This document shows positions 1 to 64,000 of a stretch of 64,000 nucleotides of DNA, piece after piece. This stretch comes from Acipenser ruthenus (Eukaryota): contig NC_081212.1 of assembly GCF_902713425.1 (NCBI RefSeq), forward strand, positions 10,100,261-10,164,260, written 5' to 3'. Under the pieces are notes generated by a model, which made no database searches, was not told where the DNA came from, and worked only from the letters and a program-made list of their open reading frames with translations. Both the position numbers and the translations under genes were made by a program. How positions within the stretch are numbered: position 1 is the stretch's first letter; each line of letters opens with the position of its first letter.

Positions 1-10702: not shown

Positions 10703-11420
10703 CAGCACGGCATATTTTTTTCACTGTATGTATTTATTCTCCCCAGGTAAACAGCCACCCAACCAGAACGATGTATTTGTAGTGTGCATGGTGCATTGTC
10801 AATGCAAGTCTGACTGTATATTAAACGGAGTGAGAATGCACTCTGCAACGTTTTGGCTTCGACTGCTGCTTGACTCACAGAAACGACAATGTTGATACTC
10901 TGACTCTTCTTCTTAAAATGCATGTTAAAATGCGGAATGTTTTCAAATTCCATGAATTCGCAGGTCTGTACAGAACAAGACGACTATCTGGTCTCACAAA
11001 ATGTTGCTGGTTCTCGTAGAACAAAGAAGAGTTTGATCAACTATGTCATTCATGCCGACAAAGCTCAGGAGGGCGATCGTTAGGTTGAATATCTAAATTT
11101 CCCGGGTTATATCCCGAGTTTCGACAGATGTCAGTTTATTCATATACCTACAGAATCACAGGTACAAATATTGCAGTTAAAGTTTATGCTTTTCAAATCC
11201 GTGCACGAAAGGGGGTGCCCAAATCAGAATAAAAGTCACGAGGGGAGTAATCAAAACATCGCAAAAGAAAAATACACTGCATTAAACAAATCATTTGGAG
11301 CGGTCTAAAATGAGCAATCCAGGTTCGATTCATTGTTTTGCCCTTTCGATGGCAGCAGTGTAAAAAAATGACCTGCACATTTCTCTGCTGGCTTCGGGTA
11401 GCAAACAAGAAGCAGTGATT

Positions 11421-11493
11421 TCCCATATGATCTAGTGGTTACGATTCCCGTTTTTTCACCCAGGTGACCAGGGTTCAACTCCCTGTATGCGAA
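11421..11493 (+). pseudogene. tRNA-Glu(TTC)-like relic
   Basis: As 7718 copy. Confidence 0.55.
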
Positions 11494-11882
11494 TTCATTT
11501 ATTTACTTGTGGAGGTAATTGTCAGATAAAAGGATTGAAAAATGAAACCCCACATTGTAGGATGGGGAGACTTATAACTAGTGACCATTATATAAAAAAA
11601 ATAAATAACGTTTGCTTATGTTAGATGCAAGAGAGCGAGACAGATAGATTTGCATCTTGGTATCCCATCACTCCTATGTGCACCAAAGCAATGACGGTCT
11701 ACACTTCAGTTCATATATAATCGGAATAAAAAAGTGGACTCTGTTGCATTGTGAGGCTGCAGTGTCGATAACATAAACCTCTACGTTTGAGGGATCATTT
11801 AACTGTACTGTATTATATCCAAAATGGGTAATCGGCACTGTATGCTTAGAGCGCAACACACGGATCGTTTAATAAGCAACAT

Positions 11883-11955
11883 GTTTCCATAGTGTAGTGG
11901 TTATCACGTTCGCCTCACACGCGAAAGGTCCCCGGTTCGAAACCGGGTGGAAACA
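11883..11955 (+). tRNA. tRNA-Val(CAC)
   Basis: Canonical sequence, in a 1.25-kb variant unit. Confidence 0.9.
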
Positions 11956-12673
11956 CAGCACGGCATATTTTTTTCACTGTATGTATTTATTCTCCCCAGG
12001 TAAACAGCCACCCAACCAGAACGATGTATTTGTAGTGTGCATGGTGCATTGTCAATGCAAGTCTGACTGTATATTAAACGGAGTGAGAATGCACTCTGCA
12101 ACGTTTTGGCTTCGACTGCTGCTTGACTCACAGAAACGACAATGTTGATACTCTGACTCTTCTTCTTAAAATGCATGTTAAAATGCGGAATGTTTTCAAA
12201 TTCCATGAATTCGCAGGTCTGTACAGAACAAGACGACTATCTGGTCTCACAAAATGTTGCTGGTTCTCGTAGAACAAAGAAGAGTTTGATCAACTATGTC
12301 ATTCATGCCGACAAAGCTCAGGAGGGCGATCGTTAGGTTGAATATCTAAATTTCCCGGGTTATATCCCGAGTTTCGACAGATGTCAGTTTATTCATATAC
12401 CTACAGAATCACAGGTACAAATATTGCAGTTAAAGTTTATGCTTTTCAAATCCGTGCACGAAAGGGGGTGCCCAAATCAGAATAAAAGTCACGAGGGGAG
12501 TAATCAAAACATCGCAAAAGAAAAATACACTGCATTAAACAAATCATTTGGAGCGGTCTAAAATGAGCAATCCAGGTTCGATTCATTGTTTTGCCCTTTC
12601 GATGGCAGCAGTGTAAAAAAATGACCTGCACATTTCTCTGCTGGCTTCGGGTAGCAAACAAGAAGCAGTGATT

Positions 12674-12746
12674 TCCCATATGATCTAGTGGTTACGATTC
12701 CCGTTTTTTCACCCAGGTGACCAGGGTTCAACTCCCTGTATGCGAA
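12674..12746 (+). pseudogene. tRNA-Glu(TTC)-like relic
   Basis: As 7718 copy. Confidence 0.55.
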
Positions 12747-13925
12747 TTCATTTATTTACTTGTGGAGGTAATTGTCAGATAAAAGGATTGAAAAATGAAA
12801 CCCCACATTGTAGGATGGGGAGACTTATAACTAGTGACCATTATATAAAAAAAATAAATAACGTTTGCTTATGTTAGATGCAAGAGAGCGAGACAGATAG
12901 ATTTGCATCTTGGTATCCCATCACTCCTATGTGCACCAAAGCAATGACGGTCTACACTTCAGTTCATATATAATCGGAATAAAAAAGTGGACTCTGTTGC
13001 ATTGTGAGGCTGCAGTGTCGATAACATAAACCTCTACGTTTGAGGGATCATTTAACTGTACTGTATTATATCGCAGTAACTTGCCCACCGGCAAGTCAAA
13101 TGTCTTTGCTGTAGGGGGTAGCATTTAGTTATCCCAAGTTCTGTAGCTTTGCGCAGTGGCAGTATCATAGCCCATGAGGTTTGTCCGAGGCGTGATTATT
13201 GCTAGTTGAAAACTTTAACCAATACCCCGCCGTGGTGACTTGAAATATAGTCGCCGCTGGCAATTTTTGACAGTCTCACAGAGTCTGCTATCATGTAGTT
13301 GAAAGAACAGAACAAATGTTGACGCTTTGACATTCTGGGTTTGGTTTTGTATTCTACTGATTGGGCACAACATTTGAGTTGATCTTTTTACTCTTTATAA
13401 CATACAAGTGTATTTACAAGGTTAGGGGCCGTTTCTCCTGTTGTGTCAATTATATTACTATGCAGCTGGCAGGCATTCGGAACGCGCACGCTAACAACGC
13501 GTCATCTTTCATTTTACAAAACACGGGGCATTCGACACGGAGAAAACCTTCTAGACAAATACTAAAAGAGCTAAACATCAATTTGCCTCCCCAGCCATGT
13601 TAATAGATATCTGGCTTTTTTGCAGTAGCATTAAAGTTGTGGTGACACACGAAAAAGAAACATGGAAATCTGTTTTGGGGTTGGGGAGTTAACCTACCAA
13701 ACAATTTACGCACATGAATATATCATGAAAACAGCCATGCATGGAGGTCATGGGAACTCTCCGTTCTATTGCTTTCCTTTCTCCCAGATATATCATGCAC
13801 ATTATGTAACTTCTCTTCAAAGGCAATTTTAGTATTCAGACTGTAGTTGCAAAAATAATACAATATCTTTTGACTAGAGTTCATCTTTTAAAAACAACTA
13901 CTTTGCCAACAGAAGAAAAAAAGGC

Positions 13926-13998
13926 TAACAGAAGACGGTTTCGCTCCGTCGACCTCTGGGTTATAAGGCTCAGCACGCTTCCGCTGCGCCACTCTGAT
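13926..13998 (-). pseudogene. iMet-like tRNA relic
   Basis: As 6520 copy. Confidence 0.55.
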
Positions 13999-14135
13999 AC
14001 AGCTGCTTCTCGAATGAAACACCCATTAATAAAATAAAATAAATCAATCAATTCTCAGTGCAACTTTTTGACGCAGTCTGCTGCTGGACTCACAGAGAGC
14101 GGAGAAGACCGCAACAAAAAAAACGAACAAGCACA

Positions 14136-14207
14136 TGTTTCCACCCGGTTTCGAACCGGGGACTTTTCGCGTGTTAGGCGAAGAGATAACCACTACACTA
14201 TGGAAAC
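14136..14207 (-). tRNA. tRNA-Val(AAC)-derived, likely non-functional (1-nt D-arm deletion)
   Basis: 72 nt. The D-arm region reads ATCTCTTCGCC instead of ATCACGTTCGCC, and there is a variable-loop G->A change. Confidence 0.6.
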
Positions 14208-14334
14208 TTTCACATGTACATTGTTACATTCAGCTGGGCTTTAAGTGAAGACTGCCTTGCACTGCAGGATCCAAAATGGGTAATCGGCACTGTATGCTTA
14301 GAGCGCAACACACGGATCATTTAATAAGCAACAT

Positions 14335-14407
14335 GTTTCCATAGTGTAGTGGTTATCACGTTCGCCTCACACGCGAAAGGTCCCCGGTTCGAAACCGGGT
14401 GGAAACA
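14335..14407 (+). tRNA. tRNA-Val(CAC)
   Basis: Canonical sequence. Confidence 0.9.
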
Positions 14408-15126
14408 CAGCACGGCATATTTTTTTCACTGTATGTATTTATTCTCCCCAGGTAAACAGCCACCCAGACCAGAACGATGTATTTGTAGTGTGCATGGTGC
14501 ATTGTCAATGCAAGTCTGACTGTATATTAAACGGAGTGAGAATGCACTCTGCAACGTTTTGGCTTCGACTGTTGCTTGACTCACAGAAACGACAATGTTG
14601 ATACTCTGACTCTTCTTCTTAAAATGCATTTTAAAATGCGGAATGTTTTCAAATTCCATGAATTCGCAGGTCTGTACAGAACAACACGACTATCTGGTCT
14701 CACAAAATGTTGCTGGTTCTCGTAGAACAAAGAAGAGTTTGATCAACTATGTCATTCATGCCGACAAAGCTCAGGAGGGCGATCGTTAGGTTGAATATCT
14801 AAATTTCCCGGGTTATATCCCGAGTTTCGACAGATGTCAGTTTATTCATATACCTACAGAATCACAGGTACAAATATTGCAGTTAAAGTTTATGCTTTTC
14901 AAATCCGTGCACGAAAGGGGGTGCCCAAATCAGAATGAAAGTCACGGGGGGAGTAATCAAAACATCGCAAAAGAAAAATACACTGCATTAAACAAATCAT
15001 TTGGAGCGGTCTAAAATGAGCAATCCAGGTTCGATTCATTGTTTTGCCCTTTCGATGGCAGCAGTGTAAAAAAATGACCTGCACATTTCTCTGCTGGCTT
15101 CGGGTAGCAAACAAGAAGCAGCGATT

Positions 15127-15199
15127 TCCCATATGATCTAGTGGTTACGATTCCCGTTTTTTCACCCAGGTGACCAGGGTTCAACTCCCTGTATGCGAA
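15127..15199 (+). pseudogene. tRNA-Glu(TTC)-like relic
   Basis: As 7718 copy. Confidence 0.55.
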
Positions 15200-16376
15200 T
15201 TCATTTATTTACTTGTGGAGGTAATTGTGAGATAAAAGGATTGAAAAATGAAACCCCACATTGTAGGATGGGGAGACTTATAACTAGTGACCATTATATA
15301 AAAAATAAATAACGTTTGCTTATGTTAGATGCAAGAGAGCGAGACAGATAGATTTGCATCTTGGTATCCCATCACTCCTATGTGCACCAAAGCAATGACG
15401 GTCTACACTTCAGTTCATATATAATCGGAATAAAAAAGTGGACTCTGTTGCATTGTGAGGCTGCAGTGTCGATAACATAAACCTCTACGTTTGAGGGATC
15501 ATTTAACTGTACTGTATTATATCGCAGTAACTTGCCCACCGGCAAGTCAAATGTCTTTGCTGTAGGGGGTAGCATTTAGTTATCCCAAGTTCTGTAGCTT
15601 TGCGCAGTGGCAGTATCATAGCCCATGAGGTTTGTGCGAGGCGTGATTATTGCTAGTTGAAAACTTTAACCAATACCCCGCCGTGGTGACTTGAAATATA
15701 GTCGCCGCTGGCAATTTTTGACAGTCTCACAGAGTCTGCTATCATGTAGTTGAAAGAACAGAACAAATGTTGACGCTTTGACATTCTGGGTTTGGTTTTG
15801 TATTCTACTGATTGGGCACAACATTTGAGTTGATATTTTTACTCTTTATAACATACAAGTGTATTTACAAGGTTAGGGGCCGTTTCTCCTGTTGTGTCAA
15901 TTATATTACTATGCAGCTGGCAGGCATTCGGAACGCGCACGCTAACAACGCGTCATCTTTCATTTTACAAAACACGGGGCATTCGACACGGAGAAAACCT
16001 TCTAGACAAATACTAAAAGAGCTAAACATCAATTTGCCTCCCCAGCCATGTTAATAGATATCTGGCTTTTTTGCAGTAGCATTAAAGTTGTGGTGACACA
16101 CGAAAAAGAAACATGGAAATCTGTTTTGGGGTTGGGGAGTTAACCTACCAAACAATTTACGCACATGAATATATCATGAAAACAGCCATGCATGGAGGTC
16201 ATGGGAACTCTCCGTTCTATTGCTTTCCTTTCTCCCAGATATATCATGCACATTATGTAACTTCTCTTCAAAGGCAATTTTAGTATTCAGACTGTAGTTG
16301 CAATAATAATACAATATCTTTTGACTAGAGTTCATCTTTTAAAAACAACTACTTTGCCAACAGAAGAAAAAAAGGC

Positions 16377-16449
16377 TAACAGAAAACGGTTTCGCTCCGT
16401 CGACCTCTGGGTTATAAGGCTCAGCACGCTTCCGCTGCGCCACTCTGAT
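16377..16449 (-). pseudogene. iMet-like tRNA relic
   Basis: As 6520 copy, with an extra + strand AGAAGACGG->AGAAAACGG change. Lies in a 1.52-kb variant unit. Confidence 0.55.
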
Positions 16450-16647
16450 ACAGCTGCTTCTGGAATGAAACACCCATTAATAAAATAAAATAAACTGCAT
16501 ACACTGCATTAAACAAATCATTTGGAGCGGTCTAAAATGAGCAATCCAGGTTCGATTCATTGTTTTGCCCTTTCGATGGCAGCAGTGTAAAAAAATGACC
16601 TGCACATTTCTCTGCTGGCTTCGGGTAGCAAACAAGAAGCAGCGATT

Positions 16648-16720
16648 TCCCATATGATCTAGTGGTTACGATTCCCGTTTTTTCACCCAGGTGACCAGGG
16701 TTCAACTCCCTGTATGCGAA
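16648..16720 (+). pseudogene. tRNA-Glu(TTC)-like relic
   Basis: As 7718 copy. Lies in a 1.52-kb variant unit. Confidence 0.55.
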
Positions 16721-17899
16721 TTCATTTATTTACTTGTGGAGGTAATTGTCAGATAAAAGGATTGAAAAATGAAACCCCACATTGTAGGATGGGGAGACTT
16801 ATAACTAGTGACCATTATATAAAAAAAATAAATAACGTTTGCTTATGTTAGATGCAAGAGAGCGAGACAGATAGATTTGCATCTTGGTATCCCATCACTC
16901 CTATGTGCACCAAAGCAATGACGGTCTACACTTCAGTTCATATATAATCGGAATAAAAAAGTGGACTCTGTTGCATTGTGAGGCTGCAGTGTCGATAACA
17001 TAAACCTCTACGTTTGAGGGATCATTTAACTGTACTGTATTATATCGCAGTAACTTGCCCACCGGCAAGTCAAATGTCTTTGCTGTAGGGGGTAGCATTT
17101 AGTTATCCCAAGTTCTGTAGCTTTGCGCAGTGGCAGTATCATAGCCCATGAGGTTTGTCCGAGGCGTGATTATTGCTAGTTGAAAACTTTAACCAATACC
17201 CCGCCGTGGTGACTTGAAATATAGTCGCCGCTGGCAATTTTTGACAGTCTCACAGAGTCTGCTATCATGTAGTTGAAAGAACAGAACAAATGTTGACGCT
17301 TTGACATTCTGGGTTTGGTTTTGTATTCTACTGATTGGGCACAACATTTGAGTTGATCTTTTTACTCTTTATAACATACAAGTGTATTTACAAGGTTAGG
17401 GGCCGTTTCTCCTGTTGTGTCAATTATATTACTATGCAGCTGGCAGGCATTCGGAACGCGCACGCTAACAACGCGTCATCTTTCATTTTACAAAACACGG
17501 GGCATTCGACACGGAGAAAACCTTCTAGACAAATACTAAAAGAGCTAAACATCAATTTGCCTCCCCAGCCATGTTAATAGATATCTGGCTTTTTTGCAGT
17601 AGCATTAAAGTTGTGGTGACACACGAAAAAGAAACATGGAAATCTGTTTTGGGGTTGGGGAGTTAACCTACCAAACAATTTACGCACATGAATATATCAT
17701 GAAAACAGCCATGCATGGAGGTCATGGGAACTCTCCGTTCTATTGCTTTCCTTTCTCCCAGATATATCATGCACATTATGTAACTTCTCTTCAAAGGCAA
17801 TTTTAGTATTCAGACTGTAGTTGCAAAAATAATACAATATCTTTTGACTAGAGTTCATCTTTTAAAAACAACTACTTTGCCAACAGAAGAAAAAAAGGC

Positions 17900-17972
17900 T
17901 AACAGAAGACGGTTTCGCTCCGTCGACCTCTGGGTTATAAGGCTCAGCACGCTTCCGCTGCGCCACTCTGAT
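17900..17972 (-). pseudogene. iMet-like tRNA relic
   Basis: As 6520 copy. Confidence 0.55.
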
Positions 17973-18105
17973 ACAGCTGCTTCTCGAATGAAACACCCAT
18001 TAATAAAATAAAATAAATCAATCAATTCTCAGTGCAACTTTTTGACACAGTCAGCTGCTGGACTCACAGAGAGCGGAGACCGCAACAAAAAAACGAACAA
18101 GCACA

Positions 18106-18178
18106 TGTTTCCACCCGGTTTCGAACCGGGGACCTTTCGCGTGTTAGGCGAACGTGATAACCACTACACTATGGAAAC
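18106..18178 (-). tRNA. tRNA-Val(AAC)
   Basis: Canonical. Confidence 0.9.
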
Positions 18179-18305
18179 TTTCACATGTACATTGTTACAT
18201 TCAGCTGGGCTTTAAGTGAAGACTGCCTTGCACTGCAGGATCCAAAATGGGTAATCGGCACTGTATGCTTAGAGCGCAACACACGGATCATTTAATAAGC
18301 AACAT

Positions 18306-18378
18306 GTTTCCATAGTGTAGTGGTTATCACGTTCGCCTCACACGCGAAAAGTCCCCGGTTCGAAACCGGGTGGAAACA
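18306..18378 (+). tRNA. tRNA-Val(CAC)
   Basis: Canonical except a variable-loop G->A change (GCGAAAAGTCC). Confidence 0.8.
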
Positions 18379-19097
18379 CAGCACGGCATCTTTTTTTCAC
18401 TGTATGTATTTATTCTCCCCAGGTAAACAGCCACCCAGACCAGAACGATGTATTTGTAGTGTGCATGGTGCATTGTCAATGCAAGTCTGACTGTATATTA
18501 AACGGAGTGAGAATGCACTCTGCAACGTTTTGGCTTCGACTGCTGCTTGACTCACAGAAACGACAATGTTGATACTCTGACTCTTCTTCTTAAAATGCAT
18601 TTTAAAATGCGGAATGTTTTCAAATTCCATGAATTCGCAGGTCTGTACAGAACAAGACGACTATCTGGTCTCACAAAATGTTGCTGGTTCTCGTAGAACA
18701 AAGAAGAGTTTGATCAACTATGTCATTCATGCCGACAAAGCTCAGGAGGGCGATCGTTAGGTTGAATATCTAAATTTCCCGGGTTATATCCCGAGTTTCG
18801 ACAGATGTCAGTTTATTCATATACCTACAGAATCACAGGTACAAATATTGCAGTTAAAGTTTATGCTTTTCAAATCCGTGCACGAAAGGGGGTGCCCAAA
18901 TCAGAATGAAAGTCACGGGGGGAGTAATCAAAACATCGCAAAAGAAAAATACACTGCATTAAACAAATCATTTGGAGCGGTCTAAAATGAGCAATCCAGG
19001 TTCGATTCATTGTTTTGCCCTTTCGATGGCAGCAGTGTAAAAAAATGACCTGCACATTTCTCTGCTGGCTTCGGGTAGCAAACAAGAAGCAGCGATT

Positions 19098-19170
19098 TCC
19101 CATATGATCTAGTGGTTACGATTCCCGTTTTTTCACCCAGGTGACCAGGGTTCAACTCCCTGTATGCGAA
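19098..19170 (+). pseudogene. tRNA-Glu(TTC)-like relic
   Basis: As 7718 copy. Confidence 0.55.
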
Positions 19171-20348
19171 TTCATTTATTTACTTGTGGAGGTAATTGTG
19201 AGATAAAAGGATTGAAAAATGAAACCCCACATTGTAGGATGGGGAGACTTATAACTAGTGACCATTATATAAAAAAATAAATAACGTTTGCTTATGTTAG
19301 ATGCAAGAGAGCGAGACAGATAGATTTGCATCTTGGTATCCCATCACTCCTATGTGCACCAAAGCAATGACGGTCTACACTTCAGTTCATATATAATCGG
19401 AATAAAAAAGTGGACTCTGTTGCATTGTGAGGCTGCAGTGTCGATAACATAAACCTCTACGTTTGAGGGATCATTTAACTGTACTGTATTATATCGCAGT
19501 AACTTGCCCACCGGCAAGTCAAATGTCTTTGCTGTAGGGGGTAGCATTTAGTTATCCCAAGTTCTGTAGCTTTGCGCAGTGGCAGTATCATAGCCCATGA
19601 GGTTTGTGCGAGGCGTGATTATTGCTAGTTGAAAACTTTAACCAATACCCCGCCGTGGTGACTTGAAATATAGTCGCCGCTGGCAATTTTTGACAGTCTC
19701 ACAGAGTCTGCTATCATGTAGTTGAAAGAACAGAACAAATGTTGACGCTTTGACATTCTGGGTTTGGTTTTGTATTCTACTGATTGGGCACAACATTTGA
19801 GTTGATATTTTTACTCTTTATAACATACAAGTGTATTTACAAGGTTAGGGGCCGTTTCTCCTGTTGTGTCAATTATATTACTATGCAGCTGGCAGGCATT
19901 CGGAACGCGCACGCTAACAACGCGTCATCTTTCATTTTACAAAACACGGGGCATTCGACACGGAGAAAACCTTCTAGACAAATACTAAAAGAGCTAAACA
20001 TCAATTTGCCTCCCCAGCCATGTTAATAGATATCTGGCTTTTTTGCAGTAGCATTAAAGTTGTGGTGACACACGAAAAAGAAACATGGAAATCTGTTTTG
20101 GGGTTGGGGAGTTAACCTACCAAACAATTTACGCACATGAATATATCATGAAAACAGCCATGCATGGAGGTCATGGGAACTCTCCGTTCTATTGCTTTCC
20201 TTTCTCCCAGATATATCATGCACATTATGTAACTTCTCTTCAAAGGCAATTTTAGTATTCAGACTGTAGTTGCAATAATAATACAATATCTTTTGACTAG
20301 AGTTCATCTTTTAAAAACAACTACTTTGCCAACAGAAGAAAAAAAGGC

Positions 20349-20421
20349 TAACAGAAAACGGTTTCGCTCCGTCGACCTCTGGGTTATAAGGCTCAGCACG
20401 CTTCCGCTGCGCCACTCTGAT
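20349..20421 (-). pseudogene. iMet-like tRNA relic
   Basis: As 16377 copy (AGAAAACGG variant). Confidence 0.55.
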
Positions 20422-20619
20422 ACAGCTGCTTCTGGAATGAAACACCCATTAATAAAATAAAATAAACTGCATACACTGCATTAAACAAATCATTTGGAGC
20501 GGTCTAAAATGAGCAATCCAGGTTCGATTCATTGTTTTGCCCTTTCGATGGCAGCAGTGTAAAAAAATGACCTGCACATTTCTCTGCTGGCTTCGGGTAG
20601 CAAACAAGAAGCAGCGATT

Positions 20620-20692
20620 TCCCATATGATCTAGTGGTTACGATTCCCGTTTTTTCACCCAGGTGACCAGGGTTCAACTCCCTGTATGCGAA
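20620..20692 (+). pseudogene. tRNA-Glu(TTC)-like relic
   Basis: As 7718 copy. Lies in a 1.52-kb variant unit. Confidence 0.55.
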
Positions 20693-21872
20693 TTCATTTA
20701 TTTACTTGTGGAGGTAATTGTCAGATAAAAGGATTGAAAAATGAAACCCCACATTGTAGGATGGGGAGACTTATAACTAGTGACCATTATATAAAAAAAA
20801 TAAATAACGTTTGCTTATGTTAGATGCAAGAGAGCGAGACAGATAGATTTGCATCTTGGTATCCCATCACTCCTATGTGCACCAAAGCAATGACGGTCTA
20901 CACTTCAGTTCATATATAATCGGAATAAAAAAGTGGACTCTGTTGCATTGTGAGGCTGCAGTGTCGATAACATAAACCTCTACGTTTGAGGGATCATTTA
21001 ACTGTACTGTATTATATAGCAGTAACTTGCCCACCGGCAAGTCAAATGTCTTTGCTGTAGGGGGTAGCATTTAGTTATCCCAAGTTCTGTAGCTTTGCGC
21101 AGTGGCAGTATCATAGCCCATGAGGTTTGTCCGAGGCGTGATTATTGCTAGTTGAAAACTTTAACCAATACCCCGCCGTGGTGACTTGAAATATAGTCGC
21201 CGCTGGCAATTTTTGACAGTCTCACAGAGTCTGCTATCATGTAGTTGAAAGAACAGAACAAATGTTGACGCTTTGACATTCTGGGTTTGGTTTTGTATTC
21301 TACTGATTGGGCACAACATTTGAGTTGATCTTTTTACTCTTTATAACATACAAGTGTATTTACAAGGTTAGGGGCCGTTTCTCCTGTTGTGTCAATTATA
21401 TTACTATGCAGCTGGCAGGCATTCGGAACGCGCACGCTAACAACGCGTCATCTTTCATTTTACAAAACACGGGGCATTCGACACGGAGAAAACCTTCTAG
21501 ACAAATACTAAAAGAGCTAAACATCAATTTGCCTCCCCAGCCATGTTAGTAGATATCTGGCTTTTTTGCAGTAGCATTAAAGTTGTGGTGACACACGAAA
21601 AAGAAACATGGAAATCTGTTTTGGGGTTGGGGAGTTAACCTACCAAACAATTTACGCACATGAATATATCATGAAAACAGCCATGCATGGAGGTCATGGG
21701 AACTCTCCGTTCTATTGCTTTCCTTTCTCCCAGATATATCATGCACATTATGTAACTTCTCTTCAAAGGCAATTTTAGTATTCAGACTGTAGTTGCAAAA
21801 ATAATACAATATCTTTTGACTAGAGTTCATCTTTTAAAAACAACTACTTTGCCAACAGAAGAAAAAAAAGGC

Positions 21873-21945
21873 TAACAGAAGACGGTTTCGCTCCGTCGAC
21901 CTCTGGGTTATAAGGCTCAGCACGCTTCCGCTGCGCCACTCTGAT
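21873..21945 (-). pseudogene. iMet-like tRNA relic
   Basis: As 6520 copy. Confidence 0.55.
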
Positions 21946-22081
21946 ACAGCTGCTTCTCGAATGAAACACCCATTAATAAAATAAAATAAATCAATCAATT
22001 CTCAGTGCAACTTTTTGACGCAGTCTGCTGCTGGACTCACAGAGAGCGGAGAAGACCGCAACAAAAAAACGAACAAGCACA

Positions 22082-22154
22082 TGTTTCCACCCGGTTTCGA
22101 ACCGGGGACCTTTCGCGTGTTAGGCGAACGTGATAACCACTACACTATGGAAAC
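22082..22154 (-). tRNA. tRNA-Val(AAC)
   Basis: Canonical. Confidence 0.9.
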
Positions 22155-22281
22155 TTTCACATGTACATTGTTACATTCAGCTGGGCTTTAAGTGAAGACT
22201 GCCTTGCACTGCAGGATCCAAAATGGGTAATCGGCACTGTATGCTTAGAGCGCAACACACGGATCGTTTGTTAAGCAACAT

Positions 22282-22354
22282 GTTTCCATAGTGTAGTGGT
22301 TATCACGTTCGCCTCACACGCGAAAGGTCCCCGGTTCGAAACCGGGTGGAAACA
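22282..22354 (+). tRNA. tRNA-Val(CAC)
   Basis: Canonical sequence. Confidence 0.9.
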
Positions 22355-23073
22355 CAGCACGGCATATTTTTTTCACTGTATGTATTTATTCTCCCCAGGT
22401 AAACAGCCACCCAGACCAGAACGATGTATTTGTAGTGTGCATGGTGCATTGTCAATGCAAGTCTGACTGTATATTAAACGGAGTGAGAATGCACTCTGCA
22501 ACGTTTTGGCTTCGACTGCTGCTTGACTCACAGAAACGACAATGTTGATACTCTGACTCTTCTTCTTAAAATGCATGTTAAAATGCGGAATGTTTTCAAA
22601 TTCCATGAATTCGCAGGTCTGTACAGAACAAGACGACTATCTGGTCTCACAAAATGTTGCTGGTTCTCGTAGAACAAAGAAGAGTTTGATCAACTATGTC
22701 ATTCATGCCGACAAAGCTCAGGAGGGCGATCGTTAGGTTGAATATCTAAATTTCCCGGGTTATATCCCGAGTTTCGACAGATGTCAGTTTATTCATATAC
22801 CTACAGAATCACAGGTACAAATATTGCAGTTAAAGTTTATGCTTTTCAAATCCGTGCACGAAAGGGGGTGCCCAAATCAGAATGAAAGTCACGGGGGGAG
22901 TAATCAAAACATCGCAAAAGAAAAATACACTGCATTAAACAAATCATTTGGAGCGGTCTAAAATGAGCAATCCAGGTTCGATTCATTGTTTTGCCCTTTC
23001 GATGGCAGCAGTGTAAAAAAATGACCTGCACATTTCTCTGCTGGCTTCGGGTAGCAAACAAGAAGCAGTGATT

Positions 23074-23146
23074 TCCCATATGATCTAGTGGTTACGCTTC
23101 CCGTTTTTTCACCCAGGTGACCAGGGTTCAACTCCCTGTATGCGAA
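23074..23146 (+). pseudogene. tRNA-Glu(TTC)-like relic
   Basis: As 7718 copy. Confidence 0.55.
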
Positions 23147-24324
23147 TTCATTTATTTACTTGTGGAGGTAATTGTCAGATAAAAGGATTGAAAAATGAAA
23201 CCCCACATTGTAGGATGGGGAGACTTATAACTAGTGACCATTATATAAAAAAAAAATAACGTTTGCTTATGTTAGATGCAAGAGAGCGAGACAGATAGAT
23301 TTGCATCTTGGTATCCCATCACTCCTATGTGCACCAAAGCAATGACGGTCTACACTTCAGTTCATATATAATCGGAATAAAAAAGTGGACTCTGTTGCAT
23401 TGTGAGGCTGCAGTGTCGATAACATAAACCTCTACGTTTGAGGGATCATTTAACTGTACTGTATTATATCGCAGTAACTTGCCCACCGGCAAGTCAAATG
23501 TCTTTGCTGTAGGGGGTAGCATTTAGTTATCCCAAGTTCTGTAGCTTTGCGCAGTGGCAGTATCATAGCCCATGAGGTTTGTCCGAGGCGTGATTATTGC
23601 TAGTTGAAAACTTTAACCAATACCCCGCCGTGGTGACTTGAAATATAGTCGCCGCTGGCAATTTTTGACAGTCTCACAGAGTCTGCTATCATGTAGTTGA
23701 AAGAACAGAACAAATGTTGACGCTTTGACATTCTGGGTTTGGTTTTGTATTCTACTGATTGGGCACAACATTTGAGTTGATCTTTTTACTCTTTATAACA
23801 TACAAGTGTATTTACAAGGTTAGGGGCCGTTTCTCCTGTTGTGTCAATTATATTACTATGCAGCTGGCAGGCATTCGGAACGCGCACGCTAACAACGCGT
23901 CATCTTTCATTTTACAAAACACGGGGCATTCGACACGGAGAAAACCTTCTAGACAAATACTAAAAGAGCTAAACATCAATTTGCCTCCCCAGCCATGTTA
24001 ATAGATATCTGGCTTTTTTGCAGTAGCATTAAAGTTGTGGTGACACACGAAAAAGAAACATGGAAATCTGTTTTGGGGTTGGGGAGTTAACCTACCAAAC
24101 AATTTACGCACATGAATATATCATGAAAACAGCCATGCATGGAGGTCATGGGAACTCTCCGTTCTATTGCTTTCCTTTCTCCCAGATATATCATGCACAT
24201 TATGTAACTTCTCTTCAAAGGCAATTTTAGTATTCAGACTGTAGTTGCAAAAATAATACAATATCTTTTGACTAGAGTTCATCTTTTAAAAACAACTACT
24301 TTGCCAACAGAAGAAAAAAAAGGC

Positions 24325-24397
24325 TAACAGAAGACGGTTTCGCTCCGTCGACCTCTGGGTTATAAGGCTCAGCACGCTTCCGCTGCGCCACTCTGAT
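24325..24397 (-). pseudogene. iMet-like tRNA relic
   Basis: As 6520 copy. Confidence 0.55.
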
Positions 24398-24530
24398 ACA
24401 GCTGCTTCTGGAATGAAACACCCATTAATAAAATAAAATAAATCAATCAATTCTCAGTGCAACTTTTTGACGCAGTCAGCTGCTGGACTCACAGAGAGCG
24501 GAGACCGCAACAAAAAAACGAACAAGCACA

Positions 24531-24603
24531 TGTTTCCACCCGGTTTCGAACCGGGGACCTTTCGCGTGTTAGGCGAACGTGATAACCACTACACTATGGA
24601 AAC
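24531..24603 (-). tRNA. tRNA-Val(AAC)
   Basis: Canonical. Confidence 0.9.
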
Positions 24604-24730
24604 TTTCACATGTACATTGTTACATTCAGCTGGGCTTTAAGTGAAGACTTCCTTGCACTGCAGGATCCAAAATGGGTAATCGGCACTGTATGCTTAGAGC
24701 GCAACACACGGATCGTTTGTTAAGCAACAT

Positions 24731-24803
24731 GTTTCCATAGTGTAGTGGTTATCACGTTCGCCTCACACGCGAAAGGTCCCCGGTTCGAAACCGGGTGGAA
24801 ACA
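24731..24803 (+). tRNA. tRNA-Val(CAC)
   Basis: Canonical sequence. Confidence 0.9.
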
Positions 24804-25521
24804 CAGCACGGCATATTTTTTTCACTGTATGTATTTATTCTCCCCAGGTAAACAGCCACCCAACCAGAACGATGTATTTGTAGTGTGCATGGTGCATTGT
24901 CAATGCAAGTCTGACTGTATATTAAACGGAGTGAGAATGCACTCTGCAACGTTTTGGCTTCGACTGCTGCTTGACTCACAGAAACGACAATGTTGATACT
25001 CTGACTCTTCTTCTTAAAATGCATGTTAAAATGCGGAATGTTTTCAAATTCCATGAATTCGCAGGTCTGTACAGAACAAGACGACTATCTGGTCTCACAA
25101 AATGTTGCTGGTTCTCGTAGAACAAAGAAGAGTTTGATCAACTATGTCATTCATGCCGACAAAGCTCAGGAGGGCGATCGTTAGGTTGAATATCTAAATT
25201 TCCCGGGTTATATCCCGAGTTTCGACAGATGTCAGTTTATTCATATACCTACAGAATCACAGGTACAAATATTGCAGTTAAAGTTTATGCTTTTCAAATC
25301 CGTGCACGAAAGGGGGTGCCCAAATCAGAATAAAAGTCACGAGGGGAGTAATCAAAACATCGCAAAAGAAAAATACACTGCATTAAACAAATCATTTGGA
25401 GCGGTCTAAAATGAGCAATCCAGGTTCGATTCATTGTTTTGCCCTTTCGATGGCAGCAGTGTAAAAAAATGACCTGCACATTTCTCTGCTGGCTTCGGGT
25501 AGCAAACAAGAAGCAGCGATT

Positions 25522-25594
25522 TCCCATATGATCTAGTGGTTACGATTCCCGTTTTTTCACCCAGGTGACCAGGGTTCAACTCCCTGTATGCGAA
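25522..25594 (+). pseudogene. tRNA-Glu(TTC)-like relic
   Basis: As 7718 copy. Confidence 0.55.
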
Positions 25595-26774
25595 TTCATT
25601 TATTTACTTGTGGAGGTAATTGTCAGATAAAAGGATTGAAAAATGAAACCCCACATTGTAGGATGGGGAGACTTATAACTAGTGACCATTATATAAAAAA
25701 AATAAATAACGTTTGCTTATGTTAGATGCAAGAGAGCGAGACAGATAGATTTGCATCTTGGTATCCCATCACTCCTATGTGCACCAAAGCAATGACGGTC
25801 TACACTTCAGTTCATATATAATCGGAATAAAAAAGTGGACTCTGTTGCATTGTGAGGCTGCAGTGTCGATAACATAAACCTCTACGTTTGAGGGATCATT
25901 TAACTGTACTGTATTATATCGCAGTAACTTGCCCACCGGCAAGTCAAATGTCTTTGCTGTAGGGGGTAGCATTTAGTTATCCCAAGTTCTGTAGCTTTGC
26001 GCAGTGGCAGTATCATAGCCCATGAGGTTTGTCCGAGGCGTGATTATTGCTAGTTGAAAACTTTAACCAATACCCCGCCGTGGTGACTTGAAATATAGTC
26101 GCCGCTGGCAATTTTTGACAGTCTCACAGAGTCTGCTATCATGTAGTTGAAAGAACAGAACAAATGTTGACGCTTTGACATTCTGGGTTTGGTTTTGTAT
26201 TCTACTGATTGGGCACAACATTTGAGTTGATCTTTTTACTCTTTATAACATACAAGTGTATTTACAAGGTTAGGGGCCGTTTCTCCTGTTGTGTCAATTA
26301 TATTACTATGCAGCTGGCAGGCATTCGGAACGCGCACGCTAACAACGCGTCATCTTTCATTTTACAAAACACGGGGCATTCGACACGGAGAAAACCTTCT
26401 AGACAAATACTAAAAGAGCTAAACATCAATTTGCCTCCCCAGCCATGTTAGTAGATATCTGGCTTTTTTGCAGTAGCATTAAAGTTGTGGTGACACACGA
26501 AAAAGAAACATGGAAATCTGTTTTGGGGTTGGGGAGTTAACCTACCAAACAATTTACGCACATGAATATATCATGAAAACAGCCATGCATGGAGGTCATG
26601 GGAACTCTCCGTTCTATTGCTTTCCTTTCTCCCAGATATATCATGCACATTATGTAACTTCTCTTCAAAGGCAATTTTAGTATTCAGACTGTAGTTGCAA
26701 AAATAATACAATATCTTTTGACTAGAGTTCATCTTTTAAAAACAACTACTTTGCCAACAGAAGAAAAAAAAGGC

Positions 26775-26847
26775 TAACAGAAGACGGTTTCGCTCCGTCG
26801 ACCTCTGGGTTATAAGGCTCAGCACGCTTCCGCTGCGCCACTCTGAT
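26775..26847 (-). pseudogene. iMet-like tRNA relic
   Basis: As 6520 copy. Confidence 0.55.
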
Positions 26848-26983
26848 ACAGCTGCTTCTCGAATGAAACACCCATTAATAAAATAAAATAAATCAATCAA
26901 TTCTCAGTGCAACTTTTTGACGCAGTCTGCTGCTGGACTCACAGAGAGCGGAGAAGACCGCAACAAAAAAACGAACAAGCACA

Positions 26984-27056
26984 TGTTTCCACCCGGTTTC
27001 GAACCGGGGACCTTTCGCGTGTTAGGCGAACGTGATAACCACTACACTATGGAAAC
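26984..27056 (-). tRNA. tRNA-Val(AAC)
   Basis: Canonical. Confidence 0.9.
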
Positions 27057-27183
27057 TTTCACATGTACATTGTTACATTCAGCTGGGCTTTAAGTGAAGA
27101 CTGCCTTGCACTGCAGGATCCAAAATGGGTAATCGGCACTGTATGCTTAGAGCGCAACACACGGATCGTTTGTTAAGCAACAT

Positions 27184-27256
27184 GTTTCCATAGTGTAGTG
27201 GTTATCACGTTCGCCTCACACGCGAAAGGTCCCCGGTTCGAAACCGGGTGGAAACA
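27184..27256 (+). tRNA. tRNA-Val(CAC)
   Basis: Canonical sequence. Confidence 0.9.
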
Positions 27257-27975
27257 CAGCACGGCATATTTTTTTCACTGTATGTATTTATTCTCCCCAG
27301 GTAAACAGCCACCCAGACCAGAACGATGTATTTGTAGTGTGCATGGTGCATTGTCAATGCAAGTCTGACTGTATATTAAACGGAGTGAGAATGCACTCTG
27401 CAACGTTTTGGCTTCGACTGCTGCTTGACTCACAGAAACGACAATGTTGATACTCTGACTCTTCTTCTTAAAATGCATGTTAAAATGCGGAATGTTTTCA
27501 AATTCCATGAATTCGCAGGTCTGTACAGAACAAGACGACTATCTGGTCTCACAAAATGTTGCTGGTTCTCGTAGAACAAAGAAGAGTTTGATCAACTATG
27601 TCATTCATGCCGACAAAGCTCAGGAGGGCGATCGTTAGGTTGAATATCTAAATTTCCCGGGTTATATCCCGAGTTTCGACAGATGTCAGTTTATTCATAT
27701 ACCTACAGAATCACAGGTACAAATATTGCAGTTAAAGTTTATGCTTTTCAAATCCGTGCACGAAAGGGGGTGCCCAAATCAGAATGAAAGTCACGGGGGG
27801 AGTAATCAAAACATCGCAAAAGAAAAATACACTGCATTAAACAAATCATTTGGAGCGGTCTAAAATGAGCAATCCAGGTTCGATTCATTGTTTTGCCCTT
27901 TCGATGGCAGCAGTGTAAAAAAATGACCTGCACATTTCTCTGCTGGCTTCGGGTAGCAAACAAGAAGCAGCGATT

Positions 27976-28048
27976 TCCCATATGATCTAGTGGTTACGAT
28001 TCCCGTTTTTTCACCCAGGTGACCAGGGTTCAACTCCCTGTATGCGAA
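27976..28048 (+). pseudogene. tRNA-Glu(TTC)-like relic
   Basis: As 7718 copy. Confidence 0.55.
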
Positions 28049-29226
28049 TTCATTTATTTACTTGTGGAGGTAATTGTCAGATAAAAGGATTGAAAAATGA
28101 AACCCCACATTGTAGGATGGGGAGACTTATAACTAGTGACCATTATATAAAAAAATAAATAACGTTTGCTTATGTTAGATGCAAGAGAGCGAGACAGATA
28201 GATTTGCATCTTGGTATCCCATCACTCCTATGTGCACCAAAGCAATGACGGTCTACACTTCAGTTCATATATAATCGGAATAAAAAAGTGGACTCTGTTG
28301 CATTGTGAGGCTGCAGTGTCGATAACATAAACCTCTACGTTTGAGGGATCATTTAACTGTACTGTATTATATCGCAGTAACTTGCCCACCGGCAAGTCAA
28401 ATGTCTTTGCTGTAGGGGGTAGCATTTAGTTATCCCAAGTTCTGTAGCTTTGCGCAGTGGCAGTATCATAGCCCATGAGGTTTGTGCGAGGCGTGATTAT
28501 TGCTAGTTGAAAACTTTAACCAATACCCCGCCGTGGTGATTTGAAATATAGTCGCCGCTGGCAATTTTTGACAGTCTCACAGAGTCTGCTATCATGTAGT
28601 TGAAAGAACAGAACAAATGTTGACGCTTTGACATTCTGGGTTTGGTTTTGTATTCTACTGATTGGGCACAACATTTGAGTTGATCTTTTTACTCTTTATA
28701 ACATACAAGTGTATTTACAAGGTTAGGGGCCGTTTCTCCTGTTGTGTCAATTATATTACTATGCAGCTGGCAGGCATTCGGAACGCGCACGCTAACAACG
28801 CGTCATCTTTCATTTTACAAAACACGGGGCATTCGACACGGAGAAAACCTTCTAGACAAATACTAAAAGAGCTAAACATCAATTTGCCTCCCCAGCCATG
28901 TTAATAGATATCTGGCTTTTTTGCAGTAGCATTAAAGTTGTGGTGACACACGAAAAAGAAACATGGAAATCTGTTTTGGGGTTGGGGAGTTAACCTACCA
29001 AACAATTTACGCACATGAATATATCATGAAAACAGCCATGCATGGAGGTCATGGGAACTCTCCGTTCTATTGCTTTCCTTTCTCCCAGATATATCATGCA
29101 CATTATGTAACTTCTCTTCAAAGGCAATTTTAGTATTCAGACTGTAGTTGCAAAAATAATACAATATCTTTTGACTAGAGTTCATCTTTTAAAAACAACT
29201 ACTTTGCCAACAGAAGAAAAAAAGGC

Positions 29227-29299
29227 TAACAGAAGACGGTTTCGCTCCGTCGACCTCTGGGTTATAAGGCTCAGCACGCTTCCGCTGCGCCACTCTGAT
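29227..29299 (-). pseudogene. iMet-like tRNA relic
   Basis: As 6520 copy. Confidence 0.55.
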
Positions 29300-29432
29300 A
29301 CAGCTGCTTCTCGAATGAAACACCCATTAATAAAATAAAATAAATCAATCAATTCTCAGTGCAACTTTTTGACACAGTCAGCTGCTGGACTCACAGAGAG
29401 CGGAGACCGCAACAAAAAAACGAACAAGCACA

Positions 29433-29505
29433 TGTTTCCACCCGGTTTCGAACCGGGGACCTTTCGCGTGTTAGGCGAACGTGATAACCACTACACTATG
29501 GAAAC
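29433..29505 (-). tRNA. tRNA-Val(AAC)
   Basis: Canonical. Confidence 0.9.
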
Positions 29506-29632
29506 TTTCACATGTACATTGTTACATTCAGCTGGGCTTTAAGTGAAGACTGCCTTGCACTGCAGGATCCAAAATGGGTAATCGGCACTGTATGCTTAGA
29601 GCGCAACACACGGATCGTTTATTAAGCAACAT

Positions 29633-29705
29633 GTTTCCATAGTGTAGTGGTTATCACTTTCGCCTCACACGCGAACGGTCCCCGGTTCGAAACCGGGTGG
29701 AAACA
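29633..29705 (+). tRNA. tRNA-Val(CAC)
   Basis: G26T/A44C variant, as the 6926 copy. Confidence 0.85.
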
Positions 29706-30424
29706 CAGCACGGCATATTTTTTTCACTGTATGTATTTATTCTCCCCAGGTAAACAGCCACCCAGACCAGAACGATGTATTTGTAGTGTGCATGGTGCAT
29801 TGTCAATGCAAGTCTGACTGTATATTAAACGGAGTGAGAATGCACTCTGCAACGTTTTGGCTTCGACTGCTGCTTGACTCACAGAAACGACAATGTTGAT
29901 ACTCTGACTCTTCTTCTTAAAATGCATGTTAAAATGCGGAATGTTTTCAAATTCCATGAATTCGCAGGTCTGTACAGAACAAGACGACTATCTGGTCTCA
30001 CAAAATGTTGCTGGTTCTCGTAGAACAAAGAAGAGTTTGATCAACTATGTCATTCATGCCGACAAAGCTCAGGAGGGCGATCGTTAGGTTGAATATCTAA
30101 ATTTCCCGGGTTATATCCCGAGTTTCGACAGATGTCAGTTTATTCATATACCTACAGAATCACAGGTACAAATATTGCAGTTAAAGTTTATGCTTTTCAA
30201 ATCCGTGCACGAAAGGGGGTGCCCAAATCAGAATGAAAGTCACGGGGGGAGTAATCAAAACATCGCAAAAGAAAAATACACTGCATTAAACAAATCATTT
30301 GGAGCGGTCTAAAATGAGCAATCCAGGTTCGATTCATTGTTTTGCCCTTTCGATGGCAGCAGTGTAAAAAAATGACCTGCACATTTCTCTGCTGGCTTCG
30401 GGTAGCAAACAAGAAGCAGTGATT

Positions 30425-30497
30425 TCCCATATGATCTAGTGGTTACGCTTCCCGTTTTTTCACCCAGGTGACCAGGGTTCAACTCCCTGTATGCGAA
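30425..30497 (+). pseudogene. tRNA-Glu(TTC)-like relic
   Basis: As 7718 copy. Confidence 0.55.
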
Positions 30498-30884
30498 TTC
30501 ATTTATTTACTTGTGGAGGTAATTGTCAGATAAAAGGATTGAAAAATGAAACCCCACATTGTAGGATGGGGAGACTTATAACTAGTGACCATTATATAAA
30601 AAAAAAATAACGTTTGCTTATGTTAGATGCAAGAGAGCGAGACAGATAGATTTGCATCTTGGTATCCCATCACTCCTATGTGCACCAAAGCAATGACGGT
30701 CTACACTTCAGTTCATATATAATCGGAATAAAAAAGTGGACTCTGTTGCATTGTGAGGCTGCAGTGTCGATAACATAAACCTCTACGTTTGAGGGATCAT
30801 TTAACTGTACTGTATTATATCCAAAATGGGTAATCGGCACTGTATGATTAGAGCGCAACACACGGATCGTTTGTTAAGCAACAT

Positions 30885-30957
30885 GTTTCCATAGTGTAGT
30901 GGTTATCACGTTCGCCTCACACGCGAAAGGTCCCCGGTTCGAAACCGGGTGGAAACA
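30885..30957 (+). tRNA. tRNA-Val(CAC)
   Basis: Canonical sequence, in a 1.25-kb variant unit immediately upstream of retrotransposon copy 2. Confidence 0.9.
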
Positions 30958-31644
30958 CAGCACGGCATCTTTTTTTCACTGTATGTATTTATTCTCCCCA
31001 GGTAAACAGCCACCCAGACCAGAACGATGTATTTGTAGTGTGCATGGTGCATTGTCAATGCAAGTCTGACTGTATATTAAACGGAGTGAGAATGCACTCT
31101 GCAACGTTTTGGCTTCGACTGCTGCTTGACTCACAGAAACGACAATGTTGATACTCTGACTCTTCTTCTTAAAATGCATGTTAAAATGCGGAATGTTTTC
31201 AAATTCCATGAATTCGCAGGTCTGTACAGAACAAGACGACTATCTGGTCTCACAAAATGTTGCTGGTTCTCGTAGAACAAAGAAGAGTTTGATCAACTAT
31301 GTCATTCATGCCGACAAAGCTCAGGAGGGCGATCGTTAGGTTGAATATCTAAATTTCCCGGGTTATATCCCGAGTTTCGACAGATGTCAGTTTATTCATA
31401 TACCTACAGAATCACAGGTACAAATATTGCAGTTAAAGTTTATGCTTTTCAAATCCGTGCACGAAAGGGGGTGCCCAAATCAGAATGAAAGTCACGGGGG
31501 GAGTAATCAAAACATCGCAAAAGAAAAATACACTGCATTAAACAAATCATTTGGAGCGGTCTAAAATGAGCAATCCAGGTTCGATTCATTGTTTTGCCCT
31601 TTCGATGGCAGCAGTGTAAAAAAATGACCTGCACATTTCTCTGC

Positions 31645-31760
31645 CCAGGCCAGCGTGAGCACCTTCTTGTACAGAAAAAATAAAGGAACACTTAATTAGA
31701 ATAAGTGTACGCGTGCCGTTTCTCTGAGTCAATAATTAGAAAGTTATTGAGTTTATCACA
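31645..31760 (+). repeat. Truncated 5' LTR of copy 2 (3'-terminal 116 bp only)
   Basis: Corresponds to 1018..1133 of the copy 1 LTR. The upstream 145 bp of LTR is absent. Confidence 0.8.
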
Positions 31761-31762
31761 TT

Positions 31763-31774
31763 TGGCGACGAGGA
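31763..31774 (+). promoter_or_regulatory. Primer binding site (tRNA-Ser(GCU)-type), copy 2
   Basis: TGGCGACGAGGA lies 2 nt after the LTR end, identical to copy 1. Confidence 0.5.
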
Positions 31775-31872
31775 GTAAAAAAAAATAATAAAAAAAAAAT
31801 AATATAAAAAAAAAACAAAAAAACAAAAAAACACCTAGAAGCAGGCTACACTTCGGACGGCAATGGCGACTT

Positions 31873-34800
31873 TTGGAAGCATTGGAGAGTTTGATGAGAG
31901 CACTGACTGGACGGCTTGGACACTACTTCGCAGCAAATGATATTACTGATGGAGGTAAACAGCGCTCTATATTTCTAAGTGTCTGCTGTCCGAAAACGTA
32001 CAGTCTCATCAGGAATCTGGTATCGCCATTGAAACCTACTGATAAGAGTTTTGCTGAACTGTGCTTAATTGTTAAACAGCATAAAAACCCTAAACCGTCA
32101 GAGATTGTGCAGACTTTTAAATTTCACAATAGGTTTCGGCAACCAGGGGAATCTGTGCCAACTTATGTAGCCGAATTGAGACGGTTGTCTGAACATTGTG
32201 TTTTCGGGGCGATGCTGGATAGGATGCTGCGTGACAGGTTGGTATGCGGCTTGCAAGATGACCGCATTCAGCTCCGTTTGTTATCGGAAACCGCGTTGGA
32301 TTTTAAGAAGGCTGTGGAGATTGCTCAAGCCATGGAGGCTGCTGCGCAACAAGCTCACGATCTTAAACCGACCGCCTCAACACCACCTGTGATTCACAAG
32401 GCGATCGCAGTTGGTTCTCCTGCGATAGACTGCAGACAGGGTGAAGGGAAAAATATGTGTTACCGCTGTGGACAGCCACATGCTGCAAGAGACTGTAGAT
32501 TCAAGGACGCTGTTTGCCATAACTACAATAAGAAGGGTCACATTGCAAAAGTGTGTCGCAGTAAAAATCAGCCATGCCAACAAAGAGGGGGCTGGCAACC
32601 CAAGATGCCTAAAGCTACGCATAGCTTAGAAGGGGAGGTAGATGAAGACGAACCTGAGGTTGTTTACAGTATGCACCAAGCAAAAACAGAGAAAGTAGAG
32701 CCTATTTATGTGACTGTGAAGGCGCAAGGGGAAGAATTGCAAATGGAAGTTGATACAGGGGCGTCATTCACAGTTATCAGTGAGAGCACGTACAGAGGCA
32801 CGTGGCATGGCAAACAGTTACCCCCACTCAGTAAGTCTGCCATCAAGCTGCACACGTATACAGGAGAAGAAATTAAAGTCATAGGCATCATTGCAGTGGA
32901 AGTGCAGTATAACCAGCAATCATGCATGCTACCAATACTGATAGTGTTTGGTAATGGACCTAGTTTGCTAGGACGGAACTGGCTGAAGAAGCTCAAGCTG
33001 GATTGGTCTAACTTGTATCATATGGGAACTACTAGTGTGCAAGACATTTTAAACAGATATGCAGTTGTGTTTCGGGATGAACTGGGAACTTTGAGAGGAA
33101 CTAAGGCTGTCATTGAAGTGGACGGAAACGTTAAGCCCAGATTCTTCAAAGCCCGTACAGTACCGTATGCATTAAAAGAAAAAGTCAGTGCTGAACTGCA
33201 GAGATTGCAAAAGGCAGGCATCATTGAACCTGTTCAGTTTTCGAAGTGGGCTGCTCCTATTGTGCCAATTATGAAGCCAGATGGGTCAATACGTATTTGT
33301 GGCGATTATAAACTGACAGTGAACCAGGCCTCCAGACTGGATGCTTATCCAATTCCGCGAGTGGAAGATTTATTCTCCAACATTACAGGGGGGCAAGCCT
33401 TTACAAAGCTGGACCTGAGCCATGCCTACCAGCAGCTGCTCCTGGAGGACAGTTCTAAGGAAGTTTTGACCATCAACACGCACAAGGGGTTGTTCCGCTA
33501 CACCAGGTTGCCTTTTGGGGTGTCATCAGCTCCAGGTATTTTCCAACGCACCCTGGAAAGCCTGCTAGCAGGTTTGCCCCACGTTCTCGTGTATCTGGAT
33601 GACATCCTCATAACAGGTCCTGACCCGTCAAAACACATGCAAGTTTTGGAAGAAGTTTTGAAGCGGCTTGCTGATGCAGGATTGAGACTAAAAAAACAAA
33701 AGTGCATTTTCCTAGTGCCAGAGGTGCAGTATTTAGGTCACAAGATTGACGCAGAGGGCATACACCCAGCAGAGGAGAAGGTCCGGGCAATAGTGGAAGC
33801 TCCGACGCCCAAGAATACCACAGAGTTGAAGTCATTTTTAGGGATGGTAAACTATTACCATCGTTTTCTGCCAAATTTATCAACGCTGTTGTCACCATTG
33901 CATCATCTACTACAGAAGAAGGTGCCATGGTGTTGGAAACCACAGCAGGAGAAAGCTTTCCAGTCAGCAAAGAAGCTTTTGCTAACATCACAATTGTTAG
34001 TACATTTCGACTCCAAGAAACCATTGCTCCTGGCATGCGATGCATCACCCTATGGAGTGGGAGCAGTGTTATCGCACACCCTGCCTGATGGAAGTGAAAG
34101 ACCAATAAGTTTTGCGTCCCGCACTTTGGCTCCAGCTGAAAAAAACTATTCTCAGCTGGATAAAGAAGCCCTCGCCATTGTGTTTGGGGTAAAAAAGTTC
34201 CATCAGTACCTGTATGGACACCATTTCACTATTTGCTCGGACCACAAGCCCTTGATGAGCCTTTTCAGCGAGAGCAAGTTGATTCCACCGATGGCTTCAG
34301 GGAGAATTCAACGGTGGCCGTTATTGCTTGCTGGTTATGAGTATGAGATACGCTACAAGAGTGGAGAGACACACAGTAATGCTGATGGACTGAGTCGTTT
34401 GCCACTGAAGGATACACCCTCACATGTGCAAACACCAGGGGATGTGGTTTTGTTACTGGAAAACCTCTCCACTTTCCCTGTCAACCTAGGGCAAATACAG
34501 TCAGGAACCAGAAGAGACCCTATATTGTCGCGAGTCCTGACATACGTGAGAAGTGGATGGCCAGCAGAAGCCGAGATGGAAGATCTGAGGCCGTATTTTA
34601 GAAGGAAGGAGGAGTTAAGTATCCAAGACAATTGTTTACTTTGGGGAAACAGAGTCATTGTACCTCCGCAAAGCCAGGAGAAAGTTATTGCTGAACTTCA
34701 TGAAGCACACCCGGGCATATCTCGCATGAAGAGCCTAGCAAGAAGTATGGTGTGGTGGCCTTGCATGGACCAAGCCTTGGAGAAAAAGGTTAGAGAATGT

Positions 34801-35793
34801 ACCATTTGCCAGAGCACACGCCATGCACCGCCACCGGCACCGCTACACCCGTGGGAGTGGCCTGACAGACCGTGGGCCCGTCTGCATGTGGATTATGCAG
34901 GTCCATTTATGGGGAAGATGTTCTTGATCCTTATTGATGCCCACTCCAAGTGGATAGATGTTCATGTTATGTCTTCTGCTACTTCTCAAGCTACCATAAG
35001 TCAACTGCGGGTTACATTTGCAACGCATGGGCTGCCCGAGATGCTAGTGACAGATAATGGAACAGCATTTACTAGCGAAGAGTTCCAGCAGTTTTGTAAG
35101 AAAAATAGCATTAAGCATGTCAGAACATCACCTTACCACCCTGCATTCAATGGGCTAGCCGAAAGAGCCGTGCAGACGGTAAAGGAGGGGTTAAAGAAAA
35201 TGAGGACTGGCACAATTGAAACCAAGTTGGCCAGGTTTTTGTTCCATTACAGAATCACACCTCAAACCACAACTGGGTCATCGCCGGCAGAATTACTGAT
35301 GGGACGTAGACCACGATCGTGTTTTGATGTGCTGAGACCAGCAGTGGGAGGGAGAGTGAGAGCTGCGCAAGCTAAGCAGAAGTTTCAACATGATCAACAC
35401 GCCAAAGTTCGCTTATTGAATGTAGGAGATACTGTTTATGTTCGAATGTTTGGAGTGGAGGATAAGTGGACACAAGGAACCATACTGGAGAAAGTGGGTC
35501 CAGTGTCATTCCAAGTGGAACTGACAGATGGGAGAGTGATTCGCCGTCATCAAGACCACCTAAGGAAATATCAGGCAGCGACCGTTCCACAATCTGAAAG
35601 ACCAGAGGATGTCCAAGTTCCTTTGGGAGATGACTACAGCCCTAACCCAGTGCAGTTAGAGTTTTCAACAGAGGGGGTTCCAGTAGACCCAGAGCCAGCA
35701 GTAGATCCAGGGCCAGAACCAACATTAGCCCCGGCACCAGAGTTGCGCCGTTCACAAAGAGCGCGTAGAGCTCCACAGAAACTGGACTGTTAG
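31873..35793 (+). CDS. Intact gag-pol polyprotein (1306 aa) of copy 2: Gag, CCHC knuckle, aspartic protease, RT, RNase H, integrase
   Basis: Single uninterrupted ORF. Zinc knuckle 32458..32496. DTGAS 32749..32766. RT with YLDD 33592..33603 (domain ~33055..33732). RNase H ~34015..34407. Integrase HHCC ~34699..34809 and D,D35E core ~34891..35163. GPY/F-like C-terminal module, no chromodomain. Order PR-RT-RH-IN makes it Ty3/Gypsy. Confidence 0.9.
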   Translation: MEALESLMRALTGRLGHYFAANDITDGGKQRSIFLSVCCPKTYSLIRNLVSPLKPTDKSFAELCLIVKQHKNPKPSEIVQTFKFHNRFRQPGESVPTYVAELRRLSEHCVFGAMLDRMLRDRLVCGLQDDRIQLRLLSETALDFKKAVEIAQAMEAAAQQAHDLKPTASTPPVIHKAIAVGSPAIDCRQGEGKNMCYRCGQPHAARDCRFKDAVCHNYNKKGHIAKVCRSKNQPCQQRGGWQPKMPKATHSLEGEVDEDEPEVVYSMHQAKTEKVEPIYVTVKAQGEELQMEVDTGASFTVISESTYRGTWHGKQLPPLSKSAIKLHTYTGEEIKVIGIIAVEVQYNQQSCMLPILIVFGNGPSLLGRNWLKKLKLDWSNLYHMGTTSVQDILNRYAVVFRDELGTLRGTKAVIEVDGNVKPRFFKARTVPYALKEKVSAELQRLQKAGIIEPVQFSKWAAPIVPIMKPDGSIRICGDYKLTVNQASRLDAYPIPRVEDLFSNITGGQAFTKLDLSHAYQQLLLEDSSKEVLTINTHKGLFRYTRLPFGVSSAPGIFQRTLESLLAGLPHVLVYLDDILITGPDPSKHMQVLEEVLKRLADAGLRLKKQKCIFLVPEVQYLGHKIDAEGIHPAEEKVRAIVEAPTPKNTTELKSFLGMVNYYHRFLPNLSTLLSPLHHLLQKKVPWCWKPQQEKAFQSAKKLLLTSQLLVHFDSKKPLLLACDASPYGVGAVLSHTLPDGSERPISFASRTLAPAEKNYSQLDKEALAIVFGVKKFHQYLYGHHFTICSDHKPLMSLFSESKLIPPMASGRIQRWPLLLAGYEYEIRYKSGETHSNADGLSRLPLKDTPSHVQTPGDVVLLLENLSTFPVNLGQIQSGTRRDPILSRVLTYVRSGWPAEAEMEDLRPYFRRKEELSIQDNCLLWGNRVIVPPQSQEKVIAELHEAHPGISRMKSLARSMVWWPCMDQALEKKVRECTICQSTRHAPPPAPLHPWEWPDRPWARLHVDYAGPFMGKMFLILIDAHSKWIDVHVMSSATSQATISQLRVTFATHGLPEMLVTDNGTAFTSEEFQQFCKKNSIKHVRTSPYHPAFNGLAERAVQTVKEGLKKMRTGTIETKLARFLFHYRITPQTTTGSSPAELLMGRRPRSCFDVLRPAVGGRVRAAQAKQKFQHDQHAKVRLLNVGDTVYVRMFGVEDKWTQGTILEKVGPVSFQVELTDGRVIRRHQDHLRKYQAATVPQSERPEDVQVPLGDDYSPNPVQLEFSTEGVPVDPEPAVDPGPEPTLAPAPELRRSQRARRAPQKLDC

Positions 35794-35861
35794 TTTAGTT
35801 GTTCCTAGCTACGTAAGTGTTGAAATTGAATGTAAGATAAAAACAAGACCAGTTTTAATCT

Positions 35862-35873
35862 GAGGTGGAGGGA
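35862..35873 (+). promoter_or_regulatory. Polypurine tract (copy 2)
   Basis: GAGGTGGAGGGA immediately before the 3' LTR. Confidence 0.6.
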
Positions 35874-36135
35874 TGTGGAATATTGATAGTTAGTCCCCTG
35901 GGTTTTAGTTACGTTTTATTCCAGTTGAGTTATTGTAACATGATCCCTGGTACAGCTCCAATAGCTGAAGGGGTCATGGGTCATGGGGAGCCATGTCCTG
36001 CACAGATTCTAGTTCCAGCCCAGGCTAGCGTGAGCACCTTCTTGTACAGAAAAAATAAAGGAACACTTAATTAGAATAAGTGTACGCGTGCCGTTTCTCT
36101 GAGTCAATAATTAGAAAGTTATTGAGTTTATCACA
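35874..36135 (+). repeat. 3' LTR of copy 2
   Basis: Identical in its LTR-specific SNPs to 5245..5506. Followed by TTATCCCATCACTCC. Confidence 0.85.
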
Positions 36136-37148
36136 TTATCCCATCACTCCTATGTGCACCAAAGCAATGACGGTCTACACTTCAGTTCATATATAATCGG
36201 AATAAAATAATGGACTCTGTTGAATTGTGAGGCTGCAGTGTCGATAATATAAACCTCTACGTTTGAGGGATCATTTAACTGTACTGTATTATATAGCAGT
36301 AACTTGCCCACCGGCAAGTCAAATGTCTTTGCTGTAGGGGGTAGCATTTAGTTATCCCAAGTTCTGTAGCTTTGCGCAGTGGCAGTATCATAGCCCATGA
36401 GGTTTGTCCGAGGCGTGATTATTGCTAGTTGAAAACTTTAACCAATACCCCGCCGTGGTGACTTGAAATATAGTCGCCGCTGGCAATTTTTGACAGTCTC
36501 ACAGAGTCTGCTATCATGTAGTTGAAAGAACAGAACAAATGTTGACGCTTTGACATTCTGGGTTTGGTTTTGTATTCTACTGATTGGGCACAACATTTGA
36601 GTTGATCTTTTTACTCTTTATAACATACAAGTGTATTTACAAGGTTAGGGGCCGTTTCTCCTGTTGTGTCAATTATATTACTATGCAGCTGGCAGGCATT
36701 CGGAACGCGCACGCTAACAACGCGTCATCTTTCATTTTACAAAACACGGGGCATTCGACACGGAGAAAACCTTCTAGACAAATACTAAAAGAGCTAAACA
36801 TCAATTTGCCTCCCCAGCCATGTTAATAGATATCTGGCTTTTTTGCAGTAGCATTAAAGTTGTGGTGACACACGAAAAAGAAACATGGAAATCTGTTTTG
36901 GGGTTGGGGAGTTAACCTACCAAACAATTTACGCACATGAATATATCATGAAAACAGCCATGCATGGAGGTCATGGGAACTCTCCGTTCTATTGCTTTCC
37001 TTTCTCCCAGATATATCATGCACATTATGTAACTTCTCTTCAAAGGCAATTTTAGTATTCAGACTGTAGTTGCAAAAATAATACAATATCTTTTGACTAG
37101 AGTTCATCTTTTAAAAACAACTACTTTGCCAACAGAAGAAAAAAAGGC

Positions 37149-37221
37149 TAACAGAAGACGGTTTCGCTCCGTCGACCTCTGGGTTATAAGGCTCAGCACG
37201 CTTCCGCTGCGCCACTCTGAT
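37149..37221 (-). pseudogene. iMet-like tRNA relic
   Basis: As 6520 copy. Confidence 0.55.
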
Positions 37222-37357
37222 ACAGCTGCTTCTGGAATGAAACACCCATTAATAAAATAAAATAAATCAATCAATTCTCAGAGCAACTTTTTGACGCAGT
37301 CTGCTGCTGGACTCACAGAGAGCGGAGAAGACCGCAACAAAAAAACGAACAAGCACA

Positions 37358-37430
37358 TGTTTCCACCCGGTTTCGAACCGGGGACCTTTCGCGTGTTAGG
37401 CGAACGTGATAACCACTACACTATGGAAAC
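37358..37430 (-). tRNA. tRNA-Val(AAC)
   Basis: Canonical. Confidence 0.9.
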
Positions 37431-37557
37431 TTTCACATGTACATTGTTACATTCAGCTGGGCTTTAAGTGAAGACTGCCTTGCACTGCAGGATCCAAAAT
37501 GGGTAATCGGCACTGTATGCTTAGAGCGCAACACACGGATCATTTAATAAGCAACAT

Positions 37558-37630
37558 GTTTCCATAGTGTAGTGGTTATCACGTTCGCCTCACACGCGAA
37601 AGGTCCCCGGTTCGAAACCGGGTGGAAACA
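37558..37630 (+). tRNA. tRNA-Val(CAC)
   Basis: Canonical sequence. Confidence 0.9.
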
Positions 37631-38349
37631 CAGCACGGCATCTTTTTTTCACTGTATGTATTTATTCTCCCCAGGTAAACAGCCACCCAGACCAGAACGA
37701 TGTATTTGTAGTGTGCATGGTGCATTGTCAATGCAAGTCTGACTGTATATTAAACGGAGTGAGAATGCACTCTGCAACGTTTTGGCTTCGACTGCTGCTT
37801 GACTCACAGAAACGACAATGTTGATACTCTGACTCTTCTTCTTAAAATGCATTTTAAAATGCGGAATGTTTTCAAATTCCATGAATTCGCAGGTCTGTAC
37901 AGAACAAGACGACTATCTGGTCTCACAAAATGTTGCTGGTTCTCGTAGAACAAAGAAGAGTTTGATCAACTATGTCATTCATGCCGACAAAGCTCAGGAG
38001 GGCGATCGTTAGGTTGAATATCTAAATTTCCCGGGTTATATCCCGAGTTTCGACAGATGTCAGTTTATTCATATACCTACAGAATCACAGGTACAAATAT
38101 TGCAGTTAAAGTTTATGCTTTTCAAATCCGTGCACGAAAGGGGGTGCCCAAATCAGAATGAAAGTCACGGGGGGAGTAATCAAAACATCGCAAAAGAAAA
38201 ATACACTGCATTAAACAAATCATTTGGAGCGGTCTAAAATGAGCAATCCAGGTTCGATTCATTGTTTTGCCCTTTCGATGGCAGCAGTGTAAAAAAATGA
38301 CCTGCACATTTCTCTGCTGGCTTCGGGTAGCAAACAAGAAGCAGCGATT

Positions 38350-38422
38350 TCCCATATGATCTAGTGGTTACGATTCCCGTTTTTTCACCCAGGTGACCAG
38401 GGTTCAACTCCCTGTATGCGAA
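38350..38422 (+). pseudogene. tRNA-Glu(TTC)-like relic
   Basis: As 7718 copy. Confidence 0.55.
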
Positions 38423-39600
38423 TTCATTTATTTACTTGTGGAGGTAATTGTCAGATAAAAGGATTGAAAAATGAAACCCCACATTGTAGGATGGGGAGAC
38501 TTATAACTAGTGACCATTATATAAAAAAATAAATAACGTTTGCTTATGTTAGATGCAAGAGAGCGAGACAGATAGATTTGCATCTTGGTATCCCATCACT
38601 CCTATGTGCACCAAAGCAATGACGGTCTACACTTCAGTTCATATATAATCGGAATAAAAAAGTGGACTCTGTTGCATTGTGAGGCTGCAGTGTCGATAAC
38701 ATAAACCTCTACGTTTGAGGGATCATTTAACTGTACTGTATTATATCGCAGTAACTTGCCCACCGGCAAGTCAAATGTCTTTGCTGTAGGGGGTAGCATT
38801 TAGTTATCCCAAGTTCTGTAGCTTTGCGCAGTGGCAGTATCATAGCCCATGAGGTTTGTCCGAGGCGTGATTATTGCTAGTTGAAAACTTTAACCAATAC
38901 CCCGCCGTGGTGACTTGAAATATAGTCGCCGCTGGCAATTTTTGACAGTCTCACAGAGTCTGCTATCATGTAGTTGAAAGAACAGAACAAATGTTGACGC
39001 TTTGACATTCTGGGTTTGGTTTTGTATTCTACTGATTGGGCACAACATTTGAGTTGATCTTTTTACTCTTTATAACATACAAGTGTATTTACAAGGTTAG
39101 GGGCCGTTTCTCCTGTTGTGTCAATTATATTACTATGCAGCTGGCAGGCATTCGGAACGCGCACGCTAACAACGCGTCATCTTTCATTTTACAAAACACG
39201 GGGCATTCGACACGGAGAAAACCTTCTAGACAAATACTAAAAGAGCTAAACATCAATTTGCCTCCCCAGCCATGTTAATAGATATCTGGCTTTTTTGCAG
39301 TAGCATTAAAGTTGTGGTGACACACGAAAAAGAAACATGGAAATCTGTTTTGGGGTTGGGGAGTTAACCTACCAAACAATTTACGCACATGAATATATCA
39401 TGAAAACAGCCATGCATGGAGGTCATGGGAACTCTCCGTTCTATTGCTTTCCTTTCTCCCAGATATATCATGCACATTATGTAACTTCTCTTCAAAGGCA
39501 ATTTTAGTATTCAGACTGTAGTTGCAAAAATAATACAATATCTTTTGACTAGAGTTCATCTTTTAAAAACAACTACTTTGCCAACAGAAGAAAAAAAGGC

Positions 39601-39673
39601 TAACAGAAGACGGTTTCGCTCCGTCGACCTCTGGGTTATAAGGCTCAGCACGCTTCCGCTGCGCCACTCTGAT
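39601..39673 (-). pseudogene. iMet-like tRNA relic
   Basis: As 6520 copy. Confidence 0.55.
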
Positions 39674-39809
39674 ACAGCTGCTTCTCGAATGAAACACCCA
39701 TTAATAAAATAAAATAAATCAATCAATTCTCAGAGCAACTTTTTGACGCAGTCTGCTGCTGGACTCACAGAGAGCGGAGAAGACCGCAACAAAAAAACGA
39801 ACAAGCACA

Positions 39810-39882
39810 TGTTTCCACCCGGTTTCGAACCGGGGAACTTTCGCGTGTTAGGCGAACGTGATAACCACTACACTATGGAAAC
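39810..39882 (-). tRNA. tRNA-Val(AAC), variable-loop variant
   Basis: Canonical except the variable loop reads AGTTC instead of AGGTC (+ strand GGGGAACTTTCGCG). Confidence 0.75.
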
Positions 39883-40009
39883 TTTCACATGTACATTGTT
39901 ACATTCAGCTGGGCTTTAAGTGAAGACTGCCTTGCATTGCAGGATCCAAAATGGGTAATCGGCACTGTATGCTTAGAGCGCAACACACGGATCGTTTATT
40001 AAGCAACAT

Positions 40010-40082
40010 GTTTCCATAGTGTAGTGGTTATCACTTTCGCCTCACACGCGAACGGTCCCCGGTTCGAAACCGGGTGGAAACA
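40010..40082 (+). tRNA. tRNA-Val(CAC)
   Basis: G26T/A44C variant. Confidence 0.85.
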
Positions 40083-40801
40083 CAGCACGGCATATTTTTT
40101 TCACTGTATGTATTTATTCTCCCCAGGTAAACAGCCACCCAGACCAGAACGATGTATTTGTAGTGTGCATGGTGCATTGTCAATGCAAGTCTGACTGTAT
40201 ATTAAACGGAGTGAGAATGCACTCTGCAACGTTTTGGCTTCGACTGCTGCTTGACTCACAGAAACGACAATGTTGATACTCTGACTCTTCTTCTTAAAAT
40301 GCATGTTAAAATGCGGAATGTTTTCAAATTCCATGAATTCGCAGGTCTGTACAGAACAAGACGACTATCTGGTCTCACAAAATGTTGCTGGTTCTCGTAG
40401 AACAAAGAAGAGTTTGATCAACTATGTCATTCATGCCGACAAAGCTCAGGAGGGCGATCGTTAGGTTGAATATCTAAATTTCCCGGGTTATATCCCGAGT
40501 TTCGACAGATGTCAGTTTATTCATATACCTACAGAATCACAGGTACAAATATTGCAGTTAAAGTTTATGCTTTTCAAATCCGTGCACGAAAGGGGGTGCC
40601 CAAATCAGAATAAAAGTCACGGGGGGAGTAATCAAAACATCGCAAAAGAAAAATACACTGCATTAAACAAATCATTTGGAGCGGTCTAAAATGAGCAATC
40701 CAGGTTCGATTCATTGTTTTGCCCTTTCGATGGCAGCAGTGTAAAAAAATGACCTGCACATTTCTCTGCTGGCTTCGGGTAGCAAACAAGAAGCAGTGAT
40801 T

Positions 40802-40874
40802 TCCCATATGATCTAGTGGTTACGCTTCCCGTTTTTTCACCCAGGTGACCAGGGTTCAACTCCCTGTATGCGAA
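40802..40874 (+). pseudogene. tRNA-Glu(TTC)-like relic
   Basis: As 7718 copy. Confidence 0.55.
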
Positions 40875-41262
40875 TTCATTTATTTACTTGTGGAGGTAAT
40901 TGTCAGATAAAAGGATTGAAAAATGAAACCCCACATTGTAGGATGGGGAGACTTATAACTAGTGACCATTATATAAAAAAATAAATAACGTTTGCTTATG
41001 TTAGATGCAAGAGAGCGAGACAGATAGATTTGCATCTTGGTATCCCATCACTCCTATGTGCACCAAAGCAATGACGGTCTACACTTCAGTTCATATATAA
41101 TCGGAATAAAAAAGTGGACTCTGTTGCATTGTGAGGCTGCAGTGTCGATAACATAAACCTCTACGTTTGAGGGATCATTTAACTGTACTGTATTATATCC
41201 AAAATGGGTAATCGGCACTGTATGCTTAGAGCGCAACACACGGATCGTTTAATAAGCAACAT

Positions 41263-41335
41263 GTTTCCATAGTGTAGTGGTTATCACGTTCGCCTCACAC
41301 GCGAAAGGTCCCCGGTTCGAAACCGGGTGGAAACA
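41263..41335 (+). tRNA. tRNA-Val(CAC)
   Basis: Canonical sequence, in a 1.25-kb variant unit. Confidence 0.9.
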
Positions 41336-42053
41336 CAGCACGGCATATTTTTTTCACTGTATGTATTTATTCTCCCCAGGTAAACAGCCACCCAACCAGA
41401 ACGATGTATTTGTAGTGTGCATGGTGCATTGTCAATGCAAGTCTGACTGTATATTAAACGGAGTGAGAATGCACTCTGCAACGTTTTGGCTTCGACTGCT
41501 GCTTGACTCACAGAAACGACAATGTTGATACTCTGACTCTTCTTCTTAAAATGCATGTTAAAATGCGGAATGTTTTCAAATTCCATGAATTCGCAGGTCT
41601 GTACAGAACAAGACGACTATCTGGTCTCACAAAATGTTGCTGGTTCTCGTAGAACAAAGAAGAGTTTGATCAACTATGTCATTCATGCCGACAAAGCTCA
41701 GGAGGGCGATCGTTAGGTTGAATATCTAAATTTCCCGGGTTATATCCCGAGTTTCGACAGATGTCAGTTTATTCATATACCTACAGAATCACAGGTACAA
41801 ATATTGCAGTTAAAGTTTATGCTTTTCAAATCCGTGCACGAAAGGGGGTGCCCAAATCAGAATAAAAGTCACGAGGGGAGTAATCAAAACATCGCAAAAG
41901 AAAAATACACTGCATTAAACAAATCATTTGGAGCGGTCTAAAATGAGCAATCCAGGTTCGATTCATTGTTTTGCCCTTTCGATGGCAGCAGTGTAAAAAA
42001 ATGACCTGCACATTTCTCTGCTGGCTTCGGGTAGCAAACAAGAAGCAGTGATT

Positions 42054-42126
42054 TCCCATATGATCTAGTGGTTACGATTCCCGTTTTTTCACCCAGGTGA
42101 CCAGGGTTCAACTCCCTGTATGCGAA
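42054..42126 (+). pseudogene. tRNA-Glu(TTC)-like relic
   Basis: As 7718 copy. Confidence 0.55.
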
Positions 42127-42515
42127 TTCATTTATTTACTTGTGGAGGTAATTGTCAGATAAAAGGATTGAAAAATGAAACCCCACATTGTAGGATGGGG
42201 AGACTTATAACTAGTGACCATTATATAAAAAAAATAAATAACGTTTGCTTATGTTAGATGCAAGAGAGCGAGACAGATAGATTTGCATCTTGGTATCCCA
42301 TCACTCCTATGTGCACCAAAGCAATGACGGTCTACACTTCAGTTCATATATAATCGGAATAAAAAAGTGGACTCTGTTGCATTGTGAGGCTGCAGTGTCG
42401 ATAACATAAACCTCTACGTTTGAGGGATCATTTAACTGTACTGTATTATATCCAAAATGGGTAATCGGCACTGTATGCTTAGAGCGCAACACACGGATCG
42501 TTTAATAAGCAACAT

Positions 42516-42588
42516 GTTTCCATAGTGTAGTGGTTATCACGTTCGCCTCACACGCGAAAGGTCCCCGGTTCGAAACCGGGTGGAAACA
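42516..42588 (+). tRNA. tRNA-Val(CAC)
   Basis: Canonical sequence, in a 1.25-kb variant unit. Confidence 0.9.
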
Positions 42589-43307
42589 CAGCACGGCATC
42601 TTTTTTTCACTGTATGTATTTATTCTCCCCAGGTAAACAGCCACCCAGACCAGAACGATGTATTTGTAGTGTGCATGGTGCATTGTCAATGCAAGTCTGA
42701 CTGTATATTAAACGGAGTGAGAATGCACTCTGCAACGTTTTGGCTTCGACTGCTGCTTGACTCACAGAAACGACAATGTTGATACTCTGACTCTTCTTCT
42801 TAAAATGCATGTTAAAATGCGGAATGTTTTCAAATTCCATGAATTCGCAGGTCTGTACAGAACAAGACGACTATCTGGTCTCACAAAATGTTGCTGGTTC
42901 TCGTAGAACAAAGAAGAGTTTGATCAACTATGTCATTCATGCCGACAAAGCTCAGGAGGGCGATCGTTAGGTTGAATATCTAAATTTCCCGGGTTATATC
43001 CCGAGTTTCGACAGATGTCAGTTTATTCATATACCTACAGAATCACAGGTACAAATATTGCAGTTAAAGTTTATGCTTTTCAAATCCGTGCACGAAAGGG
43101 GGTGCCCAAATCAGAATGAAAGTCACGGGGGGAGTAATCAAAACATCGCAAAAGAAAAATACACTGCATTAAACAAATCATTTGGAGCGGTCTAAAATGA
43201 GCAATCCAGGTTCGATTCATTGTTTTGCCCTTTCGATGGCAGCAGTGTAAAAAAATGACCTGCACATTTCTCTGCTGGCTTCGGGTAGCAAACAAGAAGC
43301 AGCGATT

Positions 43308-43380
43308 TCCCATATGATCTAGTGGTTACGATTCCCGTTTTTTCACCCAGGTGACCAGGGTTCAACTCCCTGTATGCGAA
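43308..43380 (+). pseudogene. tRNA-Glu(TTC)-like relic
   Basis: As 7718 copy. Confidence 0.55.
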
Positions 43381-44559
43381 TTCATTTATTTACTTGTGGA
43401 GGTAATTGTCAGATAAAAGGATTGAAAAATGAAACCCCACATTGTAGGATGGGGAGACTTATAACTAGTGACCATTATATAAAAAAAATAAATAACGTTT
43501 GCTTATGTTAGATGCAAGAGAGCGAGACAGATAGATTTGCATCTTGGTATCCCATCACTCCTATGTGCACCAAAGCAATGACGGTCTACACTTCAGTTCA
43601 TATATAATCGGAATAAAAAAGTGGACTCTGTTGCATTGTGAGGCTGCAGTGTCGATAACATAAACCTCTACGTTTGAGGGATCATTTAACTGTACTGTAT
43701 TATATCGCAGTAACTTGCCCACCGGCAAGTCAAATGTCTTTGCTGTAGGGGGTAGCATTTAGTTATCCCAAGTTCTGTAGCTTTGCGCAGTGGCAGTATC
43801 ATAGCCCATGAGGTTTGTCCGAGGCGTGATTATTGCTAGTTGAAAACTTTAACCAATACCCCGCCGTGGTGACTTGAAATATAGTCGCCGCTGGCAATTT
43901 TTGACAGTCTCACAGAGTCTGCTATCATGTAGTTGAAAGAACAGAACAAATGTTGACGCTTTGACATTCTGGGTTTGGTTTTGTATTCTACTGATTGGGC
44001 ACAACATTTGAGTTGATCTTTTTACTCTTTATAACATACAAGTGTATTTACAAGGTTAGGGGCCGTTTCTCCTGTTGTGTCAATTATATTACTATGCAGC
44101 TGGCAGGCATTCGGAACGCGCACGCTAACAACGCGTCATCTTTCATTTTACAAAACACGGGGCATTCGACACGGAGAAAACCTTCTAGACAAATACTAAA
44201 AGAGCTAAACATCAATTTGCCTCCCCAGCCATGTTAATAGATATCTGGCTTTTTTGCAGTAGCATTAAAGTTGTGGTGACACACGAAAAAGAAACATGGA
44301 AATCTGTTTTGGGGTTGGGGAGTTAACCTACCAAACAATTTACGCACATGAATATATCATGAAAACAGCCATGCATGGAGGTCATGGGAACTCTCCGTTC
44401 TATTGCTTTCCTTTCTCCCAGATATATCATGCACATTATGTAACTTCTCTTCAAAGGCAATTTTAGTATTCAGACTGTAGTTGCAAAAATAATACAATAT
44501 CTTTTGACTAGAGTTCATCTTTTAAAAACAACTACTTTGCCAACAGAAGAAAAAAAGGC

Positions 44560-44632
44560 TAACAGAAGACGGTTTCGCTCCGTCGACCTCTGGGTTATAA
44601 GGCTCAGCACGCTTCCGCTGCGCCACTCTGAT
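44560..44632 (-). pseudogene. iMet-like tRNA relic
   Basis: As 6520 copy. Confidence 0.55.
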
Positions 44633-44768
44633 ACAGCTGCTTCGCGAATGAAACACCCATTAATAAAATAAAATAAATCAATCAATTCTCAGTGCAACTT
44701 TTTGACGCAGTCTGCTGCTGGACTCACAGAGAGCGGAGAAGACCGCAACAAAAAAACAAACAAGCACA

Positions 44769-44841
44769 TGTTTCCACCCGGTTTCGAACCGGGGACCTTT
44801 CGCGTGTTAGGCGAACGTGATAACCACTACACTATGGAAAC
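44769..44841 (-). tRNA. tRNA-Val(AAC)
   Basis: Canonical gene. The 3' flank carries a variant (AAAAAACAAACAAGC). Confidence 0.85.
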
Positions 44842-44968
44842 TTTCACATGTACATTGTTACATTCAGCTGGGCTTTAAGTGAAGACTGCCTTGCACTGCA
44901 GGATCCAAAATGGGTAATCGGCACTGTATGCTTAGAGCGCAACACACGGATCGTTTGTTAAGCAACAT

Positions 44969-45041
44969 GTTTCCATAGTGTAGTGGTTATCACGTTCGCC
45001 TCACACGCGAAAGGTCCCCGGTTCGAAACCGGGTGGAAACA
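44969..45041 (+). tRNA. tRNA-Val(CAC)
   Basis: Canonical sequence. Confidence 0.9.
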
Positions 45042-45761
45042 CAGCACGGCATATTTTTTTCACTGTATGTATTTATTCTCCCCAGGTAAACAGCCACCCA
45101 GACCAGAACGATGTATTTGTAGTGTGCATGGTGCATTGTCAATGCAAGTCTGACTGTATATTAAACGGAGTGAGAATGCACTCTGCAACGTTTTGGCTTC
45201 GACTGCTGCTTGACTCACAGAAACGACAATGTTGATACTCTGACTCTTCTTCTTAAAATGCATGTTAAAATGCGGAATGTTTTCAAATTCCATGAATTCG
45301 CAGGTCTGTACAGAACAAGACGACTATCTGGTCTCACAAAATGTTGCTGGTTCTCGTAGAACAAAGAAGAGTTTGATCAACTATGTCATTCATGCCGACA
45401 AAGCTCAGGAGGGCGATCGTTAGGTTGAATATCTAAATTTCCCGGGTTATATCCCGAGTTTCGACAGATGTCAGTTTATTCATATACCTACAGAATCACA
45501 GGTACAAATATTGCAGTTAAAGTTTATGCTTTTCAAATCCGTGCACGAAAGGGGGTGCCCAAATCAGAATGAAAGTCACGGGGGGGAGTAATCAAAACAT
45601 CGCAAAAGAAAAATACACTGCATTAAACAAATCATTTGGAGCGGTCTAAAATGAGCAATCCAGGTTCGATTCATTGTTTTGCCCTTTCGATGGCAGCAGT
45701 GTAAAAAAATGACCTGCACATTTCTCTGCTGGCTTCGGGTAGCAAACAAGAAGCAGCGATT

Positions 45762-45834
45762 TCCCATATGATCTAGTGGTTACGATTCCCGTTTTTTCAC
45801 CCAGGTGACCAGGGTTCAACTCCCTGTATGCGAA
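45762..45834 (+). pseudogene. tRNA-Glu(TTC)-like relic
   Basis: As 7718 copy. Confidence 0.55.
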
Positions 45835-47013
45835 TTCATTTATTTACTTGTGGAGGTAATTGTCAGATAAAAGGATTGAAAAATGAAACCCCACATTGTA
45901 GGATGGGGAGACTTATAACTAGTGACCATTATATAAAAAAAATAAATAACGTTTGCTTATGTTAGATGCAAGAGAGCGAGACAGATAGATTTGCATCTTG
46001 GTATCCCATCACTCCTATGTGCACCAAAGCAATGACGGTCTACACTTCAGTTCATATATAATCGGAATAAAAAAGTGGACTCTGTTGCATTGTGAGGCTG
46101 CAGTGTCGATAACATAAACCTCTACGTTTGAGGGATCATTTAACTGTACTGTATTATATCGCAGTAACTTGCCCACCGGCAAGTCAAATGTCTTTGCTGT
46201 AGGGGGTAGCATTTAGTTATCCCAAGTTCTGTAGCTTTGCGCAGTGGCAGTATCATAGCCCATGAGGTTTGTCCGAGGCGTGATTATTGCTAGTTGAAAA
46301 CTTTAACCAATACCCCGCCGTGGTGACTTGAAATATAGTCGCCGCTGGCAATTTTTGACAGTCTCACAGAGTCTGCTATCATGTAGTTGAAAGAACAGAA
46401 CAAATGTTGACGCTTTGACATTCTGGGTTTGGTTTTGTATTCTACTGATTGGGCACAACATTTGAGTTGATCTTTTTACTCTTTATAACATACAAGAGTA
46501 TTTACAAGGTTAGGGGCCGTTTCTCCTGTTGTGTCAATTATATTACTATGCAGCTGGCAGGCATTCGGAACGCGCACGCTAACAACGCGTCATCTTTCAT
46601 TTTACAAAACACGGGGCATTCGACACGGAGAAAACCTTCTAGACAAATACTAAAAGAGCTAAACATCAATTTGCCTCCCCAGCCATGTTAATAGATATCT
46701 GGCTTTTTTGCAGTAGCATTAAAGTTGTGGTGACACACGAAAAAGAAACACGGAAATCTGTTTTGGGGTTGGGGAGTTAACCTACCAAACAATTTACGCA
46801 CATGAATATATCATGAAAACAGCCATGCATGGAGGTCATGGAACTCTCCGTTCTATTGCTTTCCTTTCTCCCAGATATATCATGCACATTATGTAACTTC
46901 TCTTCAAAGGCAATTTTAGTATTCAGACTGTAGTTGCAAAAATAATACAATATCTTTTGACTAGAGTTCATCTTTTAAAAACAACTACTTTGCCAACAGA
47001 AGAAAAAAAAGGC

Positions 47014-47086
47014 TAACAGAAGACGGTTTCGCTCCGTCGACCTCTGGGTTATAAGGCTCAGCACGCTTCCGCTGCGCCACTCTGAT
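47014..47086 (-). pseudogene. iMet-like tRNA relic
   Basis: As 6520 copy. Confidence 0.55.
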
Positions 47087-47222
47087 ACAGCTGCTTCTCG
47101 AATGAAACACCCATTAATAAAATAAAATAAATCAATCAATTCTCAGTGCAACTTTTTGACGCAGTCTGCTGCTGGACTCACAGAGAGCGGAGAAGACCGC
47201 AACAAAAAAACGAACAAGCACA

Positions 47223-47295
47223 TGTTTCCACCCGGTTCCGAACCGGGGACCTTTCGCGTGTTAGGCGAACGTGATAACCACTACACTATGGAAAC
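47223..47295 (-). tRNA. tRNA-Val(AAC)-derived, T-loop A58G variant, possibly impaired
   Basis: The + strand reads CCCGGTTCCGAACCGGGG, so the T-loop is TTCGGAA instead of TTCGAAA. Conserved A58 and the B box are altered. Confidence 0.6.
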
Positions 47296-47422
47296 TTTCA
47301 CATGTACATTGTTACATTCAGCTGGGCTTTAAGTGAAGACTGCCTTGCACTGCAGGATCCAAAATGGGTAATCGGCACTGTATGCTTAGAGCGCAACACA
47401 CGGATCGTTTGTTAAGCAACAT

Positions 47423-47495
47423 GTTTCCATAGTGTAGTGGTTATCACGTTCGCCTCACACGCGAAAGGTCCCCGGTTCGAAACCGGGTGGAAACA
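47423..47495 (+). tRNA. tRNA-Val(CAC)
   Basis: Canonical sequence. Confidence 0.9.
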
Positions 47496-48214
47496 CAGCA
47501 CGGCATCTTTTTTTCACTGTATGTATTTATTCTCCCCAGGTAAACAGCCACCCAGACCAGAACGATGTATTTGTAGTGTGCATGGTGCATTGTCAATGCA
47601 AGTCTGACTGTATATTAAACGGAGTGAGAATGCACTCTGCAACGTTTTGGCTTCGACTGCTGCTTGACTCACAGAAACGACAATGTTGATACTCTGACTC
47701 TTCTTCTTAAAATGCATGTTAAAATGCGGAATGTTTTCAAATTCCATGAATTCGCAGGTCTGTACAGAACAAGACGACTATCTGGTCTCACAAAATGTTG
47801 CTGGTTCTCGTAGAACAAAGAAGAGTTTGATCAACTATGTCATTCATGCCGACAAAGCTCAGGAGGGCGATCGTTAGGTTGAATATCTAAATTTCCCGGG
47901 TTATATCCCGAGTTTCGACAGATGTCAGTTTATTCATATACCTACAGAATCACAGGTACAAATATTGCAGTTAAAGTTTATGCTTTTCAAATCCGTGCAC
48001 GAAAGGGGGTGCCCAAATCAGAATGAAAGTCACGGGGGGAGTAATCAAAACATCGCAAAAGAAAAATACACTGCATTAAACAAATCATTTGGAGCGGTCT
48101 AAAATGAGCAATCCAGGTTCGATTCATTGTTTTGCCCTTTCGATGGCAGCAGTGTAAAAAAATGACCTGCACATTTCTCTGCTGGCTTCGGGTAGCAAAC
48201 AAGAAGCAGTGATT

Positions 48215-48287
48215 TCCCATATGATCTAGTGGTTACGATTCCCGTTTTTTCACCCAGGTGACCAGGGTTCAACTCCCTGTATGCGAA
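48215..48287 (+). pseudogene. tRNA-Glu(TTC)-like relic
   Basis: As 7718 copy. Confidence 0.55.
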
Positions 48288-49467
48288 TTCATTTATTTAC
48301 TTGTGGAGGTAATTGTCAGATAAAAGGATTGAAAAATGAAACCCCACATTGTAGGATGGGGAGACTTATAACTAGTGACCATTATATAAAAAAAATAAAT
48401 AACGTTTGCTTATGTTAGATGCAAGAGAGCGAGACAGATAGATTTGCATCTTGGTATCCCATCACTCCTATGTGCACCAAAGCAATGACGGTCTACACTT
48501 CAGTTCATATATAATCGGAATAAAAAAGTGGACTCTGTTGCATTGTGAGGCTGCAGTGTCGATAACATAAACCTCTACGTTTGAGGGATCATTTAACTGT
48601 ACTGTATTATATCGCAGTAACTTGCCCACCGGCAAGTCAAATGTCTTTGCTGTAGGGGGTAGCATTTAGTTATCCCAAGTTCTGTAGCTTTGCGCAGTGG
48701 CAGTATCATAGCCCATGAGGTTTGTCCGAGGCGTGATTATTGCTAGTTGAAAACTTTAACCAATACCCCGCCGTGGTGACTTGAAATATAGTCGCCGCTG
48801 GCAATTTTTGACAGTCTCACAGAGTCTGCTATCATGTAGTTGAAAGAACAGAACAAATGTTGACGCTTTGACATTCTGGGTTTGGTTTTGTATTCTACTG
48901 ATTGGGCACAACATTTGAGTTGATCTTTTTACTCTTTATAACATACAAGTGTATTTACAAGGTTAGGGGCCGTTTCTCCTGTTGTGTCAATTATATTACT
49001 ATGCAGCTGGCAGGCATTCGGAACGCGCACGCTAACAACGCGTCATCTTTCATTTTACAAAACACGGGGCATTCGACACGGAGAAAACCTTCTAGACAAA
49101 TACTAAAAGAGCTAAACATCAATTTGCCTCCCCAGCCATGTTAATAGATATCTGGCTTTTTTGCAGTAGCATTAAAGTTGTGGTGACACACGAAAAAGAA
49201 ACATGGAAATCTGTTTTGGGGTTGGGGAGTTAACCTACCAAACAATTTACGCACATGAATATATCATGAAAACAGCCATGCATGGAGGTCATGGGAACTC
49301 TCCGTTCTATTGCTTTCCTTTCTCCCAGATATATCATGCACATTATGTAACTTCTCTTCAAAGGCAATTTTAGTATTCAGACTGTAGTTGCAAAAATAAT
49401 ACAATATCTTTTGACTAGAGTTCATCTTTTAAAAACAACTACTTTGCCAACAGAAGAAAAAAAAGGC

Positions 49468-49540
49468 TAACAGAAGACGGTTTCGCTCCGTCGACCTCTG
49501 GGTTATAAGGCTCAGCACGCTTCCGCTGCGCCACTCTGAT
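49468..49540 (-). pseudogene. iMet-like tRNA relic
   Basis: As 6520 copy. Confidence 0.55.
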
Positions 49541-49676
49541 ACAGCTGCTTCTCGAATGAAACACCCATTAATAAAATAAAATAAATCAATCAATTCTCAG
49601 TGCAACTTTTTGACGCAGTCTGCTGCTGGACTCACAGAGAGCGGAGAAGACCGCAACAAAAAAACGAACAAGCACA

Positions 49677-49749
49677 TGTTTCCACCCGGTTTCGAACCGG
49701 GGACCTTTCGCGTGTTAGGCGAACGTGATAACCACTACACTATGGAAAC
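49677..49749 (-). tRNA. tRNA-Val(AAC)
   Basis: Canonical. Confidence 0.9.
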
Positions 49750-49876
49750 TTTCACATGTACATTGTTACATTCAGCTGGGCTTTAAGTGAAGACTGCCTT
49801 GCACTGCAGGATCCAAAATGGGTAATCGGCACTGTATGCTTAGAGCGCAACACACGGATCGTTTGTTAAGCAACAT

Positions 49877-49949
49877 GTTTCCATAGTGTAGTGGTTATCA
49901 CGTTCGCCTCACACGCGAAAGGTCCCCGGTTCGAAACCGGGTGGAAACA
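49877..49949 (+). tRNA. tRNA-Val(CAC)
   Basis: Canonical sequence. Confidence 0.9.
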
Positions 49950-50668
49950 CAGCACGGCATCTTTTTTTCACTGTATGTATTTATTCTCCCCAGGTAAACA
50001 GCCACCCAGACCAGAACGATGTATTTGTAGTGTGCATGGTGCATTGTCAATGCAAGTCTGACTGTATATTAAACGGAGTGAGAATGCACTCTGCAACGTT
50101 TTGGCTTCGACTGCTGCTTGACTCACAGAAACGACAATGTTGATACTCTGACTCTTCTTCTTAAAATGCATGTTAAAATGCGGAATGTTTTCAAATTCCA
50201 TGAATTCGCAGGTCTGTACAGAACAAGACGACTATCTGGTCTCACAAAATGTTGCTGGTTCTCGTAGAACAAAGAAGAGTTTGATCAACTATGTCATTCA
50301 TGCCGACAAAGCTCAGGAGGGCGATCGTTAGGTTGAATATCTAAATTTCCCGGGTTATATCCCGAGTTTCGACAGATGTCAGTTTATTCATATACCTACA
50401 GAATCACAGGTACAAATATTGCAGTTAAAGTTTATGCTTTTCAAATCCGTGCACGAAAGGGGGTGCCCAAATCAGAATGAAAGTCACGGGGGGAGTAATC
50501 AAAACATCGCAAAAGAAAAATACACTGCATTAAACAAATCATTTGGAGCGGTCTAAAATGAGCAATCCAGGTTCGATTCATTGTTTTGCCCTTTCGATGG
50601 CAGCAGTGTAAAAAAATGACCTGCACATTTCTCTGCTGGCTTCGGGTAGCAAACAAGAAGCAGCGATT

Positions 50669-50741
50669 TCCCATATGATCTAGTGGTTACGATTCCCGTT
50701 TTTTCACCCAGGTGACCAGGGTTCAACTCCCTGTATGCGAA
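50669..50741 (+). pseudogene. tRNA-Glu(TTC)-like relic
   Basis: As 7718 copy. Confidence 0.55.
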
Positions 50742-51920
50742 TTCATTTATTTACTTGTGGAGGTAATTGTCAGATAAAAGGATTGAAAAATGAAACCCCA
50801 CATTGTAGGATGGGGAGACTTATAACTAGTGACCATTATATAAAAAAAAAAAATAACGTTTGCTTATGTTAGATGCAAGAGAGCGAGACAGATAGATTTG
50901 CATCTTGGTATCCCATCACTCCTATGTGCACCAAAGCAATGACGGTCTACACTTCAGTTCATATATAATCGGAATAAAAAAGTGGACTCTGTTGCATTGT
51001 GAGGCTGCAGTGTCGATAACATAAACCTCTACGTTTGAGGGATCATTTAACTGTACTGTATTATATCGCAGTAACTTGCCCACCGGCAAGTCAAATGTCT
51101 TTGCTGTAGGGGGTAGCATTTAGTTATCCCAAGTTCTGTAGCTTTGCGCAGTGGCAGTATCATAGCCCATGAGGTTTGTCCGAGGCGTGATTATTGCTAG
51201 TTGAAAACTTTAACCAATACCCCGCCGTGGTGACTTGAAATATAGTCGCCGCTGGCAATTTTTGACAGTCTCACAGAGTCTGCTATCATGTAGTTGAAAG
51301 AACAGAACAAATGTTGACGCTTTGACATTCTGGGTTTGGTTTTGTATTCTACTGATTGGGCACAACATTTGAGTTGACCTTTTTACTCTTTATAACATAC
51401 AAGTGTATTTACAAGGTTAGGGGCCGTTTCTCCTGTTGTGTCAATTATATTACTATGCAGCTGGCAGGCATTCGGAACGCGCACGCTAACAACGCGTCAT
51501 CTTTCATTTTACAAAACACGGGGCATTCGACACGGAGAAAACCTTCTAGACAAATACTAAAAGAGCTAAACATCAATTTGCCTCCCCAGCCATGTTAGTA
51601 GATATCTGGCTTTTTTGCAGTAGCATTAAAGTTGTGGTGACACACGAAAAAGAAACATGGAAATCTGTTTTGGGGTTGGGGAGTTAACCTACCAAACAAT
51701 TTACGCACATGAATATATCATGAAAACAGCCATGCATGGAGGTCATGGGAACTCTCCGTTCTATTGCTTTCCTTTCTCCCAGATATATCATGCACATTAT
51801 GTAACTTCTCTTCAAAGGCAATTTTAGTATTCAGACTGTAGTTGCAAAAATAATACAATATCTTTTGACTAGAGTTCATCTTTTAAAAACAACTACTTTG
51901 CCAACAGAAGAAAAAAAGGC

Positions 51921-51993
51921 TAACAGAAGACGGTTTCGCTCCGTCGACCTCTGGGTTATAAGGCTCAGCACGCTTCCGCTGCGCCACTCTGAT
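51921..51993 (-). pseudogene. iMet-like tRNA relic
   Basis: As 6520 copy. Confidence 0.55.
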
Positions 51994-52130
51994 ACAGCTG
52001 CTTCTCGAATGAAACACACATTAATAAAATAAAATAAATCAATCAATTCTCAGTGCAACTTTTTGACGCAGTCTGCTGCTGGACTCACAGAGAGCGGAGA
52101 AGACCGCAACAAAAAAAACGAACAAGCACA

Positions 52131-52202
52131 TGTTTCCACCCGGTTTCGAACCGGGGACCTTTCGCGTGTTAGGCGAAGAGATAACCACTACACTATGGAA
52201 AC
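52131..52202 (-). tRNA. tRNA-Val(AAC)-derived, likely non-functional (1-nt D-arm deletion)
   Basis: Same GGCGAAGAGATAACC variant as the 14136 copy. 72 nt. Confidence 0.6.
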
Positions 52203-52329
52203 TTTCACATGTACATTGTTACATTCAGCTGGGCTTTAAGTGAAGACTGCCTTGCACTGCAGGATCCAAAATGGGTAATCGGCACTGTATGCTTAGAGCG
52301 CAACACACGGATCGTTTGTTAAGCAACAT

Positions 52330-52402
52330 GTTTCCATAGTGTAGTGGTTATCACGTTCGCCTCACACGCGAAAGGTCCCCGGTTCGAAACCGGGTGGAAA
52401 CA
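52330..52402 (+). tRNA. tRNA-Val(CAC)
   Basis: Canonical sequence. Confidence 0.9.
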
Positions 52403-53121
52403 CAGCACGGCATCTTTTTTTCACTGTATGTATTTATTCTCCCCAGGTAAACAGCCACCCAGACCAGAACGATGTATTTGTAGTGTGCATGGTGCATTGT
52501 CAATGCAAGTCTGACTGTATATTAAACGGAGTGAGAATGCACTCTGCAACGTTTTGGCTTCGACTGCTGCTTGACTCACAGAAACGACAATGTTGATACT
52601 CTGACTCTTCTTCTTAAAATGCATGTTAAAATGCGGAATGTTTTCAAATTCCATGAATTCGCAGGTCTGTACAGAACAAGACGACTATCTGGTCTCACAA
52701 AATGTTGCTGGTTCTCGTAGAACAAAGAAGAGTTTGATCAACTATGTCATTCATGCCGACAAAGCTCAGGAGGGCGATCGTTAGGTTGAATATCTAAATT
52801 TCCCGGGTTATATCCCGAGTTTCGACAGATGTCAGTTTATTCATATACCTACAGAATCACAGGTACAAATATTGCAGTTAAAGTTTATGCTTTTCAAATC
52901 CGTGCACGAAAGGGGGTGCCCAAATCAGAATGAAAGTCACGGGGGGAGTAATCAAAACATCGCAAAAGAAAAATACACTGCATTAAACAAATCATTTGGA
53001 GCGGTCTAAAATGAGCAATCCAGGTTCGATTCATTGTTTTGCCCTTTCGATGGCAGCAGTGTAAAAAAATGACCTGCACATTTCTCTGCTGGCTTCGGGT
53101 AGCAAACAAGAAGCAGCGATT

Positions 53122-53194
53122 TCCCATATGATCTAGTGGTTACGATTCCCGTTTTTTCACCCAGGTGACCAGGGTTCAACTCCCTGTATGCGAA
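53122..53194 (+). pseudogene. tRNA-Glu(TTC)-like relic
   Basis: As 7718 copy. Confidence 0.55.
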
Positions 53195-54373
53195 TTCATT
53201 TATTTACTTGTGGAGGTAATTGTCAGATAAAAGGATTGAAAAATGAAACCCCACATTGTAGGATGGGGAGACTTATAACTAGTGACCATTATATAAAAAA
53301 AATAAATAACGTTTGCTTATGTTAGATGCAAGAGAGCGAGACAGATAGATTTGCATCTTGGTATCCCATCACTCCTATGTGCACCAAAGCAATGACGGTC
53401 TACACTTCAGTTCATATATAATCGGAATAAAAAAGTGGACTCTGTTGCATTGTGAGGCTGCAGTGTCGATAACATAAACCTCTACGTTTGAGGGATCATT
53501 TAACTGTACTGTATTATATCGCAGTAACTTGCCCACCGGCAAGTCAAATGTCTTTGCTGTAGGGGGTAGCATTTAGTTATCCCAAGTTCTGTAGCTTTGC
53601 GCAGTGGCAGTATCATAGCCCATGAGGTTTGTCCGAGGCGTGATTATTGCTAGTTGAAAACTTTAACCAATACCCCGCCGTGGTGACTTGAAATATAGTC
53701 GCCGCTGGCAATTTTTGACAGTCTCACAGAGTCTGCTATCATGTAGTTGAAAGAACAGAACAAATGTTGACGCTTTGACATTCTGGGTTTGGTTTTGTAT
53801 TCTACTGATTGGGCACAACATTTGAGTTGATCTTTTTACTCTTTATAACATACAAGTGTATTTACAAGGTTAGGGGCCGTTTCTCCTGTTGTGTCAATTA
53901 TATTACTATGCAGCTGGCAGGCATTCGGAACGCGCACGCTAACAACGCGTCATCTTTCATTTTACAAAACACGGGGCATTCGACACGGAGAAAACCTTCT
54001 AGACAAATACTAAAAGAGCTAATCATCAATTTGCCTCCCCAGCCATGTTAATAGATATCTGGCTTTTTTGCAGTAGCATTAAAGTTGTGGTGACACACGA
54101 AAAAGAAACATGGAAATCTGTTTTGGGGTTGGGGAGTTAACCTACCAAACAATTTACGCACATGAATATATCATGAAAACAGCCATGCATGGAGGTCATG
54201 GAAACTCTCCGTTCTATTGCTTTCCTTTCTCCCAGATATATCATGCACATTATGTAACTTCTCTTCAAAGGCAATTTTAGTATTCAGACTGTAGTTGCAA
54301 AAATAATACAATATCTTTTGACTAGAGTTCATCTTTTAAAAACAACTACTTTGCCAACAGAAGAAAAAAAGGC

Positions 54374-54446
54374 TAACAGAAGACGGTTTCGCTCCGTCGA
54401 CCTCTGGGTTATAAGGCTCAGCACGCTTCCGCTGCGCCACTCTGAT
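54374..54446 (-). pseudogene. iMet-like tRNA relic
   Basis: As 6520 copy. Confidence 0.55.
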
Positions 54447-54583
54447 ACAGCTGCTTCTCGAATGAAACACACATTAATAAAATAAAATAAATCAATCAAT
54501 TCTCAGTGCAACTTTTTGACGCAGTCTGCTGCTGGACTCACAGAGAGCGGAGAAGACCGCAACAAAAAAAACGAACAAGCACA

Positions 54584-54655
54584 TGTTTCCACCCGGTTTC
54601 GAACCGGGGACCTTTCGCGTGTTAGGCGAAGAGATAACCACTACACTATGGAAAC
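54584..54655 (-). tRNA. tRNA-Val(AAC)-derived, likely non-functional (1-nt D-arm deletion)
   Basis: Same variant as 52131. 72 nt. Confidence 0.6.
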
Positions 54656-54782
54656 TTTCACATGTACATTGTTACATTCAGCTGGGCTTTAAGTGAAGAC
54701 TGCCTTGCACTGCAGGATCCAAAATGGGTAATCGGCACTGTATGCTTAGAGCGCAACACACGGATCGTTTGTTAAGCAACAT

Positions 54783-54855
54783 GTTTCCATAGTGTAGTGG
54801 TTATCACGTTCGCCTCACACGCGAAAGGTCCCCGGTTCGAAACCGGGTGGAAACA
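54783..54855 (+). tRNA. tRNA-Val(CAC)
   Basis: Canonical sequence. Confidence 0.9.
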
Positions 54856-55574
54856 CAGCACGGCATCTTTTTTTCACTGTATGTATTTATTCTCCCCAGG
54901 TAAACAGCCACCCAGACCAGAACGATGTATTTGTAGTGTGCATGGTGCATTGTCAATGCAAGTCTGACTGTATATTAAACGGAGTGAGAATGCACTCTGC
55001 AACGTTTTGGCTTCGACTGCTGCTTGACTCACAGAAACGACAATGTTGATACTCTGACTCTTCTTCTTAAAATGCATGTTAAAATGCGGAATGTTTTCAA
55101 ATTCCATGAATTCGCAGGTCTGTACAGAACAAGACGACTATCTGGTCTCACAAAATGTTGCTGGTTCTCGTAGAACAAAGAAGAGTTTGATCAACTATGT
55201 CATTCATGCCGACAAAGCTCAGGAGGGCGATCGTTAGGTTGAATATCTAAATTTCCCGGGTTATATCCCGAGTTTCGACAGATGTCAGTTTATTCATATA
55301 CCTACAGAATCACAGGTACAAATATTGCAGTTAAAGTTTATGCTTTTCAAATCCGTGCACGAAAGGGGGTGCCCAAATCAGAATGAAAGTCACGGGGGGA
55401 GTAATCAAAACATCGCAAAAGAAAAATACACTGCATTAAACAAATCATTTGGAGCGGTCTAAAATGAGCAATCCAGGTTCGATTCATTGTTTTGCCCTTT
55501 CGATGGCAGCAGTGTAAAAAAATGACCTGCACATTTCTCTGCTGGCTTCGGGTAGCAAACAAGAAGCAGCGATT

Positions 55575-55647
55575 TCCCATATGATCTAGTGGTTACGATT
55601 CCCGTTTTTTCACCCAGGTGACCAGGGTTCAACTCCCTGTATGCGAA
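55575..55647 (+). pseudogene. tRNA-Glu(TTC)-like relic
   Basis: As 7718 copy. Confidence 0.55.
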
Positions 55648-56827
55648 TTCATTTATTTACTTGTGGAGGTAATTGTCAGATAAAAGGATTGAAAAATGAA
55701 ACCCCACATTGTAGGATGGGGAGACTTATAACTAGTGACCATTATATAAAAAAAATAAATAACGTTTGCTTATGTTAGATGCAAGAGAGCGAGACAGATA
55801 GATTTGCATCTTGGTATCCCATCACTCCTATGTGCACCAAAGCAATGACGGTCTACACTTCAGTTCATATATAATCGGAATAAAAAAGTGGACTCTGTTG
55901 CATTGTGAGGCTGCAGTGTCGATAACATAAACCTCTACGTTTGAGGGATCATTTAACTGTACTGTATTATATCGCAGTAACTTGCCCACCGGCAAGTCAA
56001 ATGTCTTTGCTGTAGGGGGTAGCATTTAGTTATCCCAAGTTCTGTAGCTTTGCGCAGTGGCAGTATCATAGCCCATGAGGTTTGTCCGAGGCGTGATTAT
56101 TGCTAGTTGAAAACTTTAACCAATACCCCGCCGTGGTGACTTGAAATATAGTCGCCGCTGGCAATTTTTGACAGTCTCACAGAGTCTGCTATCATGTAGT
56201 TGAAAGAACAGAACAAATGTTGACGCTTTGACATTCTGGGTTTGGTTTTGTATTCTACTGATTGGGCACAACATTTGAGTTGATCTTTTTACTCTTTATA
56301 ACATACAAGTGTATTTACAAGGTTAGGGGCCGTTTCTCCTGTTGTGTCAATTATATTACTATGCAGCTGGCAGGCATTCGGAACGCGCACGCTAACAACG
56401 CGTCATCTTTCATTTTACAAAACACGGGGCATTCGACACGGAGAAAACCTTCTAGACAAATACTAAAAGAGCTAAACATCAATTTGCCTCCCCAGCCATG
56501 TTAATAGATATCTGGCTTTTTTGCAGTAGCATTAAAGTTGTGGTGACACACGAAAAAGAAACACGGAAATCTGTTTTGGGGTTGGGGAGTTAACCTACCA
56601 AACAATTTACGCACATGAATATATCATGAAAACAGCCATGCATGGAGGTCATGGGAACTCTCCGTTCTATTGCTTTCCTTTCTCCCAGATATATCATGCA
56701 CATTATGTAACTTCTCTTCAAAGGCAATTTTAGTATTCAGACTGTAGTTGCAAAAATAATACAATATCTTTTGACTAGAGTTCATCTTTTAAAAACAACT
56801 ACTTTGCCAACAGAAGAAAAAAAAGGC

Positions 56828-56900
56828 TAACAGAAGACGGTTTCGCTCCGTCGACCTCTGGGTTATAAGGCTCATCACGCTTCCGCTGCGCCACTCTGAT
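56828..56900 (-). pseudogene. iMet-like tRNA relic
   Basis: As 6520 copy, with an extra substitution (+ strand GGCTCATCACGC). Confidence 0.55.
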
Positions 56901-57036
56901 ACAGCTGCTTCTCGAATGAAACACCCATTAATAAAATAAAATAAATCAATCAATTCTCAGTGCAACTTTTTGACGCAGTCTGCTGCTGGACTCACAGAGA
57001 GCGGAGAAGACCGCAACAAAAAAACGAACAAGCACA

Positions 57037-57109
57037 TGTTTCCACCCGGTTCCGAACCGGGGACCTTTCGCGTGTTAGGCGAACGTGATAACCACTACAC
57101 TATGGAAAC
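57037..57109 (-). tRNA. tRNA-Val(AAC)-derived, T-loop A58G variant
   Basis: Same GGTTCCGAACC variant as the 47223 copy. Confidence 0.6.
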
Positions 57110-57236
57110 TTTCACATGTACATTGTTACATTCAGCTGGGCTTTAAGTGAAGACTGCCTTGCACTGCAGGATCCAAAATGGGTAATCGGCACTGTATGCT
57201 TAGAGCGCAACACACGGATCGTTTGTTAAGCAACAT

Positions 57237-57309
57237 GTTTCCATAGTGTAGTGGTTATCACGTTCGCCTCACACGCGAAAGGTCCCCGGTTCGAAACCGG
57301 GTGGAAACA
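57237..57309 (+). tRNA. tRNA-Val(CAC)
   Basis: Canonical sequence. Confidence 0.9.
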
Positions 57310-58028
57310 CAGCACGGCATCTTTTTTTCACTGTATGTATTTATTCTCCCCAGGTAAACAGCCACCCAGACCAGAACGATGTATTTGTAGTGTGCATGGT
57401 GCATTGTCAATGCAAGTCTGACTGTATATTAAACGGAGTGAGAATGCACTCTGCAACGTTTTGGCTTCGACTGCTGCTTGACTCACAGAAACGACAATGT
57501 TGATACTCTGACTCTTCTTCTTAAAATGCATGTTAAAATGCGGAATGTTTTCAAATTCCATGAATTCGCAGGTCTGTACAGAACAAGACGACTATCTGGT
57601 CTCACAAAATGTTGCTGGTTCTCGTAGAACAAAGAAGAGTTTGATCAACTATGTCATTCATGCCGACAAAGCTCAGGAGGGCGATCGTTAGGTTGAATAT
57701 CTAAATTTCCCGGGTTATATCCCGAGTTTCGACAGATGTCAGTTTATTCATATACCTACAGAATCACAGGTACAAATATTGCAGTTAAAGTTTATGCTTT
57801 TCAAATCCGTGCACGAAAGGGGGTGCCCAAATCAGAATGAAAGTCACGGGGGGAGTAATCAAAACATCGCAAAAGAAAAATACACTGCATTAAACAAATC
57901 ATTTGGAGCGGTCTAAAATGAGCAATCCAGGTTCGATTCATTGTTTTGCCCTTTCGATGGCAGCAGTGTAAAAAAATGACCTGCACATTTCTCTGCTGGC
58001 TTCGGGTAGCAAACAAGAAGCAGCGATT

Positions 58029-58101
58029 TCCCATATGATCTAGTGGTTACGATTCCCGTTTTTTCACCCAGGTGACCAGGGTTCAACTCCCTGTATGCGA
58101 A
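58029..58101 (+). pseudogene. tRNA-Glu(TTC)-like relic
   Basis: As 7718 copy. Confidence 0.55.
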
Positions 58102-59281
58102 TTCATTTATTTACTTGTGGAGGTAATTGTCAGATAAAAGGATTGAAAAATGAAACCCCACATTGTAGGATGGGGAGACTTATAACTAGTGACCATTATA
58201 TAAAAAAAATAAATAACGTTTGCTTATGTTAGATGCAAGAGAGCGAGACAGATAGATTTGCATCTTGGTATCCCATCACTCCTATGTGCACCAAAGCAAT
58301 GACGGTCTACACTTCAGTTCATATATAATCGGAATAAAAAAGTGGACTCTGTTGCATTGTGAGGCTGCAGTGTCGATAACATAAACCTCTACGTTTGAGG
58401 GATCATTTAACTGTACTGTATTATATCGCAGTAACTTGCCCACCGGCAAGTCAAATGTCTTTGCTGTAGGGGGTAGCATTTAGTTATCCCAAGTTCTGTA
58501 GCTTTGCGCAGTGGCAGTATCATAGCCCATGAGGTTTGTCCGAGGCGTGATTATTGCTAGTTGAAAACTTTAACCAATACCCCGCCGTGGTGACTTGAAA
58601 TATAGTCGCCGCTGGCAATTTTTGACAGTCTCACAGAGTCTGCTATCATGTAGTTGAAAGAACAGAACAAATGTTGACGCTTTGACATTCTGGGTTTGGT
58701 TTTGTATTCTACTGATTGGGCACAACATTTGAGTTGATCTTTTTACTCTTTATAACATACAAGTGTATTTACAAGGTTAGGGGCCGTTTCTCCTGTTGTG
58801 TCAATTATATTACTATGCAGCTGGCAGGCATTCGGAACGCGCACGCTAACAACGCGTCATCTTTCATTTTACAAAACACGGGGCATTCGACACGGAGAAA
58901 ACCTTCTAGACAAATACTAAAAGAGCTAAACATCAATTTGCCTCCCCAGCCATGTTAATAGATATCTGGCTTTTTTGCAGTAGCATTAAAGTTGTGGTGA
59001 CACACGAAAAAGAAACACGGAAATCTGTTTTGGGGTTGGGGAGTTAACCTACCAAACAATTTACGCACATGAATATATCATGAAAACAGCCATGCATGGA
59101 GGTCATGGGAACTCTCCGTTCTATTGCTTTCCTTTCTCCCAGATATATCATGCACATTATGTAACTTCTCTTCAAAGGCAATTTTAGTATTCAGACTGTA
59201 GTTGCAAAAATAATACAATATCTTTTGACTAGAGTTCATCTTTTAAAAACAACTACTTTGCCAACAGAAGAAAAAAAAGGC

Positions 59282-59354
59282 TAACAGAAGACGGTTTCGC
59301 TCCGTCGACCTCTGGGTTATAAGGCTCAGCACGCTTCCGCTGCGCCACTCTGAT
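59282..59354 (-). pseudogene. iMet-like tRNA relic
   Basis: As 6520 copy. Confidence 0.55.
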
Positions 59355-59490
59355 ACAGCTGCTTCTCGAATGAAACACCCATTAATAAAATAAAATAAAT
59401 CAATCAATTCTCAGTGCAACTTTTTGACGCAGTCTGCTGCTGGACTCACAGAGAGCGGAGAAGACCGCAACAAAAAAACGAACAAGCACA

Positions 59491-59563
59491 TGTTTCCACC
59501 CGGTTTCGAACCGGGGACCTTTCGCGTGTTAGGCGAACGTGATAACCACTACACTATGGAAAC
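59491..59563 (-). tRNA. tRNA-Val(AAC)
   Basis: Canonical. Confidence 0.9.
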
Positions 59564-59690
59564 TTTCACATGTACATTGTTACATTCAGCTGGGCTTTAA
59601 GTGAAGACTGCCTTGCACTGCAGGATCCAAAATGGGTAATCGGCACTGTATGCTTAGAGCGCAACACACGGATCGTTTGTTAAGCAACAT

Positions 59691-59763
59691 GTTTCCATAG
59701 TGTAGTGGTTATCACGTTCGCCTCACACGCGAAAGGTCCCCGGTTCGAAACCGGGTGGAAACA
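59691..59763 (+). tRNA. tRNA-Val(CAC)
   Basis: Canonical sequence. Confidence 0.9.
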
Positions 59764-60483
59764 CAGCACGGCATCTTTTTTTCACTGTATGTATTTATTC
59801 TCCCCAGGTAAACAGCCACCCAGACCAGAACGATGTATTTGTAGTGTGCATGGTGCATTGTCAATGCAAGTCTGACTGTATATTAAACGGAGTGAGAATG
59901 CACTCTGCAACGTTTTGGCTTCGACTGCTGCTTGACTCACAGAAACGACAATGTTGATACTCTGACTCTTCTTCTTAAAATGCATGTTAAAATGCGGAAT
60001 GTTTTCAAATTCCATGAATTCGCAGGTCTGTACAGAACAAGACGACTATCTGGTCTCACAAAATGTTGCTGGTTCTCGTAGAACAAAGAAGAGTTTGATC
60101 AACTATGTCATTCATGCCGACAAAGCTCAGGAGGGCGATCGTTAGGTTGAATATCTAAATTTCCCGGGTTATATCCCGAGTTTCGACAGATGTCAGTTTA
60201 TTCATATACCTACAGAATCACAGGTACAAATATTGCAGTTAAAGTTTATGCTTTTCAAATCCGTGCACGAAAGGGGGTGCCCAAATCAGAATGAAAGTCA
60301 CGGGGGGGAGTAATCAAAACATCGCAAAAGAAAAATACACTGCATTAAACAAATCATTTGGAGCGGTCTAAAATGAGCAATCCAGGTTCGATTCATTGTT
60401 TTGCCCTTTCGATGGCAGCAGTGTAAAAAAATGACCTGCACATTTCTCTGCTGGCTTCGGGTAGCAAACAAGAAGCAGCGATT

Positions 60484-60556
60484 TCCCATATGATCTAGTG
60501 GTTACGATTCCCGTTTTTTCACCCAGGTGACCAGGGTTCAACTCCCTGTATGCGAA
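60484..60556 (+). pseudogene. tRNA-Glu(TTC)-like relic
   Basis: As 7718 copy. Confidence 0.55.
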
Positions 60557-61736
60557 TTCATTTATTTACTTGTGGAGGTAATTGTCAGATAAAAGGATTG
60601 AAAAATGAAACCCCACATTGTAGGATGGGGAGACTTATAACTAGTGACCATTATATAAAAAAAATAAATAACGTTTGCTTATGTTAGATGCAAGAGAGCG
60701 AGACAGATAGATTTGCATCTTGGTATCCCATCACTCCTATGTGCACCAAAGCAATGACGGTCTACACTTCAGTTCATATATAATCGGAATAAAAAAGTGG
60801 ACTCTGTTGCATTGTGAGGCTGCAGTGTCGATAACATAAACCTCTACGTTTGAGGGATCATTTAACTGTACTGTATTATATCGCAGTAACTTGCCCACCG
60901 GCAAGTCAAATGTCTTTGCTGTAGGGGGTAGCATTTAGTTATCCCAAGTTCTGTAGCTTTGCGCAGTGGCAGTATCATAGCCCATGAGGTTTGTCCGAGG
61001 CGTGATTATTGCTAGTTGAAAACTTTAACCAATACCCCGCCGTGGTGACTTGAAATATAGTCGCCGCTGGCAATTTTTGACAGTCTCACAGAGTCTGCTA
61101 TCATGTAGTTGAAAGAACAGAACAAATGTTGACGCTTTGACATTCTGGGTTTGGTTTTGTATTCTACTGATTGGGCACAACATTTGAGTTGATCTTTTTA
61201 CTCTTTATAACATACAAGTGTATTTACAAGGTTAGGGGCCGTTTCTCCTGTTGTGTCAATTATATTACTATGCAGCTGGCAGGCATTCGGAACGCGCACG
61301 CTAACAACGCGTCATCTTTCATTTTACAAAACACGGGGCATTCGACACGGAGAAAACCTTCTAGACAAATACTAAAAGAGCTAAACATCAATTTGCCTCC
61401 CCAGCCATGTTAATAGATATCTGGCTTTTTTGCAGTAGCATTAAAGTTGTGGTGACACACGAAAAAGAAACACGGAAATCTGTTTTGGGGTTGGGGAGTT
61501 AACCTACCAAACAATTTACGCACATGAATATATCATGAAAACAGCCATGCATGGAGGTCATGGGAACTCTCCGTTCTATTGCTTTCCTTTCTCCCAGATA
61601 TATCATGCACATTATGTAACTTCTCTTCAAAGGCAATTTTAGTATTCAGACTGTAGTTGCAAAAATAATACAATATCTTTTGACTAGAGTTCATCTTTTA
61701 AAAACAACTACTTTGCCAACAGAAGAAAAAAAAGGC

Positions 61737-61809
61737 TAACAGAAGACGGTTTCGCTCCGTCGACCTCTGGGTTATAAGGCTCAGCACGCTTCCGCTGCGC
61801 CACTCTGAT
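61737..61809 (-). pseudogene. iMet-like tRNA relic
   Basis: As 6520 copy. Confidence 0.55.
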
Positions 61810-61945
61810 ACAGCTGCTTCTCGAATGAAACACCCATTAATAAAATAAAATAAATCAATCAATTCTCAGTGCAACTTTTTGACGCAGTCTGCTGCTGGAC
61901 TCACAGAGAGCGGAGAAGACCGCAACAAAAAAACGAACAAGCACA

Positions 61946-62018
61946 TGTTTCCACCCGGTTTCGAACCGGGGACCTTTCGCGTGTTAGGCGAACGTGATAA
62001 CCACTACACTATGGAAAC
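61946..62018 (-). tRNA. tRNA-Val(AAC)
   Basis: Canonical. Confidence 0.9.
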
Positions 62019-62145
62019 TTTCACATGTACATTGTTACATTCAGCTGGGCTTTAAGTGAAGACTGCCTTGCACTGCAGGATCCAAAATGGGTAATCGGCA
62101 CTGTATGCTTAGAGCGCAACACACGGATCGTTTGTTAAGCAACAT

Positions 62146-62218
62146 GTTTCCATAGTGTAGTGGTTATCACGTTCGCCTCACACGCGAAAGGTCCCCGGTT
62201 CGAAACCGGGTGGAAACA
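62146..62218 (+). tRNA. tRNA-Val(CAC)
   Basis: Canonical sequence. Confidence 0.9.
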
Positions 62219-62937
62219 CAGCACGGCATCTTTTTTTCACTGTATGTATTTATTCTCCCCAGGTAAACAGCCACCCAGACCAGAACGATGTATTTGTAGT
62301 GTGCATGGTGCATTGTCAATGCAAGTCTGACTGTATATTAAACGGAGTGAGAATGCACTCTGCAACGTTTTGGCTTCGACTGCTGCTTGACTCACAGAAA
62401 CGACAATGTTGATACTCTGACTCTTCTTCTTAAAATGCATGTTAAAATGCGGAATGTTTTCAAATTCCATGAATTCGCAGGTCTGTACAGAACAAGACGA
62501 CTATCTGGTCTCACAAAATGTTGCTGGTTCTCGTAGAACAAAGAAGAGTTTGATCAACTATGTCATTCATGCCGACAAAGCTCAGGAGGGCGATCGTTAG
62601 GTTGAATATCTAAATTTCCCGGGTTATATCCCGAGTTTCGACAGATGTCAGTTTATTCATATACCTACAGAATCACAGGTACAAATATTGCAGTTAAAGT
62701 TTATGCTTTTCAAATCCGTGCACGAAAGGGGGTGCCCAAATCAGAATGAAAGTCACGGGGGGAGTAATCAAAACATCGCAAAAGAAAAATACACTGCATT
62801 AAACAAATCATTTGGAGCGGTCTAAAATGAGCAATCCAGGTTCGATTCATTGTTTTGCCCTTTCGATGGCAGCAGTGTAAAAAAATGACCTGCACATTTC
62901 TCTGCTGGCTTCGGGTAGCAAACAAGAAGCAGCGATT

Positions 62938-63010
62938 TCCCATATGATCTAGTGGTTACGATTCCCGTTTTTTCACCCAGGTGACCAGGGTTCAACTCCC
63001 TGTATGCGAA
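62938..63010 (+). pseudogene. tRNA-Glu(TTC)-like relic
   Basis: As 7718 copy. Confidence 0.55.
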
Positions 63011-64000
63011 TTCATTTATTTACTTGTGGAGGTAATTGTCAGATAAAAGGATTGAAAAATGAAACCCCACATTGTAGGATGGGGAGACTTATAACTAGTG
63101 ACCATTATATAAAAAAAATAAATAACGTTTGCTTATGTTAGATGCAAGAGAGCGAGACAGATAGATTTGCATCTTGGTATCCCATCACTCCTATGTGCAC
63201 CAAAGCAATGACGGTCTACACTTCAGTTCATATATAATCGGAATAAAAAAGTGGACTCTGTTGCATTGTGAGGCTGCAGTGTCGATAACATAAACCTCTA
63301 CGTTTGAGGGATCATTTAACTGTACTGTATTATATCGCAGTAACTTGCCCACCGGCAAGTCAAATGTCTTTGCTGTAGGGGGTAGCATTTAGTTATCCCA
63401 AGTTCTGTAGCTTTGCGCAGTGGCAGTATCATAGCCCATGAGGTTTGTCCGAGGCGTGATTATTGCTAGTTGAAAACTTTAACCAATACCCCGCCGTGGT
63501 GACTTGAAATATAGTCGCCGCTGGCAATTTTTGACAGTCTCACAGAGTCTGCTATCATGTAGTTGAAAGAACAGAACAAATGTTGACGCTTTGACATTCT
63601 GGGTTTGGTTTTGTATTCTACTGATTGGGCACAACATTTGAGTTGATCTTTTTACTCTTTATAACATACACGTGTATTTACAAGGTTAGGGGCCGTTTCT
63701 CCTGTTGTGTCAATTATATTACTATGCAGCTGGCAGGCATTCGGAACGCGCACGCTAACAACGCGTCATCTTTCATTTTACAAAACACGGGGCATTCGAC
63801 ACGGAGAAAACCTTCTAGACAAATACTAAAAGAGCTAAACATCAATTTGCCTCCCCAGCCATGTTAATAGATATCTGGCTTTTTTGCAGTAGCATTAAAG
63901 TTGTGGTGACACACGAAAAAGAAACACGGAAATCTGTTTTGGGGTTGGGGAGTTAACCTACCAAACAATTTACGCACATGAATATATCATGAAAACAGCC

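Follow-up and report, generated by a model that had tools for sequence, protein, structure and literature searches.

A Ty3/Gypsy element within a small-RNA gene array

The window, by which the whole 64,000-nucleotide stretch of sterlet (Acipenser ruthenus) DNA analysed here is meant, contains a tandem array with a unit of 2453 bp, and embedded in the array spacer is an LTR retrotransposon that is found there twice, once with both LTRs (copy 1) and once truncated at its 5' end (copy 2). Beside genuine tRNA genes, U4 and U7 snRNA genes are present in this "tRNA array". No LTR-like internal direct repeats are seen in the array unit, and neither solo LTRs nor further fragments of the element were found in the window. 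The element was inserted where tRNA-Val-CAC and tRNA-Val-AAC converge, 961 bp downstream of the former and approximately 1.2 kb from the latter; the site is also downstream of a tRNA-like sequence (by 169 bp) and upstream of a U4 snRNA gene (by 230 bp). A Ty3-like targeting of Pol III start sites is ruled out by these distances to the nearest genes, for the single insertion event (n = 1) represented.

Copy 1 and its surroundings are organized as follows:

867–871 (no strand): 5' copy of the putative target-site duplication, CTATC; the empty site reads GTATC in 24/24 other array units
872–5508 (+): copy 1, LTR retrotransposon of 4637 bp with both LTRs (self-BLAST, LTR alignment)
872–1135 (+): 5' LTR, TGTG...CACA then TT; CCAAT at LTR nt 85, AATAAA at nt 181
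1136–1146 (+): primer-binding site (PBS), TGGCGACGAGG, 2 nt after the LTR; the same 11-mer comes after the 5' LTR in the distant relatives L001 and L002
1236–1313 (+): canonical gag ATG and 25-codon dead-end ORF, deletion junction at ~1285/1286; identical to copy 2
1246–4680 (+): gag-pol frame, ending early through a 2-bp (AA) deletion after 4591, at codon 1116, in integrase
5233–5244 (+): polypurine tract (PPT), GAGGTGGAGGGA, abutting the 3' LTR
5245–5508 (+): 3' LTR, identical to that of copy 2
5507–5511 (no strand): 3' copy of the putative target-site duplication, TTATC, a 4/5 match to the 5' CTATC; the same at 36136–36140 in copy 2

The features of copy 2 are the following:

31643–36137 (+): copy 2, the same insertion, 5'-truncated, offset by 30627 bp from copy 1
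31643–31762 (+): 5' LTR remnant, LTR nt 145–264, carrying the 5'-LTR-specific C at LTR nt 153
31763–31773 (+): PBS, followed by an A-rich leader (31774–31862)
31863–31940 (+): canonical gag ATG and dead-end ORF, reading MATFGSIGEFDESTDWTAWTLLRSK*; G at -3, G at +4
31873–35793 (+): the flagged open frame, 1306 codons; from ATG 31894 it equals XP_058855246.1
32515–32556 (+): second gag zinc knuckle, Cys218 -> Tyr (codon 32524–32526, TAC); Cys in 119/119 relatives
35146–35148 (+): integrase codon 1092, Phe; Ser/Thr in 119/119 relatives
35862–35873 (+): PPT
35874–36137 (+): 3' LTR

The PBS presumably matches the 3' end of tRNA-Ser-GCT. Between the two LTRs of copy 1 there are 3 differences in 264 positions (nt 117, 121 and 153; 98.9% identity), and its 5' LTR (872–1135) contains no TATA box; a sigma-70 promoter/terminator scan was disregarded as irrelevant to a eukaryotic LTR. 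The junction at the left end of copy 2 represents a 419-bp deletion, showing GC microhomology, that took 275 bp of array flank (including a tRNA-like sequence) together with 144 nt of LTR, which leaves copy 2 without LTR nt 1–144 and thus without the only CCAAT box. An earlier note, made from the letters of the window, was therefore right in describing copy 2 as lacking the 5' part of its 5' LTR and copy 1 as retaining both LTRs while being frameshifted in pol, the 2-bp deletion at codon 1116 removing the integrase C-terminus along with the GPY/F module.

The open frame of copy 2 and its lesions

That an uninterrupted Ty3/Gypsy frame of 1306 codons lies within the array was borne out: there is no stop codon between 31873 and 35793 (+), the frame reaches 5' as far as a TAA at 31789–31791, Pfam recognizes RVP, RVT_1, RT_RNaseH, Integrase_H2C2 and rve in Ty3/Gypsy order (PR-RT-RNaseH-IN), and the Ty3 Gag-Pol structure 7q5b matches the ORF with E=1e-99. 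All the catalytic residues of the protease, reverse transcriptase, RNase H and integrase are present, namely DTGA at residue 294, LDL at 514 and YLDD at 574, the RNase H acidic residues D723, E765, D790 and D838, the zinc-binding H943, H946, C976 and C979 of the integrase and its catalytic triad D1007, D1061 and E1097, followed by GPVSF, a GPY/F-like module, at 1209; past the latter the C-terminus is low-complexity and Pro-rich, with no chromodomain (no chromo match by Pfam). The assertion that every motif is in place holds for all of these, whereas for the CCHC boxes it is only half true: the first knuckle is present in the variant form CX2CX3HX4C, while the second, canonical one (CX2CX4HX4C) reads CHNYN...H...C and has lost one zinc-ligand Cys. 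Likewise, the quoted length of 1306 aa is correct as far as the openness of the frame goes, but its start is a TTG, a product of defining ORFs in the bacterial style. The first in-frame ATG, at 31894, is in a weak context and within the short ORF of the canonical gag ATG; the frame from this Met8 comprises 1299 aa and is identical to RefSeq XP_058855246.1 from Acipenser ruthenus.

The lesions become visible through comparison with two intact sterlet paralogues of 1314 aa, XP_058872250.1 (P0001) and XP_058858521.1 (P0124), which are encoded on other chromosomes and are members of the same family, sharing 98.7% of 1293 residues with the window ORF. Both begin MATFGSIGEFDESTDWTEYVERLGHYF, whereas the window reads MATFGSIGEFDESTDWTAWTLLRSK* from 31863 and then continues with RLGHYF in another frame, the arithmetic of which gives a deletion of exactly 14 nt relative to the two paralogues, with its junction in copy 2 at ~31912/31913. 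Because of this deletion, the canonical gag ATG at 31863, although in a strong Kozak context, no longer reads into gag-pol and yields a 25-codon peptide, even though the N-terminus concerned (MAT.G...W.EY.ER) is kept in 116/119 distant relatives; the frameshifted start codon is also the reason why RefSeq has its 1299-aa model begin at an internal Met.

Besides the deletion, 16 residues are private to the window when compared with three independent sterlet paralogues that agree among themselves. Apart from C218Y, they include S1092F, which is in the active-site loop of the integrase, five residues before the catalytic E1097 and aligning with the first Ser of the PQSSG loop of PFV IN, G39C (G in 118/119 relatives) and A816P (A/S/G in 119/119 relatives), and we infer from this conservation that these four are probably damaging. 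P0001 and P0124, unlike the window, have kept the in-frame MATFGSIGEFDESTDWTEYVE N-terminus as well as Cys218, Gly39, Ala816 and Ser1092. Over the 242 family columns conserved at >=95%, the window deviates at 7, as opposed to 1 for P0001 and P0124, with 0 of the window's deviations falling in pol. Probably inactivating substitutions, which the earlier note had named, for catalytic residues, as speaking against its reading, are present in gag and not among the catalytic residues of pol.

Copy 2 can, in sum, not be expected to make a normal Gag or to drive transcription by itself. If ATG 31894 were reached by leaky scanning, the product could be a Gag-Pol devoid of approximately 21 N-terminal residues (NCBI annotates exactly such a product), and, judging from its intact catalytic residues and the absence of a stop in 3.9 kb, a Pol from copy 2 might retain some activity.

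Relatives and lineage of the element

The element is a compact Ty3/Gypsy (Metaviridae) retrotransposon of 4.6 kb with LTRs of roughly 262–264 bp and one ORF for gag-pol; it lacks a chromodomain. Further copies of it do exist. The two 1314-aa proteins are fully intact and, differing from one another at only 3 residues, are plausible active members; the copies encoding them are candidates for autonomous members of the family. A third lesion-bearing copy, encoding XP_058855147.1 (P0121), is located outside the window on the same chromosome and shares every lesion; its RefSeq accession is 99 numbers from that of copy 2. Among the matches listed in the protein collection there are no relatives between 58% and 99% identity, the closest ones belonging to fishes and echinoderms (Asterias, Holothuria) at 50–58% identity. 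In the distant relatives L001 and L002 the LTRs are short and 100% identical, the target-site duplications (TSDs) are perfect and 5 bp long, the PBS is the same, and there is one ORF, which starts with MAT; they differ from the sturgeon family in the distance from the PBS to the gag ATG, which is about 8 nt in L001 and L002 and is taken up by an A-rich leader of roughly 75 nt in the sturgeon.

With Ty3 of Saccharomyces cerevisiae (7q5b, 4ol8) the element shares PR-RT-RNaseH-IN over ~740 residues with the catalytic Asp/Glu conserved, as well as LTRs, PBS and PPT, and its relatives L001 and L002 make a 5-bp TSD. Unlike in Ty3, gag is joined to pol in one ORF without an intervening frameshift, the sturgeon insertion is not targeted to a Pol III start site, and the window copy is defective. 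Jule of Xiphophorus is ~4.8 kb long, with LTRs of ~200 bp. The element can be likened by its layout to Mag, SURL and Jule, compact animal Gypsy elements having short LTRs and no chromodomain, which are Mag-family Ty3/Gypsy elements of animals (cited through PMC8220671). The compact single-ORF layout and the fish/echinoderm relatives are compatible with the Mag lineage but not defining, and the element probably belongs to a Mag/Jule-like lineage. The label "K02A2.6" was rejected as a clue to the clade, the literature showing it to be a generic automatic label that carries no clade assignment.

The sterlet is also a reported host of Helenus, non-autonomous LTR elements that bear tRNA-Val-CAC and for which mobilisation by Gypsy elements has been proposed (PMC10886601). 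The tRNA-Val array was considered as a set of Helenus-type elements with the Gypsy as their autonomous partner. Host and tRNA-Val-CAC-like sequence are indeed common to Helenus and the array, whereas animal Helenus elements are <=1263 bp, have 4-bp TSDs and, in the families of vertebrates, are primed by His, Leu or Lys tRNAs (PMC10886601), and the PBS of the sturgeon Gypsy element is different. This reading was rejected because of the missing internal repeats, the genuine U4, U7 and tRNA genes, the other primer types and the TSD length, and no link between Helenus and the array or the element was found.

History of the insertion and what the open frame means

As stated by the earlier note, the two copies differ by a mere handful of positions: inside the element they are 1 substitution and one 2-bp indel apart over the 4.5 kb compared. 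They have in common the insertion site, the 14-nt deletion and all 16 derived substitutions, the LTR remnant of copy 2 possesses the variant specific to the 5' LTR of copy 1, and the 3' flanks of both are colinear over 11 kb at 99.55% identity. That two insertions hit the same site independently is ruled out by the LTR-specific variant, the lesions and the colinear flank in common, and copies 1 and 2 are one insertion that was duplicated as part of a stretch of the array at least 16.5 kb long. Their near-identity thus reflects a very recent duplication of the array block and not recent transposition, so that the youth of the element previously read from it does not follow: the insertion is older than the near-identity of its copies implies, its LTRs having diverged by 1.1%.

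This LTR–LTR divergence (3/264) predicts ~22 substitutions in the ORF, 15–16 of them nonsynonymous, where 16 were observed, although, as the expectation rests on only 3 LTR differences, its 95% CI spans 3–47 amino-acid changes. The probability of no stop arising under neutrality is ~0.34–0.43. It is very probable, in our judgement, that the locus represents one old, decaying Ty3/Gypsy insertion in the sterlet array that was passively duplicated, the ORF of copy 2 being open by chance.

The course of events that we propose, the first three steps of which can be read directly from the sequence, began with integration at GTATC in the array spacer, followed by unconstrained decay that accounts for the 14-nt gag deletion, the 16 substitutions (at least 5 of them CpG transitions, assuming single-step changes) and the 3 LTR–LTR differences. 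Much later, a block of the array of at least 16.5 kb, including the element, was duplicated into copies 1 and 2, presumably by unequal exchange within the array, and the third copy (XP_058855147.1) may have arisen from a like array duplication. Subsequent to the duplication, copy 1 acquired its 2-bp integrase deletion, and copy 2 the 419-bp deletion of upstream flank plus most or all of U3.

The other readings fare less well. That a low-copy Gypsy lineage is active now or was so very recently in the sterlet, with the lesion-bearing lineage having been trans-mobilised at least once and XP_058855147.1 being a daughter, seems unlikely to us, though the mere 3 residues separating the two intact copies on different chromosomes and the gap from 58% to 99% identity among the matches listed would agree with it. 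P0121 could, if it lies outside the array, be such a trans-mobilised daughter. In a related reading, which we regard as distinctly improbable, the gag-crippled copy would still serve as a functional Pol source or as an RNA template mobilised in trans, P0121 again being the daughter. The intact catalytic columns of pol, the full 5' LTR, PBS, PPT and 3' LTR of copy 1, the existence of the intact 1314-aa paralogues and a third copy bearing every lesion, with an accession just 99 numbers off, would all suit it, yet S1092F and A816P are at invariant pol positions, the amino-acid changes match the neutral expectation, and the block duplication demonstrated for copies 1 and 2 offers a simpler origin for the third one.

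The view originally put forward, i.e., that copy 2 is young, intact and perhaps autonomous, wanting only a promoter, with copy 1 able to complement it, draws on the uninterrupted frame, the complete pol motifs and the 99.9% identity of the copies. It has become very hard to uphold, as the canonical start is out of frame in both copies through the 14-nt deletion, an invariant zinc-knuckle Cys has been lost along with three more changes at invariant columns (S1092F among them), and the LTRs are 1.1% apart as against 100% identity in L001 and L002. Nor are the copies defective in complementary ways: block duplication explains their identity, the gag frameshift and the 16 substitutions are common to both, and, all gag defects being shared, neither copy can complement the other. 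Domestication, i.e., a frame held open by selection as an exapted Gypsy-derived host gene, for which the lack of a stop in 1306 codons and the RefSeq annotation as a protein-coding gene might be cited, can be practically dismissed given the persisting LTRs, PBS, PPT and putative TSD, changes on invariant residues in a number equal to the neutral expectation with P(no stop) at ~0.4, a frameshifted sister copy, and no ortholog at 58%–99% identity among the matches listed.

On the preferred account of an old insertion passively duplicated, the element is of little importance as a retrotransposon, being a typical decaying Ty3/Gypsy with an ORF that RefSeq already lists, automatically named. That a frame is open and has all the catalytic motifs is no evidence of an active element, and both the frameshifted start and the lost zinc ligand could be recognized through the comparison with paralogues and not from the ORF alone. 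The element is, however, a handy marker for the dynamics of the array, where one dated insertion is now found in at least 2–3 nearly identical copies, and multi-unit blocks have therefore been duplicated very recently. Should the less likely reading of a low-copy active lineage be true, the array copies would date the amplification of the U4/U7/tRNA-Val block, on a time-scale at least ~25x shorter than the age of the insertion.

Anatomy, open frame and family traits of the element

The gag-pol frame that the earlier note had placed in copy 2 of the Ty3/Gypsy element does exist, and its classification stands, but the copy that carries it is decaying and was duplicated passively. Read from 31873 to 35793 on the forward strand, it has 1306 codons and no stop, just as had been stated, and its Ty3/Gypsy identity is borne out both by the order of its Pfam domains (retroviral-type aspartyl protease, RVT_1, RT_RNaseH, Integrase_H2C2, rve) and by its best solved relative, the Ty3 Gag-Pol polyprotein (7q5b, E=1e-99). 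Each of the pol motifs claimed was located in this frame, along which residues are numbered here, and no chromodomain was detected in it.

Pol motifs of the copy 2 frame
Protease: DTGA at 294
Reverse transcriptase: LDL Asp at 514; YLDD at 574
RNase H acidic residues: D723, E765, D790, D838
Integrase zinc site: H943, H946, C976, C979
Integrase catalytic triad: D1007, D1061, E1097
GPY/F-like module: GPVSF at 1209

Parts of the two copies
872-5508: copy 1, whole element, 4637 bp
872-1135 and 5245-5508: copy 1 LTRs, ends TGTG...CACA
1136-1146: copy 1 PBS, TGGCGACGAGG
5233-5244: copy 1 polypurine tract, GAGGTGGAGGGA
31643-36137: copy 2, whole element

The structural defects previously ascribed to each copy were confirmed. 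Copy 1 has both LTRs and a pol frameshift, caused by an AA deletion at codon 1116, which shifts integrase out of frame past the catalytic Glu and costs it the C-terminus. Copy 2 lacks the 5' part of its 5' LTR owing to a 419-bp deletion with GC microhomology that took 275 bp of the upstream array (a tRNA-like sequence included) and LTR nt 1-144, where the sole CCAAT box lies, while leaving AATAAA at LTR nt 181. The window holds no further fragments of the element and no solo LTRs.

The 3' end of vertebrate tRNA-Ser-GCT (CCTCGTCGCCA) presumably pairs with the PBS, whose core recurs in two distant family relatives with genomic flanks, L001 and L002, each of which has a single gag-pol ORF starting with MAT a few nucleotides past the PBS.

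Distant relatives with genomic flanks
L001: LTR 341 bp, LTR-LTR identity 100%, perfect TSD ACGCC, PBS core TGGCGACGAGG
L002: LTR 203 bp, LTR-LTR identity 100%, perfect TSD CTTGC, PBS core TGGCGACGAGG

The stretch between the PBS and the gag ATG is an A-rich, low-complexity leader of ~75 nt in the window element (31774-31862; 1147-1235 in copy 1), as opposed to ~8 nt in both relatives. The compact single-ORF layout and the fish/echinoderm relatives suggest putative membership of a lineage known from the literature, Mag/Jule/SURL (PMC8220671).

The small-RNA gene array and the duplicated insertion

The surroundings, described earlier as a tRNA array, do contain tRNA-Val genes (41 in the window), but they form a mixed small-RNA gene array that also carries 21 U4 and 21 U7 genes in the window, its canonical unit being 24731-27183 (2453 bp).

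Genes of the canonical unit
Each 2453-bp unit, forward strand: tRNA-Val-CAC
25522-25594, forward strand: weak tRNA-like sequence
25993-26132, forward strand: full-length U4 snRNA, 117 bits
26372-26428, reverse strand: U7 snRNA, 42.6 bits against a gathering score of 34
26775-26847, reverse strand: second weak tRNA-like sequence
Each 2453-bp unit, reverse strand: tRNA-Val-AAC

The weak tRNA-like sequence at 629-702, which has an equivalent in every unit, scores 29-36 bits (Rfam), receives no ARAGORN call and is probably a pseudogene; we take it to be akin to tRNA-Glu-TTC, in degenerate form and with a run of T across the anticodon region. Short units of 1252 bp (e.g., 10630-11882, 11883-13135, 30885-32136, 41263-42515 and 42516-43768) are deletion derivatives of the long one, with unit nt 1-1190 fused to 2388-2453 and U4, U7 and tRNA-Val-AAC gone, and units at 3971-bp spacing (e.g., 14335-18305) show a partial internal duplication of unit nt 643-2160. 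Three tRNA-Val-AAC copies (14136-14207, 52131-52202 and 54584-54655), 1 nt shorter and scoring 48-49 bits versus 65, may be decaying array genes. An array built of Helenus-type elements (PMC10886601) can be dismissed, as the unit is devoid of LTR-like repeats and holds genuine small-RNA genes.

Going downstream from tRNA-Val-CAC, the element is reached after 961 bp; a weak tRNA-like sequence precedes it by 169 bp, a U4 snRNA gene follows at a distance of 230 bp, and tRNA-Val-AAC, in convergent orientation, is about 1.2 kb away. Unlike Ty3, which is positioned at Pol III start sites, the element lies elsewhere, the distances to the tRNA genes ruling out placement of that type, and a single integration event does not allow any targeting to be inferred. 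Its putative TSD, CTATC/TTATC, matches at 4/5 positions, and the empty site reads GTATC in 24/24 other units.

That there was one integration, duplicated afterwards, follows from the same position in the array unit (unit coordinate about 1031-1035) and the same junctions in both copies, their identical 3' LTRs, the C at LTR nt 153 (a variant specific to the 5' LTR) in the 120-nt remnant of the copy 2 5' LTR, 3' flanks colinear over 11 kb at 99.55% identity and a matching succession of long and short units downstream. Judged from the sequence, the duplication carried at least 16.5 kb of array along with the element, at an offset of 30627 bp. The copies do differ by a mere handful of positions, namely, within the element, one substitution (1159/31786, in the A-rich leader) in about 4.5 kb and one 2-bp indel; the LTRs of copy 1, however, differ from each other at 3/264 positions (1.1%), which makes the insertion roughly 25 times as old as the duplication, or older still. 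The near-identity from which a young element, or at least a young locus, had been deduced is therefore accounted for by duplication of an array block and, as far as these sequence comparisons go, dates the array, which is young, and not the element. Over 2.06 kb of array flank (5509-7568 vs 36138-38200) there are 9 substitutions and a 3-bp indel, ~20x the divergence found within the element (1 substitution in 4.5 kb), and this contrast suggests ongoing gene conversion that involves the array units but not the element.

Sterlet paralogues and the gag start codon

The top protein match to the copy 2 frame is 99% identical and comes from Acipenser ruthenus, and its 90% cluster comprises five RefSeq members, all from this species, so that the additional near-identical copies for which a search had been proposed do exist, both on the same chromosome and on others.

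Sterlet paralogue proteins
P0122: XP_058855246.1, 1299 aa, identical to the copy 2 frame from Met8, which marks the window as sterlet DNA
P0121: XP_058855147.1, 1299 aa, same chromosome, 1 residue differs; third copy of the window lineage, outside the window
P0001: XP_058872250.1, 1314 aa, other chromosome
P0124: XP_058858521.1, 1314 aa, other chromosome
P0123: XP_058890643.1, 1193 aa, other chromosome

The 58-99% identity range is empty among the 120 best protein matches listed. Within the sterlet this looks like an isolated family of low copy number, an apparent isolation that may just reflect repeat-masked, unannotated copies in other sturgeons.

The N-terminus of P0001 and P0124 reads MATFGSIGEFDESTDWTEYVERLGHYFAANDI. 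The canonical gag ATG of the window stands at 31863, where the context is strong (G at -3, G at +4); it opens MATFGSIGEFDESTDWTAWTLLRSK, which runs into a stop at 31938-31940, and RLGHYFAANDI resumes in another frame. The lengths demand a deletion of exactly 14 nt within GACTGGAC/GGCTT relative to the two paralogues. Of the distant family members, 116/119 conserve the N-terminal motif (columns M, G, W and Y) that is absent from the long frame. For the first in-frame ATG of that frame, at 31894, the context is weak (T at -3, A at +4), and this ATG falls within the resulting 25-codon upstream ORF, from which we infer, on the scanning model, that it is reachable by leaky scanning only. Copy 1 has the same start-codon lesion.

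Derived substitutions and probable neutral decay

Three independent paralogues agree against the window lineage (copies 1 and 2 and P0121) at 16 residues, the conservation of which was scored in an alignment with 119 relatives at 50-58% identity.

Derived changes at conserved sites
G39C: gag; G in 118/119 relatives
C218Y: second Cys of the canonical CX2CX4HX4C zinc knuckle; C in 119/119
A816P: C-terminal part of the RNase H region; A, S or G in 119/119
S1092F: five residues before catalytic E1097; S or T in 119/119
R134L, A96P, R327H: various locations; residues almost never found in the family

S1092F aligns with the first Ser of the PQSSG loop of PFV integrase. At columns conserved at 95% or more (n=242), the window deviates at 7, compared with 1 for P0001 and P0124. 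Judging from the derived codons, at least five of the 16 changes (R235C, R327H, T352M, A615V and A641V) are the expected products of single CpG transitions.

From the LTR divergence, ~22 substitutions would be expected in the ORF since insertion, 15-16 of them nonsynonymous (an estimate built on 3 LTR differences, with a wide confidence interval of 3-47), versus 16 private amino-acid changes observed, and the probability of no stop arising is 0.34-0.43. The data are fully compatible with unconstrained decay, and the open frame of the window copy is no evidence of selection.

Accordingly, the description of copy 2 as intact and possibly active cannot be upheld, given the frameshifted start codon, C218Y and the other changes in invariant columns; the CCHC listed among its motifs has to be qualified, as the canonical knuckle has lost Cys218. 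Neither are the two copies defective in complementary ways, since the gag lesions are common to both. The finding is an ordinary one, and it is the intact 1314-aa copies elsewhere in the sterlet genome that are the candidate active members of the family.
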